From: Candidatus Marinacidobacterales bacterium
Lineage (GTDB): Bacteria; Acidobacteriota; Vicinamibacteria; Marinacidobacterales; SMYC01
Assembly: GCA_965224085.1 (NCBI GenBank)
Contig: CBDCYI010000004.1
Coordinates: 1,696,001-1,760,000 of the forward strand
Length of the DNA stretch: 64,000 nucleotides
Reading direction: 5' to 3'
A program made the translations under genes and the position numbers. This document shows, one piece after another, positions 1-64,000 of this stretch (position 1 is its first letter; each line of letters begins with the position of its first letter). The notes under the pieces were generated by a model. That model saw only the letters and a list, made by a program, of their open reading frames with translations. It made no database searches and was not told the origin of the DNA.

Positions 1-881
1 TCGCCGTCCATGAGCTCGCGCTTGCCGTGGTGGTAGTGCGGGTACCAGGCGTTCGGCCCGCCCGCGATGAGCGAGTAATAGGCGTCCGACTGCGCGCCTT
101 CTTTGAAGAAGATGAATTTGGCGAGTGCGTCGAGCTCGTACTCCATCATCCCGGGCCGGCTCGATCGCATCGCTTCCATGAGCGCAAGCCCGGAAAGGCG
201 GGTCGCTTTGCGAATCAGCTCGATCTCGCGGGGGCTTTTGACGAGGCGGAGCTGGTCGAGGATCGAAGAGAGATCCTCGATCTTGAATTGCGGGAACGTC
301 TCTCGGAGGCGCGCAAGAAAGTGCGCCCCGCGCGAGGGTCGGCCGTCCCACGGATCGTTTGCAACGTCTCCGGCCGCGCGGGTTGCGAGGTCGCGGGCGC
401 TCGCCGCGCCTTCGGCGGGCTTGAACGCTGCGTACAGCGTCGGGACGCGCCCGCCCCAGGCGAAACGCGCGAGATGCTCACTCAACAGATCCACGCCGTG
501 AACAGCGTCGACACCGGAGAGCTCGCGGGTGAGGTCATCGTCTTCGGCGGACAGAAGCTTGCCTTCGCTCGACTCGCGCCGCGGGTTCCGGTGCAACAGG
601 TAGAGACGGGTCTTGCGCTCAGTGCCGTCGAGCAGAAGATAGGCGTGCGGCGTCTCGATGCCCGAAAGGTAGAAAAACGAGTTCGACTGCCGGAATCGAA
701 CGTAGCCGACGGGGCTCGGCGCGCCTTGCACGAGTGCCACCGCGTTCGGGCCGATCGCGTCGAAGACTTTGTCGCGTCTTGCTCGAAACTCCTCGGGCGA
801 GAAATCTTCGGTGAAAAGCGGCACGTCTTGGGCACTCGCGGTGGCCGCGAGCAGAGCGAGGGCGATGAGATAGCCATTCAT
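1..881 (-). CDS. Xaa-Pro aminopeptidase (M24B, aminopeptidase P) with signal peptide; partial, runs off left edge
   Basis: Not in ORF track. Read manually from ATG 881 (ATGA overlap with upstream stop): MNGYLIALALLAATASAQDVPLFTEDFSPEEFRARR...FRQSNSFFYLSGIE... and near the edge YSLIAGGPNAWYPHY, typical AMP_N plus M24 motifs. Confidence 0.85.
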   Translation of the reverse strand, partial: MNGYLIALALLAATASAQDVPLFTEDFSPEEFRARRDKVFDAIGPNAVALVQGAPSPVGYVRFRQSNSFFYLSGIETPHAYLLLDGTERKTRLYLLHRNPRRESSEGKLLSAEDDDLTRELSGVDAVHGVDLLSEHLARFAWGGRVPTLYAAFKPAEGAASARDLATRAAGDVANDPWDGRPSRGAHFLARLRETFPQFKIEDLSSILDQLRLVKSPREIELIRKATRLSGLALMEAMRSSRPGMMEYELDALAKFIFFKEGAQSDAYYSLIAGGPNAWYPHYHHGKRELMDG

Positions 882-2248
882 TCCGTGACTCCGTTGACGG
901 GAAGGGCGAGCTTCGATCTATCAATGACCGCCCCGCCTTTTATCACCATGCGAATTTTCTTGGCGTTTTTGATATCGGCGGTGGGATCCGCGTCGAGTAG
1001 CACGAGGTCGGCGCGTTTGCCGGGCTCGATCGTACCGAGCTCGTTTTCCATCCCCAGAAAAACCGCTCCATGTAGCGTTGCCATCCGGATGGCGTCGAGC
1101 GGCGAGATGCCGCCTCCCACGAGAAGCTCGAGCTCGCGATGAACGGCAGGGCCGAGGCTCTGGTCGGTGCCGAGAACGACGATGCCGCCAGCTTCGTGCA
1201 AGAGGCGCAAGTTCTCTTGCGCGACGGGGGTCATGACCTTCATCCATTGCGTCCAGCGGCGCTCTTCCCATTCGCGCCTGGTCGCCCCTCGCAATCGCTC
1301 GATCGCACTCAGCAAAAGCGTCGCGCGGTAGAGAGGCTCATCGAGAAACTCCGGATGGTCGACGAGGCGGCCATAGCCGTCTCCTATCGTGAGCGTCGAG
1401 ACTTGCGGAACGCGCTTGACCTTCATCATGTTGAGATAGCGCTCGCTGACAGGCGCCTGGATCACGGGATGGGCGAGCGTATCGACGCCGGCATAGATCG
1501 CGTCCCAAGCTCGAAGTTCGTTCGAGGTGTGCATCGTCGTGCGGATGCCGTGCTCGTGATAGTAGCGGATAACTTGCTCGAGTAAATCAACGGGCATGTG
1601 GCGAATGAGAGGGCGTGTGCCCCAACCGTGCTCGTCTTGGGTGATTTTGAGAATGTCGGGCTTTCTCGCGATATGTTCATCGAGCTTGGGCCGATCGCGG
1701 GCGAAGTCTTCGACGGTGACGGCGCCGCGTCCGCCATGGCCGCCTGGAGCGGTCACAACGCTCCCCGCTGCGAAGATGCGCGGCGCCACAATTTCGCCGC
1801 TTCTCTCCTGAGCACGCAGCGCGAAGATGAAATCGGGTGCGTTCCCCGCGTCGTAGATCGACGTCACGCCGCTATACAGATAGCCGTGGAGCGCGCGCAG
1901 CCCTTCGCTCGGCGAGCTTCCGGCGCGGCCGCCTCTGAGATGCACGTGCATGTCCATGAGGCCGGGCATTCCGAATTGGCCCGACCCATCGAGGCGCTCG
2001 GCACCCGGGGGTGCTTCGACCTTTCCGACGGCGACAAAGCGGCCGCCATCGATGACTACGCTCACGCCCGGCTCGGGGGGCGCCCCGGTTCCATCAATGA
2101 TGGTGACGTTCTCGATAACTATTGGGACGAGCGCGGGCTGTCCTCCCGCGCGGGTTGGCGCCAGCGCAACGAGCCCGAATACGCTGAGCAAAGAATTCCA
2201 GCAATGCATGTCGCGCATCATAGCTAGACGCGGCCTCGGAGGCCACAA
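878..2248 (-). CDS. Secreted metal-dependent amidohydrolase (imidazolonepropionase-related); true start probably ~2220/2208
   Basis: PGLMDMHVH metal motif, GTD, GTIEPGKRADLVLL C-terminal motif, N-terminal signal peptide. Confidence 0.9.
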   Translation of the reverse strand: MWPPRPRLAMMRDMHCWNSLLSVFGLVALAPTRAGGQPALVPIVIENVTIIDGTGAPPEPGVSVVIDGGRFVAVGKVEAPPGAERLDGSGQFGMPGLMDMHVHLRGGRAGSSPSEGLRALHGYLYSGVTSIYDAGNAPDFIFALRAQERSGEIVAPRIFAAGSVVTAPGGHGGRGAVTVEDFARDRPKLDEHIARKPDILKITQDEHGWGTRPLIRHMPVDLLEQVIRYYHEHGIRTTMHTSNELRAWDAIYAGVDTLAHPVIQAPVSERYLNMMKVKRVPQVSTLTIGDGYGRLVDHPEFLDEPLYRATLLLSAIERLRGATRREWEERRWTQWMKVMTPVAQENLRLLHEAGGIVVLGTDQSLGPAVHRELELLVGGGISPLDAIRMATLHGAVFLGMENELGTIEPGKRADLVLLDADPTADIKNAKKIRMVIKGGAVIDRSKLALPVNGVTE

Positions 2249-2257
2249 TGGGGTCCA

Positions 2258-2671
2258 ATGTTCAAAGTCATGACGGGATTCTTCAAAGCGATGCTGACAG
2301 TCCTACCAGCACCGTGGCTCATTTGGATTGGGACGCTCTTGTTCGTGAACATGGTCGTGCCGCTTTTCTTCCTCGACCAACTCGAGGCGCAAGTCGTGCT
2401 CGCCGCGACGATGCTAGGCGCGCTCATTCAGATGTCCATTTTCAAAGCCAAAGGGTTCGTGCGGCTTCTCGGGATCGGCCATCTTCCGTGGCTTCTTGTC
2501 GTGCTGTGGCTCGCGAGCTGGACGAGCGCGATTGGGACCGACACGCTGTTCGGGCAATGGATCCTGGCCGTCATCGTCCTCGATGGTCTCTCGCTCGTCA
2601 TCGATGCCATCGACGTCGTTCGCTACATCAATGGCGATCGCACACCCGCCACAACGCTCGAAGACGCGTGA
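2258..2671 (+). CDS. Small integral membrane protein (about 4-5 TM), unknown function
   Basis: 137 aa hydrophobic ORF filling the gap before the S9 peptidase. Confidence 0.7.
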   Translation: MFKVMTGFFKAMLTVLPAPWLIWIGTLLFVNMVVPLFFLDQLEAQVVLAATMLGALIQMSIFKAKGFVRLLGIGHLPWLLVVLWLASWTSAIGTDTLFGQWILAVIVLDGLSLVIDAIDVVRYINGDRTPATTLEDA

Positions 2672-2710
2672 TAAGATTCGAGGCCATTCGGTCCTTCTAG
2701 GAGTTTCGTC

Positions 2711-5161
2711 ATGGCCCTTTTTGCCCGTGTTTTCGGTCTCGTTTTCTTGGCGCTTTTGGCGGGCGATGCAAACGCTCAGGAAACCGTCGACTATCAGATG
2801 CCGCCTCAGGCGATGGCCGCTATCGCCGATGCCGCGCCCACCCCCGGAATCGTAGTCGACCCGACGAAGACGTGGCTTCTCGTGCTCGAAAGACGGAGCT
2901 TGTCCTCGATACGCGAGCTCGCTGAGCCTGAGCTTCGGCTCGCGGGGCTCCGCATCCAGCCGGCAACCAACGCGCGCAGCCGCCGGCGGGTCGCCACGCA
3001 TGTGGAGCTCGTCGCCATCGCCGATGGTTCGACGCGCAGCGTCACTGGGCTTCCGAGTGGAGCTCAAATCGCGCATATCGATGATGCGAGCTTCTCCCCC
3101 GACGGCAGTCTTGCAGCATTCTCGCTGACGACGGCCGCGGGCATGGAGCTCTGGATCCTCGACGTCGCCTCGGGCGCCGCGAAGCGCGTGCTGGAAGATC
3201 TCAACGGTGTGTTTCGCGGACGGCCTTACGCGTGGCTATCGGACAGCCGGAGCCTCGTCGCCAAAGTCGTGCCAGACCGCCGCGGTGCTCCGCCAGAAGC
3301 TCCTTTTGTCCCTTCGGGACCCATCGTGCAAGAAGCGAGCGGAACAAAATCTGCGGCCCGCACTTATCAGGACCTTTTGACGAGCCATCACGACGAAGCG
3401 CTCTTTGAGCATTACGCCCAGACGCAAATCGTTCGCGTGAGCGTCGAGGGAGCAGTCGATAAGCTCGGAGCCCCGGGGCTCGTCGCGCGGGCGGTGCCGT
3501 CACCGGATGGCGAGCACGTCCTCGTCGAGCGGCTGGAACGGCCGTTCTCCTACTTAGTGCCGTATTACCGGTTCGGTCACCGCGTCCAGGTTCTGGATAG
3601 GTTAGGCGCGCTCGTAAAAGAAGTTGCGCGTTTACCGCTCGCGGAAGACGTCGCCATCGGGCGCAACGCGGTTCGCACGGGGCGGCGCGATTTCGGCTGG
3701 CGGGCCGATGCGGACGCGACACTCTACTTTATCGAAGCTACAGATGGAGGCGACCCGCGCGCCGAAGCCAAGTTTCGAGACGCGGTCTATACGTGGAGCG
3801 CGCCGTTCCAAAGCGAACCTGACACGCTCATATCGCTCGGCCTGCGCTTCGCCGACGTCCATTGGGGAAGTGACGCTGTCGCTCTCGTTGAGGAGTGGTG
3901 GTGGGCGACGCGGACGCGGCGCGTGTTTCGCGTCGAGCCGGCATCGAGCGACGAGCCCCCGAAGATGGTCTTCGACTATTCCTACGAAGATCGTTACAAC
4001 GCGCCCGGCTCGCCGCTCATGACGCGCACGGCGCGTGGCTCGCTCGTCCTCGCGACTTCGGCGGACGGCAAATCGATCTATTTGAGAGGCGAAGGTGCAT
4101 CGCCCGAAGGCAACCGTCCCTTCATCGACGCGCTCGATTTGGAAAGCGGCGCCAAAACGCGCCTCTTCCACTCCGAAGCCCCGTATTACGAGATGCCAAT
4201 CACTTGGATCGACGCCGAGGCAGGTCAACTGCTGACGCGGCGCGAATCTCGCGATGAGCCGCCGAACTACTTCGTGCACGCCTCGGGGGATGTGCGGGCC
4301 GTGACGCGCTTTTCCAATCCCTATCCCGGGCTCGAAAGCGTAGGGCGGGAGCTCGTCCGTTACGACCGCGCGGACGGCGTGAAGCTGAGCGCGACTTTGT
4401 ACACGCCCGCTGGCTACACTTCCGAGGATGGCCCGCTTCCCATGCTCGTTTGGGCCTATCCGCGTGAGTACAAGAGCGCGAGCGCCGCCGCACAAGTCCG
4501 GGACTCACCGCATCGTTTCTCGCGCGTTAGCTGGGGATCGCCCCTCTACTGGCTGACTCAAGGCTACGCCGTCATGGAAGGCGCGACGATGCCCATCATT
4601 GGCGAGGGTGACGAGGAGCCGAACGATACTTACGTGGAGCAGCTCGTGGCGAGCGGTAGCGCGGCGGTGGACGAAGCCGTGCGGCGCGGAATCGCCGATC
4701 GCGAGCGCGTCGGCATCGGAGGTCACTCCTATGGCGCGTTCATGACGGCGAATCTTCTCGCTCATTCCGACACGTTTCGCGCCGGCATCGCGCGAAGCGG
4801 CGCCTACAATCGCACGCTCACGCCCTTCGGCTTCCAATCCGAGCAGCGTACGTACTGGGAAGCGCCGGAGATCTATTTTGCCATGTCGCCCTTCATGCAC
4901 GCGCAGAAGATCGACGAGCCCATTTTGCTCATTCACGGTGTCGCCGACAACAACTCGGGAACGTTCCCCATTCAGAGCCGCCGGCTCTATCACGCGCTCA
5001 AAGGACACGGCGCGAGGGCGCGGCTCGTAATGCTCCCGCACGAGAGCCACGGCTATCAGGCGAGAGAATCCGTCATGCACACACTCTGGGAAATGAACGT
5101 GTGGCTCGACAAGTACGTCAAGAACGCTCCCCCGCGCAACACGACGAGCGAGGAGAATTGA
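2711..5161 (+). CDS. S9 prolyl oligopeptidase family peptidase (glutamyl endopeptidase-like), secreted
   Basis: Signal peptide, beta-propeller region, GGHSYGAFM nucleophile, D-N and ESHGY triad motifs; AGGAG RBS. Confidence 0.92.
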   Translation: MALFARVFGLVFLALLAGDANAQETVDYQMPPQAMAAIADAAPTPGIVVDPTKTWLLVLERRSLSSIRELAEPELRLAGLRIQPATNARSRRRVATHVELVAIADGSTRSVTGLPSGAQIAHIDDASFSPDGSLAAFSLTTAAGMELWILDVASGAAKRVLEDLNGVFRGRPYAWLSDSRSLVAKVVPDRRGAPPEAPFVPSGPIVQEASGTKSAARTYQDLLTSHHDEALFEHYAQTQIVRVSVEGAVDKLGAPGLVARAVPSPDGEHVLVERLERPFSYLVPYYRFGHRVQVLDRLGALVKEVARLPLAEDVAIGRNAVRTGRRDFGWRADADATLYFIEATDGGDPRAEAKFRDAVYTWSAPFQSEPDTLISLGLRFADVHWGSDAVALVEEWWWATRTRRVFRVEPASSDEPPKMVFDYSYEDRYNAPGSPLMTRTARGSLVLATSADGKSIYLRGEGASPEGNRPFIDALDLESGAKTRLFHSEAPYYEMPITWIDAEAGQLLTRRESRDEPPNYFVHASGDVRAVTRFSNPYPGLESVGRELVRYDRADGVKLSATLYTPAGYTSEDGPLPMLVWAYPREYKSASAAAQVRDSPHRFSRVSWGSPLYWLTQGYAVMEGATMPIIGEGDEEPNDTYVEQLVASGSAAVDEAVRRGIADRERVGIGGHSYGAFMTANLLAHSDTFRAGIARSGAYNRTLTPFGFQSEQRTYWEAPEIYFAMSPFMHAQKIDEPILLIHGVADNNSGTFPIQSRRLYHALKGHGARARLVMLPHESHGYQARESVMHTLWEMNVWLDKYVKNAPPRNTTSEEN

Positions 5162-5748
5162 ACCGAGACCAATCGGACGAGAGCGAATATCCATCGCAGG
5201 TCACCGAGCTTCTCAACGCCTGGCAAGAAGGCCGGCAGTGCGCGGTCGACGAGTTGATACCGCTCGTCTATCAAGAGCTGCGAAAGCTCGCGCGAAGCTA
5301 TTTGCGGAACGAGCGCCCGGACCACACGCTGCAAGCGACGGCGCTCGTGAACGAAGCTTATTTGCGATTGTTGGGGCAGAAGAACGTCCAGTGGGAGAAC
5401 CGCAAACACTTTTTTCGGGATCGCGTCCCAGCTCATGCGGCGGATCCTCGTCGACCATGCCCGCAAGCGCGCCGCCGGCAAGCGCGGCGGCGCCGAGCCT
5501 CTCGTCTTCTTCGAAGAAAACAACGTCGCGCCATCGGAGCAGCCCGATCTCATCGAGCTCGACGCGGCTCTCGACGCTTTCGCAAAAATCGACCCGATCA
5601 AGCGAAGCTCGTGGAGCTCCGATACTTTACCGGCTTGACTATCGACGAGACGGCCAAAGTGCTCGAGCTGTCTCCTGCCACCGTGAAGCGAGAATGGATC
5701 GTTGCGAAAGCTTGGCTTCGGCGAGAGCTCGGGCGCCGGAATGAGTGA
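5158..5748 (+). pseudogene. ECF sigma factor (TIGR02999-type) with two compensating frameshifts
   Basis: VTELL..LIPLVYQELRKLARSYLR..HTLQATALVNEAYLRL; the central MRRILVDHAR..LDAAL block is in another frame (5435-5638); ELRYFTGLT..ATVKREW..AKAWL is back in frame. TTG start after AGGAG. Confidence 0.85.
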
Positions 5749-5794
5749 CTTCCTTAGGGCCGAGCGCACTCGACACGATGGTTTACGGATAGGG

Positions 5795-6839
5795 CTACGG
5801 ACAGCTCCCGGCGCCGGCTCCGTTCACGGAAACGAATTGAAACGATCCCGTGAACACACCGCCGCCAGAGGTGTTACAAAGAGGCGAGACGCCGGTGGCG
5901 GTGTTGCCCGAGCCTCCCACGGTGACGGCGCCGCCCTCAGCACGGAGCCCTCTATTGTTCTGCATGGTCAGATCGACGTTGTTCAGCAGGAGGGTGTTCC
6001 CCGCGTTGATGCGATGCCCCTGCCTCGCATTCAGGATCGAGCCTAACAGCGACAGGGTGGAGCCGCTGCCACTTTGTCGTGAAACCCAAGACGCGCCTGG
6101 AGCGGCAACCACCAACCGTCGCCCGCCCACGTTGGCCGGGGCAGTTACGAAAATGCCATTTCTGGAGAAGCCGCTCAGGTCCTGGAGATCGACCGAGCTT
6201 GCAGCCCTTACGCGCACTGCGTCTCGGCCTCCGGAAGTGGAGATCCCAATGATGGTAGCGTTGCCCATCGTCGCGACAACGGTGCCACTCCCGACCGCGA
6301 GTGACAACACGGGCGCTGACGTCGGCGGGATTGTTTCACCTGAATAGCACACCTCCACACCCGATCCGATGGAGTCTCTGACCGTCCTCCAGGACCACAC
6401 CCCCGGCATAGTTGCCCGCAAGCACAACGATGGTATCCCCGGGACTCGCTGCACCGCTCGCCGCAGCGATGGTGTTGAATGGGGACCTAAATGTACCGGT
6501 CCCTCCCGGAGAGCTGTTGCTGTTCACAAACCAGCTGGAATCCGGAACTTTGGCGCCGGAACAGTCGAATGGACCGCTCACGGGTAGACCAATCTCGATA
6601 TGCCTTAGACGAGAGCAGTCATCGAGCTCGCCTTCGACGCTCAACCGCACCCGAACGCGCCGCGTTTCGACTTGCGTGATGCCTCGATAGACGTGATCGA
6701 AAGTATCTCGAATCATGAACTGAGTTCGGCTTTCGTTCATCGGATCGCCCTGGCCGAGGCTGATCGTCTCGGAATGCGTGGGATCGTTTTCTTCATCCCA
6801 CCAGATCTGAAGCTTTTTATATCGATGCGATTTTCTCAA
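5795..6839 (-). pseudogene. Pectin-lyase-like beta-helix protein, split by a +1 frameshift near 6372
   Basis: GTFRSPFNTIAAA..PGDTIVVLAGNY..LEDGQRL continues as IGSGVEV in the other frame (extra C in CTCCATC). Confidence 0.6.
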
Positions 6840-6882
6840 GGGTTTCTCTATTCACGAAGGATCGTCTGGCAGAGGCCCTCGA

Positions 6883-7637
6883 ATGCGCACGGCGGCTCTT
6901 GAGGGAAGATCCTTTCACGAGCACGCACACCGCACCATCATGGAGCTCTATCAGAAACAAGGTCGGCCCGAGCGCGCGATCGAACAGTTCGAGCGCTACC
7001 GAAGAGTGCTACGCGAGCAGCTGAACGTCGAGCCGTCGCCTGAGCTCGTTTTGATGCGCACCCGCATTCGATCCGGGCGACGACACTCATCCTCAACCGA
7101 GCCGCGGACGCCTGACGCGCTTCGTGCGGAGTGGAACCGAGCGCTCGCAAGCGATCGCTGGCACGAGCTTGCGGATCCTATGGACGCCGTGACCGAATCC
7201 TTCGATATTCGTGGCCGTTTCGAGTAGGGCGCCTCTCTGTTGAGCGCCGCCATCGCTGCGCTGCCGGATGGCGACCCGCTCGTGGGCAAGCTTCTGATCC
7301 GGCGGGGGACTCTAGAAGTCTCGAGAGGCTGCCTCGTCTCTGCGCGCGACGCGCTCGTGCGCGGGCTCGTTCAGGTGCGCCGTCGCGGCGAGCTTCGTGA
7401 GTCGGCTATCGGTTTCAATCGACTCGGCTATGTCGCTTTCGCGCTCGGCCGGCGGGACGAAGCGTTTCGCTCGCTCAGGCGAAGCATCGCGATGTTTCGC
7501 GACCTGAGAGATCATACCGGTCTCGCATGGTCGCTCAACGTTGTCGGGCACTTGAACGTCGAGGCGGGTTTGATCTCGCGAGCACGTGCGCTCCTCGAAG
7601 AAAGTCTCGAGCTCGCCTCCGAGCTCGAACAGTTCGC
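6883..7637 (+). pseudogene. Fragmented SARP/AfsR-like regulator (BTAD domain plus TPRs), cut by an IS end
   Basis: EHAHRTIMELY..GRPERAIEQFERYRRVLREQLNVEPSPE (BTAD); TPR-like LAWSLNVVG..ARALLEESLEL; stop at 7225-7227. Confidence 0.7.
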
Positions 7638-7791
7638 TGCCTTGGTGCACAACTCCGATAGAGGCCGAGAGCTCGCTTGGCCCCGACTCCCATCATCCGA
7701 TCATCTCGCTATCAGGCATCCCGAGCGCCGTCATGGTGTTGAGAATCTTGCACCCGATCCTTGCCTCGACTCTCTGTGCCGCCAACCCTCT
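7638..7791 (-). mobile_element. Right-end fragment of the IS5/IS903-like element (inverted copy of ~11731-11884)
   Basis: Matches the reverse complement of 11731-11884, including IR TGCCTTGGTGCACAACTC. Confidence 0.9.
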
Positions 7792-8401
7792 GGTCGCACC
7801 CGCAACCACTCAAGCTACCGCCGAGCATCTCCAACTACTACTCCAGCAGTTGCTCCTCGTTCGACAACATCGTCGTGCCTCCGACCAGCATCTCGAGAAG
7901 TGGTTCAAGCGCGTGCAAGCACTAACCGACGAGCATTGCTCCGACCCTGCCATTCTTGCCTCTTTGCCCGGCGTCGGTGCTTACGTGCTCGCCTCCGTGC
8001 TCTGCTATGCCCACGACCCCATTCGGCTCCGTAATCTCAACGCCTTCAGGACTCTCGGCGGCATTGCTCCTGTCACAAAAAAGAGCGGCAAGCGCGGTCA
8101 GTTGCGACCAACGATCCTGATGAGGAGAGCTCGCTCTTTGCCCCTCAATAATGCTCTCCACCATTGGGCACGCACTGCCGTTTTGCACGACCCCCACTTC
8201 AAAGAACACTACGACCGGCTTCGTGACAGAGGCCACAGCCATGCCAGAGCTCTCAGAGGCGTCATGGACCGCATTCTCCCCATCGCCATTGCGATGCTTC
8301 GACAAGGAACCCTTTACGACCCCTCCCGGTGGCCCACAAAAAAAGCGAATCGCGGATGACTATTACGAAGAACGTTTTCTCTTGATCCGGCGTGGGGAGT
8401 C
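7792..8401 (+). mobile_element. IS110-family transposase, C-terminal remnant plus right end
   Basis: ILASLPGVG..LGGIAPVTKKSGK..HYDRLRDRGHSHARALR (IS116/IS110/IS902 domain), stop 8359; non-coding tail to ...GGGGAGTC abuts rnr. Confidence 0.8.
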
Positions 8402-10261
8402 CATTTTGTCCGCCATGAAACGGACTTTCTTCCAATCAACAAGCTCGCGCTCCGCCTCTTCCGCGCGCCGCTCGGTAATCGAGCTGTGCTCGGCGATGTC
8501 TTCGAGGCCGTCTTCCGAGGGCTCTTCGGCGCGCCCCAGCTTTCGCAAGAGACGATGCACGACCAGATCCGGGTAGCGGCGAATGGGCGACGTGACATGG
8601 GTGTAAGACGATGTCGCGAGCGCGTAGTGGCCCGCCTGCTCGGCCGAGTAGACGGCTTTTTTCATCGTGCGCAACATCGCGAAAGAGATGAGCCGCTCCT
8701 CCGGCTTGCCTTCGATACGCCGGAGAAGTTTTTGAAACGCTTTGGACGAGATGGACTCCGACGGCGCCCGCAAACGATAGCCGAGCCCGAGAATGAAGTC
8801 CTCGAATTGCTCGACGCGATCCTCATCCGGAGCTTCGTGCAAACGGTGGATAGAAGGAACATCTCGATTCGAAAGGAAGCGCGCGACCTCTTCATTCGCG
8901 AGCAGCATGAACTCTTCGATCAGGCGATGAGCGACGTTGCGCTCCGCAACGCAAATGTCGACGATCGCACCTTCCTCATCGAGAACGACTTCCGCTTCCG
9001 GCCGGTCGAAGTCGATCGATCCTCGAGCGCCACGACGCGCGCGAAGAATCTGGTAGAGCGCGAGCATTTTCTCGAACTCGGGCAGAAGTGAGGCATATTC
9101 GCGCCTGAGGTCCTCGCCGTCCTCGGAGAGAATCCCAAAGACGTTCGTATAAGTCATGCGCGCGGCGCTTCGAATGACGCCGTCGGTAAAGCGGCTTCGA
9201 ACGACCTCACCGTTCGGCGAGACTTCGATGAAAACGCTCTGCACGAGGCGGTCCACGCCGGGCTTCAAGCTGCAGATGCCGTTCGACAGGCGTTCGGGGA
9301 GCATCGGGACGGCGCGGTCGGGGAAATAGACGGAGGTCCCGCGACGGAACGCTTCGCGATCGAGGAGCGTTCCGTCGCGTACATAATGCGAGACATCCGC
9401 GATGTGCACACCGAGCCGGTAATGGCCGTTATCGAGAAGCTCCACTTCGACCGCATCATCGAAATCGCGCGCCGTCTCCCCGTCGATAGTGACGATGAGC
9501 CGTTTGCGAAAGTCTTCCCTTCCTTCGAGCGCGTCGTCACCTAGCTCGGCCTCGACCGACTCGGCCTCCGCCAAGACATCTTCAGGGAAGACCTCCGCAA
9601 TGCCGTGCTTCGCGAGCACGACCCGCACATCGACGCCCGGCTCGTCGACGCTGCCGAGAACTTGGATAATCCGCCCCATCGGTGCGCGGTAAGGCGACGG
9701 AAAGCGCGTGAGCTCGACGACAACCATATCGCCTGCCGCGGCACCCATCAGATCGTTCGCAGGCAGGAAGACTTCGTAAAGAAGACGCGCATCGAAGGGA
9801 ACGACCCGCGTCCCGCCGGAGTCGATCTCGAGACGACCGACGAGCGACGTCGTCCGCCGCTCCAAGACATCGACGATGCGTCCTTCGGGCCGACCTTCCC
9901 GCCCGCGCCGGTCGATGTGGACGAGCACCCGATCACCGTGAAGCGCCTCGCCGAGATGGCCTCCGGCGACATAGACGTCTCCTTGCCCGCGCTCCACCGG
10001 AACGACGAAGCCGAACCCGCCGCGCTTGACCTCGAGCCGTCCAGCGACGAGATCCATCTTCTCTGGAAGCCCAATCCGATCCGCTCGCGTGCGCGCAAGC
10101 TCCCCTTTGGCGATCATGTCTTCGATGACACGCTGCGCCTCCACCCGCGCCTCGCCTTTTACCCGGAGCTGTTTGAGGAGATCTTTCTCGGTGGTAGGCC
10201 GGCCGAGCTTCCGAAGGCGTTCGCGAATCTTCTCGCGGATCGAGTCTGAATCGAGTGTCAT
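8363..10261 (-). pseudogene. rnr: Ribonuclease R, C-terminally truncated (S1 domain missing)
   Basis: GGFGFV cold-shock domains, TIDGETARDFDDA, GVHIADVSHYV, TSPIRRYPDL; homology ends at KVRFMADKM (~8402). Confidence 0.9.
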
Positions 10262-10273
10262 AAGGGAGCCGAG

Positions 10274-10302
10274 TTGAAAGCCGGGCCGCGTCTTTGTATC
10301 AT
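10274..10302 (+). promoter_or_regulatory. sigma70-type promoter for tRNA-Leu
   Basis: TTGAAA-17 bp-TATCAT, 21 nt upstream of the tRNA. Confidence 0.6.
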
Positions 10303-10323
10303 CGTTTGCTCGACCACAATAGT

Positions 10324-10409
10324 GCCGAAGTGGCGGAACGGCAGACGCGCTGCGTTCAGGGCGCAGTTTCCTTCGGGGAGTGGGGGTTCAAATCCCCCCT
10401 TCGGCACCA
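10324..10409 (+). tRNA. tRNA-Leu (anticodon CAG)
   Basis: GCCGAAG/CTTCGGC acceptor stem, CTGCG-TTCAGGG-CGCAG anticodon arm, long variable arm, GGTTCAAATCC T-loop, encoded CCA. Confidence 0.97.
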
Positions 10410-10460
10410 ATTTTTTCGTCTCCCTTATCCATCAACGACTTAGCACAACCGAGGGGGGTG

Positions 10461-10482
10461 TTGGGTCACATTTGGGTCACAT
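10461..10482. repeat. Perfect tandem 11-mer TTGGGTCACAT x2 (possible integrase arm-type sites)
   Basis: Seen directly, ~50 bp downstream of the tRNA 3' end; function is inferred. Confidence 0.5.
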
Positions 10483-10797
10483 CCGGGGCGCCGCGCAAGG
10501 CCCAATACTGCGTATGTCGCAGGCTCATGTTCTGCGCGGATTCCCCAAAACTTTGCGGAAACCTGAGGTCATGGACGCCACCATCGCTTGCTTCAGCGTT
10601 GTGTGAGAGTGGTCTCGATAATCGACGGGACTGTTTGCAGGGTAATCGATGGGATCGCTCTAAACAGTCCGCCGTCCATGCCGTATAGCCACTGCAGGTG
10701 GTGTTTCCCGTTTCCGCTTCCCGATCTCTATAGAGGCAATGGGAAGCGGAAACGATCCCATCAAATAGCTCCGGGACGCGAACTCCAGGCCAGCCGG

Positions 10798-11884
10798 TGC
10801 CTTGGTGCACAACTCGCGATCTAGGTCCACAATTGTCCTGTACTCGCGGATTCGAGGTTCCCCATGAGCATTTTCAAACGCACTCAGCGGAAGTATGTGA
10901 AGAAGGCCTATCGCGTGAGGAATTGGCGTGAATATGAGGCGGGTCTACGCAACCGCGGGAGCCTGACCGTCTGGATCTCGCTCACCGCCGGCAAGCTTGT
11001 GAACTGGGACGCGCCCTGGCCAAGGAGGAGGAAACCGGGCCGTCAACGCAAGTAGTCGAACCACGCCATCGAGACGGCTGTCACCCTGGGCATGGTGTTT
11101 CATCTGTCGTCTAGGCAGAGCGAGGGATTGCTGCGATCGTTGTTCGCTCTGATGAAGCTAGACAATGATGTGCCCGATCACACCACGATCTCGAGGCGCA
11201 AGGCGAAGCTGGGTAAGGTCCCCTTCTACCAAGACAAGCAGAAGACGCCGTTGCACATCTTGATCGACAGCAGCGGTCTCGCTGTACACGCCGGCCAGCT
11301 GCGCAGAGCACCAAATAGCAGGGACTATCGCAAGCTCCATCTGTGTGTCGACGAGCAGACTGGCGAAGTCGTCGCCTGCGAGCTGACGAGCAAAAGAGCC
11401 CGCGATTCATCGCGGGTTGCATCGCTTGTCGGACAGAGCGACAGTCCCATCTCATCGGCCAGAGCTGACACCGCATACGACGCCAGCGGCGTCTATGAGG
11501 CAATCGAGAATCACAGCGCTCATCGCTCGCCGAGGGTGCTGATACCGCCGCGCAAGGGCGCCCTGCTCGCATCGGGGCCGGCGAGCAGCCGACAGCGCAA
11601 TCGCAACATTGCAGCACAAGCTCGGCTCGGCAAACGAAAGTGGCACACAGAATCGGGCTACAGCAAACGGAGCAAAGTCGAGACAACGTTCCATCGCTAC
11701 AAGGCTATCGTGGGCTCAGCAATGCGAGCGAGAGGGTTGGCGGCACAGAGAGTCGAGGCAAGGATCGGGTGCAAGATTCTCAACACCATGACGGCGCTCG
11801 GGATGCCTGATAGCGAGATGATCGGATGATGGGAGTCGGGGCCAAGCGAGCTCTCGGCCTCTATCGGAGTTGTGCACCAAGGCA
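10798..11884 (+). mobile_element. IS5-family (IS903-like) element; transposase 10864-11829 has an in-frame TAG at 11053-11055
   Basis: 18-bp perfect IRs TGCCTTGGTGCACAACTC; YRVRNWREYEAGLRNRGSLT, PDHTTISRR, IDSSG, DTAYD, Y-R-VE-K motifs; RQRK*SNHAIE reads on in frame. Confidence 0.92.
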
Positions 11885-11981
11885 GTGATCTGGCAGTACT
11901 GACGGACTCGCTTCAATGAAGCTCCGCGCCGACAGGCGTGGAATGCGGTGGAATCCACACTGCACCCGGCTGGTGTCACCG

Positions 11982-12323
11982 ATGGATATCGAAGTTTTGG
12001 AAGAACGGCATCACGATGTGCTCGTGCTGCTCCCCATCGGACGCCTGGATAGCGGGAACGCCAGCGCGTTCGAATCGATCGTCATGGAGCACATCAACAG
12101 CGGCGAGCGGCACCTGGTCATCGATTTCAACCGTCTCGACTTCATCAGCAGCGCTGGTCTGCGGGTCGCCCTGCTCGCCACCCGGGCGCTGCAGACGATC
12201 AAGGGGCGGATCGTCCTCTGCGCCATGAGGAAACACATCGAGGAAGTCTTCCGAATCAGCGGCTTCGACCGGATCATCGTGATCAAGGAGTCGCGCCAAA
12301 CGGCTCTGGACGTCTTCGCCTGA
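11982..12323 (+). CDS. STAS-domain anti-sigma-factor antagonist (SpoIIAA/RsbV-like)
   Basis: GRLD..VIDFNRLDFISSAGLR..EVFRISGF with the phosphorylatable Ser. Confidence 0.92.
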   Translation: MDIEVLEERHHDVLVLLPIGRLDSGNASAFESIVMEHINSGERHLVIDFNRLDFISSAGLRVALLATRALQTIKGRIVLCAMRKHIEEVFRISGFDRIIVIKESRQTALDVFA

Positions 12324-12378
12324 CCCGTGGCACCCCCCCCCCGGCGTTACGATACGGGCGCCCCGCTCCATCAGGGCT

Positions 12379-13038
12379 TCAACGCCGGTAGGCCCGCAAG
12401 GTTTGGACTAGGGCACCTTCTTTTTTTGCCCAGGACGACCGGATCATCTGCAACGCCGATTCGGCGGTCGGCGCCTGCAGGGCCAACGCACGGTTTTTAC
12501 CCTTCAGCAGCCCCTCGGCGACCGCGTGGTCCAGAAACTTGAACAGGTAATCGTAGTAGCCGTCACTGTTCAACAAGACGCACGGCTTCTCATGCAGCTC
12601 GATCTGCGCCCAGGTGAGCGCCTCGAATATCTCCTCGATCGTTCCAAAACCCCCGGGCAAGGCCAGCGACGCGTCCGCCAAGGACTGCATCTTGTATTTC
12701 CGTTCATGCATGGTGTCGACCACATGCAGTTGGCTCAGGCCGTCGTGGGCCACGTCCTGGTATTCCAGATGTCGTGGGATGACGCCGGTGACGCTGCCGC
12801 CGTGCGCAAGGACGGCGTCGGCCAGGGCACCCATCAGCCCGACCCTCGCCCCACCGTACACCAGACCGATCCCTTCCCTCGCCATCAGGCAGCCCAGGGT
12901 CTCGGCCTCTCGGACATGCTCCTCGCGGGTTCCGATGTTCCCGGCCAGATAGACGCAGATGTGTTTTGCGCTGGGCGACTGGGTTGGATTGCTGCCGCAT
13001 TCGGGGCCGTCTCTGTTCCGTGATCCTTTGGTCGACAT
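12379..13038 (-). CDS. LOG-family nucleotide 5'-monophosphate phosphoribohydrolase (TIGR00730)
   Basis: LVYGG..GLMG..MHERK..LPGGFGTIEE. Confidence 0.92.
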   Translation of the reverse strand: MSTKGSRNRDGPECGSNPTQSPSAKHICVYLAGNIGTREEHVREAETLGCLMAREGIGLVYGGARVGLMGALADAVLAHGGSVTGVIPRHLEYQDVAHDGLSQLHVVDTMHERKYKMQSLADASLALPGGFGTIEEIFEALTWAQIELHEKPCVLLNSDGYYDYLFKFLDHAVAEGLLKGKNRALALQAPTAESALQMIRSSWAKKEGALVQTLRAYRR

Positions 13039-13056
13039 CTATGTCCACATCCGAAG

Positions 13057-14091
13057 CTATGTCCGACCGTCCGGTTCCACCTCCGGGTCCGCGCTTCCAA
13101 CTGCGGATGGTGGGGAACCCAGGGACAAGGGTGAGCTGCTTTCGATCGGCAGGCCCACCTGCATCCAACGTGGAGAGTTTGCGCTGGCGACCGTGACGTA
13201 CTTGTAGACGGCGCCGTCCGAGACCCGCGGCGCGGTGTCATGCACGACTTGCGTCGTCCCTTCCGTGAGCCGAACCCGATCATCGGCACGCGGCAGGCCG
13301 GCCGGGAAGTGGCTCGCGGGGGACGACGGAAGGCTGGTGTATACCGCATCGCCGCCCAGGGTCACGACGTGAATCTCGCCTATCGTGGTGGAGTCCACGA
13401 TGCGGCGCAGCCTGCCGTAGATCTCCTCGGTCGGCCACCCGGCCTCCTCGGCAGCCGCTACGAAATAATCCACGAGCGTGGCCTGCACGATCATTTGCTG
13501 GCCGAGGATCCCATCGAGGACGATTCTGATCTCGGCCAGCCGGTTGGTATAGATGTTGTTCAGGATCTCTGGCTCGCCGAAGGCCGTCATGACCGGCGAG
13601 GTATAGGCATTGCTCAAGACGTCCTGCTCGTCAAAGGCCGGCGCATTGACCACTTGCACAATCCGATGCCGGTCGACACCGCTGACTCCGACGTACTTGT
13701 AGATCTCATGATCAATCTCCCGCACCTGCGCCGGCTGTGTCACGGCATCGTCGCTATCGAGGGAAGATGCAAGCAGGGCATAGAACGTCGAAGCCTGCGG
13801 TTGGACCGCGGGATCGGGACCGAACCGGAAAGGCACCAGCGCTCCGGTTTCATCCCGGACGGTGGTGAGATAGGCTACGCCCTGCTCGTCCGTGATCCAG
13901 ATCTCGTCCAGCACCGTGCTCGCGCCGATGGCGGCGAGGGTTTCGATCACGCGCGCCGAGTCATGCCCGGCCGCTTCGGCCGCGGCCACAAGATGTGCAG
14001 CGATACGCGCCTGTGCCGTCATCTGATCGTCCAGCATCGCGTCAAGCGCGCGTGCGATCTTGGCGAGCGAAAGTTGGCCCATCTCAGTCAA
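13057..14091 (-). CDS. Hypothetical protein made of two tandem Cache/PAS-like sensor repeats (start may be ATG 14082)
   Basis: Repeat 1 LDAMLDDQM..AAAEAAG..LDEIWIT..YKYVGV..RIVQV; repeat 2 LDGILGQQM..AAAEEAG..IGEIHVV..YKYVTV..RWMQVG. Confidence 0.75.
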   Translation of the reverse strand: MTEMGQLSLAKIARALDAMLDDQMTAQARIAAHLVAAAEAAGHDSARVIETLAAIGASTVLDEIWITDEQGVAYLTTVRDETGALVPFRFGPDPAVQPQASTFYALLASSLDSDDAVTQPAQVREIDHEIYKYVGVSGVDRHRIVQVVNAPAFDEQDVLSNAYTSPVMTAFGEPEILNNIYTNRLAEIRIVLDGILGQQMIVQATLVDYFVAAAEEAGWPTEEIYGRLRRIVDSTTIGEIHVVTLGGDAVYTSLPSSPASHFPAGLPRADDRVRLTEGTTQVVHDTAPRVSDGAVYKYVTVASANSPRWMQVGLPIESSSPLSLGSPPSAVGSADPEVEPDGRT

Positions 14092-14242
14092 GCTGGCGTG
14101 TCATGCGTTACGTTTCTTGTCGTATGCTGTCGCGTGCCCGTTCTGAGCGGGCTGTGTCCAGCAGCGCCGCCCAGGCTAGCAAAGTTTTCGTATTCTAGCG
14201 ACCCGTAAAGACCGGCAGCTTGAGCGGCCGTCAGAAGAACCA

Positions 14243-14373
14243 TCGCAACGCTGAGCGGCCGGACTCACCTTGGGCGGTTTCACGCCGAGCGAAGCCCATG
14301 CTGGAATCCGGCCAGCCTGACCATGAACGGCCGACTTCACCTTGAATCGGCGGTCGTTTCAGCGAGTACTTCA
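14243..14373 (+). mobile_element. Possible IS3-family transposase C-terminal remnant
   Basis: NAERP..LGGFTPSEA resembles the YNxxRPHxxLgxxTP end of IS3 OrfB (frameshifted). Confidence 0.4.
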
Positions 14374-14377
14374 ACGA

Positions 14378-14895
14378 GCGTTGGTGCACGAATCGGCGTT
14401 GGTGCATGAATCCGTTCGTGCTCGCCCGGAACCTTTTGGCGGTCCAACTTGCCCCCCGCCGATCGCTTGTGATTCAGGCTTGTCCAGCTCAGACATCCGG
14501 TTCAATACATGGCACCCGAGTCTCGCCTCCCGATTCTGCGATTCGTAGCCGCGCGCGATAAGGCTGTTTCCGAGCGTGCGCTTGTACCTGAAGAAAAGAT
14601 TCTCGATGGAGCCCTGTCGTCGATACCCTGACTCCCGCTGCCAGCCTTGGCGCCCGATTCTGCGAATCGTCTTGAGGGTCGCGTTCCGCTGCGCCCACGT
14701 GCCCTCGGCGCCGTCCAAAGGCAACGCCCCTCGTCGAGGTGGGAGCACGATCTTGATGTCCGCGGTGCCGACCTCACCGAGCAGCTCGTAAACCGACCGA
14801 GTATCGTAGGCCCCATCGACTGTGAAACGTCGGATCGGAGAGTCGCTCTGTTCGACCAGACACGCGACAGTGGACGGATCGTCCTCGCGGTGCTT
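14378..14895 (-). mobile_element. Second, divergent IS5/IS903-like remnant (3' half) with a tandem-duplicated terminal IR
   Basis: DGAYDT..PPRRGA..GYRRQGSIENLFFRYK..EARLGCHVLNRM; GCGTTGGTGCAYGAATC at 14378-14394 and 14396-14412. Confidence 0.8.
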
Positions 14896-15060
14896 GCGTC
14901 ATTGACTGTTGCGGGCATAAGGGGAAGACTGTGTAGTGCTATAGGTTACATCAGATTTTAACGTCACCGGACTTCAGCTTGCGCCAAACTGTGCATAAGT
15001 GCCGTCCTCGCACGACGACGTGGACGAGCCGGCAACAGTAAACGGAGCAAGCACCCCAAG

Positions 15061-15232
15061 ATGACTTGCATCGTTCTCACTCTGAACGACCACTCCCTCT
15101 TTAGCCTCGCAGCTGTACAACACCGCGAGCCTCACCGCAGAGAATGCCCGCTTAGCGGACCGATGTCAACCACCCAGCGGCCCGAACGAAGGCCTTGCCG
15201 GAAGCGTCCGGCCCCGCTTGACAACCCCACGG
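15061..15232. repeat. Copy A of a ~172-bp direct repeat (ispH 5' end plus divergent promoter region); copy B at 26602-26772
   Basis: Manual alignment: 8 substitutions plus 1 indel; contains the first ispH codons (MQVI) on the minus strand. Confidence 0.92.
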
Positions 15233-15246
15233 TGAGTCCATATAAC
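15218..15246 (+). promoter_or_regulatory. Near-consensus sigma70 promoter for the squalene/phytoene synthase
   Basis: TTGACA (15218-15223), 17 bp, TATAAC (15241-15246). Confidence 0.8.
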
Positions 15247-15284
15247 TTCCATTAGGCGAAGAAGAAAATGGGACAAGCGTCAGG

Positions 15285-16376
15285 ATGACGGCGTCCTCCT
15301 CGAACGTGTCGACGAAGGGCGACCTCGCCTACCAGGCTACAATCCTGCAAGGCGTGTCCCGCACCTTTGCGCTCACGATTCCGCAGCTTCCAGGCGCTCT
15401 CCGTGACGTGGTGGGCAATGCCTATCTCCTGTGCCGAATCACAGACACCATTGAGGACGAGCCCACGCTGTCCGCCGGGCAGAAGCAGGTGTTTGCGGAA
15501 CGCTTCGTCGAGGTCGTGGCCGGTCGAGAAGCAGCGGAGCCGTTCGCGCGCGAGCTCGGCGCGGGGCTGTCGTCGTCGTCGACCGCCAGCGAGCATGACC
15601 TGATCGCCAACACCGCCCGGGTCATCCGCATCACAAACGGGTTTCGTGCTGCCCAACGAGGCGCGCTCGAACGCTGCGTGCGGATCATGGCGCACGGCAT
15701 GGCGGAGTTTCAGCAGCACGTGACAGCCGCCGGCTTGAACGACCTGCCCCACCTCGATCGCTATTGCTACCACGTCGCCGGCGTGGTCGGCGAGATGCTC
15801 ACCGAGCTGTTCTGCGACTACTCCGCCGAAATCAACGAACGTCGCAACGAACTGCTCCCGCTGGCAGTCTTCTTCGGCCAAGGGCTGCAGATGACCAACA
15901 TCCTCAAGGATGTATGGGACGACCGGCAGCGCGGGGCGTGCTGGCTGCCGCGGGACATCTTCCTTGAAGCCGGGTTCGAGCTGCGCTCCCTGTCCGCGGG
16001 GCAAAATGACCCCCGCTTCACCGACGGGCTGTTCACGCTGGTGGGGATCGCCCGCCAGCATCTGGCGGACGCGTTGCGGTTCATCCAGCTCATTCCGGCC
16101 CATGAAACCGGCATTCGCCGACACTGCCTGTGGGCCTTGGGGATGGCCGTGCTGACCCTGCGCCGCATTCACGCGACGCCAACGTTCCGGAACGAGCGGG
16201 AGGTCAAGATCTCGCGCCGCAGCGTGCGTGCGGTCACCGTAGTCACCAGCACCCTGGTGCGCTCGAATTTGGCGCTGACGCTCCTCTTCAAGGTACTGAC
16301 CCGCGGCCTCCCCCAAGCCGAAGCAGCACGGGCTCCGGACAAGCGTAAAAGCAAGCCCTTGAAGAGTATCCCGTGA
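15285..16376 (+). CDS. Squalene/phytoene synthase family protein, most like single-enzyme FDFT1-type squalene synthase
   Basis: [46 protein letters not shown]-terminal VKISR; the stop codon lies inside the adjacent element end. Confidence 0.9.
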
Positions 16377-17422
16377 GGTCAAAATACTCATGCGGCTTCC
16401 CGATGGTAGAAACGTAGCAACCCACCCAGCGCTCCGCGAACGAGTTCAAATCCGGGCTCCGTGCGGGCAGCTTGACGGGCGCGACGCCAACCGCCTCGAT
16501 GATCCGGTGGAACGACTCGCAGAACTTCGAGTCCCGGTCGTGAATGAGGTATCGGCTCGAGGACAGAAGGCCGACATCTGCCATGGTCACGTTGCGAGCC
16601 ACTTGAGTCATCCACTGTTCGTTCGGATGCGGCGTGATGCCGGCGATGTGGACTCGACGGGTAGCCAAGTGTATGAAGAACACAACGTAGTACGTCACCA
16701 ACCCGCCCTGAGTCCACACTTCCGCGGTGAAGAAATCTGTGGCCGCGAGGACGTCCATGTGCGAGCGGATGAACTCCCTCCACGTCGTGGTCTTCCGACG
16801 CTCTGGTGCGAGCGGAATGCCGTGGCGTTTCAGAATGTTACCGACGGTTTGGTCGGCCACTTCATGCCCGAGGTTGGCTAGCGCCCCGGCAATCCGGTCG
16901 TAACCCCAGGACTTGTTCTCCTTGGCGAGACGCACCACCAGCTCTTCGATGTCGGCGTCGATCCGCGGTCGCCCTGGATACTGACGGTTCTTGGAGCTGT
17001 CGAACTTCTTCGCAACAAGCCTCCGGTGCCAACCTAGGATCGTGTCGGGGTTCACGATACTCGCGATCTCATCAAGGGCTTGCTTACCCAGACGCTTTCC
17101 GAGCTCGGCCAGAGACCGCCGTTCGCCATCGGTCAGGCGCAAGCGACCCTGGATCTGAATTCGAAGAACTCGATTCTCAGCCACAAGATACTCGTTGCGC
17201 AGGAGCAACTCCTCATCCACGGATCCTGAGATGTAGCTCAGTATGGTCTTCCAGTCCATCGCGACTCCTTTCGCTGAACCGGAATACGTATCCGACCGCG
17301 ATGGCCGATTCAAGCGGCCTTTGGAAAGGTGCAAACTGCTGACCCACTGGGCGTTCGAGTATTTTGACCGGGGTTGCTACGTTTCTACCATCGGGAAGCC
17401 GCATGAGTATTTTGACCTCACG
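16372..17422 (-). mobile_element. Integrase-core (rve) transposase element, internally deleted (CDS 17259 to ~16424), bounded by a 52-bp perfect inverted repeat
   Basis: PDTILGWHRRL, WGYDRIAG, ATDFFT, YLIHDRDSKF, ARSPDLNSFAERWV; 16372-16423 is the reverse complement of 17371-17422. Confidence 0.85.
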
Positions 17423-17509
17423 CGATAATTCATGGTCGAGACGCCGAGGACGTGATAGTCACGCGCGTAGCGGATTTGGCGATGTCAAATGCGGTCGTTG
17501 AGGAAACTC

Positions 17510-18796
17510 TTAGAAACTATAAGTCAGGCTCAGATCGAGGAAGCTGTCGCGTCGCATCTCATAGTGGAGATCCGCCTCATCGACACTGAGAAGGGCGATC
17601 GTCTCCATGTGCAGTAACCACTGGTCGGTGATGCGCCGGTTGAATTCGACAGCCAGTGAGCGTGTGGCGCGGCCCGCGTCCGCCAGAACGCCGACAACGA
17701 CTTCGGTGCTCTGGACGTCGTTGAACACAAGGCGCGTGGCGAGGAAGAAATCGTTCTCGAGAGTATTGGGCGAACGGCTTGGCGTCGCATTTCGGCCCCG
17801 CCCATCGTAATTCCATTCGCTGACGACGTTGAGATCGAAGGCGGAACCGGCCACGGAATAGAACGTGTACTCTCCACCGAAAACGGTGGCAAAGTAGTCC
17901 TCTTCCCGGCCGGACAGGTTTCGAGCGTCGGCGCGCTGAATGGCCTCGAGCTTGAACAGCCAGGAGCCGATGGTCATCTGGGCGTCCAGCCCGAATTGGC
18001 GGATCTGCGCGTAGTACTGAATCAGAGCCGGCCCGCCGTCCGGGTCGCTGCCCGGCAGCAGAAACGGCTCCCGGCTGGTGCCGTCGAATACGCTCACGCC
18101 AAGATCGAGTGGTCCGAAGCTGCGGCTGTATCGGGAGGCGAGATCCAGGTGCCACTCCCCAGCCGCGCTCTCGTACTCGATACGCTCGTGGTCCACGACG
18201 AACGGCAGGCGCAGGCGGCCGCTGCGACCTTGAAACGTGCGCGCGCGGTGATAGGGCAGGCCGAATATTTCAAATACGCCCCAGTCGCCAAACCAGGTGA
18301 CGTGCACCATGGGTTGCCCCAGTTTGGCCTCTCCGTTCGGATGCTCGACGAAGTCGACCTGGTTGACGATATCGACCAGGTGCTGCGATTCGGTGACTCC
18401 CCAGAACACCTGGTCGACGCCCAGACGCAACTCCCATCCGCTATCGCCGATTTCGCCGAACAGCAGAAGATAGGCTTCGTGCAGATCGAAGTGGGTGCGG
18501 CGCGGATCCGAATGATCGTAGCGAAAGAACGGCGCCAGCGTGAGGTTTCTGCCGTCGGCGTCTTCCAGATAGAATCGCGGTGCCGCAACGAAGCCGCTGG
18601 CAAGCGAGCGCTGGCCGGAAAAGGCGCCCGCTTCGGGAAACCAACGGCTTTCGGCGCTCAGGCGTCCGGAAAACTCGTATTCGACAGTCTCCTCGGTCTC
18701 CTCGGTTCCGGCATGTGCGTCGGTGGCAAAAATGGTGGCCACGAACCAGACAGCGCCCAGGAGTCCGTGGCAAAAAGCGGCACGGGGTCGCATCAC
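17510..18796 (-). CDS. Outer-membrane beta-barrel protein of MMPL/LolA-like lipid transport operons
   Basis: Signal peptide, FWGVTESQHLVDIVNQ, amphipathic strands, C-terminal LTYSF; ATGA overlap with the LolA-like gene. Confidence 0.8.
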   Translation of the reverse strand: MMRPRAAFCHGLLGAVWFVATIFATDAHAGTEETEETVEYEFSGRLSAESRWFPEAGAFSGQRSLASGFVAAPRFYLEDADGRNLTLAPFFRYDHSDPRRTHFDLHEAYLLLFGEIGDSGWELRLGVDQVFWGVTESQHLVDIVNQVDFVEHPNGEAKLGQPMVHVTWFGDWGVFEIFGLPYHRARTFQGRSGRLRLPFVVDHERIEYESAAGEWHLDLASRYSRSFGPLDLGVSVFDGTSREPFLLPGSDPDGGPALIQYYAQIRQFGLDAQMTIGSWLFKLEAIQRADARNLSGREEDYFATVFGGEYTFYSVAGSAFDLNVVSEWNYDGRGRNATPSRSPNTLENDFFLATRLVFNDVQSTEVVVGVLADAGRATRSLAVEFNRRITDQWLLHMETIALLSVDEADLHYEMRRDSFLDLSLTYSF

Positions 18797-19620
18797 CGCG
18801 CCCGTCTCAGCCCCGTTTGTGTGAAATCGCTGCCGTCCAGGTCTGTTTGGAACTGAAAATCGGTCTGGGTCAGCACCGTGCTTTTCCCGGTCAAATGATT
18901 CACCATCGTCATCTTGCTGGCCCGCCAGTAACGATCCAGGTACTGCGCGTAGTTGTCCAGGGTGAGCGTTTTCAGATGGGCGTCCTTGCGGTCGTAGTAC
19001 TCAATTTTCCGGATGCGACGCTCGTCCTGGTCGCGCCAGACCAGCTGACGGCGATAGCTCGACTTCTTGTCTACGGGGAAGCGCTCAGTGACCGTGCATG
19101 TTGAATCGCCGCACGGCTCGTCGCGCAGGTACCGGTAGGTGAATTTCTCCACTTCCTGGGCGGTCATGTCTTCATACGCAAACTCGCTGCCCATGAAGGA
19201 GCCGGACCGGTTGGCCGAGCTGATGCGCTTGACGCGTTTCAGCGCGGGGAGATAGAGCCATTGATCGTCAGCGTCCTCCCGGTGGGCGTGAATGAGGAAC
19301 GCCGTTCCTTGGACGTCGCGGGGCTCATCGAACACGAACAGGCTCTTGTCCCCGTCGTCGGACACCTCGAGAACGTGGACCCGGAGCTGACGTCGGCTCT
19401 CCTGCCCCTGCTTGTTGCGCAGCACCATGACCTGCTGGGCCGTAAAGTTGACGAACCCTTCCTCGCGCGCCCGGGCATCCTGCGCGATCTTCAGCCCGGC
19501 TTCCTCGGGCGTGTCGTTTGCCGCGTGAGTGGGCACCGGTGCGCCCAGCCCCGTCACAATGGCCAGCGACAGCGCGCATAACAGGAACAGCAGTCGTGCG
19601 GGAAGGCATGCAGGCATCAT
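18793..19620 (-). CDS. Outer-membrane lipoprotein-sorting (LolA-like) protein
   Basis: FDEPRDVQGTAFL, DDQWLYLPALKRVKRI, GSFMGSEFAYED; GGAG RBS before ATG 19620. Confidence 0.88.
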   Translation of the reverse strand: MMPACLPARLLFLLCALSLAIVTGLGAPVPTHAANDTPEEAGLKIAQDARAREEGFVNFTAQQVMVLRNKQGQESRRQLRVHVLEVSDDGDKSLFVFDEPRDVQGTAFLIHAHREDADDQWLYLPALKRVKRISSANRSGSFMGSEFAYEDMTAQEVEKFTYRYLRDEPCGDSTCTVTERFPVDKKSSYRRQLVWRDQDERRIRKIEYYDRKDAHLKTLTLDNYAQYLDRYWRASKMTMVNHLTGKSTVLTQTDFQFQTDLDGSDFTQTGLRRAR

Positions 19621-20039
19621 GAATCTCCCTAGTCTATCGTAATCAGCAGCGTTGGCAGAAGCAAGGAAATCGGCGGCGAGCGCCAGGATGATCGTCATCG
19701 TCACCAGGACGCCGAGCGCCCAGCTCACCTCGAATCCCACGTGGCGAACACCAGAAAGCCGGCCGACGGGACCGCGGTCGTCGTCAACAACGCATGGCCC
19801 ACGGTGCGAAAGGCGGCGCGCACGGCTTCCGGTGCGGGAAGACCTTCGCGCCGGACTTTCAGACTCAGAAAATGAATGGTATCATCCACGACAATCCCGA
19901 AGACAACGGCGACGACCACCGAGGACACAATGCCCACGTGGCCCACGAGGTAGCCCCACAGACCGAAGCTCATGATTGCGGGGATGAAATGCGGCAAGAG
20001 GCTGAGGAGACCGATCTCAACGCTCCTGAAAACAAAAAT

Positions 20040-21264
20040 GGGTCTTCGGCAAAATTTGTGGGTAGAAACCGTTTGCGATCACCCCTTCATCAGACCATGG
20101 CGCTCGCCGACGTTGCTGGCACGCATGGCCTATGGAGGCTGCGGCGATTGTGGAAAACGCGAGAAGCACGTCCGGGAGTGACGCTGGACAGGATGGGTTG
20201 TGAGCTGATTCCACGGGGCGTCATGGGGACCGGGATTTGCGCCTTTCACTCATTTTCTGCCGGACGAAGTCCACCCCGTAGGCCCGCTTCGCCATCAGCA
20301 AATTGTGCGCCGGGCACAAGAGTCTGAGAACTTGCTCATCGTTGTTGTGAAAGATGCCAAATGGTGACCTATGGTCGAGGTGCAGTCCCACGCGCGACGT
20401 ACACCGCGTCCCGGAGCAAAATACAAACACTGGTAGCCATCACGTTCGTGAACCCGCTCGGAAACCTCCGAGGCGACGTAGCGACTCTCGGCGCGCTCGT
20501 CTTTTTCCCCATCTCGTTCTGAACGAGATGGCTCAGAGGCTGCTTCCTGCCTCTTCCTCCGCCGCTCGAGTTTCTTCTTCGGATCCTTTTTGTCGAGCGC
20601 GATGTTGTGGGGCCACGAGCATATGGCTCTCGACGACATCAAGGCCATTGGCATCGACGAAATCCTATGGCACAAAGGCCACCAATACCTCACTGTGGTC
20701 TATCAGATTGACGAGCACCGCAAGCGGCTTTTGTGGTTGGGCGACAAGCGTCGAGTTAAGACGTTGCTCAAGTTCTTTCGCTGGTTCGGCAAGCAACGAA
20801 GTGGTGCGCTTGAGTTCATTTGCTCTGATATGTGGCAGCCTTACCTGAAGGTCATCGCCAAGAAAGCCTCCCAGGCCGTGCACGTCCTGGACCGGTTCCA
20901 CATCCTCCGCTCCGTTCGGAGCTATCTCTTGAAGGAAGACTTCCAGTTTTTCTGGGAATACGTCTCTCCTTACTGGGCAGGTCGCTTCCTCGATCGGTGG
21001 TGCACTCGAGTCATGCGCTCGCAAATCAAACCGATGAAGAAGGTGGCTCACTCGCTGCGTAAACATCGTGTCCTTCTCCTCAACTGGTTCCGCGCCAAAG
21101 GCGCCATCTCCGCCGGTGTTGTCGAGGGCTTCAACAACAAAGCCAAACTCACTACCAGAAAAGCCTTCGGATTCCGGACCTTCAAAGCTGCCGAAGTCGC
21201 TCTTTTTCACACACTTGGAGATCTACCGGAACCAGAGATGACCCACAGATTTTGCTGAGGAGGC
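20040..21264 (+). mobile_element. ISL3-family element (partial transposase ~20600-21258) with 8-bp target duplication
   Basis: IRs GGGTCTTCGGCAAAATTTGTGGGT / ACCCACAGATTTTGCTGAGGAGGC; ACAAAAAT at 20032-20039 and 21265-21272; IGIDE, CSDMWQPY, EGFNNKAK, THRFC. Confidence 0.88.
20221..20600 (-). pseudogene. HNH endonuclease C-terminal fragment (frameshifted) inside the ISL3 element
   Basis: SRYVASEV..VHERDGYQC / RC..LHLDH..LLCPAHN. Confidence 0.7.
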
Positions 21265-21456
21265 ACAAAAATCAGTATGAACGAAATGAGAACCATGGCG
21301 GATATCGTGCCGCCCAGCATGCTGTCGATGTTGCGCTGCGAAATGTGAGCGAAGATGACGCTGACGCACGATGCTTCGTTCGCAAAAGCAGGCGCATTCG
21401 CCCGGAGCCAGACCTGTGCGCGCTCGCCAAGCTCGCGTAGCTCTTGAGACCATGAA

Positions 21457-21645
21457 CCCTAATCGCAAATAAACGTCACCGTGTCTGAGGTCTTTGGCCC
21501 CGTGAATAGCACCTTTTCCAGGTTCTGCATACACCGTGCAGAATCACCTATAGTGGCGGCGAGCGGGTGCCCCAGCACGAGCTTCTCGCCTGCGCCCAGT
21601 GCGGCTGTTTCGCGTTTTCGTGCTTCGAAGATTTTGCGATTAGGG
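21457..21645. mobile_element. 189-bp MITE-like element with 13-bp IRs and a 4-bp target duplication
   Basis: TGAA|CCCTAATCGCAAA...TTTGCGATTAGGG|TGAA; removing it restores ATDNSWSQELRE (intact MMPL has STSSSWSRELRE). Confidence 0.85.
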
Positions 21646-22101
21646 TGAATTATCGGTCGCGACGACCATGCGCTTGACGGACTTGCCGATGTCGATGCGG
21701 TCGTTGATGTCGCTGCCGAATGGAAGCGAGAGCTCGCAGAGCAACAGATACTGCGCCGCGAGGTCCGCATCCTCGGGCAGGCGATCGAAGACCGGATCGT
21801 CGCCGTTCATGTTTTTGTTCAGGCGTTTCATTAGGCAATCGCGCTTCTCAGTGTGGACGAAGCGGACCTCCACTATGAGATGCGAAGCAACAGTTTCGTC
21901 GATCTGGGCCTGACCTACAACTTCTAGCAGCCGGGTTTTCCCCGCAGGCCACGGCTTGACATCGGTCCGCGCTGCTGGTATCATTCACCTGTGGTTTTTT
22001 TTTTGTAGGAAGGTGAGACCAGAGAGATCAGCTCTCGAAAAAGAGGGCCTTCCATAAATCCCGTTGTTCCTTCGCCAACTGCCGAAAACTTCACTGGGAC
22101 A

Positions 22102-23250
22102 ATGTCTCACGCATACCTCGAAGGGTACGAGAAAGCCCGTCTCTACGATCAGGCCGCGGCCGACAACTATCTCAAGCACACCACCATCGGTGATCCCGAG
22201 CTCGACCCGATCATGGAGGAGCTCTCAGCGGAGTTGTCTCCAAGCGACCTGCACCGGTTCATCGGGGCCGGCATAGAGCAGAACGAGGAGGTTCTGCGCC
22301 TCGCGCCGCGTTCTCTGCGCGATTTCTTCAGGGATCTCAAGGAGCCTCCCTGGCTCTACTACGAAGGTTTTCGTCCCGGGATCCGCGCCTTTCATGAAAA
22401 AGTAGACCTGATGCTCACCGCCTTCGTCACGGGAGTGCTGGTAGAAGGCTTTTCGACGCTCATCGCCAAGTCTTTCAATATTACCGGGCGAGTGGCGTCC
22501 ACCAGAAGACGCCTCCAGCAGAACAACCGCCACATGCTGGAGATCTTCTTTCCCGGCAACTTGCAGAGAAACGGCGAGGGATGGAAGCTGTCCACGCGCA
22601 TTCGGTTCGTTCATACTCGGATACGGGGCCTGCTGGCGAAGTCGGATGACTGGAATCACGAAGCCTGGGGCACGCCGGTAAGCGCGGCGCACCTGGGTTT
22701 CGCCATCTCCGTCTTTTCCAAGCGCCTGCTGGAGTACTCGACGATGCTGGGCGCGAAGTTCAGCCAGGAAGAACAGGAGAGCATTCTCGCCGTCTGGCGC
22801 TACGCCGGCTACCTCATGGGGATACCGGAAACCATCCTCTATACGAACGGCGAGGAGGCAGGAAAAATATACAAGATCGGCTACCTATGCGAGCCGAAGC
22901 CGGACGCCGATTCGGTAGCCGTGGCCAATTTGTTGATCCAGGCCATTCCAAGGGTTGCGGACGTCGAGGACCCGGCTGAGCAAAAGCAACTGGTGAAACT
23001 GGCCTACCGCCTGTCACGCGCCCTCATTGGAAAGGAGCTCGCCGACAGTTTCGAGTTTCCACCGGATCCCAAGTGGGCGACCCTGTTCAAGTACCGGATG
23101 AAGCAGCGCGTTCTGCGATTGTTGCGAACCAACAAGATGATCAGATCGGACAATTTCACCCAGCTTCTCCAGATATCGGTGTACGACAGCGAGGGGCTGA
23201 GCTACAAGATGCCGGACCACGTCTACACGTCGAAATCGAGCCCGTGGTAA
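22102..23250 (+). CDS. MpaB'/Lcp (rubber oxygenase, DUF2236)-family heme oxygenase, no signal peptide
   Basis: GD near the N-terminus, RIRFVHTRIR heme-ligand motif, WGTP, WRYAGYLMGI. Confidence 0.85.
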   Translation: MSHAYLEGYEKARLYDQAAADNYLKHTTIGDPELDPIMEELSAELSPSDLHRFIGAGIEQNEEVLRLAPRSLRDFFRDLKEPPWLYYEGFRPGIRAFHEKVDLMLTAFVTGVLVEGFSTLIAKSFNITGRVASTRRRLQQNNRHMLEIFFPGNLQRNGEGWKLSTRIRFVHTRIRGLLAKSDDWNHEAWGTPVSAAHLGFAISVFSKRLLEYSTMLGAKFSQEEQESILAVWRYAGYLMGIPETILYTNGEEAGKIYKIGYLCEPKPDADSVAVANLLIQAIPRVADVEDPAEQKQLVKLAYRLSRALIGKELADSFEFPPDPKWATLFKYRMKQRVLRLLRTNKMIRSDNFTQLLQISVYDSEGLSYKMPDHVYTSKSSPW

Positions 23251-23281
23251 CAATCGAGTAGCTCGTCGCTCCCAGTCCGAG

Positions 23282-25585
23282 ATGGTCGAGGCGCTGACTC
23301 CTTCGCTGCTGGACCGCTACGTCGCCGCCACTGTGCGCTACCGGTGGCTGGTCGTTGCGCTCGCTGCCTTGTTCATGCTGGTCGTGACGGCCGGCGCCCG
23401 CTTCATCGTCGTTACGAGCGACTACCTCGTCCTGTTCAGGGACGACAATCCGCAACTCCTCGCGTTCAAGGCCCTGGAGAATACGTACTCCGCCACCGAC
23501 CGCGCGTTGATTGCCGTTGCGCCTCGAGAGGGATCGGTGTTCACCCGCGAGGCGCTCGGCGCCGTTGTGGAATTGACCGACGCCGCGTGGGAGACGCCCT
23601 ATTCCAGTCGGGTCGACTCCCTCACCAACTATTCCCACAGCGAGGCGCTCGGCGAGGACGATCTGGTCGTCGCCCCACTCGTCGAGGACGCGAGTTCGCT
23701 GAGCGACGCCGATCTGACCCGCGTTGAAACGATCGCTCTGGACGCAATCGAGATCGTCGGGCGTCTGGTCTCCCGTGACGGGCGTGCGGCCGGGGTGGTG
23801 ATCAATTTCGTTCTCCCCGAAAACCACGACCAGGCGGTGATCGAGATCACCGAGTATCTCGACCTGCTCCTCGACCAGGCCCGCTGGCGCCATCCCGGCA
23901 TCGACTATTACATGACCGGTGACATCGCCCTGAACCACGCGTTCGCCGAAGCCACCGCGGATGATCTCCAGACGCTGACGCCAATCGTATTCTTCATCAT
24001 CGTGGCCGTCACAGCCCTGCTTCTGCGCTCGATTCTCGGCACAGCGGCCATCGTCGCCGTGCTCATGTTTGCCGTCAGCACTACCATGGGGTTCGCGGGC
24101 TGGATGGGCGTGGTGTTCAGCCCCACCAGTTCCGGCGTGCCGATCATCGTCACGGTGATAGCCGTCGCGGATTCGATCCACGTCGTCACCACCGTCCTGC
24201 TGGGCATGAGGCGCGGACTGGACAGGAATGCGGCGATCGTCGAGTCGTTTCACATCAATGCCTATCCGATATTTCTCACATCGGTGACAACCGCGATTGG
24301 CTTCCTCAGCCTGAACTCCGCCGAATCGCCGCCTTTCCACGACCTGGGAAATTATGTGGCGTTCGGTGTGCTGTGCGCCTTCGTATACACCATGACGCTC
24401 CTGCCGGCGTTGCTCGCGCTCCTGCCGCTGCGCGCACGCCGCTATCAGCCCGGCCAGGCCGCCTACTTCGACCGCTTTGCCGACTTCGTCGTCGCGCGGC
24501 GCACTGTCCTGCTCTGGTCCGTCGCGGCGGCGGTGGTTGTTCTGGCGACCGGAGTGCCGCGCATCGAGTTGAGCGACAACCTGACACAGTACTTCGATGA
24601 ACGTTACGAGTTCCGGCGTGATTCGGATTACGTCGCCGAGAACCTGACGAGCCTGGACAGGCTGGAATATTCGCTGGACGCCGGGCGCGAAGGCGGCATT
24701 ACCGATCCCGGGTATCTGCGCACGGTCGATGCGCTGGCCGAATGGTTCCGGGAGCAGCCCGAAGTAACCTACGTCCAGTCTTTTCCGGACATCATGAAGC
24801 GTCTCAACAAGAACATGCACGGCGACGATCCAGCCTTCCATCGCCTGCCTGAAGACGGGGACCTCGCGGCGCAGTATCTGTTGCTCTACGAGCTTTCGCT
24901 CCCGTTCGGCGCCGATCTCAACGACCGTATCGACATCGCCAAGTCCGCGACGCGCCTGGTCGTCTCGACCAGCAGCTCATGGTCCAGGGAGCTGCGTGAG
25001 CTCGATGAGCGCGCGCAGGTCTGGATCCGTGCCAATGCGCCCGGTTTTTCGGCCGGGGCATCGGGCCTCAGCATCATGTCCGCTCACGTCTCGCAGCGAA
25101 GCATCGACAGCATGCTGGGCGGCACGATCTCTGCCATGGTTCTTATTTCGTTCATCCTGATTTTCATTTTCCGGAGCATTCGGATCGGCCTGCTCAGTCT
25201 TGTGCCGAATTTCATCCCGGCCATCATGAGCTTTGGCCTGTGGGGCTATCTCGTGGGTCACGTGGGTATTGCCTCTTCGGTGGTCGTCGCCATCGTCTTC
25301 GGAATTATCGTGGACGACACGATTCATTTCTTGAGCGAGTATCTGAAGGCCAGGCGCGAGGGCCTCTCGGCGGCCGAGGCCGTGCGTTCCGCTTTTCACA
25401 CCGTCGGCCAGGCGTTGCTTACGACGACCGTGGTCCTGTCGGCAGGCTTCATGGCGTTTGCCACATCCGGATTCGAGGTCAGCTGGTCGCTCGGGCTCCT
25501 GGTGACGATGACGATCCTCCTTGCGCTTGCCACGGATTTCCTGCTCCTTCCGACGCTGCTGATTGCCGTCGACCGGAAAGAGTGA
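23282..25585 (+). CDS. MMPL/RND-family lipid transporter
   Basis: Two repeats with VADSIH / GIIVDDTIH, TSVTTAIGFL, about 12 TM segments. Confidence 0.92.
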   Translation: MVEALTPSLLDRYVAATVRYRWLVVALAALFMLVVTAGARFIVVTSDYLVLFRDDNPQLLAFKALENTYSATDRALIAVAPREGSVFTREALGAVVELTDAAWETPYSSRVDSLTNYSHSEALGEDDLVVAPLVEDASSLSDADLTRVETIALDAIEIVGRLVSRDGRAAGVVINFVLPENHDQAVIEITEYLDLLLDQARWRHPGIDYYMTGDIALNHAFAEATADDLQTLTPIVFFIIVAVTALLLRSILGTAAIVAVLMFAVSTTMGFAGWMGVVFSPTSSGVPIIVTVIAVADSIHVVTTVLLGMRRGLDRNAAIVESFHINAYPIFLTSVTTAIGFLSLNSAESPPFHDLGNYVAFGVLCAFVYTMTLLPALLALLPLRARRYQPGQAAYFDRFADFVVARRTVLLWSVAAAVVVLATGVPRIELSDNLTQYFDERYEFRRDSDYVAENLTSLDRLEYSLDAGREGGITDPGYLRTVDALAEWFREQPEVTYVQSFPDIMKRLNKNMHGDDPAFHRLPEDGDLAAQYLLLYELSLPFGADLNDRIDIAKSATRLVVSTSSSWSRELRELDERAQVWIRANAPGFSAGASGLSIMSAHVSQRSIDSMLGGTISAMVLISFILIFIFRSIRIGLLSLVPNFIPAIMSFGLWGYLVGHVGIASSVVVAIVFGIIVDDTIHFLSEYLKARREGLSAAEAVRSAFHTVGQALLTTTVVLSAGFMAFATSGFEVSWSLGLLVTMTILLALATDFLLLPTLLIAVDRKE

Positions 25586-25673
25586 GTGAATGCTCCCCTC
25601 TTGAGCGCCGTCGCTGACCATCGTAGCGGGCCTGACGGCCCGGCGGGCAGGTGAGAGTTGCGACTCCGTGCCG

Positions 25674-26612
25674 TTATTGGGGCGCGGCGGCGCGGTCCAG
25701 GGCAGACGGCAGGCTGAAGCGGACGTTCTCGACGATGCCGTCCATCGTGGAAATTTCCAGGTCGGTGTGCTCGCGCAGCTTCTCGATCAGGTCGTGCACC
25801 AGTTCCTCGGGGGTCGAGGCGCCGGCGGTAATGCCGATGCTCTTCTTCCCCCGCAACCATGCGGGATCGAGCTTCGACGGGTCCTCGACCAGGTAGCTCG
25901 GCACGCCGCTGTCGTTGCTGACTTCGCACAAGCGGTTGGAGTTGGAGCTGTTCTGGGCGCCGACCACCAGCACCAGGTCTACGATGGAGGCCAGCGTGCG
26001 CACGGCAGCCTGACGGTTCTGGGTCGCGTAGCAGATGTTCTTGACGTCCGGACCGACGATTTTCGGGAATCGCCGCCGCAGGGCCGAGATCACGTCCAGG
26101 GTATCGTCGACCGACAGGGTCGTCTGGGTGATGTAGGCGACCTTGTCGGGGTCGCGTACCTGTAGCGCTTCCACCCCGTCCACATCGCTCACCAGAAAAA
26201 CTGGCCCCGGAATCTGGCCGACGGTGCCTTCCACCTCGGGGTGGTTCTCGTGGCCGATCAGGATGATGTCGTAGCCGTTGGCCGCGTAGCGCCGGCCCTC
26301 TATGTGCACCTTGGAGACCAGCGGGCAGGTGGCATCCAGCGGACGCAGGCCGCGCACCGACGCGTCCTGCTCGACCTTCTCCGACACGCCGTGGGCGCTG
26401 AACACCGTGATGGCCCCATTGGGAATCTGATCGATTTGTTCGACGAAGCGTACGCCTTTCGCTTTCAGGTTTTCCACGACCCGAAGATTATGGACGATTT
26501 CGTGCCGCACATAGATTGGGGGCCCGTACTGTTGCAGCGCCGCTTCGACGATCTCGATGGCGCGCTCGACACCGGCACAAAACCCGCGCGGTTGCGCTAG
26601 AATGACTTGCAT
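25674..26612 (-). CDS. ispH: 4-hydroxy-3-methylbut-2-enyl diphosphate reductase (alternative GTG start at 26621)
   Basis: [50 protein letters not shown]; all three Fe-S Cys present. Confidence 0.97.
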
Positions 26613-26772
26613 CGTTCTCACTTTGAACGACCGCTCCCTCTTTGGCTTCGTAGCTGTACAACACCGCGAGCCTCATCGCAGAGAATGCCTGCTTAGCGGA
26701 CCGATGTCAACCACCCAGGGCCCGGACGAAGGCCTTGCCGGAAGCGTCCGGCCCCGCTTGACAACCCCACGG
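26602..26772. repeat. Copy B of the ispH/promoter repeat; keeps -35 TTGACA but has lost the -10 box
   Basis: Aligned to 15061-15232; diverges right after ACAACCCCACGG. Confidence 0.9.
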
Positions 26773-26777
26773 GCTTA

Positions 26778-27090
26778 TCACCGTCTCCAGGCTAGCTTGT
26801 CCGCCAGCAAGGGGCTGTAGCCCATCACGTCTTGCTTTGAGACATTGTGCCATATCGGGAGCAGAACTTGCTCACCGGTGACGGTGCGCGTGACGAGACC
26901 GTCGAGTTCGTAGTTCGGCCATCCTTTGTCGAAGAACGCCCGCGACAAAACGACTATGCCGAAACGACTTCGCGCCAAGCCCTCGTCGATCTCTCTTCGC
27001 AGGCTGTCTCCAATCTTAAGTTCGAACTCGTCGAACCAGACTTCGAGCCCGAACTCGCGAAGAGCGTAGGCAATAGGCCTAACCACACTC
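26778..27090 (-). pseudogene. TIR-domain protein fragment lacking the N-terminal FISH strand
   Basis: LEVWFDEFELKIGDSLRREIDEGL..GIVVLSRAFF.KGWPNYEL..LLPIWH. Confidence 0.85.
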
Positions 27091-27230
27091 CCTTGGCCAG
27101 CTCCACTTTCGCCTCCCTCAGCTTGTGCACGATCTTGCTCGGCGCTGTGTCGCTTCTTCGCCATTCCTACCTCCCTTCCACGACCCAGAGCATGAGGTTA
27201 CATCTGGATCCGTTTCAAGGGGTCCGGTCA
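27091..27230 (-). mobile_element. IS3-family left end plus the start of OrfA, fused to the TIR fragment
   Basis: TGACCGGACCCC-type end at 27230, GGAGG RBS, MAKKRHSAEQ. Confidence 0.65.
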
Positions 27231-27309
27231 GGGTGTACGTGACCGCGGAAAGACGCGTCGGGGCTGCCAGCGAAGCGGGGAGGAAGGGCGCTGATGGAAG
27301 CAGTTGCGG

Positions 27310-28449
27310 CTATGCGAACCTGACCAGCCGCACGTTAAGCGCACGCGTGGTGCTGCGGGCACCTTTCCACTGGACCAGAATCGGGCTCTGGTAGGTGCCC
27401 CAGCCGATCTCCGGCACGCCGTCGCCTTGCCGGTCCAGGATGGGGAGACTGATGCTGCGCTTTATCCGCAGGAAATGAGATATAGGGAGGGCTAGCGCCC
27501 GGTTAACCACCTTTTCGACCAGGGAGCGGCGTGTGCCAATCTGGTCCATGAGCTTGTTAAACACCTGGACCGCGTCGTACTGCGCGTAGTTGAGCACCTT
27601 GGCCGGTATGGCGCGGGGTGCCTGAAGCGCCTCCCTGCCGAGCTGCGCCGCGAAGCGCAGCGGGTTCCGCAGCACCCCCTGCAGGTCATGCATCATGAGC
27701 AGGGTCTCGTACTCGTTGACGGTCAAGCCAGCGTTGCGCTCTTCCACAGACAGCGACACGTCGAACCGGCCGAACGACACGCGGTGCTCGCGCACCAGCT
27801 TCTCCAATTGGCCAATCAGGCCATGGTGCGGGTCTCGCAGGTTCTGGGCGTCTATGGAACGCGGCGACGCCGGAACCCGAACCTGGATCTGGGCAACCCC
27901 CTCCTCTCCGGTATAAGCGATGACGGTCGTACGTCGGCGGCGGGTGCCGCCGACGTGGACCCCATCCAACTCCACGAACCAGACCGGCTCGTCGCCGTGC
28001 AGCTCGTACGAGGTGGCGCTCCGTAGGCCGCTCCCCATGAACACTAGGTGGGAGTCGGCGTTGCGGGGCTCGACGACGCGTTGCTGCTCCGAAAGCTCGG
28101 TGCGCAGATGCAGCTTGTCGTGGCCGTAGTCGGCACCGGGCGGAAACAGCTTCAGGAATACCTGGAGGTAGTCCTGAATATTGGCGCTGTCGTGGTCCAA
28201 CACCTTCGCGAGGCGCTGGTCCAGATAGCCAGCCGTGGTGTGGCCCGAAATGTAGAACGCCTTCGGATACCGCGTGAAGTCGGATCCGAACTCCTCGCGC
28301 AGCTTGCCTCGCACATCGATCAGATCCACGCGGGCCGCAGGCTTGATCCGCAGCGTCGCATGGAACGGCCCCTCGCCAGCATGGGTGTACCTACGCACTA
28401 GTCCCCTGTAGCAGAAAAAACTAGACAAAGCAGAGCTTGCCGAAACCAT
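27310..28449 (-). CDS. Tandem YjbQ/UPF0047-like protein
   Basis: N-half has HTTA, YGHD, NADSHL, FVELDG; C-half has AGLTVNE, SISLPI, GTYQ. Confidence 0.7.
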   Translation of the reverse strand: MVSASSALSSFFCYRGLVRRYTHAGEGPFHATLRIKPAARVDLIDVRGKLREEFGSDFTRYPKAFYISGHTTAGYLDQRLAKVLDHDSANIQDYLQVFLKLFPPGADYGHDKLHLRTELSEQQRVVEPRNADSHLVFMGSGLRSATSYELHGDEPVWFVELDGVHVGGTRRRRTTVIAYTGEEGVAQIQVRVPASPRSIDAQNLRDPHHGLIGQLEKLVREHRVSFGRFDVSLSVEERNAGLTVNEYETLLMMHDLQGVLRNPLRFAAQLGREALQAPRAIPAKVLNYAQYDAVQVFNKLMDQIGTRRSLVEKVVNRALALPISHFLRIKRSISLPILDRQGDGVPEIGWGTYQSPILVQWKGARSTTRALNVRLVRFA

Positions 28450-28570
28450 TCTAAGTGCATGACTCTTATTAATCTTATGGGCTGGCTAAAAGTATAATTT
28501 TGTATAGTAATCAAAGACCCAGGGGACTAGGAGCATGGACGGCTCCTGCGTAGTTTACACGGTATTGTCA

Positions 28571-28730
28571 AGTTTTCCACGGCCTGACGGCCACCCCGAA
28601 TGAATGAAACGCGGTAGTCTCTGGAGGTGGCACCGGCTCAACACGACGCCTGAGGGAGCTCGGTTTTGACGTCACTGCCCCCAAACGCTACACCCTGAGT
28701 TTCTTATTAGTTTTCCACGGCCTGACGGCC
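28571..28730. repeat. 22-bp direct repeat AGTTTTCCACGGCCTGACGGCC (28571-28592 and 28709-28730) next to an orphan IS6 IR at 28561
   Basis: Seen directly. Confidence 0.8.
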
Positions 28731-28760
28731 TGTCCTTCATCACTATTGATCCAGCGGGAA

Positions 28761-29566
28761 GGTACTGTCAAATTGAGCTGGTGACTGACAGAATGGTCTA
28801 ATGAAGACCGATGCGCCAAGCTACCACGGCTATCGATTTCCACCGGAAATCATCAGCCACGCCGTCTGGCTCTACCACCGATTCTGCGTGAGCTTTCGAA
28901 ACGTCGAAGAGCTGCTTGCTCAGCGAGGCATCACGGTTTCCTACGAAGCGATCCGACTTTGGTGCATCAAGTTCGGGCCGGAATACGCTCGGCGACTGAA
29001 GCGTCGGCAGGGTCGCCTTGGTGACACGTGGCACCTGGACGAGGTCTTCATAAAGATACAAGGCGAACGCCAATACCTCTGGCGCGCGGTAGACCAAGAT
29101 GGTGATGTGATTGATATCCTCGTCCAGCCTCGCCGTGATCAGAAAGCCGCCAAACGATTCTTCCGCAAGCTGTTGAAAGGGCAAGGCCGTCCGCCCTGGC
29201 AGCTGGTCACCGACAAGCTGAGAAGCTACAGCGCCGCTCACCGCGAGGTCATGCCGTCCGTCGTCCACGACACTGACCAGTACAGAAACAACCTAGCCGA
29301 AGTCTCGCACGAACCGACGCGACAACGGGAACGACAGATGCGGAAGTTTAAAACTCCTGGGCAGGCGCAACGATTCTTGACCGTGCATGGACTCGTGCAA
29401 AACCTCTTTCGCGTCGGACGGCATTTGTTGCAAGCGCATCATCATCGGGAGCTACGAGACCGCGCTTTCATCGTCTGGCAGGAGGTAACCTGTGCCGTCC
29501 GATGAGAGCAAAGGAAATCAGCTCGACGCAATAGGTTCGCTCGCTCAACGTCAACTTGACAATACC
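28761..29566 (+). mobile_element. IS6-family element, intact transposase 28801-29505
   Basis: YRFPPEII, WHLDEVF, LWRAVD, VTDKLRSY, NNLAEVSH; IRs GGTACTGTCAAATTGA / TCAACTTGACAATACC. Confidence 0.95.
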
Positions 29567-29748
29567 GTATTGGATGGTAGCGGAGCGAACTCGCGACGGT
29601 ACTACCAAGTTGGCGAATCGGCCCAATCATGGGGCTCAAGGACGCGCCGTCAACCATATCTTGGGTTGAATCGGCCTTGAAGCCCTCAACTTGACAATCC
29701 CAATTTGATTTATCAAGTTGGGAAAGGTAGTCTCGTTGCCTTCGGCCT

Positions 29749-32700
29749 ATGCACCGCGTTCGCTCACTGTTGAGCCCGCAGGACTGGCTCTACTCACTAA
29801 GGGCCTGTTACATATTAATATTTACAATACACTGTCATTGCTGCTATCCTCTGCTGGTTGCGAGACTATACGAGGATGGCAACAGATCGAAAGGTACCAG
29901 AGTCTGAGCGTCACTGGTTGAGGGTGCTGGGGACGTTGAACGAAGCGCAAGCGCGTGTTTTTGTGGCTCAACGGGCGCTTGAAGAAGGACGCGGCGGGGT
30001 CAGTCGGCTGTCACGACTTACGGGGATGTCGCGGCCGACCATCATGAAGGGCGTGGCGGAACTCAAAGCGAAAGCGCCGATAGTTGATGACGACAGCGCC
30101 CGAGTGCGCAAGCCTGGCGGGGGGAGAAAGCGGGTCGAGGAGTTAGACCCGAGAATCGAGCGGCAGCTGAAGAAGATCCTCGACGAAAGAACCGCCGGCG
30201 ACCCGATGAAGCATCTCAAATGGACGAACAAGTCCACGAGAGCGATGGCGGAGGAGCTTGAACGCAAAGGTCACGATGTCTCGCACGTGACAGTTGCTCG
30301 ACGCCTAGGAGAAATGGGTTACTCGCTGCAAGCTAACGTGAAGAGACTGGAAGGGGATCAGCACCCGGATCGGGACAAACAGTTTCGTTACATCAACAAG
30401 CAAGTAAGCAAGTTCATGCGAAGCAAGGATCCGGTCGTGAGCGTCGATACCAAGAAGAAGGAATTGATAGGAGCCTTTGAAAACAGGGGTAAAACGTGGA
30501 GGAAGAAGAAGGGCGGAGGTGAGCCGGTTCTTGTACACGACTTCCCCAGTATGGCTGAGGGCAAAGCAATTCCCTATGGGACTTACGATGTGTCCCGCGA
30601 CGAAGCGCTGGTCAACGTCGGCATTACTCACGAGACTGCGGAATTCGCGGTAGAAAGCATCCGGAGATGGTGGCGCATACTCGGAAAAAAGTCTTATCCG
30701 ATGGCGAAACGTCTGCTTGTTTGCGCGGACGCCGGTGGAAGCAACGGAAACCGGCTGCGAGGCTGGAAGCTCCACCTCCAAAAGCTATCGGACCAACTGA
30801 AGATTCCCATCACCGTATGCCACTATCCACCGGGAACCAGTAAATGGAACAAAATCGAACATCGACTATTCTCCTTTGTCAGCATGAACTGGAAAGGACG
30901 GCCTCTCGTGAGCTACGAGGCGGTCGTCAATCTTATCGGCAACACCAAGACCCGAACCGGCTTGAAGGTAAAGGCCATGCTGGACAAGAACTCCTACGAG
31001 ACAGGCCAGAAGGTCAGTAACGAAGAAATGCAGGAGCTTCGACTCAAAATCCACCCCTTCCACGGCAACTGGAATTACACTCTCCATCCCCGACGTGCTT
31101 GATTGAGGGTATTAATTCTTACCGAACTCGTATTTGTAAATATTATTATGTAACAGAACCTAAGCCTGCTCCTCCCAATCGGCCTCTATAACCTCGCCCT
31201 CAAATGGGAGCACATCGCGCACATCGGAGCATTGGGATGGCTATCCACCCTGAACTTGATCCGCTCCAATCTCCTCTTCAGTCTGGGGTTTGGCGTTGTC
31301 TGGGTGGGTATTCTAGCACTGAGCCGCGGCGGATGGGCTCGGCGGGTTATCGTCGCGTTGATGCATGCCACCTCGCTCGTGTACGCGGTGGTCGTCACCG
31401 CCGCTCATCACGTTTTCGCAGTCACCGGATCGTCGCTCGATTACAGTCTCATCGAGCTCGCCATCACCAGCTTCAACGAGCTGAGGCCGGTGATGGCAAG
31501 CGAAGTATTTCTCTTGAGTTTCGCGGTCGTCTGCGCCTACTCCCTTTTCGGTCCGGCGCTTTCGACCTTAGCGGCAATCCGTTTTCACTTAATTCCGGAG
31601 ACTCCGCGTGTTTCAGATCCAAGCCGCCGGCCAGCCCTCTATGCATTGCCCGCAGCAGGGGTCCTCCTGCTTCTGGCATCGGTTCCAGTGTCGGGCCCGC
31701 TCGGCAAGTCCTTCGCTCGAGATCCTCTCTTGCACGTCCTCATAACAGCCGTCGACCAGCCCGCAGCCGACTCCGCTGATCGACTCGGGGCCTCTTTCGG
31801 CGCTGTCGGTGCCAGACTCATCCGGAAATCATCTGGCGGGCCGATGAACATCGCGCTGATCGTCCTCGAGTCGACCGGGGCATCGTCCGTCACTCCGTAC
31901 AACAAGGGTATTGCCACCACGCCCTATCTGGACGAGCTCGCGGAAAAGAGCCTTTTGGTCGAGCGAACCTACTCGACTGTACCCCACACCTCGAAGGCTC
32001 TGGTCTCGATCGTCTGCGGGATCGAGCCCCGACCCATTCGGCCCATCACCGAGTTCCTGTCCGGACTGATACCTGCGACCTGCCTGCCGGAGCTCTTGCG
32101 TCAGCAAGGCTACCGCACCGTCTTCTTTCAGTCGGCGACTGAATTCTTCCAGAATCGTCGTCGACTGGTGGCCAACTTCGGTTACGAGGACTTCTACCCT
32201 GGCGAGTCGATGGACAGCCGTGGTTTCGAGCGGGCCAATTACTTCGGTTTCGAAGATGACGTCATGCTCGAGCCCAGCAGAAAGTGGCTGGAAAAGAACG
32301 GGAATCATCCTTTTCTCGCTACCTATCTGACCATCACCCCCCATCACCAGTATTTGGCCCCCAGGCGATACGGGAGGGTTCGCTTTGTCCAGCGGGAAGA
32401 GCACAACCTCTACCTCAACGCCGTTCGTTATCTAGACTTCTTCGTCAGGAATCTCATCGAGCAGTACCAGCAACTCGGTCTATACGATGAGACCATCTTT
32501 GTGATTGTGGGTGACCATGGCGAGGCCTTTGGAGAGCATCGCAGGTCCAAGCACAACAACATCCTCTACGAGGAGGTCATGAGGGTCCCTCTCCTCATCC
32601 ATTCTCCCGCGATCGTTTCTGCCGGAGAGCGCGTAGCTGGCCCTGCCAGCCTTCTGGACATCCTTCCTACCGCGGTCGATCTGCTAGGCTTCGAGATCGC

Positions 32701-33313
32701 GAAAGGCTCCTATCCGGGAAGCTCCATCTTCTCGCTCTCTCGGGATCGGCCGCTTTATTTCAGCTGCTTTCGTGAACGTAAGTGCCTTGGAAGCCTGAGT
32801 GGTTGGCTCAAGTTCATTTATTACTATGACGATCAGCCGGATCAGCTCTTTGACCTCTTGGCCGATCCTCTGGAAAGGGAGAACCTGGCGGCCGCGGCGA
32901 CCGAAGACGTTTCCTCCCGCCGCACGGAGCTTCAAGAGTGGCGTACAAATCTCGATGCGACCTACAGGCAGCACCACCGCGATCAAATCGAGCCCTATCT
33001 GTTCGATTCCAGACCGCCCATTCAGCACGAAGTAGAGGCGGTCTTCGCTCAGCGCCTGGCCCTAGTGGGCTACGACTTGTCTGAGACGAAGCTGAAGCCT
33101 GGCCAGTCGTTCCGCATCACTTACTACTTCGAGGTTCGCCAGCGCATTCCGCGCAAATGGAGGATCGTGGTGGAAGCGTTGGGAGACAAAGGAAAGCCGG
33201 GCCAGGACAACCAGGCGGAACGGGTGAGGCTCGAACACCATCCCCTGGATGGTCTCTATTTATCGCTCGAAGCCGATGAACATGTGTTCGCCGAGGCTTT
33301 GGTGCACGAATAG
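29749..33313 (+). pseudogene. LTA-synthase/sulfatase-family membrane protein, interrupted by ISAzo13 after codon 17; C-terminus probably also truncated (~33270)
   Basis: Removing the IS joins MHRVRSLLSPQDWLYSL to SLLLPIGLYN..LGWLSTL in frame; TM region, then LESTG, HTSKAL, GDHGE, RVPLLIH. Confidence 0.85.
29801..31160 (+). mobile_element. ISAzo13-family element copy 1 (1360 bp), TAA target duplication
   Basis: GGGRK, HPDRDKQF, SVDTKKKE, GKAIPYG, DAGGSN, PPGTSKWNKIEHRLF; imperfect IRs around CTGTTACATA; TAA on both sides. Confidence 0.95.
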
Positions 33314-33329
33314 GTCTTGACTCCGGCAA

Positions 33330-34180
33330 CCGCTTCGTCTGAGCTTCTCGATACATCGGATCGGCTCCTGAATGGCAGCGCCAAGCGCTACGTCCGCGAG
33401 GGGGAGTTAGACGGACTAGGAGGGTCTCGAGTTGCGTTTTCGGAGATGATCCAAGATCTGCCGGATCACGCTGGCTCGGTGATGAACGACACGATGCGCA
33501 TTTTGCCGCCGCAGTTTTTGCAAATCAACGGGTCGGTTTGAATACACGGCGGATCAAATTGGCCCATCGTCGGCGAAGAGTTTTACGCTGGGTGGCGTTG
33601 AGCTCGTTGTCGTCGGCTGTGGGTCGTTTCTTTCGGGCATTTTTACTTATTCGTAGGGCGTAGTTGCTCTTCTTGTCGTAATGGAGTCTTTGAAGGGAGA
33701 TGGGGCAGCGGACGATATAGCGAGAAATGGTTGCAAGGGCTTGGGTATCGGAGGGATAAAGGTAGAGATCATTATCGATGCTAAAGTGCTCCGGCGCCAT
33801 GAACGAAGAATTTTGATACGTTCGTCAGAGAGAAGGTCGTGTTCTTGTAGAAGTCGAAAGACTTTCTCCCGAAGCAGAAATTCCGCGGCGTGTGTGTCGA
33901 TGTAGGGAACGGGAATCCACTGTCCGCCGGCAAGCCAGACGCCTCTGGAAACGACGGAGTGCAGATGTGGGATTCCAAGCCAAGTTGTCAGAGAATGTCT
34001 GTATGGACGCGACCATGCCGATGCGGACGTTCTGGTCATCGACAGCGGCGGCCATGAGCTCGTAGCCGGCGCGGGCGAGCTCGGTGAGGAGCTCAGGGCG
34101 GAGAGGAAGTAAGGGCGGAGCATTTTGGGAATGGAAAGGTCCACAATCAATGGCCGACGTTTTCCAAAAGCTCGTCCTTG
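33330..34180 (-). mobile_element. IS91-family rolling-circle transposase remnant, multiply frameshifted
   Basis: SIPKMLRPYF, SIQTF, PHLH (HUH), RYIVRCPIS, RWANLIRRVF spread over several frames. Confidence 0.75.
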
Positions 34181-34458
34181 AGAAGGGCGGCATCCGCCTC
34201 CGTCAAGAATTCGGCGGGATCTTGCCGAAGCCGCCCGCGCAATACGAGTGGCGGCGAAGGCAGGAAGGCGGCCGCCCGCTTCGCACCACATGACGGGCAG
34301 ATGCCTCTCTGTTTGCAGCTGAGAGTGAGTAATTTCTCTAAACCGCATGTATCGCATCTGAGTCTTGCGAAATTCTCTGCTGCATGAATCGAGGCTCGGG
34401 TTAGAATGCCGGTCTGTCAGCTCGTGCGCGTGACGAGAAATCGCGCCTCAATGGAACC

Positions 34459-36183
34459 ATGAACTGGAACATAGAGACCGTGTCGAGCACCGCGCCCCAG
34501 GGTGACAAAAGAGGGTCCGCGCTCGCGGCCGTCGGATTCTTCGTGGCCGTTTCCGTGTGGCTCACGTGGCCACTCGCTCCACGGTTCAGCTCAGGGCTGA
34601 GCTCGAGCCCCGATTCGCTCCTCAACGCGTGGGCACTCGCCTGGAATTTTCACATCCTGCTGCGCGATCCATTCTCTCTGTTCGACGCGAATATCTTCGC
34701 GCCTCGCCCCGACACGCTCGCCTATTCCGAGCATATGATGGGCATCACCGTGCTCGTAGGGCCGGTCTTTTGGGCAACGAACAACCTCGTCCTCGCCTAC
34801 AACGTCGCCTTTTTCGGCTCCTTCGTCCTATCGGGCCTCGGGATGTTCCTGCTCACTCGCGAGCTGACCAACAACGGCTGGGCGGCATTGGTGGCGGGAA
34901 CGATCTTCCTCGCGGCGCCCTATCGCTTTCAGCACGTAGTTCAGCTCCAATTGCTCACCTACCAATGGTTTCCGTTCGTCTTTTGGTGTCTTTATCGATT
35001 TCTGCGGGGAGGCGGATTGGGCTGGCTCGGAGGAGTCGTCATTTTCTCGCTACTCCAGATCCTGTCGTGCAACTACTACGCAATGTACCTGGTGATCGCG
35101 GTGCTTCTATTCGGCGTTCTGCTTTGCGTCGAAACCGCCAGGGCCTCTTCAACTCCGCAGTCAACTCGGTCGCTGTCGGATGCGCGTCTCACGAAAAGCA
35201 CGGCTATGCAACTCGTTCTCGGAGCCATCTGCGTCGGCGTCGTGGCTTTGCCATTCTTTATTCCGTACGAGCGAAACCGCGATCGTGGCTTCTATCGGCG
35301 CTACGAGGATACGGTGCATTACTCGGCGACGCCCTCCGAGTACCTGACACCGAGCGCATTCAACGACGCTCCCCACATTCGGTGGCTTCCTCGCGGTCGG
35401 AAAGCTCTGTTTCCTGGCTTCGTCGCCGTTTTGCTCGCCGCCGCGGGTGCGGTCGCGGGCGCCCGTGAGCGCCGTCTTTTCTGGCAGTTTGGCGTTGCTC
35501 TCCTGTTGGTCGGATTCGTACTCTCACTCGGTCCGGAAACAAGAGCTCTAGGGGTACGTATTCCACTGCCGTATCGTTTATTCCAACTCCACTTCCCCGG
35601 CTTCAACGGCATGCGCGTTCCCGCACGGATCGCGACCCTGGCGCTCGTGGGGGGCAGTATACTTGCCGCCTTCGCCGCAAGGGCTCTACTCGACCACGCT
35701 GGTCGCTTTCGCAACGCCGCGGGCGTCGGACTCGTCGCGCTTCTGTTGTTCGAATACCAAACGAGCTCGCTGGATCGCGTCGTACCGGAGGCGCTCCCGA
35801 TACCTGCGGCTCACCGATGGCTCGCCACGGCAAAATATCCCGGCGCGGTGCTCGTGCTTCCAATTCATGAAGGAGAGGAGATCGTTCGCGAAGCGAGCTA
35901 CATGTACTATTCGACGTCCCACTTCAAGCCACTGGTAAACGGCTATAGCGGCTGGTGGCCGAACGATTATTGGGAGCTCGTCGGACGGCTGCGTCACTTC
36001 CCAACCTCCCGAATCTTGCGCTTTCTCCTCGAGCGTGCGCCGGTGCGCTACGTCGTGATCCACTACTCGGAGATCCCCGAGCCGCGTCGGCGGCAGCTCG
36101 AATCGGCGATGGAGCGGTATCGCGAGCGGATCCCGGAGCGTTTTCGTGATGGCGAGGTCGTTGTGTACGAGATCGTCTCATGA
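34459..36183 (+). CDS. Polytopic GT-C-like membrane protein (putative glycosyltransferase)
   Basis: D..LNAWALAW, FDANIFAP..TLAYSEH, RVPAR, LVNGYSG; more than 10 TM segments. Confidence 0.75.
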   Translation: MNWNIETVSSTAPQGDKRGSALAAVGFFVAVSVWLTWPLAPRFSSGLSSSPDSLLNAWALAWNFHILLRDPFSLFDANIFAPRPDTLAYSEHMMGITVLVGPVFWATNNLVLAYNVAFFGSFVLSGLGMFLLTRELTNNGWAALVAGTIFLAAPYRFQHVVQLQLLTYQWFPFVFWCLYRFLRGGGLGWLGGVVIFSLLQILSCNYYAMYLVIAVLLFGVLLCVETARASSTPQSTRSLSDARLTKSTAMQLVLGAICVGVVALPFFIPYERNRDRGFYRRYEDTVHYSATPSEYLTPSAFNDAPHIRWLPRGRKALFPGFVAVLLAAAGAVAGARERRLFWQFGVALLLVGFVLSLGPETRALGVRIPLPYRLFQLHFPGFNGMRVPARIATLALVGGSILAAFAARALLDHAGRFRNAAGVGLVALLLFEYQTSSLDRVVPEALPIPAAHRWLATAKYPGAVLVLPIHEGEEIVREASYMYYSTSHFKPLVNGYSGWWPNDYWELVGRLRHFPTSRILRFLLERAPVRYVVIHYSEIPEPRRRQLESAMERYRERIPERFRDGEVVVYEIVS

Positions 36184-36452
36184 GGAGCCTCCAGCTCGTA
36201 GGGAGTTTTCTGGTGACCCGAGCCGAACTACTGACGCTCGTGCTCGCCGTGCTCGCGCTGCCGGTGCGCGTCGCAGTCTCGGCCGGAATGTCCGCAGACG
36301 TGCTGCGCTTCTACTGTCTCTTTGTCGCGTTGGTCGCGGCCGTGGTGACGATCCTTCCCGTGAAGAAGGCGTGGCTGGACGGCCCGCGCCTTTGTCTCCT
36401 GCTCGCAGCGCTTTGGTCGGTGCCGTCCATCCACGACCGTGTCGGTGGATGA
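36180..36452 (+). pseudogene. N-terminus of a second membrane protein (possibly GT-C), truncated at a junction
   Basis: ATGA-coupled to the previous gene; 3 TM segments then an abrupt stop at ..HDRVGG*. Confidence 0.55.
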
Positions 36453-38289
36453 GAGAGGTCTCCCACACTTTCCACTCGCCAGCGCGCTGCTCCTTGCTGA
36501 TTTTCCCGAGCTCGTCGTTATTGAGAAGCACGTGGGTGATGTTCATGTCGTATTTCACGGCCGTTGTGAGCTCGGCCATGTATTGGCCGAAACCTCCGTC
36601 GCCCCCGATCGAGACCACGGGTCGGCCGTGAAACGGTGAGCCGTCTTCCTGCGTCGCTGCCCACGCACCCATCGCCGCGGGTAGCGCGAAGCCGATCGAG
36701 CCCAGATAGCCGGACATGAGCACGGCTTGGTTCTGGCACTCGAAATAGCGGCCGAAGCTATAAGTATGGTTGCCGACGTCGACCGCAATGATGGCGTCAT
36801 CGGGTACGTGTCGGTTCAAGGCGGCGAATACAGCCGCCGATCCCAAACCCACGTCCGAAATGTCGGCTTCGCGACACTTTTTCTCTTCCCGCCAAATCGC
36901 CCAACGCTCGGCGATCTCGTTCCGACGATCGATGAAGCCGGTTTCACCTCCGAGTTCGTCCCGCAAAATCGACGCCGTCACAGAAATCTCGCCCCAAACG
37001 GGAACCTCCACGCTGTGGAACTTTCCGAGCATCATCGGATCGAGATCGACTTGGATCGTCGGCTTCTTCGGGGTGATGCCGGTATGATTGCTGAAGCTCG
37101 CTCCGAAAACGACGAGCACGTCCGACTCGTTCATGAACCAGCTCGCGATGGGCGTCCCGCTGCGGCCGAGGACGCCGCAGCCGAGCGGATGGGCGTCGGC
37201 GATCAAACCTTTGCCTTTGAAGGTCGTCAATACCGGGGCGTTCATGGTCTCGGCGAGCTCGCGCACAGGCTCCATCTGAAATCGCGCTCCGTGGCCGACG
37301 ATGATCACGGGACGCTTCGAGCCGCGGAGAAGCCCGAGGGCCCTGTCGAGCGATTCTCGAGGCGGCGTGATCTCGCGAGCGGTCACGCGGCCTTCCGGGC
37401 CGCCCGCTTTGGCGCCATCCGGCACTGGCTGAACCTGGACTTCGTCCGGAAAGATGAGATGCGAGACGCCGCGGTTCAATAGCGCGCTTTTGAGGGCGAG
37501 GTTTACGAGCTCCGTGTGGCGGCTACCGTGCAGCACGGGCTGGCTCCATTGAGCGACCTTGCCAAACGCCGCTTGAAGGTCGACTTCTTGGAACGCACCA
37601 GGGCCAAGCACTTGCGTGTCGACTTGGCCTGTCAGTGCGAGCGCGGGCGCCCGGTCTACGTTGGCGTCCCAAAGCCCCGTGAGCATGTTGGTGGCGCCGG
37701 GCCCGGCGATCGCAAAACACGCCGCGGGTCTTCCCGTCAGCTTGCCGTAGGCCGAGGCGGCGAACGACGCGGCGCCTTCGTGGCGCACGCCGAAATAGCG
37801 AAGCCCTCCGGCTTCTTCCTGGCGCCGAATGGCTTCGGCGAGCCCGAGGTTCGAATGGCCGACGATACCGAACACTGCGCGCACGCCCCAGCGCGTCATC
37901 GTTTCCGTCATCAAGTCCGACACAGTGCGCGTTACGGCGACTGGCTCTTCGAAAGCGACATAGATGCCGTCTTCGCGATTTTCTACGGAATAAACGGCGA
38001 TGCCGTCGTCATAGGCTCCGGGCGGCTTGCCGGTAAGGGGATGAAAGTCCCAGCCGTGCCACGGACAGCGGAGAAAACCCTTCTCGATCGAGCCTTCTCC
38101 GAGAGGTCCTTTTTGGTGGGAACACTCGTTGTCGAGCGCCGCGTATTCGCCCTCGTAATGCGTCATGCAAACGGTGGCCAGCCCGCAGGTCACGGCCTTC
38201 ACGCGTCCTTCGGGAAGCTCGTCCGGCTCGAGCGCTTTGTACCAAACTCTTTTGGCCTCGGTCACCGCCTTTCCTTCATGAGAGGTCAT
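36452..38289 (-). CDS. Rieske-fused TPP-dependent pyruvate-oxidase/acetolactate-synthase-like enzyme; C-terminus truncated after WETSL
   Basis: CSH..CPWHGW Rieske motif; RHEGAA, GPG.TN, GDGG..NN TPP motif; ATG 38289 overlaps the upstream stop. Confidence 0.88.
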
Positions 38290-39926
38290 GGTGCTTCGAC
38301 TCCTGCGTAACGAATGCCGGTGAGCTTGGCGATGTCGGGTTTCCACGTCGTGAGATCGCGGAGCTCGAAATCGCGCAGATGCGAGTGGCCGCATGCTCGC
38401 GCGAGGATTTGCATGAGCGTGACACTCGCCGTGAAGTAATTCGCGAGCCGTTTGGCCGATTGGTCGATCAGGAGCCGCGCGCGCAAAGTTTCCTTTTGGG
38501 TCGCGATCCCGACGGGGCAGTTATTGGTGTGACAGGCGCGCATCCCGAGGCAGCCTATCGCCTGAAGCGCCGCGTTCGATAGCGCGATACCGTCGGCACC
38601 GAGGGCCATGGCTTTGACAAAATCCGCGTCGGTTCGAAGGCCACCGGTGGCGATGAGCGTCACGTGGTTCGCTCCGCGCTGGTCGAGATGCCGCCTGGCG
38701 CGGGCGACCGCGACGACGGTGGGCACGGAGATATTCTCCTTGAAGATAGTGGGCGCGGCGCCGGTAGCCCCGCCGCGTCCATCGAGAATGATGTAATCCG
38801 CGCTGGCCTCGAGAGCGAAGTCGATGTCGTCCTCGATGTGTTGCGCCGAAATTTTGAAGCCTATGGGGATACCGCCCGTGGCGTCACGGACCTCCCCGGC
38901 CGCTTCGCGAAAATCCGCGACCGTGCCGAGATCGGGAAAACGGGACGGGCTGATGGCGGGCTCTCCTGGCTTCAGCCCGCGCACGGAGGCGATTTTCTCG
39001 GAGACTTTCTTACCCGGCAGGTGTCCGCCGGTTCCCGTCTTCGCACCTTGGCCGCCTTTGAAATGAAACGCTTGGCACTTTTTGACTTTCTCGAGGCTGT
39101 AGCCGAATCTTGCTGAGGCGAGCTCATAGAAATAGCGGCTTGCAGCTTCTTGCTCGTCGGGAAGCATCCCGCCTTCGCCCGAGCAGATACCCGTCCCCGC
39201 CATCTCCGCGCCCGTCGCGAGCGCGACTTTGGCTTCTTGACTCAGGGCTCCGAAGCTCATGTCGCTCACGAAGAGCGGGATGTCCAGGACGAGGGGCTTT
39301 TGGGCTTTGGGCCCGATGACGAGCTCGGTGCCGATGGGAGCGTCGTCGAGAAGCGGCAAGCGCGCGAGCTGTGCCGTCAGGATTTGGATGTCGTCCCAGC
39401 TGGGGAGGGTGTCGAGGCGAACGCCCATGGCGGTGACCGCTCCGTGATGCCCCGTTTTCGACAGGCCGTCGCGGGCGAGCGACTGGATATAAGCATTCTT
39501 CGGCTCCTCAGGCCCGCCATGCATGTCCTGATAGAGCCCGAGATATTCATCGCGTTTGAAATATTGTGGATGGACGGACTCGAATGCCGCGATTTCCGCA
39601 GCGTCCACGAGCACCACGTCCGCGTCGCGGTCGATGAACGTGCTGAACTTCTCAAGGCGCTCCGCGTTGTTGTACTCGCTCACGCCCGTGTCGTAACGGT
39701 AGTCCCAACCGTGGATGCCACAGATCAGGTTGTACCCATCGATGTGGCCGTCGGCCATGATCGCGTCGCGGTGCTGGCAACGGCCATACAAAACCGAAAC
39801 CTCGTCATCAAATCGAATCACCACCAGATCGACGCTCCCGACAAGTGCATAGGCGGGTTCGCGATCCTCGAGCTCGCTAAAGCGCGCGACTTTGGTGTCG
39901 TGTCCCGTTCTCGGCAAAGTGCTCAA
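38286..39926 (-). CDS. Rieske-fused FMN-binding glutamate-synthase-family protein
   Basis: CQH..CGIHGW Rieske motif; MSFGALS, GEGG, GQGAKTGTGGHLP, CxxxxxCxxxxCPVG [3Fe-4S]; AGGAGG before TTG 39926. Confidence 0.9.
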   Translation of the reverse strand: MSTLPRTGHDTKVARFSELEDREPAYALVGSVDLVVIRFDDEVSVLYGRCQHRDAIMADGHIDGYNLICGIHGWDYRYDTGVSEYNNAERLEKFSTFIDRDADVVLVDAAEIAAFESVHPQYFKRDEYLGLYQDMHGGPEEPKNAYIQSLARDGLSKTGHHGAVTAMGVRLDTLPSWDDIQILTAQLARLPLLDDAPIGTELVIGPKAQKPLVLDIPLFVSDMSFGALSQEAKVALATGAEMAGTGICSGEGGMLPDEQEAASRYFYELASARFGYSLEKVKKCQAFHFKGGQGAKTGTGGHLPGKKVSEKIASVRGLKPGEPAISPSRFPDLGTVADFREAAGEVRDATGGIPIGFKISAQHIEDDIDFALEASADYIILDGRGGATGAAPTIFKENISVPTVVAVARARRHLDQRGANHVTLIATGGLRTDADFVKAMALGADGIALSNAALQAIGCLGMRACHTNNCPVGIATQKETLRARLLIDQSAKRLANYFTASVTLMQILARACGHSHLRDFELRDLTTWKPDIAKLTGIRYAGVEAP

Positions 39927-40074
39927 TGAAGTCCTCCTGCATGTCACGGATAGAAAAGGCTCTCATGAGCCGAATCGCCCGTGGATTAGCCCGTTTAAAT
40001 GCTTGACTGTCCGCGCTTTGCGTTCTGGCGGCCTTTTCTGCGGCGCGGGCGTCGATTGCGATAGAATAGGATCC

Positions 40075-40383
40075 ATGAAATTGTCGGTGTCCCAGCGCGT
40101 TGTTCACGAAAAGTACGGCCTAGGGGTCATCTCCGAAGCCGATTCTCAATATACGGTGATCGAGTTTGATGAGCACGGCGGCAAAAAATTTCTGACCCGT
40201 CTCGTTTCGTTGCAGTCGAGCGACGAGCCGCCTCCGAAGCGACGGCGAGCGCGGAAGACGACCACGAAGGCCGGGACCACCACCAAGAAGAAGACCACCA
40301 AGAAGACGGCGGCTAAAAAGACGACCAAGAAGACGACCACCAAAGCTTCCAAAGCGACGAAGAAAACCACGAAGAAGGCTTGA
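40075..40383 (+). CDS. Small SH3/Tudor-like domain with a Lys/Thr-rich histone-H1-like tail
   Basis: VVHEKYGLGVI..IEFDEHGGKKF followed by KKTT repeats. Confidence 0.8.
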   Translation: MKLSVSQRVVHEKYGLGVISEADSQYTVIEFDEHGGKKFLTRLVSLQSSDEPPPKRRRARKTTTKAGTTTKKKTTKKTAAKKTTKKTTTKASKATKKTTKKA

Positions 40384-40411
40384 GCCCCCGAGAGGGGTGG
40401 TCCGCGACGGC

Positions 40412-41182
40412 CTAGCGCCGCGTGCCAGCTGCGATCTCGGACATCACGTAGGATCCACTCTTCTCGTCCTTCGCGATCTTGAAAAGCCCGAGCCGCGCGC
40501 CATCCTCGACGAGCTCGCTGAAGTTCGAATAACCGTAAGTCGCTTCGTTGAACGACGGCTCCTTCCTCTTCGCCGTTTGTTTGACCATCGAGCTCCACAG
40601 AATTTGCTTGTCTTCACGCCGCAAAGCCTCCATGGCGTCGAGGAGCATCGCGAAAGGCTTCTGTTTCTTTTTCGGGAGGCTCGCGAGGCCTCTAGAGACT
40701 CGCTGCGACTTGGACCTGTCAATGAGATCGTCGTAGAAAATGAACTCGTCACACGCGGCCGCGAGCAAGTCCGATGTCGATTTCCGGAGTCCGAGGCCGA
40801 TCACCGTCTTGTCGTTCTCCTTGAGTTTGGAGACGAGCGGCGCGAAGTCGCTATCGCCTGAGACGAGCACGAAATAGTTGATGTGGTCCTTCGAATAGCA
40901 AAGATCCATGGCGTCGACGACCATCTTGATGTCGGCGCTGTTCTTTCCCGTATAGCGCCGTTGCGGGATGTCGATAAGCTCGATTCCGGCTTCGTGGAGC
41001 GGCTTTTTGTACTTCTTGTAGACGCCCCAGTCCGCGTAGGCTTTCTTGACGACGATCTTGCCTTTCTCGACGATCCGCGCCAAAACGCGGCCTATTTCGA
41101 ACTGATCGAACTTGGTTTCCGTAGCCCCTAGCGCAACGTTTTCGAGATCGATGAACAGGGCGAGCTTCGGCTCTGCGGCCAT
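40412..41182 (-). CDS. NYN (LabA/DUF88) domain protein with a C-terminal LOTUS/OST-HTH
   Basis: FIDLEN, GKNSADI, SGDSDF, FNEATYGYSNFSEL. Confidence 0.92.
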   Translation of the reverse strand: MAAEPKLALFIDLENVALGATETKFDQFEIGRVLARIVEKGKIVVKKAYADWGVYKKYKKPLHEAGIELIDIPQRRYTGKNSADIKMVVDAMDLCYSKDHINYFVLVSGDSDFAPLVSKLKENDKTVIGLGLRKSTSDLLAAACDEFIFYDDLIDRSKSQRVSRGLASLPKKKQKPFAMLLDAMEALRREDKQILWSSMVKQTAKRKEPSFNEATYGYSNFSELVEDGARLGLFKIAKDEKSGSYVMSEIAAGTRR

Positions 41183-41258
41183 AGGTGCACTTTAGCAGGA
41201 ATCAGCGTTTGACATCCAATATTCGCACGAGGTGGATGGAGACTAACGCGAGCCCTTA

Positions 41259-42618
41259 AGTTCTGTTACATAATAATATTTACAAATACGAGTTCGGTAA
41301 GAATTAATACCCTCAATCAAGCACGTCGGGGATGGAGAGTGTAATTCCAGTTGCCGTGGAAGGGGTGGATTTTGAGTCGAAGCTCCTGCATTTCTTCGTT
41401 ACTGACCTTCTGGCCTGTCTCGTAGGAGTTCTTGTCCAGCATGGCCTTTACCTTCAAGCCGGTTCGGGTCTTGGTGTTGCCGATAAGATTGACGACCGCC
41501 TCGTAGCTCACGAGAGGCCGTCCTTTCCAGTTCATGCTGACAAAGGAGAATAGTCGATGTTCGATTTTGTTCCATTTACTGGTTCCCGGTGGATAGTGGC
41601 ATACGGTGATGGGAATCTTCAGTTGGTCCGATAGCTTTTGGAGGTGGAGCTTCCAGCCTCGCAGCCGGTTTCCGTTGCTTCCACCGGCGTCCGCGCAAAC
41701 AAGCAGACGTTTCGCCATCGGATAAGACTTTTTTCCGAGTATGCGCCACCATCTCCGGATGCTTTCTACCTCGAATTCCGCAGTCTCGTGAGTAATGCCG
41801 ACGTTGACCAGCGCTTCGTCGCGGGACACATCGTAAGTCCCATAGGGAATTGCTTTGCCCTCAGCCATACTGGGGAAGTCGTGTACAAGAACCGGCTCAC
41901 CTCCGCCCTTCTTCTTCCTCCACGTTTTACCCCTGTTTTCAAAGGCTCCTATCAATTCCTTCTTCTTGGTATCGACGCTCACGACCGGATCCTTGCTTCG
42001 CATGAACTTGCTTACTTGCTTGTTGATGTAACGAAACTGTTTGTCCCGATCCGGGTGCTGATCCCCTTCCAGTCTCTTCACGTTAGCTTGCAGCGAGTAA
42101 CCCATTTCTCCTAGGCGTCGAGCAACTGTCACGTGCGAGACATCGTGACCTTTGCGTTCAAGCTCCTCCGCCATCGCTCTCGTGGACTTGTTCGTCCATT
42201 TGAGATGCTTCATCGGGTCGCCGGCGGTTCTTTCGTCGAGGATCTTCTTCAGCTGCCGCTCGATTCTCGGGTCTAACTCCTCGACCCGCTTTCTCCCCCC
42301 GCCAGGCTTGCGCACTCGGGCGCTGTCGTCATCAACTATCGGCGCTTTCGCTTTGAGTTCCGCCACGCCCTTCATGATGGTCGGCCGCGACATCCCCGTA
42401 AGTCGTGACAGCCGACTGACCCCGCCGCGTCCTTCTTCAAGCGCCCGTTGAGCCACAAAAACACGCGCTTGCGCTTCGTTCAACGTCCCCAGCACCCTCA
42501 ACCAGTGACGCTCAGACTCTGGTACCTTTCGATCTGTTGCCATCCTCGTATAGTCTCGCAACCAGCAGAGGATAGCAGCAATGACAGTGTATTGTAAATA
42601 TTAATATGTAACAGGTCC
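41259..42618 (-). mobile_element. ISAzo13-family element copy 2 (1360 bp), inserted at the TAA stop of the E2 gene
   Basis: Near-identical to 29801-31160 (protein differs by one A->E); TTA at 41256-41258 and 42619-42621. Confidence 0.95.
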
Positions 42619-43959
42619 TTAGGCCAAGTTGAATTGCTCGAGATGGATTCGGATGCGCTCCAGGAACTGGAAGCCGGTCGCGCCGTCGATGATGCGGTGA
42701 TCGAACGTGAGGGCGAGGACCATGATCGGCCGGATCGCGATGGCGTCATCGACGACGACCGGCTTTTTCTGAATAGCGCCGAGGCCCAGAATCGCGACTT
42801 GAGGTTGCGCGATCATGGGGGTTCCGGTAAGTCCGCCGAACATGCCGGGGTTGGTGATGGTGAACGTCGCGCCTTGCACATCCTCGGGGACGAGGCCATG
42901 ACGCCGCGCTTTCTCGGCGACGTTGTGAATGCTCCTCGCTAGCCCGACGAAGTTCGCTTCGTCGGCGTCGCGGATTACGGGAACGATCAAGCCTTCCTCT
43001 AGGGCAACAGCAATGCCGAGGTGAACGTGTTTTTTGAGTGCGATTTGGTCGCCGATGACGGAGGCGTTGAAGATAGGGAATTCTTTGAGAGCGCGCACCG
43101 TCGCTTCGGCGACGAAAGGCGTGAACGAAAGCGGCACCCCTTCAGCCTCTTCAAAATGTGCCCCATGCTCGTTGCAGCGCCGCACGATGCGATGCATGTC
43201 GCACTCGGTGAAGGACGTCACTTGCGCTGAGATCTGTTGGCTCCAGATCATGTGATTCGCAATTTGCTGGCGCATACCGCTCATCGGGATGAGCTTGTCG
43301 TCGGGCTCGGGCCTATAGAGATATTGTGGTGGAGGAGGCGGCGCGGTCGCAGGTGTCGCCACGGGAGGCGGCGCCGGTGCCTGTAAAGCTTGTGGGGAAG
43401 TCGCTAAGCGCGGACTCGCCGGCCGGCGTTCAATGTAGGCCTGTACATCCTTCTTGGTGATCCGTCCGCCGCGCCCAGAGCCTGCGATCGACAAGAGCTC
43501 CCCCATCGGTAGCCGTTGCCGATTCGCGAGTGAGATCACGGCAGGGGAGAGTTTCTGCCCCCTTTCCTCGGTCGACCCCGCCTCCGTCGCCGCCGGTGCC
43601 GGACGCGGTAGCGGCGGTGGCGTCGGGGCCGTGCGCTGAAACGTCATGGGCTCGTGCGACGAACGAAAATGCCCTGCGTTTGCTTTTGGTTCCGAAGGGG
43701 CCTCGGTCGCCGCCTCGGTCGCGGCGTTCCCGAGCGTGGCGACGACGGTGCCGACCGCCACGGTCTCGCCTTCCTGGACGAGAATCTGCTCCAAGATGCC
43801 GGCCGCGGGTGCGGGCACTTCCGTGTCAACCTTGTCGGTCGTAATCTCGAACAGCGGCTCGTCCCGATCGATGCGCTCGCCGGGCTTCTTGTGCCATTTG
43901 ACGATCGTGCCTTCCGTGATGCTTTCGCCCATCTGCGGCATCACGACTTCTGTCGACAT
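42619..43959 (-). CDS. 2-oxoacid dehydrogenase E2 dihydrolipoamide acyltransferase
   Basis: TDKVD lipoyl motif, GSGRGGRITKKD E3-binding domain, FDHRIIDG. Confidence 0.95.
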   Translation of the reverse strand: MSTEVVMPQMGESITEGTIVKWHKKPGERIDRDEPLFEITTDKVDTEVPAPAAGILEQILVQEGETVAVGTVVATLGNAATEAATEAPSEPKANAGHFRSSHEPMTFQRTAPTPPPLPRPAPAATEAGSTEERGQKLSPAVISLANRQRLPMGELLSIAGSGRGGRITKKDVQAYIERRPASPRLATSPQALQAPAPPPVATPATAPPPPPQYLYRPEPDDKLIPMSGMRQQIANHMIWSQQISAQVTSFTECDMHRIVRRCNEHGAHFEEAEGVPLSFTPFVAEATVRALKEFPIFNASVIGDQIALKKHVHLGIAVALEEGLIVPVIRDADEANFVGLARSIHNVAEKARRHGLVPEDVQGATFTITNPGMFGGLTGTPMIAQPQVAILGLGAIQKKPVVVDDAIAIRPIMVLALTFDHRIIDGATGFQFLERIRIHLEQFNLA

Positions 43960-43963
43960 GGTC

Positions 43964-44938
43964 TCAATACTCCAATAGCTCGCGCGCCGTTGCTTCGATT
44001 TTCCCCTCGGACGGTAGAACTGCGTCTTCGAGTGTCGGGCTGAAAGGGATGGGCACGTCGAGCGCGCCGATTCGTTTGACGGGCGCGTCGAGCGCGTCCC
44101 ACGCGCTCTCTACGATGATGGAGGCGACTTCGCCGCCGATGCCGGACGTGAGCTGTGCCTCGTGGACCACGAGCGCTTTGCCCGTCTTCGATGCGCTCGC
44201 AAGAATCGTGTCTTTGTCGAGCGGCGCGAGACTCCTAAGGTCCACGACTTCGATCTCGACGCCTTCAGCGACAAGCCGCTCCGCCACGCCGAGGCAAGTA
44301 TGCACCATGGCGCCGTAAGTCACGATGGTTAGATCCGTCCCGTCACGCTTGATGTCGGCCACGCCGATAGGGACCTCGAAATCTTCATCCGGAACGTCTT
44401 CGCGAATCCGACGATAGAGATGTTTGTGCTCCAAATAAATGACGGGGTTGTTGTCGCGGATCGCCGCTTTCAGGAGTCCTTTGGCCTCGTACGGAGTCGA
44501 AGGCTGGACCACTTTGAGCCCGGCGACGTGGGTGAACCAAGCTTCCGGGTTTTGCGAGTGATAGGGCCCGCCCCGGAAGCCTCCGCCCGACGGTCCGCGA
44601 AACACGACGGGAACGGGAATGCCCCACCGGTAATAGCACTTGGCCGCGAAGTTGACGATTTGATCGAAGGCGCAGGCTATGAAGTCGGCGAATTGAAACT
44701 CGACGACGGGCCGGAAACCCATGATCGCGGCGCCGCACGCCGCACCGGTGAAACCGGACTCCGAGATCGGTGTATCGATAACACGCTCCTCACCGAACTC
44801 TTCGATGAAGCCGCGCGTGACTTTGAACGCGCCGCCAAAAACGCCGATATCTTCCCCCATGAGGAACACGGAAGGGTCGCGCCGCATTTCGTCCCGCAGC
44901 GCTTGACTGATCGCATCCAAATAACTGACGACGGCCAT
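43964..44938 (-). CDS. 2-oxoacid dehydrogenase E1 beta subunit
   Basis: GEDIG.FGGAF, DTPISE, EFQFADF, HSQNPE, DLRSLAPLD. Confidence 0.95.
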   Translation of the reverse strand: MAVVSYLDAISQALRDEMRRDPSVFLMGEDIGVFGGAFKVTRGFIEEFGEERVIDTPISESGFTGAACGAAIMGFRPVVEFQFADFIACAFDQIVNFAAKCYYRWGIPVPVVFRGPSGGGFRGGPYHSQNPEAWFTHVAGLKVVQPSTPYEAKGLLKAAIRDNNPVIYLEHKHLYRRIREDVPDEDFEVPIGVADIKRDGTDLTIVTYGAMVHTCLGVAERLVAEGVEIEVVDLRSLAPLDKDTILASASKTGKALVVHEAQLTSGIGGEVASIIVESAWDALDAPVKRIGALDVPIPFSPTLEDAVLPSEGKIEATARELLEY

Positions 44939-45152
44939 AGCAATCCCAAGAAAACGGCGAAGTATAACACGCGCGCCGTGCACAGGACCGCTCGTGTAGG
45001 AGAGGTGGAGGAGGTGGGGATATCTCCGCATCCCCCTGCCCTGGGACCGCTCGTTCTAGCGGCGCGAAACAGAGAGGCCTCGGCGCACGTTCCACCGGAG
45101 TCGCATGCCTTCCGCGGCGATGGCGAAATTTTGCGCCGACTTGCCGTGGTGT

Positions 45153-46457
45153 CTAGGCAGACTTTGGCAGCCCCGTTTTCGCGATGTGCTCGAAAACGTC
45201 GCAGAAATAATCGAGCTCGTCGAGCGTGGTGTAGATGTTCGGCGTGACGCGCAGGCCGCGAAACTCATCGTGATTGATAGCGACCACGATGATCTTGTGT
45301 TTGTCCCAAAAATAGGTCGCCATGGCGCTCGGCTCCGTGCCTTGGAGCTCGACATTCGCGATGGCGCAGCTCATCTTGGGATTCATCGAGGTATGAAGAC
45401 GAACTTTGGGGATCTCCATCAACTTCTTGGCCCAGTAGTTCTTCAAATAGCGAAGGCGTGCTTCTTTGGGTGCGGCCCCAATCGTGTTGTGGAAAGTGAT
45501 CGCTTCGCCGGTCGCGAGGTAGGGCGCTTCCGAGTGCGTTCCAATCTCCTCGAACTTGCGAATGTTGTCGTCCATGCGCTCGGGCGCCGCCATGAGTGGC
45601 CAGAGTTTTTCTATTTTGTCCCGCTTCACATAGAGCAGCCCTGTTCCCTTCGGCGCGAGGAGCCATTTGTGAAGGCTCGTTCCGAAATAGTCGCAGCCGA
45701 CATCTTCCTGTTTGAACTCGAACTGAGCGAAGGAATGGGCTCCGTCGACCATGACCTCGATGTCGTGCTCGCGCGCGAGGGCACAAATCTCCTTAACCGG
45801 CAGGATCTGCCCCGTGAGATTGATCTGGTGTGACATGAGGATCATTTTCGTTCTCGGTGTGAAGGCGTTCTTGAAGCCTTCGATGAGGGCCTCGTCGCTT
45901 TCAGCAGGTGTCGGGATGGTGAACAGCGTCACGTCGATACCCTCCCGGCGGCTGCGTTGATCGAGCGTCGTGCGCATCCGACCATAGTCCTGCGTCGTGG
46001 TGATGACTTCGTCGCCCGACTTCAAGTCGATGCCGAAGAGCAGGATCTCGAGCGCCTCGGAGGCGTTGCGCACGAGAGCGATTTCTTCCGGATCGCAGCC
46101 GAAAACGCGCCCCAGGCCCTGGCGGACCGACTCGCGGAACGGAGGGAGCAAACGCGCCAAGGTGTAGGACGGAGCTTCTTCCTGCTGCCAAATGTAGTTA
46201 ACGACGGCTTCGGTGACGATCCGCGGCGAGGGGCAGCAATAGCCATTGTTGAGATTGATCATACGACGCGACACGCTGAACGCCTGCTGGATTTCACGCC
46301 AGTAGGTCTCGTTCTGCCCCACGTCGACCGCGCTCTGTGTCGCCACGCTTCGCGTAGCCGCCTCGACACGGCCTAGCGTCGCGGAATCGAAAAGCGAGCT
46401 AACACTGTAAGCGCCCATCCCCGCGCCAAGGGTCCTCAGAAAGCTACGTCGTTCCAT
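45153..46457 (-). CDS. Tat-exported class V PLP enzyme (cysteine desulfurase / isopenicillin-N-epimerase-like)
   Basis: MERRSFL twin-Arg signal, DGAH, SLHKW PLP lysine. Confidence 0.9.
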   Translation of the reverse strand: MERRSFLRTLGAGMGAYSVSSLFDSATLGRVEAATRSVATQSAVDVGQNETYWREIQQAFSVSRRMINLNNGYCCPSPRIVTEAVVNYIWQQEEAPSYTLARLLPPFRESVRQGLGRVFGCDPEEIALVRNASEALEILLFGIDLKSGDEVITTTQDYGRMRTTLDQRSRREGIDVTLFTIPTPAESDEALIEGFKNAFTPRTKMILMSHQINLTGQILPVKEICALAREHDIEVMVDGAHSFAQFEFKQEDVGCDYFGTSLHKWLLAPKGTGLLYVKRDKIEKLWPLMAAPERMDDNIRKFEEIGTHSEAPYLATGEAITFHNTIGAAPKEARLRYLKNYWAKKLMEIPKVRLHTSMNPKMSCAIANVELQGTEPSAMATYFWDKHKIIVVAINHDEFRGLRVTPNIYTTLDELDYFCDVFEHIAKTGLPKSA

Positions 46458-46481
46458 TCCGATCTCCTAGGTTTTTGGAGT

Positions 46482-46571
46482 AACGAAAGGAGAGGTGGAG
46501 ATAGGAGGAGATAAGGAGATAAAGCCGTTTCGCTTTCCCTCATCTCGTCCTATCCGCACCTTCCCTTCGTT
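46482..46571. repeat. Long imperfect purine/pyrimidine hairpin (REP-like or terminator); related shorter one at ~44998-45042
   Basis: AACGAA..GGTG..GATAGGA..GAGAT..AAAGC / GCTTT..ATCTC..TCCTATC..CACC..TTCGTT; GGAGAGGTGGAG shared by both sites. Confidence 0.55.
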
Positions 46572-46583
46572 TTCATCAGCCTG

Positions 46584-46795
46584 CTACAACCAAAACTCGG
46601 TTCTTATGAACCGGACGATGTCGCGGGTCCATATGTTGGCGACGAAGCTCGTGCCGCAATAGATCTTGGCAACGCCCGTCATGCCTGGCTTGAAGATGTG
46701 ATCATCGTTAGGAATATGGGCCCGCAAGAGGACCGTCGACGCGTGGCCGTCCGGGGTGGCTACCGGTGCGATCTCGTCCACGGTCGCCTCGAGAT
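46584..46795 (-). pseudogene. C-terminal fragment of an HlyD/RND periplasmic adaptor
   Basis: VDEIAP..IPNDDHIFKPGMTGVAKI..RFIRTEFW. Confidence 0.7.
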
Positions 46796-49130
46796 CAGCC
46801 ACTGTCCATCCTCGACGTTCGGGAACGGCCTCACATAGACCTCGTACTGGCCCGAGGCGTCCGACTCGTAGGCCAGCCACCGGCCGTCGGGAGAGATCTC
46901 CCCGTTCCGTTCGTTGAACTCGGTCGCCAGAAGGGGCTCCGAAGAGCCCTCGAGGGAAAGCCTTCCGAGGTTGGAATCTTGCCTTCCGAATTCGGAAAAC
47001 ACCAACTGCTTCCCGTCCGGGGTGAAGGCGGATGGAAATTGCAGGTTCTCGCTTTCGGTCAGTCGCTCGACCGTACCGGTGCCGTCGGCCGCTTTCCAGT
47101 AAAGGTTAAATCCGCCGTCACGGTTAGAGGCGAACGCTACCTTCCTTCCGTCCGGCGTCCAAACCGGGTAGAAGTCCTCGGCGGGAGCGAACGTTAGCCG
47201 CGTCAGTGTCTCGCGGGCGAAGTCCCAGATCCAAATGTCGTTCTCCTGGTCGCGCACATCGAGGGCGAGACGGCCCCCATCGGGAGAGATGCGTGGATAC
47301 CTATAGGCACGCGGCTCGGCTGCCAGCGCCTCTTCTCTTCCGTCCCGATCCACCCAGACGAGCGTGCGGTCCACTAGACTACTGCCGGCCACATAGACCA
47401 ATGCACCGGTGTCCGAGACGCTGAAGTGCGCGGCTCCTGTGCTCAAATCAGCGGTCATGACGCCCTCGGCCATGGGTATGGGACCGCTCGTCACCTCGAG
47501 CTTGTCCACATCAAACGGCACGGCCAAAAGCGTTCCATCCAAGACGTAGACGAGGTGACCCGTCGATACGTAGCGGGCGTCTCTGCCGCCTTCGATCAGA
47601 ACCTTTCTCTCTCTGGTCTCAAGAGAATGCACGACGATTTGCGCATCGTCCCAGTTCGTACCGTCTCCGAGGGTAAAGAGCACGGCTTTTTCGCCCGGCA
47701 AGATCTGCGGGCCATGCCCGACCTCTTCCGTTGCCTCCAGCTGGATGAGAACCTCGGGCGTGCCTCCATCGCCGGACACCTGCAAGATGCCAGTCCCGCG
47801 TTGCCCGAAAACAATGGTGTCATCGGCTCCCCACCGAGCTCCCAAAGGAGGCTGAGCGTCACATAGAGTGACAGGTGCACCACCGCTGACGGCGACCTTC
47901 TTGAGTTGCCGCTGCGCGAAGAATCCTACCCACTCACCGTCGGGAGAGAAGAAAGGACTTCGAGCTTCGCCTTCAGTGCCCCGGACAGGAGTCGCCTCGG
48001 TTTGGTCCATGGCACGGAGGTAGAGCTGTTCGTTCGCACTATACACGAGGCGGGTACCGTCCGACGAGACAGCCACGACGTGACGACCCCTACCTGTGAG
48101 CGTTTCCCCGGGGGGCATTGGAAGTGAAAACCGTGCGACGGGTCGCGGTGGTAGATCGGTCCGCATTACCCTCCACACCCCGACACCGGTGACGACGCTG
48201 AGCGCCAACGCACCAGCGACCGTCCTCGAGCGTCGCCAAGCATTGGCCAGAGGGACGACCTCTTCTGTTCCTGCCATGCTCTCGAACGCCCCGTCCATCG
48301 CCAAACGCACGACACCGATGTCCGGCAACCGCCGTTTCGGATCTTTTTCCAAGCAGCGGGTGAGAAACATGCGAAGCGTCGGATCGAGATCCGCCGGTAA
48401 CGCATCCCAGTCCGGCTCCTTCGTCAACACGTACGCGAGTGTGTCCGATACATCCTCGCTCGCAAACGCACGCTTGCCCGTAAGCATCTCGTACAGCACA
48501 ACACCGAACGCCCAAACATCTGCCCTCTTATCGACCTTCTTGCCCTTAGCTTGCTCCGGACTCATGTAAGCCGCGGTCCCGAGAATCACTCCAACCCGAG
48601 TCGCATCTCGTGTGAGTGTGGGTGACATTGAGCTATCAGCCTCAGCTGTTTCCTCTTGGAAGACTTTCGCCAGACCGTAGTCCAGGACTTTGATCTTCCC
48701 GTCCTCCGTCTGCTTGACGTTCGCCGGTTTCAGGTCTCTGTGAACGATGCCCTGTTCGTGCGCTTCCTCAAGTGCTTCCGCCATCTTGCGGGCGATGTCG
48801 AGAGCTTCTTCTAATGGGATGGGACCGCGTGAGATCCGCTCTGCGAGAGTCTCGCCGGGAACGAGCTCGAGCACGAGGTAGTGGGTGCTGTCGGAATGCT
48901 CCAAGCCGTAGATCGAAGCGATGTTCGGGTGGTTGAGAGACGCGAGGACCTTTGCCTCTCGTTGGAATCGTCCCAGGCGTTGTTCGTCTTTGGCGAACTC
49001 TTCCGGCAAGACCTTAATCGCCACATCCCGTCCGAGCTTTGAGTCTTTCGCCCGATAGACCTCACCCATCCCGCCTTTGCCAATGGGCTCGATGATCTCG
49101 TAGTGGGCGAGCTTGTGACCGGGCTGCACA
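46790..49130 (-). CDS. Hanks-type Ser/Thr kinase with TM and TolB/PD40 repeats; C-terminus truncated, start uncertain
   Basis: GKGGMGEVY, VAIK, HRDLKPAN, DYG, AYMSPEQ; repeated SPDG; ends at GQWLIS. Confidence 0.9.
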
Positions 49131-49477
49131 ACGCCGACGATGTTACGCCGATGGTCGACGGTCGGCAACTAGGGAACGACGCGCGTAAAGGTCTCTAGAC
49201 CGGGAACGCGGATGGATCGCGTGGGACGGGTCGAATTTCTTCTGGCGGAGATTCGATGGCAGAGCTTATAGGAGGCTAACGCCTTGGGGGGCTGGGCGCT
49301 CAAAAACACCTCGACGCAGGACGGCAAGTTTGGAAGGGTGAATCCCTTCAGCCATTTGTGACGCGACCCTTCTGTCTGTCCCGCTGAGCCGGAACGCAAC
49401 CTTGCTACAATTGATGAAAGCGACAATTCAGAACCGCCAGCACTGAGTTGGAGGCGGTTTTCATAGGGAGTCAACCG

Positions 49478-49705
49478 ATGAGGTGCGCGGTCATCGTATT
49501 TCTCGTGCTCGGTTGCTTGCAAGATCACGTAGCTGCCGGAGAGCAACACAGCGCGTCTGCTGAAGAGGACGAGCTCGATGCGGGTATGCGGGTGAGAGTT
49601 TCGACTCCTGACGTCGACAAAATAACCGGACGCATCGAGAAGCTCACCGCAGATACCCTTGTGATCAAACTCGACAAAGAGTCTCGTTCCATCGATATCC
49701 GCGGC
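49478..49705 (+). pseudogene. Secreted protein N-terminus, truncated at a junction
   Basis: GGGAG RBS, signal peptide, GMRVRV..GRIEKLTADTLVI, then collides with the convergent gene. Confidence 0.5.
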
Positions 49706-50430
49706 GGTGGCGGAACACTTGGAAAACGCCGAACGCGACGAGCGCCGTCGGATAAGCGGCAAGGGCGAGCGGGCGTAGGAATGAGCTCATGGAGTGACCT
49801 GCGAGGAGCGGACGGTCCATCCCGAGATCGGGCATGCCCGTTTGGCTGTACCACGGAGCGGTAACGAATAGGAGCAACGGAAGGTAGAGCGCCGCGTTGA
49901 AGAAGAGCTGATCGGCGCGGTTGTCGACGGGGTCGTCGAAATCGTCGTTTCGACGCTTGTAAAGCACGAGAAAACCCCAGTGCTGGCGCACCACATGGTA
50001 ATAGGCCCAGAGGCGGAAGAAGACGAAGAAGACGTGAGAGCCGAGCGCCATATTCGCAGGTGTCAGTGGCACGAAAAGCCCGAGCACGTACGGCCCGAAC
50101 ACAGCGATCGGCCCGAGCGCAAACCAGCCGAGCGACACGAAGAGCACACTTCGCCGCTGGGACCAGTCGTCGGGGTCGAGCCAAGTCCGTGCGAGCGTCG
50201 CCCATACGTGCGGGGCATCGATGAGAAGGGACCAGCCCGCGAAGACCAAGAGCCCGAGTGTGAAAGCGATCTCGAAGCCTCCCAGACGGAGCTGGAAAAT
50301 CGGTTCCCCTATGGGATCATCCAAACCGTGGCCCGCGATTAGAACGAGTGCGACATGGAACCATCCAGCAAGCGACGAGCCGATATACCAGGGGATATCG
50401 GTCCTCGAACTGTGAAACCACTTCCACGTA
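49700..50430 (-). CDS. His-motif integral membrane protein, C-terminus apparently truncated
   Basis: DAPHVWATL, WAYYHVVRQHWGF; several TM segments. Confidence 0.65.
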
Positions 50431-50509
50431 CACTTCAATGGATTTGGCCTATGGCGCTGGACCCCGTATACTAAATTAACATCCAAAAAAAATCAGAAAG
50501 GTCCAAGCG

Positions 50510-50938
50510 ATGCATGTCGGAACGTATATGACTCGTGATCCGATCACGGTGTCCGAGGACACGAGTATGAAGGAGGCCATGCTACTCCTTCGTACCCATA
50601 AGATCCGCCACCTGCCTGTCGCAAACGGCAAACAGCTCGTCGGGCTCGTCTCGGACCGGGATATTCGCCGGGCGTCTCCATCGCTACTGTCCGGCATCGG
50701 CAAAAACGAATATGAGCAAGTCCTCGACGACACCACTGTGGCCCGTATCATGACCCGAGAGCCCTTTACCGTGGCCGAGAACACGACTGTCGAAGATGCC
50801 GTGCGGGTCTTGGTCGAGCGGAAGTTTGGGAGTCTCCCGGTCGTCGCGGGCACGGATCTCGTCGGCATTTTCACCGAAATCGATGCCCTGAAAGTCCTCC
50901 TAAGCCAGCTAAACGGGGCTAGCACTCGAGCCCGCTGA
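50510..50938 (+). CDS. CBS-pair protein (AcuB-like)
   Basis: MTRDPITV, IRHLPV..LVGLVSDRD, LPVV..LVGIFTE.D. Confidence 0.92.
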   Translation: MHVGTYMTRDPITVSEDTSMKEAMLLLRTHKIRHLPVANGKQLVGLVSDRDIRRASPSLLSGIGKNEYEQVLDDTTVARIMTREPFTVAENTTVEDAVRVLVERKFGSLPVVAGTDLVGIFTEIDALKVLLSQLNGASTRAR

Positions 50939-50995
50939 GCGTGTCCGCCTCCGCCAAGGGGCTCGGATGGACCCCAACTAAGCGGATTCGCTAGC

Positions 50996-52327
50996 TCAAG
51001 CGCGGATCTTGATCTTGTCCCGCCCCTCGTCCAAATCTGGCGTACCGAGCTGCCCTTCCGAGGCCGCGACGATCGTCGCCACAGTGGCGTCCCCCGTAAC
51101 GTTCGTTGCGGTTCTAAGCATGTCGAGGATACGGTCCACACCGAAGATGAGGGCGATCCCAGCGGTTGGTACGTTGATCTGCTGAAGGATGATGACGAGC
51201 ATGATGATGCCTGCTCCGGGAACGGCAGCCGTTCCGATGGAGGCCAAGACCGCCGTGAGCACGATCGTCATTTGCCCATACAAGCCGATGTCCATACCGA
51301 GAGATTGGGCGATGAACACCGCGGCGACGGCCTGGTAAAGAGCCGTACCATCCATATTCACCGTCGCCCCGAGCGGTAGCACGAACGACGAGACTTCCTC
51401 CGAGACACCGAGCTTTTCCTCACACCGCTCCATCGTGAGTGGCAAAGTCGCTCCGCTCGAGCTCGTGGAAAAGGCGACGAGCTGCACCGGAGCGATGCCT
51501 TTGATAAAAGTCTTGAGCTTCATGGGAGTGAAGGCCTTCAACAAACCGAAATAGGTCAAGCTCATGTGTAAGACGAGCCCTAGGACGACGACGACGCTGT
51601 AGTAGCCGAGCGCTCCTAGAAGGTCCAACACTTGGCCAACATCGCCACTTCCGACGAGTTGGGTAATCGTGCGCGCAATCAGCGAGAACACGCCGACAGG
51701 TGCCATCAACATGATGAGGTCAACGAGACGGATCACGACAGCGTTCAAACCTTCGAAAATATCGAGCAGCGGCTTCGCTGTATCTTTTGGCACCTGGATC
51801 AACCCGATACCCACGAAGATGGCGACGAAGACGACTTGGAGCATGTTTCGATTGCTCGAGGCGGACGATAAGAAATTCGAGGGAACGATGTCCTCGAGTA
51901 GCTGCAGGGGGCCGCGATCGTCGACGACTTCGGCCTGCTCCTCACGTTCGCTGACGTTGTCGGCGAACTCAGCCTGAAGCCTTTCTCTCGCCTGCGGAGG
52001 TAGGGCGTCGCCCGGGCGCGTGATGTTTACGAGCAAAAGGCCGATGACAACCGCGATCGCAGTGGTCCCGATATAGATCGCGATAGTTTTGCTCCCGATG
52101 CGCGACAGCTTGCGCAAGTCGCTCAGGGAGGCCACTCCCGTGATCAAGGACGAGAGAACGAGAGGCACCGCGATCAGCTGAAGCCCATTGATGAAGACCG
52201 TGCCGAAAGGAGCGATCCAATCCGAAGTGAATCTACCCCATCCATTGGCGGCTGCGATGACGCCGTAAACGACGCCCAGCAGAAGTCCGACGATGATTTG
52301 CCAGTGAAGCTTGCGATACCAAAGCAT
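50996..52327 (-). CDS. Dicarboxylate/amino acid:cation symporter (DAACS, GltP-like)
   Basis: AFSTSSS, GATVNMDG, GTAAVPG, DRILDMLRT. Confidence 0.95.
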   Translation of the reverse strand: MLWYRKLHWQIIVGLLLGVVYGVIAAANGWGRFTSDWIAPFGTVFINGLQLIAVPLVLSSLITGVASLSDLRKLSRIGSKTIAIYIGTTAIAVVIGLLLVNITRPGDALPPQARERLQAEFADNVSEREEQAEVVDDRGPLQLLEDIVPSNFLSSASSNRNMLQVVFVAIFVGIGLIQVPKDTAKPLLDIFEGLNAVVIRLVDLIMLMAPVGVFSLIARTITQLVGSGDVGQVLDLLGALGYYSVVVVLGLVLHMSLTYFGLLKAFTPMKLKTFIKGIAPVQLVAFSTSSSGATLPLTMERCEEKLGVSEEVSSFVLPLGATVNMDGTALYQAVAAVFIAQSLGMDIGLYGQMTIVLTAVLASIGTAAVPGAGIIMLVIILQQINVPTAGIALIFGVDRILDMLRTATNVTGDATVATIVAASEGQLGTPDLDEGRDKIKIRA

Positions 52328-52374
52328 AAGGCTGGCGATGATATCAGTTGCCAGCCGTCAGTTGCCAGTCAGCG

Positions 52375-53061
52375 TTAGTTGTTTTGCGGTACGGGTGAGC
52401 TGGCCTCGACCTGATCGGAGGAGATGATTCCAATCGCGGTAGCGGTGGCACCAGCTCCCGAAAGTAAAAGAAGCAGACCACCAGGGAGGGTTCCGTCTGC
52501 GCCGGTGATGAGGGCAAGACAGGCGGACAAATGAGAAACGCACGTTCTCGGGACCCACGGGGGAACATCCGACGTTCGACGACCGTCATCCGCCGCCATC
52601 CAAGCGACTTGTTCCTCACGGTCGATCACGAAACAAAGCTCGGCGACATAGTCGAGCTGAACGTTGAGATCCAAGCGTTGTTTTACTGGAAAGTCGAACC
52701 CCTCATGGCGCAAGGTGAATTCGTAAGTACCGACGGGCGTTTCGCGGATCGCGTACTCGCCCGTCTCGTCGCTAAGCTCACTAACAAAAGTGGCATTTGT
52801 CGCGAGCTGACGGCCGATGACCAACACCGCTTCACGCTCATCCACGAACTCCATCGCATCGAGCTCCGCGAACGTCTCGTCGAAATCCGAATCCTGCGCA
52901 CGTTTCGCTTCGATATGTTCGCGGTAGCGCTCTTTGTCGATTTCATAGACACGCCCGATGACGAACCCCTCGAGAATTTTTTCTTCGGCCGAAGCGCCCG
53001 GCAAGAAAGATGCCATCGCGATCGCGATTGCGGTGAGCCTATGGTTTCCTATCCTCTTCAT
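52375..53061 (-). CDS. Hypothetical secreted/membrane-anchored protein
   Basis: MKRIGNHRL.. signal peptide, SDETGEY carboxypeptidase-regulatory-like strand, hydrophobic C-terminus. Confidence 0.6.
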   Translation of the reverse strand: MKRIGNHRLTAIAIAMASFLPGASAEEKILEGFVIGRVYEIDKERYREHIEAKRAQDSDFDETFAELDAMEFVDEREAVLVIGRQLATNATFVSELSDETGEYAIRETPVGTYEFTLRHEGFDFPVKQRLDLNVQLDYVAELCFVIDREEQVAWMAADDGRRTSDVPPWVPRTCVSHLSACLALITGADGTLPGGLLLLLSGAGATATAIGIISSDQVEASSPVPQNN

Positions 53062-53164
53062 GTCTTCACAGATACACACCCGAGACCCAAACGCTTGGGT
53101 CTTGAAGTATATTTTGCGTTGTTGACAGAAGCTTGTTATTAGTTTAGCGAGGCGAAGTGATTTG

Positions 53165-54364
53165 TCAAACGCCCTGATTCTTCGTGGTCGAGTCCGATCG
53201 GAAAGCGATGGCGGAAATCTTGCCGCCGTCGACCTGAAGAGCGCGCTTTCCATCCAGAATATCGAGCAAATCCTGGCCCGCGACGTCGCGGCGCCACCCT
53301 TCCAATAATGGAAGCTCCGGTAGCACGCCACGGTGATGGCCCGCGGCGAGGGTTTTGAGATCGCCCCGTGTCGCGAGCATCGAGGGGGCGATCTCGGCTT
53401 CGAGAGAGCGCGCATAGAGCCAGGCCTCGAGCAGTCTCGCCACCGAATCGATGTGGGGCGGGACTTTGAATCTTACTTTGTCGGGGGCGGCTTTTTTGAC
53501 CGGATGCTGCAATCCTCTCTTGACGGCTTGAACGATAGCGTCTCCGACTTTAGCAATTTGGTGCGGCTTGAGCGAGCGGATCTGTTTGAGGTTTTGGATA
53601 GAAGATGGACGCCGGCGTGCAATCTCTAAGATGCTCTGATCCCGGATCACCCATCCGCGGGGAAGGTTCCGTGTACGTGCCGTTTGCTCCCGCCACGCCG
53701 CCACCTCACGGAGAACCCCCAAGCTCGCGCTGCTCAGCCCGCTCGTCTTGAGACGCTGGTAGTAGTCAAGAGGCTCCGGCGTGATGTAAGTCGTTTCCAT
53801 TTCCAGACGATGGCACTCTTCTTTGTCCCAGCCGGATCGTCCGAGCGCGTCGAGGCGCTCTCCGAGATGTTTGCGGATCTCGGAAAGATAGCGCACGTCC
53901 TCGAGCGAATATTCGAGCTGCGCTTTCGTGAGCGGCCGCGCCGTCCAATCCGTCAGCGTCTCTAGCTTATTGAGCTGCACGCCGTTAACTTTAGCGACGA
54001 GCTTGGCGTAAGAGATTTGGTCGCCATAGCCGACGAGCGCCGCTGCAATCTGCGAATCGAACACATTTTTCGGAACAGCACCGCCCTTCTCGTAGAGCGC
54101 CGCGAAGTCCTGCTCACCGGCATGGACGACTTTTTCCAAGGATTCGTCGACGAGCAATTCGTAGAGAGGCTCGAGTGTAGATAGAGCGCGCGGATCGATC
54201 ACGGCCTCTATTCCTGGAGCTGCGACTTGCACGATGCCGAGCTGAATGAAAAAAGTGCGCTCGCGGACGAACTCGGTATCGAGGGCAAAGGAATCGAAGG
54301 TGCTGAGTTTCTGGCAAAGCTCTTCGAGCTCGTCGGTTTGTTCGATGACTACATGTGACATCAA
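53165..54364 (-). CDS. rnd: Ribonuclease D with HRDC domain
   Basis: ALDTEFVRERT, KVVHA..D, FDSQ, TDW.ARPL, AAWRE..AR..N.PR. Confidence 0.93.
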   Translation of the reverse strand: MMSHVVIEQTDELEELCQKLSTFDSFALDTEFVRERTFFIQLGIVQVAAPGIEAVIDPRALSTLEPLYELLVDESLEKVVHAGEQDFAALYEKGGAVPKNVFDSQIAAALVGYGDQISYAKLVAKVNGVQLNKLETLTDWTARPLTKAQLEYSLEDVRYLSEIRKHLGERLDALGRSGWDKEECHRLEMETTYITPEPLDYYQRLKTSGLSSASLGVLREVAAWREQTARTRNLPRGWVIRDQSILEIARRRPSSIQNLKQIRSLKPHQIAKVGDAIVQAVKRGLQHPVKKAAPDKVRFKVPPHIDSVARLLEAWLYARSLEAEIAPSMLATRGDLKTLAAGHHRGVLPELPLLEGWRRDVAGQDLLDILDGKRALQVDGGKISAIAFRSDSTTKNQGV

Positions 54365-56814
54365 GACCCAAGTGAGAAACGGAATGAAAAACCCATGTCA
54401 ACGCTGTTGAGAAACTCGCCAAAGCGAGGACTCGCAAGGTTTGACACGACTTCGCGGGGGTTGTAATGGCTCGCCAAGTTAAAGATCTGAAAACCGACAC
54501 GTATCTTACGGCCTTTGACGCTGAGGCCTTTCATCACGCGCACGTCGACCGAAAGAAAATTGGGGAATCGACCGCCGCGATTCCGCTCGCCAAGCGGTAG
54601 ATAACCTTCGCTCGAGACGCTATAGGGAAAGCCAGAGCGCCACTCGACGCCCGGCGACACCGTGATTTCTCCTTTAACGTGCCAGATGCCCCAGAACAGC
54701 GCGCGGTGTGGGACATCGTGACGGAAAAGCGACCTCTCATTGGCGAGAAAAAGAGGCGTCCTCAAATCCTGGTAAAGCGCGGCGAAGTCGTTCAGATCAC
54801 CAGTCGAACGCGCCCGTACGTAGGACAAGAACAGCTCGTTCTTCTCGCGTTTGACGCGCAGTGTGACGTCGAGCTCGCGCGAAAGGGACTTCCCTCGCGA
54901 CGATAAAAGCATGGCGCCCGAGGCACCGTTTTCAACACGGTCCACGATCAGCTCCTTCGAGCCGCGCCGTTCACGGTAGTTCACCCGCAGCTGAAGGTCT
55001 TTTGGGAGCACCTGGCTGAACTCGACATTCCAAGTTGTGCCCCGCGGCATGTCCAGACCTTCGTCAGCCACACTGGGCGCGAAAACGAGCGGAGAGCCTT
55101 CCGGCAAGCCGTCCGCTCCAAAATTTCTTTCGACGCGTCTTTGGAAACGATCGAAGCGGTCCGCATAGAGCAACACACGATCGTAGAAGATGCCCCAGCC
55201 CGCTTTGATGACCGTGCGACCCTTTCGATCGAGCGCAAACGCCGTTGAGACACGCGGCGCGAGTTGATGCTCACTCACGAGCCGGTCGTAGTCGTAGCGA
55301 AGACCGATGTTAAAGCCCAGGCGGTCGGTGAGCCGCCACCGGTCCTGCACGTAAGCCGAAAATTGAACGTCTTCACCGCCAACAGCCGGATCGCCGACGT
55401 ATTCAACCCTCTGGATGACACCGCCCCCGTTGCTTAGAATCTCGACCGGCCGGCCCATATCCGTGCCGGTGAAGCTCGTATAGGAGACATTGCCACCAAT
55501 CTTCATGATGTGCTCCCCGAAGAGATCTGGTGGCGCGTGGGTGCACGAGGAGGCAACCTCGAAACGCAGGCTGTCGCGGTCGAGCTCATTGAAGTAGTTG
55601 CCGCGCAACCCCTCCGGAGTCAGGCGCGAAGGCGCATCGCCCTTAGGGCCGACGGCAACATCGAATGTCTTCACCGCGATGATCGTTTCGACGAATGTGC
55701 GAGAAAAAAAGGACCGCTCGGAGACGGCGAAATTCCAGCCTTTGCTGTTGAAATCCGGCGTGGCATTCGCCGTGACGAGTGCGTTCAAGCCGAGATTGTC
55801 GACCTCGAGGGGAAAGTAGGAGAAGGTCGTCGTGAGGTGATGCTTCTCTGCGAAACGAAAGTCGAGTTGAGTAAAGCTGTCGTAACTCTCGAGTACCCGC
55901 TCGTCCTCACCAGCCGCGACGTCGTAGACACGCGAGCGCACGAAACGATAGGCGAGGCCTTGCGAGAACCAGGCTTTGCCTTTCTTGATAGGGCCACTGA
56001 TCTGGATCTGAGGGACGAACGAGCGGAGGCCATGGATCGTGCCGCCTCTGAAGTTGAAGCTCGGCCACAAGTTCCCGTAGTCCAAATCCCATTCATCCGT
56101 GCCGCCCCGCGTTTCGATCTTCGCAACGGCTCCGGTGATTCGGCCATATTCCGCCGAGTACGGCAAGTTGTTTACTTCGACCGCCTTGATCGCTTTGAGC
56201 GGGAGCTCGACGGCGAACTCCCCCGTTACCGGATCCGTCACGTTCGCGCCGTTCACGAGCAGCGTGGACTGACTGGGACGGGCACCATTGAAGCTCAAGC
56301 GCCCTTCCGGATCCCGCACGACGCCAGGCACGAGCGGGAAAGACTCTTGGAAACGATCCGTAGCAAGCGGCAGGACGTCCAGCTGCTCCGGCGTGAGCGT
56401 GACGACTTCCTCGGGCTCGTTCGCGACCCCATCGGTCGCAACACCTTCGATCATGACGCTCTCCGAGACCCGCACGATTTGGAGGCCCACCTCGAACCGT
56501 GTTTCCTCGCCCGCCACGACACGGACCTTCTCGATCGAATAATCTTCATAGCCGGGAAGCACCACGACGAATCGGCAAAACCCGGCGGGTATATCTCGAA
56601 ACACAAATCCGCCCATGGAGCCGGTGACCTCGACGAACGAGGCACCCGATTCCGTCGTCATCGTCACGAGCACCCCGGGGAGCGGATTTCCGCCCGGACC
56701 GCTGACAGTCCCAACAACGCGCCCAGTACGAGCCTGCGCGAGGGGCGTGCCCGTAGCTGGGAGAACGAAAAGAAGTAATCCGCCCAGGGTCGCTCGAACC
56801 GGAATCTTGAACAC
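54361..56814 (-). CDS. TonB-dependent receptor (Oar-like) with N-terminal carboxypeptidase-regulatory domain
   Basis: Signal peptide, LPGV.V, YSAEYGR..G, AYVQDRW, GLRYD; GTG start 56814 inferred. Confidence 0.88.
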   Translation of the reverse strand: MFKIPVRATLGGLLLFVLPATGTPLAQARTGRVVGTVSGPGGNPLPGVLVTMTTESGASFVEVTGSMGGFVFRDIPAGFCRFVVVLPGYEDYSIEKVRVVAGEETRFEVGLQIVRVSESVMIEGVATDGVANEPEEVVTLTPEQLDVLPLATDRFQESFPLVPGVVRDPEGRLSFNGARPSQSTLLVNGANVTDPVTGEFAVELPLKAIKAVEVNNLPYSAEYGRITGAVAKIETRGGTDEWDLDYGNLWPSFNFRGGTIHGLRSFVPQIQISGPIKKGKAWFSQGLAYRFVRSRVYDVAAGEDERVLESYDSFTQLDFRFAEKHHLTTTFSYFPLEVDNLGLNALVTANATPDFNSKGWNFAVSERSFFSRTFVETIIAVKTFDVAVGPKGDAPSRLTPEGLRGNYFNELDRDSLRFEVASSCTHAPPDLFGEHIMKIGGNVSYTSFTGTDMGRPVEILSNGGGVIQRVEYVGDPAVGGEDVQFSAYVQDRWRLTDRLGFNIGLRYDYDRLVSEHQLAPRVSTAFALDRKGRTVIKAGWGIFYDRVLLYADRFDRFQRRVERNFGADGLPEGSPLVFAPSVADEGLDMPRGTTWNVEFSQVLPKDLQLRVNYRERRGSKELIVDRVENGASGAMLLSSRGKSLSRELDVTLRVKREKNELFLSYVRARSTGDLNDFAALYQDLRTPLFLANERSLFRHDVPHRALFWGIWHVKGEITVSPGVEWRSGFPYSVSSEGYLPLGERNRGGRFPNFLSVDVRVMKGLSVKGRKIRVGFQIFNLASHYNPREVVSNLASPRFGEFLNSVDMGFSFRFSLGS

Positions 56815-56935
56815 GCGTGATTCACTTTTGGGGAGCTCGATACAGGACCGGCTGGCGGCTTCCGTCGACGAGTCTATCACGTCCACCGAGTTGCGCAGTT
56901 GTGATAGAACTTGCGCTCCAAAGGAGCGAAACGTC

Positions 56936-58405
56936 GTGGACTCTCCTCCCAGCTGGCTCAGTGTTCTACCCCCCCTGATCGCTATCATCACCGCGCTCGT
57001 TACGAAGCAAGTCTTCCTGTCTTTGTTTGCTGGGATCTGGCTCGGCTGGTGCGTTCTCGACGGCGGCAACGTCGTGCTCGGACTCAGGGATGCGCTCCAG
57101 GCGCTCGTCGATGTGTACAAGAGTGATGGGAACACACGGACGATCATGTTCAGCGCGCTCATGGGCTCGTTGATTGCCTTGACGCAGCACTCGGGAGGTG
57201 TTTCGGGTTTCATTCTTTGGGTGACGGAGAAGGGCTACGTTGTCTCGCGGCGCGGCGCGCAGCTGCTTGCGTCTTTCCTTGGGCTCGGGATCTTCCTCGA
57301 GTCTAACATCACGTGTCTCGTGTCGGGATCGATATCGAGACCGCTCTTCGACAAGTTCCGGCTCTCCCGTGAGAAGCTCGCCTATATCTGCGATTCCACG
57401 TCGGCTCCTGTGTGCATCCTCATCCCGATGAACGGCTGGGGAGCCTTCATCTGGGGCGTACTCGCAACCCAAGGGATCGACCGTCCGATCGTAGCGCTCT
57501 TCACAGCAAACCTCTTCAACTTTTACGCGTTTCTCGCCGTGGCCCTCGTATTCTTCATCGTAATCACCGGCCGCGATTGGGGCGCCATGGCGAAGGCCGA
57601 AAAACGAGCTCTCGAGACGGGAAAAGTCATTCGTGACGGCGCCAAGCCCCTCGTTTCCGCGGACGTCCTGGCGCTTCCGACCAAACAAGGCGTGGAGCCG
57701 AAGGCGCGCAACATGATCGTACCTCTGCTCACGATGCTCGTGGCGATGCCGGTCGGCCTCTACATCACCGGTAGCGGGGATACGCTCGCAGCGAGCGAGT
57801 CTACGTCGGTGCTCTGGAGCGTGCTCCTCACGATCCTCGCAGGGAGCGGGTCCACGTCGGTGTTGTGGGCCGTGCTCCTCGCGATCACGGTAGCTTACGT
57901 CCTCTATACGGTGCAGCGCATCTTCAGCCTGAGCGAGTTCATGGAGCTCGTTTTGAACGGCATTGGCGGACTGATGCCCGTCGTGCTCCTGATGATGATG
58001 GCTTTTGCGATCGGCGCCGTTTCGATAGAGCTTCGAACGGGTGAGTATCTCGCCGGCCTCTCCGAAGGCCTTCTCAGCCCGTCTCTCGTTCCCGCCATCC
58101 TCTTCGTGCTAACAGGCTTCATCGCCTTTTCCACCGGAACATCATGGGGCACATTCGCCATCATGCTACCGATCGGCATCCCCATGGCCGAGGTCGTCGG
58201 CGCTCATCTCCACATGACGATCGGCGCCGTGCTTGCGGGCGGGATCTTCGGCGACCACTGCTCTCCCATCTCGGACACGACGATCATCTCGTCCATGGCC
58301 TCTGGCTCGGATCACATCGATCACGTAAACACCCAGCTCCCCTACGCCCTCGCGATCGGAGCCCTCGCGACAGTGTGTTTTCTCGTCGCCGGCGTAGCTG
58401 CTTGA
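56936..58405 (+). CDS. NhaC-family Na+/H+ antiporter-like transporter
   Basis: AAGGAG RBS then GTG; WLSVLPP, SREKLAY..DST, GTSWGT, GDHCSPISDTT. Confidence 0.92.
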   Translation: MDSPPSWLSVLPPLIAIITALVTKQVFLSLFAGIWLGWCVLDGGNVVLGLRDALQALVDVYKSDGNTRTIMFSALMGSLIALTQHSGGVSGFILWVTEKGYVVSRRGAQLLASFLGLGIFLESNITCLVSGSISRPLFDKFRLSREKLAYICDSTSAPVCILIPMNGWGAFIWGVLATQGIDRPIVALFTANLFNFYAFLAVALVFFIVITGRDWGAMAKAEKRALETGKVIRDGAKPLVSADVLALPTKQGVEPKARNMIVPLLTMLVAMPVGLYITGSGDTLAASESTSVLWSVLLTILAGSGSTSVLWAVLLAITVAYVLYTVQRIFSLSEFMELVLNGIGGLMPVVLLMMMAFAIGAVSIELRTGEYLAGLSEGLLSPSLVPAILFVLTGFIAFSTGTSWGTFAIMLPIGIPMAEVVGAHLHMTIGAVLAGGIFGDHCSPISDTTIISSMASGSDHIDHVNTQLPYALAIGALATVCFLVAGVAA

Positions 58406-58495
58406 GTTTCGTGTAGCCACCGGCTAACGGGCGCTTCAATAGCGGCATGGACGCCGATTGGTAGCAGATAGCAGGTAGCGTGTTCGAAACGGGAC

Positions 58496-59749
58496 TCAGA
58501 GAGAGCGAATCACCAAGACCGTAGCGTCGTCCGTCGGGGCGCCGCCGCTGAAGCGACGAACATCGCTCAGAACGATTCGGCAGACTTCAGCCGCGGGTTC
58601 GCCTTGGTTCTCTTTCAACACGTCGAGCAAACGGCTCCGTCCATAGTCCTCGTCCTCCGCGTTGGTCGACTCGGTGATGCCGTCGGTGTAGAGACAGAGG
58701 AGGTCACCGCTTTGGAGTTGGACGAACTGTTCGAAATAGCGGGGGTTGTCGAAAAAGCCGAGCGGAAATCCGCCGGAGCGCAAGAGCTCCACGTCTCCAT
58801 TCTTACGAAGCACGATCGGAGGTAGGTGTCCCGCGTTGATATAGATGAAGCGCCGCGCTTGCGCATCGAGCACCGCGTAGAACAGCGTGACATATTTAGC
58901 TTTGGGACCCGTCGAGACATGGATGAACTCGTTCGCGCGCTGGAGGATCGAGCGCAACGCGAGCTCACGTTTCGCGAGCGTATAGAGAGTCGCGCGCATG
59001 GCGGCCACGACGAGCGCCGCCGGTGCGCCTTTACCTGAAACGTCCGCCATCGCAAAGCCCCATCGATCGCTCTCGAGCGGGATGAAGTCGTAGTAGTCGC
59101 CGCCGACCTCGTAGGCCGGCTCGATGACGGCGGCGATGTCGAAGCCATCGAGCCGAGGTGCGTCGCTCGGCAGAAGCCCCGACATGACTTGCCGGGCGAC
59201 CTCGAGCTCACTCGTAACCCGGCGTCCGCTCACATTCTCCGAATAGAGAAGCGCCCTCTCGATGGACGGCGCCGCTGCCCGGCTATAGCTCATCAAGATC
59301 TCGAGATCGTCATTCGTGTAGCGCGATGCCTCGTCGGACTCCACCGTGATGACGCCGAGCACACGCCCTCCGCCCCCGATGATCGGTGCTGCAAGCGCGG
59401 TGAGAGTGGACTCCCGAAGGTTCGGGCCTCTGTCCTCGTCCGTCACTGCGAGCTCAGACGAGGCGCGCCCAGAGCGAAGGACCCGCCCCGGCAGATCCTC
59501 GGCGGACTCGAGTCTCCGCGCTTCACGCGCTGCTTCGCTTTCAGCTCGCGCACGCTGGCAAACGATCGCTCCGCCATGACGTTCGCGAACGTAGATGCTG
59601 GCAGACTCGGACGCGAAAAGCGCCCTCGAGCCGGCCAACACGTGGTCGGCGGTGCGGCTCAGGTCCAAGGAGCTCCCTAGAGTCTCCAGGAGATCGAGCA
59701 GCACCCGCGTCTCAGAAGAGGCTCGTACCTCACTTGCCAGTTTCGACAT
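58496..59749 (-). CDS. GAF plus PP2C/SpoIIE phosphatase (RsbU-like)
   Basis: VGGDYYD, ADVSGKG, NAGH, YTDG.TE, DDAT. Confidence 0.93.
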   Translation of the reverse strand: MSKLASEVRASSETRVLLDLLETLGSSLDLSRTADHVLAGSRALFASESASIYVRERHGGAIVCQRARAESEAAREARRLESAEDLPGRVLRSGRASSELAVTDEDRGPNLRESTLTALAAPIIGGGGRVLGVITVESDEASRYTNDDLEILMSYSRAAAPSIERALLYSENVSGRRVTSELEVARQVMSGLLPSDAPRLDGFDIAAVIEPAYEVGGDYYDFIPLESDRWGFAMADVSGKGAPAALVVAAMRATLYTLAKRELALRSILQRANEFIHVSTGPKAKYVTLFYAVLDAQARRFIYINAGHLPPIVLRKNGDVELLRSGGFPLGFFDNPRYFEQFVQLQSGDLLCLYTDGITESTNAEDEDYGRSRLLDVLKENQGEPAAEVCRIVLSDVRRFSGGAPTDDATVLVIRSL

Positions 59750-59773
59750 AGCCGATCAGTCTAACAAAGGCTC

Positions 59774-60871
59774 TCAGGCTCGGCTAGATTTCGCGGCGAT
59801 TTTCCAAATGCCGAGCGTCAATACCGGCAGAAGATAAACGGCCCAAAACCCGTAAGTAATGGCCCTGTAACCGGTGGAGATTAATTCCTCCAGACCAGCC
59901 TGCGCGATCAATGTCGCGAGCGCCAGCAGGGCGACCGCGACCACTGGGCGCATTCCGGACGGAAGGTGCTTGCTGTTTTCCTCGAAAGAGCGCGAGAGGC
60001 GCTCGTTGAAGGCGTGGATAAGTCCCGTCCCCGTCTCGACGAGTGTGCCGAGAAGCATGATTTGGAATGTCAGAAGAAGGGCGCGCGAGCCGACGCGCTC
60101 AAGAAGGAGGATGGACGGCACGGTCTCGGACAAGACTTGCGGGTACAGTCCCAACATGGCCATATAAAAGAAGAACCCTGGGATGATCGCGATGGGCCCC
60201 GCGAGAAGACCCGCCGTCAACGCCTCTTTGCGGTGTTGCTGGTGGCGGATGGTGAAAAGAACAGCAGGGAGTATACCGACATTATAGGCCGCATATTCGA
60301 TCCCCCCCACGAACCAACCCGGCGTGATTTCGAAAGCACGCAGCGTCGAAACAATGTCATCGCCAAAGGAGACAAAGCATGCGACGACGAACACAACGTA
60401 GACCGCGTAGAGCACGAGCGACCAGAGAGAGAGAAATTTCTCGACGAGCGCCGTACCCTTCAGCACGAGAAAACCGACGCTGGCCATCATCATCGCAACC
60501 GCAACAAGATAAGGCAGCGGAAAGATCTGCTCGACGATGCTCCCTGCCGCCGCCGCGATGACGGACAAAACGATGATCATCAAGATCAGGTAGCAAATCT
60601 CATAGAGCCACCATGCTGGACCGAGGAGAACGCGCGAAAAACTTCGATATTCGTACGTCTTCATCAGGCGCGCGAGCTCGAAGGTCACAGCACCTACCGC
60701 GCTCCAGATCACGGTCGAAACGAGCGTCATGGCGAGAAGACCGCCACCGGGACCGAAGTTCAGGAAGAACTCGACGAGCTCGCGCCCGGTGCCGTAGCCC
60801 CCGGCAATAACCATCGACTGAAAAACGAATCCCGGCAGAAGGTACTTCTGGAAGAACGCGGAATTGAACAT
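59774..60871 (-). CDS. YkvI-like membrane transporter
   Basis: IAGGYGTGRELVEFF, about 10 TM segments. Confidence 0.85.
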   Translation of the reverse strand: MFNSAFFQKYLLPGFVFQSMVIAGGYGTGRELVEFFLNFGPGGGLLAMTLVSTVIWSAVGAVTFELARLMKTYEYRSFSRVLLGPAWWLYEICYLILMIIVLSVIAAAAGSIVEQIFPLPYLVAVAMMMASVGFLVLKGTALVEKFLSLWSLVLYAVYVVFVVACFVSFGDDIVSTLRAFEITPGWFVGGIEYAAYNVGILPAVLFTIRHQQHRKEALTAGLLAGPIAIIPGFFFYMAMLGLYPQVLSETVPSILLLERVGSRALLLTFQIMLLGTLVETGTGLIHAFNERLSRSFEENSKHLPSGMRPVVAVALLALATLIAQAGLEELISTGYRAITYGFWAVYLLPVLTLGIWKIAAKSSRA

Positions 60872-60969
60872 GGCGTGCGTTGATACTTCAACTGCCGCTC
60901 TGGATGCAAACGGGAACCGCCTCCCGACGGGGGGAGAGGTCCGATCAATATTAAGAAAAGCTTTTCTTA

Positions 60970-61758
60970 TTATTGATCTTTGGGGGGCGGTGCGGAGAAA
61001 TCGACGATGACCGGTGCGTGGTCGGAGGGTTGTTTCCCCTTGCGCTCGTCACGGTCGACGAAAGCGTTGTGGATGCGCTCGGCTAACGGCTTCGTGACGA
61101 GGACACCGTCGATGCGCAGGCCGTTATCTTTTTGGAAGCCCAACCGCCGGTAGTCCCACCACGAGTAGATACCGCCCTCGGGATGCACGATGCGGAAAGC
61201 GTCGACGAGTCCCCAGTCGATGAGTCGGTCAAAGGCGCCGCGCGCCTCGCGGTGACACAGCACGGATTCTGCCCACAGCTCGGGGTGTTTGACGTCTTTG
61301 TCGTCTGGGGTAATGTTGAAGTCGCCGCAGACCGCGAGCGGCTTCTCGGGATCGGTCTTAGCTTCGAGATATTCGCGAAGACGCGACAACCATTCGAGTT
61401 TGTAGGGCCACTTCTCCGAGGTCACATCGCCACCATTGGGCACGTAGACCGAGATCACCCGCACGCCCGCGACATCGACCGCGATCAGCCGCGCCTGGGA
61501 ATCGTCGGCGCTATCCTCGAGAGAGCGCGTCACGTTCCCGAGCGGCTCTTTGCTCAAGATCGCGACGCCGTTATAGGTCTTTTGTCCATAGATCGCGGAG
61601 TGATAGCCCGCTTGCATGAGCGGGAGCGCTGGGAAATCCTCCTCAGCTATTTTCAGCTCTTGCAAACAAATCGCATCCGGCTCGTGGCGTTCGAGAACAC
61701 CGAAGAGGCGCTCGAGGCGCGTTCTGATCGAGTTGACGTTCCACGTGATGATCCGCAT
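60970..61758 (-). CDS. xth: Exodeoxyribonuclease III
   Basis: TWNVNSIR, LQELK, YNGVA, YVPNG, GDFN, GLRID, SDHAP. Confidence 0.95.
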   Translation of the reverse strand: MRIITWNVNSIRTRLERLFGVLERHEPDAICLQELKIAEEDFPALPLMQAGYHSAIYGQKTYNGVAILSKEPLGNVTRSLEDSADDSQARLIAVDVAGVRVISVYVPNGGDVTSEKWPYKLEWLSRLREYLEAKTDPEKPLAVCGDFNITPDDKDVKHPELWAESVLCHREARGAFDRLIDWGLVDAFRIVHPEGGIYSWWDYRRLGFQKDNGLRIDGVLVTKPLAERIHNAFVDRDERKGKQPSDHAPVIVDFSAPPPKDQ

Positions 61759-61847
61759 TCGTGCGCCGATTATACCCGCCGCTCTCATTGCCTCCACGTC
61801 ACACGTTGCGTTAGGATGCCGCGTCCAATCGGTGAGGTGAGAAAAAC

Positions 61848-62048
61848 ATGAGAGCGTTCTTCCCGATGCGAGGCAGCGAGGTCGTGGCACTTGCGTTCCT
61901 GATCCTCTTCTCGGTCGTGTCCTTCATGCCCCTCTGGCGCACGATCGAAATCGCAGGGATGGCCGCTTTCGGATGGTTCATGGCGGCGCTCATGGTGATT
62001 TCGCCCGCGGTCGCGCTCTTCGTCTTCCTTCGCGAGCGACGTTCTTAG
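61848..62048 (+). CDS. Small 2-TM partner protein of the SSS transporter
   Basis: GAGG RBS, 66 aa, two TM segments, directly abuts the SSS gene. Confidence 0.75.
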   Translation: MRAFFPMRGSEVVALAFLILFSVVSFMPLWRTIEIAGMAAFGWFMAALMVISPAVALFVFLRERRS

Positions 62049-63506
62049 ATGCTCGTCGAACGCGTCCTCGTCCTGTTCTATCTCGCGGGATGTATCGGCA
62101 TCGGCGTCTACGCTTCGAAAAGAGTCCACAGGTCGCGCGACGAATACTGGGTCGCCGGACGGCGCATCGGGACGTTCGTCAACGCCATAGCGATCATGGC
62201 GAGTCTTGCGAGCGGCGGCTCGATCATCGGGGTCATGGGACTCGCCTATTCTCAAGGCATCCCGGCCACGCTCGCGCTCTTCGCTGGCGCGGTGATTGGC
62301 TTTCCGCTCGCTTCACTGCTCGTCGCGCGCCCCCTGCGAAATTTCGGCCGATACACGATCACAGACTTTCTCGCGCACCGCTATCCGTCGGCGATCGTCC
62401 GCTACCTCGTTCCCATCCTCATCATCATCGCCTTTACCATTTACATCGTCGCGCAAATGAAGGCCGCAGGCATCACCGCCAACGCACTTCTCGGCATCCC
62501 CTATGACACCGCCCTCACGCTAGCGACCGTCGTCTTCATCCTCTACGTCTCGATAGGCGGGATGATCGCCATCACTTGGACCGACGTCATCCAAGGTCTT
62601 CTCATTCTCGCCGTGGTGGTGGGGACGGCGCTCGTCATGGTCTGGCGCATCGGCTCACCCTTCGAGCTCATGGACCAGGCGACGCGCGCCGCTCCGGAGC
62701 TCGGTCGCGTCACCAATCAGCCCGTCTCGAGTTATCTCGGCTATTTTGTGATCTGGGCCACGGCCATACCCGTCATCCCCCACATCGTCATGCGTGTGTT
62801 CACCGCGAAGGACGCGCGCGGCGCGCGGTTGTCACTCAATATCGCGATGATCGCCTACAGCGTGATGATCCTCGCAGCTTGTCTCGCGATCGTGCCCGTC
62901 GGCAAGCTGAACTTTCCCGGGCTCGCTGATGCGGATCAAGTCTTTCTCCGCGTGATGGAATCGGAGTTCCCGCCCGTCATCCGCGGGATCGCCGTCGCCG
63001 CCGTCTTGGCAGCAGTGATGTCCACGACCGACGCGCTCCTGCTCGCGTGCAGCTCCGCCATCGCGCACGATTTGCTCGGGAGCCTTTTGCGTGAGCGCGC
63101 GAGCGAAAAAACGCTCACCGCCATCCGCATCGGCTCCGCCTGGGGAATCGGACTTCTGGCGCTCTACTGGGCGTTCTCCCCGCCCGAGCTCATTTCCCAG
63201 TTCTACACGGCCGGAGTGGGGATTCTCAGCGCGAGCCTCTTCGTCCCGACCGTCGCCGGCATTTGGTGGAAGCGCGCGAATTGGCTAGGCGGCGTCCTCG
63301 CTCTCGTACTCGGCGCCGTCACATACGTCGTCATTTACGGCTTCGGGCATTTCGCTATCCTCAACGTCGGGCTCTCGCCCATCCTCGTGGCCCTCCCCGT
63401 GAGCGCGGTCGCAATGCTTACCGGTGGTCTCATTGGGAGCCCCGAATCCGACGCGATGATCGAGCACATCGCGAGCCTCCACAGGAGTGACGCCGAGACG
63501 ACGTGA
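62049..63506 (+). CDS. Sodium:solute symporter (ActP/PutP-like)
   Basis: EYWVAGR, TITDFL..RY, GGM.A.TWTD, LAAVMST.D. Confidence 0.93.
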   Translation: MLVERVLVLFYLAGCIGIGVYASKRVHRSRDEYWVAGRRIGTFVNAIAIMASLASGGSIIGVMGLAYSQGIPATLALFAGAVIGFPLASLLVARPLRNFGRYTITDFLAHRYPSAIVRYLVPILIIIAFTIYIVAQMKAAGITANALLGIPYDTALTLATVVFILYVSIGGMIAITWTDVIQGLLILAVVVGTALVMVWRIGSPFELMDQATRAAPELGRVTNQPVSSYLGYFVIWATAIPVIPHIVMRVFTAKDARGARLSLNIAMIAYSVMILAACLAIVPVGKLNFPGLADADQVFLRVMESEFPPVIRGIAVAAVLAAVMSTTDALLLACSSAIAHDLLGSLLRERASEKTLTAIRIGSAWGIGLLALYWAFSPPELISQFYTAGVGILSASLFVPTVAGIWWKRANWLGGVLALVLGAVTYVVIYGFGHFAILNVGLSPILVALPVSAVAMLTGGLIGSPESDAMIEHIASLHRSDAETT

Positions 63507-64000
63507 ATTTCGACCCCGTCTTCAGGTGGTTTCTCGGCGTCACGCTCGTCGCTTACGTCGTGGGCCTCTACGCACTCGCGTTTCGCATGCGCGGGCGCAT
63601 CCAGAGCAGCGAGGACTTCATCGTCGCCGGTCGGCGGCTGAGCTTCACGCTCGCGACAGCGACGCTTCTGGGTACATGGTTCGGCGCCGGGACGATTCTC
63701 GCCGCTGCGGACGAAGTTCGCCGCGAAGGATTGCAAAGCGCCGCGCTCGAGCCCTTCGGCGCCGGCTTCTGTCTCATCGTCGCCGCGTTGTTCTTCGCAC
63801 GACCGCTCTGGGAGATGAAACTCCTCACGGTGAGCGATTTTTTTCGCCGTAAGTTCGACAAACGTGCGGAGGTCGTTTCCGCCGCGGTGATGGTGCCGAG
63901 CTATTTTGGCTGGATCGCCGCTCAGTTCGTCGCCTTCGCGGGGATGCTCGATCTGTTCTTCGGCCTGGACATGACTGTGGGTATCGTGCTCGTCGCCGTG
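63503..64000 (+). CDS. Second sodium:solute symporter (choline-transporter-like); partial, runs off right edge
   Basis: Read manually from GTG 63503: ..SSEDFIVAGRRLS..TWFGAGT..LLTVSDFF. Confidence 0.88.
   Translation, partial: MNFDPVFRWFLGVTLVAYVVGLYALAFRMRGRIQSSEDFIVAGRRLSFTLATATLLGTWFGAGTILAAADEVRREGLQSAALEPFGAGFCLIVAALFFARPLWEMKLLTVSDFFRRKFDKRAEVVSAAVMVPSYFGWIAAQFVAFAGMLDLFFGLDMTVGIVLVAV

Follow-up and report, generated by a model that had tools for sequence, protein, structure and literature searches.

Hopanoid (hpn) clusters contain ispH. Their cargo is a triterpenoid lipid, and HpnN is described as moving it towards the outer membrane (PMC6394551). In Castellaniella defragrans, monoterpenes are exported by AmeABCD, in which HAE3 pumps are combined with a DUF1302 barrel and a partner of the LolA superfamily (PMC6394551); this system and the Pseudomonas set PP_0765/PP_0766/PP_2018/PP_2019 have an apolar isoprenoid or lipid as cargo and a position beside terpene metabolism genes (PMC6394551; 10.1101/2020.07.04.188060; PMC10866462). 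The aryl polyene proteins ApeL, ApeM and ApeN belong to a biosynthetic cluster that encodes both an RND pump and a LolA-like carrier, by which a hydrophobic product reaches the outer membrane (PMC8253772). Sponge-symbiont clusters of steroid genes (CSGs), composed of LSS, CYP51 and ERG24, are described as triterpenoid-related, horizontally shared, under purifying selection and sometimes FDFT1-adjacent (PMC9531527). Lcp, fungal MpaB' and t-anethole oxygenase are C=C-cutting haem enzymes, two of which are reported to cleave isoprenoid chains (PMC6311187; 10.1101/524025; PMC6900556).

The locus analysed here resembles each of these systems in part. An HAE3-family RND pump, a LolA-superfamily periplasmic protein and a DUF1302-type barrel are common to it and to the AmeABCD and Pseudomonas sets. 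However, its operon lacks the fourth, BNR/COG4447-type partner, its carrier belongs to PF17131 (~240 aa) and not to DUF1329 (~450 aa), its barrel has 428 instead of 605 aa, and it is joined to an oxygenase and squalene synthesis rather than to catabolism and spans phyla. As in hpn clusters, an HAE3 pump and IspH are found next to squalene genes (HpnCDE in 13 of the best 80 of 240 relatives), whereas squalene-hopene cyclase and hpnGHI were not seen in the island loci scanned, the pump is not HpnN, and HpnN works without a carrier or barrel. The CSGs occur in the same bacterial classes, but differ completely in gene content: the oxygenase, pump, carrier and barrel are not among the genes described for them (PMC9531527), and the island loci scanned showed no CSG gene. 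The Ape system differs in its polyketide-type lipid product, its LolB-like outer partner in place of a barrel, and its sequence-unrelated genes. We read the region as carrying a single functional set of a two-module lipid island that is horizontally mobile and in which squalene or a derived lipid would be oxygenated and exported, and assign this reading a probability of about 0.55.

Gene content and history of the locus

The six genes reported in the initial annotation were found in place and intact using Pfam and NCBIfam profiles (Table 1), with the gap of 31 bp between the oxygenase and the pump. The profile scan covered the largest non-overlapping ORFs of the window (the whole 64 kb stretch analysed) and found neither a cyclase nor an epoxidase among them, and no gene of the HpnCDE or CrtI type. 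The best NCBIfam match of the squalene synthase (SQS) was TIGR01559, with 105.8 bits, under the cut-off of 286.75, and its closest PDB match was human squalene synthase (E 3.8e-16). IspH exceeded its equivalog cut-off (NF002188, 468.6 bits against 420).

Table 1. Positions of genes, remnants and regulatory sites of the locus in the window
Feature	Position	Strand	Evidence or remark
Duplicated IspH-SQS intergenic segment, copy 1	15061..15233	.	with ~20 nt from the 5' end of an IspH gene
Sigma-70-like promoter of SQS	15218..15246	+	TTGACA 15218-15223, 17-nt spacer, TATAAC 15241-15246
SQS (FDFT1-like squalene synthase), 363 aa	15285..16376	+	Pfam SQS_PSY E 2.3e-56
Outer-membrane beta-barrel (distant DUF1302), 428 aa, signal peptide	17510..18796	-	Pfam DUF1302, AF2
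Periplasmic LolA-like carrier	ORF 18793-19740, likely gene 18793..19620	-	PF17131 E 1.8e-59
Pump pseudogene (second HAE3, copy A)	19663..21834	-	tblastn of intact pump against window
Second-barrel remnant (copy B)	21838..21927, including stop codon	+	tblastn
Promoter-like site upstream of oxygenase	21956..21984	+	TTGACA, 17-nt spacer, TATCAT, with TG; 11/12 matches; region's site count at chance level
Lcp/MpaB-fold haem oxygenase (DUF2236), 382 aa	22102..23250	+	PF09995 / MPAB_Lcp_cat
HAE3/MMPL-type RND inner-membrane pump, 767 aa	23282..25585	+	Pfam MMPL E 3.1e-31
IspH (HMBPP reductase), 315 aa	25674..26621	-	NF002188 equivalog
Duplicated IspH-SQS intergenic segment, copy 2	26601..26773	.	ends after -35 box

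By tblastn, the six genes were traced to a single cluster present in two incomplete copies. Copy A, on the minus strand, comprises a broken, truncated pump gene followed by the LolA-like gene and the barrel gene, and copy B, on the plus strand, comprises a barrel remnant followed by the oxygenase, pump and IspH genes. The copy A pump was split by an ISL3 element (transposase at 20590-21258) into fragments at 21834-21264 and 20039-19663, which retain residues 504-754 and have lost the N-terminal 500 residues. As the first 26 residues of the LolA-like ORF are the tail of this broken gene, the true start is likely M41 at 19620. The copy B remnant encodes the last 29 residues of a barrel (21838-21924), 83% identical to residues 400-428 of the intact one. 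Insertion sequences scrambled the two copies in this genome, and every part now remains intact exactly once.

A 172-bp duplicate (15061-15233 and 26601-26773) shows that SQS and IspH formerly stood head-to-head, the arrangement kept in the related locus L001; three segments (15061..15233, window positions 26580-26840 and L001:14480-14740) were aligned with one another, and synteny was compared by blastn. The near-consensus promoter noted ahead of the synthase was read directly, with TATAAC ending 38 nt upstream of the ATG, and alignment showed that it is kept in L001. It was absent from the output of our promoter scan because the scan demands T at the final position and this box ends in C. The scan itself found promoter-like sites in the region at chance level (3 against 2.6 expected).

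Oxygenase

The oxygenase scored 72 bits with MPAB_Lcp_cat (DUF2236, PF09995; cut-off 23), and its AF2 model had a pLDDT of 93. Foldseek placed LcpK30 first (E 1.2e-7, TM 0.72), followed by t-anethole oxygenase (E 0.014-0.029), and returned no further fold-level match, the rest having TMq of at most 0.18. In a profile comparison with LcpK30 (E 1.8e-28), R137, R168, H171 and R175 aligned to R164, R195, H198 and R202. Set against the published description of Lcp (PMC5522427), the enzyme has kept both its haem motif (R168/H171/R175) and, on the distal side, R137. The modelled fold and the haem residues, including the proximal histidine and arginines, match those of Lcp and its relatives. The island enzyme differs from Lcp in being ~15% identical and in carrying Q140/N141 in the distal pocket in place of K167/T168. 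Unlike Lcp, MpaB' and t-anethole oxygenase, it is predicted to be cytoplasmic, with neither a signal peptide nor a Tat signal, and stands first in an exporter operon.

Putative exporter

In addition to MMPL, the pump matched the Pfam Sterol-sensing profile (E 1.9e-8). It scored 184.8 bits with TIGR00921 (HAE3), under the family cut-off, 97 bits with HpnN (cut-off 752) and 35.5 bits with BstA (cut-off 1400). The barrel scored 23.4 bits with DUF1302 (cut-off 23.2); its AF2 model was all-beta (pLDDT 74), with AlgE (TM 0.54-0.58) and porins as Foldseek matches. For SQS, pump and barrel alike, the score lies under the curated cut-off of the family for which each is named or just reaches it. The LolA-like protein matched PDB 3bk5 (E 6.4e-103). 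Its complex with the barrel, predicted from alignments that we built and possibly helped by its resemblance to related pairs with a known or modelled structure, reached an ipSAE of 0.89 in three runs, against 0.04 for the best of 3 controls. Contacts agreed by at least 94%, the partner pLDDT was at least 89, and the mark was attained by 116 of 157 solved complexes and 2 of 215 mismatched pairs. The LolA-like protein is therefore predicted to plug the barrel.

The same parts could in principle work inwards, with the barrel, carrier and pump importing a host isoprenoid lipid for degradation by the oxygenase. Lcp is a catabolic enzyme, and a Pseudomonas putida set of DUF1302 and DUF1329 proteins, a BNR protein and an RND pump is described as needed for growth on Tween 20 (10.1101/2020.07.04.188060; PMC10866462). 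However, export is the known function of RND pumps, and the genes linked to this one serve biosynthesis; beta-oxidation or other catabolic genes were not recurrent nearby in the scanned loci, and we consider uptake very improbable.

Conserved linkage and the squalene connection

Conserved linkage was sought in the best 80 of 240 relatives, loci from MAGs of 8 named phyla; the loci are not phylogenetically independent. Of these 80 loci, 59 had the full core (oxygenase, pump, LolA-like protein and barrel), and in 54 the oxygenase gene was followed, in the same orientation and at no more than 400 bp, by that of the pump. Squalene-synthesis genes lay within 10 kb in 37 of the 80 (FDFT1-type in 24 and HpnCDE in 13, with no overlap), across 7 named phyla, IspH lay within 10 kb in 38, and Dxs and FPP synthase were found in 13 and 5, respectively. 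The locus HpnC, HpnD and HpnE exceeded their equivalog cut-offs, and L008 carries an SQS-FPP-synthase fusion. The occurrence of three non-equivalent genetic forms (FDFT1-type SQS, HpnCDE and the fusion) points to squalene itself as the metabolite common to the linked loci. The initial interpretation was thus supported in part. It stood as to a conserved, selected functional unit (linkage and dN/dS), its own counter-case of no such linkage in other genomes being clearly contradicted, and as to a link with squalene (37 of these 80 loci); the acyclic or apo route distinct from sterol and hopanoid routes, the oxygenase substrate and the direction of transport that it also proposed are putative.

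A doubtful, though not negligible, alternative is the trafficking of sterols or other cyclic triterpenoids, in which SQS and IspH would feed a cyclase pathway encoded elsewhere, such as LSS-CYP51-ERG24 clusters, the pump, carrier and barrel would move a sterol-like product to the outer membrane, and the oxygenase would tailor its ring or side chain. Horizontally transferred sterol clusters are described for 115 of 537 sponge MAGs, in 11 classes that largely match those of the island, and are at times flanked by FDFT1, which is enriched in those microbiomes (PMC9531527). BstABC is described as a bacterial sterol transport set (PMC10942540), and transport would follow the model of HpnN for hopanoids and BstABC for sterols. 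The pump matches Sterol-sensing and, weakly, HpnN and BstA; however, both of the latter scores are under the cut-offs given above. A P450-GPP34 fusion and a KshA-like Rieske oxygenase lie near L036 and L054, but such neighbours occur in only these 2 of the best 80 of 240. Neither the window nor the scanned locus ORFs (part of all locus ORFs) yielded LSS, SHC, ERG24 or CYP51, and the HpnCDE-linked loci have no adjacent shc. The concern raised earlier that homologous clusters normally include a cyclase found no case in that scanned part; the genome, of which the window covers 64 kb, may encode a cyclase at another site.

Among the best 80 of 240, 22 of the 59 core loci had no isoprenoid gene within 10 kb, and all 8 loci of Nitrospirota were among these 22. 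The isoprenoid module is therefore a frequent but not obligatory attachment, and the core can function with no squalene source beside it. When loci were compared in pairs, the identities of the core genes correlated with one another (Spearman 0.32-0.58) but hardly with those of IspH (-0.01 to 0.22); the two modules are reshuffled rather than fixed together.

These core loci also agree with a tolerance island, in which the oxygenase would cut toxic isoprenoids from the host or neighbours, the pump set would expel them in the manner of AmeABCD, and extra squalene would stiffen the membrane. Deletion of AmeABCD is reported to lower monoterpene tolerance (PMC6394551), shared chemical stress would account for spread over all phyla of one habitat, and sensors and stress regulators lie near the core (among the best 80 of 240, 17 loci have PBP6 and 13 a histidine kinase, and SpoIIE and STAS proteins also occur). 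However, the oxygenase is cytoplasmic and not secreted, and three independent squalene routes together with Dxs, IspH and FPP synthase were recruited beside the core, which fits substrate supply more than membrane repair. The oxygenase also directly adjoins SQS in L028, L036, L038 and L050, of which L036 has the pump operon upstream and the other three have no pump. A tolerance island is quite unlikely.

Proposed working

In the preferred reading, oxygenation and export of a squalene-derived lipid, the supply module comprises IspH, boosting IPP/DMAPP, and the FDFT1-like synthase, coupling two farnesyl diphosphates to squalene, both roles being shown by family membership. In the core module, the cytoplasmic haem b oxygenase of Lcp/MpaB fold may attack, and possibly cleave, a trisubstituted C=C bond of squalene or a derived lipid. 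The HAE3 RND pump would then extract the hydrophobic product from the inner membrane using the proton gradient and hand it to the periplasmic LolA-like carrier. According to the complex model, the carrier would dock in the barrel lumen via its invariant loop 167-177, and the lipid would be released at that site, either into the outer membrane or across it.

Horizontal spread and selection

Island proteins are 50-97% identical between phyla, and the oxygenase tree requires 19 phylum changes, against a minimum of 7. The window IspH is 82-86% identical to that of Latescibacterota and Opitutales but 52% identical to that of Bryobacterales of its own phylum; it falls in a four-phylum clade of cluster-linked IspH, and such multi-phylum clades track the cluster type. 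The dS values were unsaturated (0.64-0.86 against Latescibacterota and 0.81-1.06 against Opitutales), and dN/dS was 0.09-0.49 in 34 of 35 gene comparisons; the selection hinted at earlier for the intact genes is thus purifying. Together, these values point to recent horizontal spread under purifying selection. As the unit is common to uncultured bacteria of at least 8 phyla at high identity, the six genes, comprising squalene supply, an oxygenase and a three-part exporter, look like a horizontally traded lipid system. It would have moved recently between phyla of uncultured marine bacteria, which are probably host-associated, and be retained by purifying selection.

A chance neighbourhood, in which a housekeeping ispH and unrelated genes were joined by IS-driven shuffling, would agree with the heavy rearrangement of the window and the chance-level count of promoter-like sites. 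It is contradicted by the recurrence of the same neighbours in 7-8 phyla, with flanking genes that vary from locus to locus, and by the IspH clades that follow the cluster type, and is hardly credible.

Three points were added to the initial annotation: the multi-phylum horizontal island, the patchwork of two decayed copies, and the core loci free of a nearby isoprenoid gene (22 of 59 among the best 80 of 240).

Gene content of the island and its patchwork origin

The island comprises a supply module (the squalene synthase SQS and IspH) and a core module (a DUF2236/MPAB_Lcp_cat oxygenase, an HAE3/MMPL pump, a LolA-like carrier, and a barrel). The initial annotation had described six intact, non-mobile genes between 15.2 and 26.8 kb, and this was confirmed by ORF calls and by Pfam and NCBIfam searches. 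The promoter that it had placed upstream of SQS was recognized on inspection of the sequence, and the pump gene was indeed located 31 bp downstream of the oxygenase gene.

Features of the island and its surroundings in the window
Feature	Position	Strand	Evidence or remark
STAS gene	11889-12320		
IspH-SQS intergenic piece (172 bp)	15061-15233		
Promoter (TTGACA, 17 nt, TATAAC)	15218-15246		Sequence inspected
SQS_PSY synthase (SQS)	15285-16376	+	Pfam, NCBIfam
Barrel, 428 aa	17510-18796	-	Marginal DUF1302 score
LolA_like protein	18793-19740	-	Pfam; start probably at 19620
Remnant of second barrel gene	21838-21924	+	tblastn
DUF2236/MPAB_Lcp_cat oxygenase	22102-23250	+	Pfam
MMPL/HAE3 pump	23282-25585	+	Pfam, NCBIfam
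IspH equivalog	25674-26621	-	NCBIfam
IspH-SQS intergenic piece, repeated	26601-26773		
TIR-domain ORF, 139 aa	26781-27197	-	Probably a fragment
379-aa protein	27310-28449	-	
ISAzo13-type transposase (DDE_Tnp_ISAZ013)	29819-31099	+	Full length
Stop-to-stop frame	36181-38520	-	
Stop-to-stop frame	38289-39962	-	
ISAzo13-type transposase (DDE_Tnp_ISAZ013)	41320-42600	-	Full length
GAF-SpoIIE gene	58499-59755		

The whole window has a G+C content of approximately 60% and is rich in insertion sequences (IS481-like, ISL3, IS6, two ISAzo13-type, and IS4/IS5-type, from Pfam and NCBIfam). When the intact proteins were searched against the window by tblastn, remnants of a second pump gene (minus strand, residues 504-754 left and split by the ISL3 element) and of a second barrel gene (the last 29 residues, immediately upstream of the oxygenase) were found. 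The closest relative, locus L001 on the chromosome of another Candidatus Marinacidobacterales metagenome-assembled genome (MAG), showed approximately 98% nucleotide identity, and its comparison with the window gave the ancestral order of oxygenase, pump, IspH (-), promoter region, and SQS (+). As a 172-bp piece of the IspH-SQS intergenic region is present twice in the window, this gene order indicates that SQS was relocated away from IspH. The cluster is represented in the window by two partial copies, of which copy A is the source of the LolA-like and barrel genes and copy B is the source of the oxygenase, pump, and IspH genes; each part is left in exactly one intact copy. SQS in L001 (L001:15526-16330) is interrupted by an IS6-like element after approximately 267 codons, while that in the window is intact.

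The TIR-domain ORF lies directly past the point at which the IspH-SQS intergenic sequence is broken. The two ISAzo13-type copies are inverted and 10 kb apart, and together they could invert or mobilize the intervening segment. The two stop-to-stop frames, in which Rieske [2Fe-2S] matches lie upstream of TPP-enzyme and glutamate-synthase-type FMN matches, overlap by approximately 230 nt, so that a fusion is only a possibility.

Squalene synthase and IspH

SQS scored 105.8 bits against the eukaryote-type (FDFT1) equivalog TIGR01559, which is under the cut-off of 286.75, yet this was the top-scoring NCBIfam model, ahead of HpnD (75 bits), HpnC (53 bits), and CrtB (51 bits). The best solved relative was human squalene synthase (E 3.8e-16), and assignments to CrtM/CrtB or HpnC/HpnD were rejected because of their lower scores in the NCBIfam and PDB searches. 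The NADPH step of FDFT1-type synthases involves a flap with an SRSF-type motif as well as a basic loop situated towards the C-terminus of the catalytic domain; in the alignment to the human enzyme, SRTF of SQS was placed at SRSF, and VKISRRS at VKI--RKGQ. IspH exceeded the cut-off of its equivalog model NF002188 (468.6 bits vs. 420).

Oxygenase

The oxygenase passed the gathering cut-off of Pfam PF09995 (MPAB_Lcp_cat, DUF2236) with 72 bits vs. 23. An AF2 model built from an alignment of 47 diverse relatives was all-helical (pLDDT 93, pTM 0.92), and its top match in a Foldseek search of the PDB was the rubber oxygenase LcpK30 (5o1l_A; E 1.2e-7, TM 0.72/0.73, 368 columns), so that the globin-like fold of Lcp extends along the full length of the protein. 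The runner-up was t-anethole oxygenase (E 0.014-0.029), and no further fold-level match was obtained from the PDB by Foldseek (other hits, TMq of 0.18 or less). The family profile also matched LcpK30 (E 1.8e-28), and in this profile alignment the Lcp-type haem residues R195, H198, and R202 corresponded to R168, H171, and R175 of the oxygenase. H198 is the proximal haem ligand of Lcp, with residue roles as described in PMC5522427 and PMC6311187. All three residues were invariant in alignment A1 of the oxygenase relatives; in a further alignment, A3, R168 and R175 were invariant and H171 was retained in at least 90% of the sequences. On the distal side, where the pockets were compared by sequence alignment, R137 aligned with Lcp R164, but N141 was found at Lcp T168 and Q140 at Lcp K167 (a variable position in Lcp), so the conserved distal pair R164/T168 of Lcp is not retained.

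Lcp is secreted via the Tat pathway and carries a signal peptide, whereas no signal peptide was detected in the sequence or AF2 model of the island oxygenase, whose N-terminus forms a helix and has a hydrophilic character from residue 3 onwards. Because of the LcpK30 fold, the haem residues, and the missing signal peptide, the oxygenase is predicted to be a haem protein that shares the Lcp/MpaB fold of alkene-cleaving enzymes, has its own pocket, and acts on the cytoplasmic side.

The oxygenase belongs to a narrow subfamily, since a search of 1.84 billion cluster representatives gave no more than 139 matches at E of 1e-30 or less; at E of 0.001 or less, there were 2148, and the nearest relatives outside the symbionts showed 35-53% identity. 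A search for longer homologues yielded no fused form among 4948 candidates, which is weak evidence.

Pump, carrier, and barrel

The pump passed Pfam MMPL (109 bits vs. 20.5) and scored 184.8 bits against the HAE3 RND subfamily TIGR00921, below the cut-off of 351.9. It failed the HpnN equivalogs (TIGR03480, 97.1 vs. 751.85; NF052374, 42 vs. 1100) and that of the sterol transporter BstA (35.5 vs. 1400), and identification as HpnN, BstA, or MmpL3 was rejected on the NCBIfam scores. The nearest solved structures, MmpL4/5 and HpnN, are distant. The LolA-like protein passed PF17131 (200.9 bits vs. 30) and has a close solved homologue (PDB 3bk5, E 6.4e-103) that is itself uncharacterised. The barrel scored 23.4 bits vs. 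23.2 for DUF1302, a match covering 76 residues of a 541-position model, and its AF2 model (pLDDT 74) had a barrel fold resembling AlgE and porins in Foldseek.

Co-folding of the barrel with the LolA-like protein, using our own alignments as input, gave ipSAE values of 0.89, 0.90, and 0.89 (best of three controls, 0.04), with a contact agreement of at least 94% and a partner pLDDT of at least 89. Scores at this level were seen for 116 of the 157 solved complexes and for 2 of the 215 mismatched pairs, and the predicted complex supports a putative interaction of the two proteins. In this model, the invariant loop 167-177 of the LolA-like protein touches the barrel wall all round and thus reads as a plug in the lumen.

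The core resembles AmeABCD, which consists of an HAE3 pump, a DUF1302 barrel, and a DUF1329/LolA-type protein and whose deletion lowered the tolerance to apolar monoterpenes, according to PMC6394551. AmeABCD-type systems additionally have a second periplasmic partner, AmeC (COG4447/BNR), whereas neither the window nor the loci scanned had an ORF of this kind between the four core genes or next to them; the only BNR protein was found in L039, next to a solitary oxygenase. Further exporter parallels are a Pseudomonas putida gene set co-fit on Tween 20 (10.1101/2020.07.04.188060 and PMC10866462) and ApeLMN of aryl polyene clusters (PMC8253772).

Linkage across related loci

A scan of species-representative genomes with alignment A1 gave 386 pattern matches and 240 relatives of the oxygenase. 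The best 80 of the 240, i.e., the top third, were kept with 10 kb of flank per side and searched with the window proteins by tblastn; they are not independent of one another, and all counts below refer to these 80. The co-occurrence check proposed in the initial annotation came out in favour of linkage, with the pump gene located downstream of the oxygenase gene in 54 of the 80 loci, in the same orientation and at a distance of no more than 400 bp, and all four core genes present in 59. IspH was found in 38 loci (at 60% identity or more in 27), Dxs in 13, and FPP synthase in five. FDFT1-type SQS was present in 24, counting a fusion in L008 and the SQS of L028, which is 31% identical and overlaps the 3' end of the oxygenase gene; HpnC and HpnE were present in 13 and HpnD in 12, and their representatives all exceeded the equivalog cut-offs. 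As the FDFT1-type and HpnCDE loci did not overlap, a squalene route is encoded near the oxygenase in 37 of the 80 loci, spanning seven named phyla. No constant partner of the solitary oxygenases was found among the 17 pump-less loci, and several solitary copies were partial (73-86% coverage). The L008 fusion (L008:15714-17696, +), from a Binatia MAG, is a 661-aa protein that joins an SQS-type and an FPP synthase domain (353 bits) immediately 3' of the barrel gene.

That three squalene routes, as well as Dxs, IspH, and FPP synthase, have been recruited next to one and the same core argues most strongly for a cargo derived from squalene. Hopanoid biosynthesis clusters contain a squalene-hopene cyclase, and the steroid gene cluster (CSG) of sponge symbionts contains LSS, CYP51, and ERG24 in one operon; in contrast, Pfam detected neither SQHop_cyclase nor LSS, CYP51, or ERG24 in the ORFs of the window or in the scanned locus ORFs (approximately 180 of 1433 predicted ORFs, covering cluster representatives, the whole sets of nine loci, and ORFs near cluster genes). 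A cyclic product may nevertheless be formed via genes elsewhere in the genome, since horizontally transferred LSS-CYP51-ERG24 clusters, sometimes flanked by FDFT1, are described for the same bacterial classes of sponge microbiomes in PMC9531527. Moreover, 22 of the 59 core loci, including all eight Nitrospirota loci, had no isoprenoid gene within 10 kb. These loci fit a cyclic product, and they also fit a further rival explanation in which the core confers tolerance against foreign terpenoids.

Horizontal spread and selection

The best 80 of the 240 relatives originated from Acidobacteriota, Pseudomonadota, Nitrospirota, Latescibacterota, Binatota, Verrucomicrobiota, Gemmatimonadota, and Rhodothermota, and the locus proteins were 50-97% identical to their window counterparts. 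A tree of 72 oxygenases, calculated with a quick method, was star-like, with starred mixed clades and 19 changes of phylum label vs. a minimum of seven. The cluster-linked IspH proteins formed three clades: 18 rows from four phyla accompanying FDFT1-type SQS, 10 rows from five phyla accompanying HpnCDE, and an acidobacterial clade accompanying Dxs. IspH of the window shared 82-86% identity with the Latescibacterota and Opitutales proteins, but only 52% with the Bryobacterales protein from its own phylum. The dS between the window and the Latescibacterota locus (0.64-0.86) and the Opitutales locus (0.81-1.06) was far below saturation. Flanks varied between loci.

The dN/dS was 0.09-0.49 for all six genes in every comparison except that of SQS with L001, where the value of 0.91 is artefactual, as the L001 gene is interrupted by an IS. 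For pairwise identities, in which the pairs are not independent, the Spearman coefficients were 0.32-0.58 within the four-gene core and 0.47 for IspH with SQS, but the core and IspH were hardly correlated, which suggests two modules that have been recombined. Several genomes carry two or three copies (L002/L003 on OZ244656.1; L028/L049 on OZ245028.1; L047/L063/L079 on OZ242169.1), and some of these oxygenase loci are solitary or partial, like the window. Complete chromosomes with the island include OZ240210.1, OZ244619.1, and OZ244621.1.

Proposed pathway and habitat

In the most economical interpretation, squalene would be made, oxygenated or cut, and handed through the pump, carrier, and barrel. 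IspH would boost the precursor supply for squalene synthesis, the haem enzyme would oxygenate or cut squalene or a squalene-derived lipid, and the product would pass from the pump to the carrier and then to the barrel. Each individual part comes from a known family; the novelty lies in their assembly, the tie to squalene, and the cross-phylum spread. The literature found on DUF2236, squalene/terpene genes of sponge symbionts, and squalene cleavage contained no description of this gene combination, and the DUF2236 papers found concerned Lcp/MpaB or mentioned the domain incidentally. Those retrieved for oxidative squalene cleavage in bacteria dealt with other subjects, and MpaB was absent from those retrieved for sponge symbionts and squalene.

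The carriers are likely associated with invertebrate hosts, judging from one record title containing the word 'sponge', from taxon names (the genus name Porisulfidus appears in a sponge genome note), and from the class set, which matches that of PMC9531527. With a probability of roughly one in five, symbionts of marine invertebrates from at least eight phyla have exchanged a cassette for converting squalene to an isoprenoid that is oxygenated or shortened, and the product travels by the dedicated pump, carrier, and barrel route to the bacterial surface or the host, where it would be a shared recognition, signalling, or protective molecule. If so, the island would encode a bacterial apo-squalenoid route without a described counterpart, and a non-rubber DUF2236 oxygenase of bacteria would for the first time have a physiological role. 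The many uncharacterised DUF2236 haem oxygenases would gain a function as well as a class of natural substrates, and so would the small LolA-like proteins and barrels that accompany HAE3 pumps. The island would also be a second independent case, besides the sterol clusters, of triterpenoid genes exchanged by unrelated symbionts in one habitat, and lipid chemistry would then be a common currency of that symbiosis. According to PMC9426513, the conserved biosynthetic core in sponge microbiomes consists for the most part of uncharacterised 'terpene' cluster families, to which the island may belong. In size and solubility, the parts are suited to testing in E. coli.

Other genes near the island

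The 379-aa protein had no Pfam or NCBIfam match; the Atlas placed it among hypothetical families, mostly from Acidobacteriota, with a weak YjbQ lead (0.83). Relatives with 72-73% identity are encoded in L012, directly 5' of the oxygenase gene, and in L036, directly 5' of the pump gene, and the protein may be an occasional additional member of the island. In two of the best 80 of 240 loci (L036:13803-18356 and L054:4624-7239), a P450-GPP34 (Golgi phosphoprotein 3) fusion and a KshA-like Rieske oxygenase adjoin the island; the coordinates of the fusion are from L036, and its L054 counterpart was found by tblastn. GPP34 has been linked to sponge symbiosis (PMC11706023). A flavin amine-oxidase-type gene, rejected as HpnE (58 bits vs. 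a cut-off of 283), lies between the pump and LolA-like genes in L065 (L065:13472-14938), and the same insertion is likely in the Nitrospirales loci L073, L075, and L080; the gene was also found in L057 and L069.

Partner-switching and sensor genes, such as the STAS and GAF-SpoIIE genes of the window, recur beside the island (e.g., L014, L053, and L025) and may act as its regulators. Among the best 80 of 240 loci, a periplasmic binding protein was present in 17 and a histidine kinase in 13.
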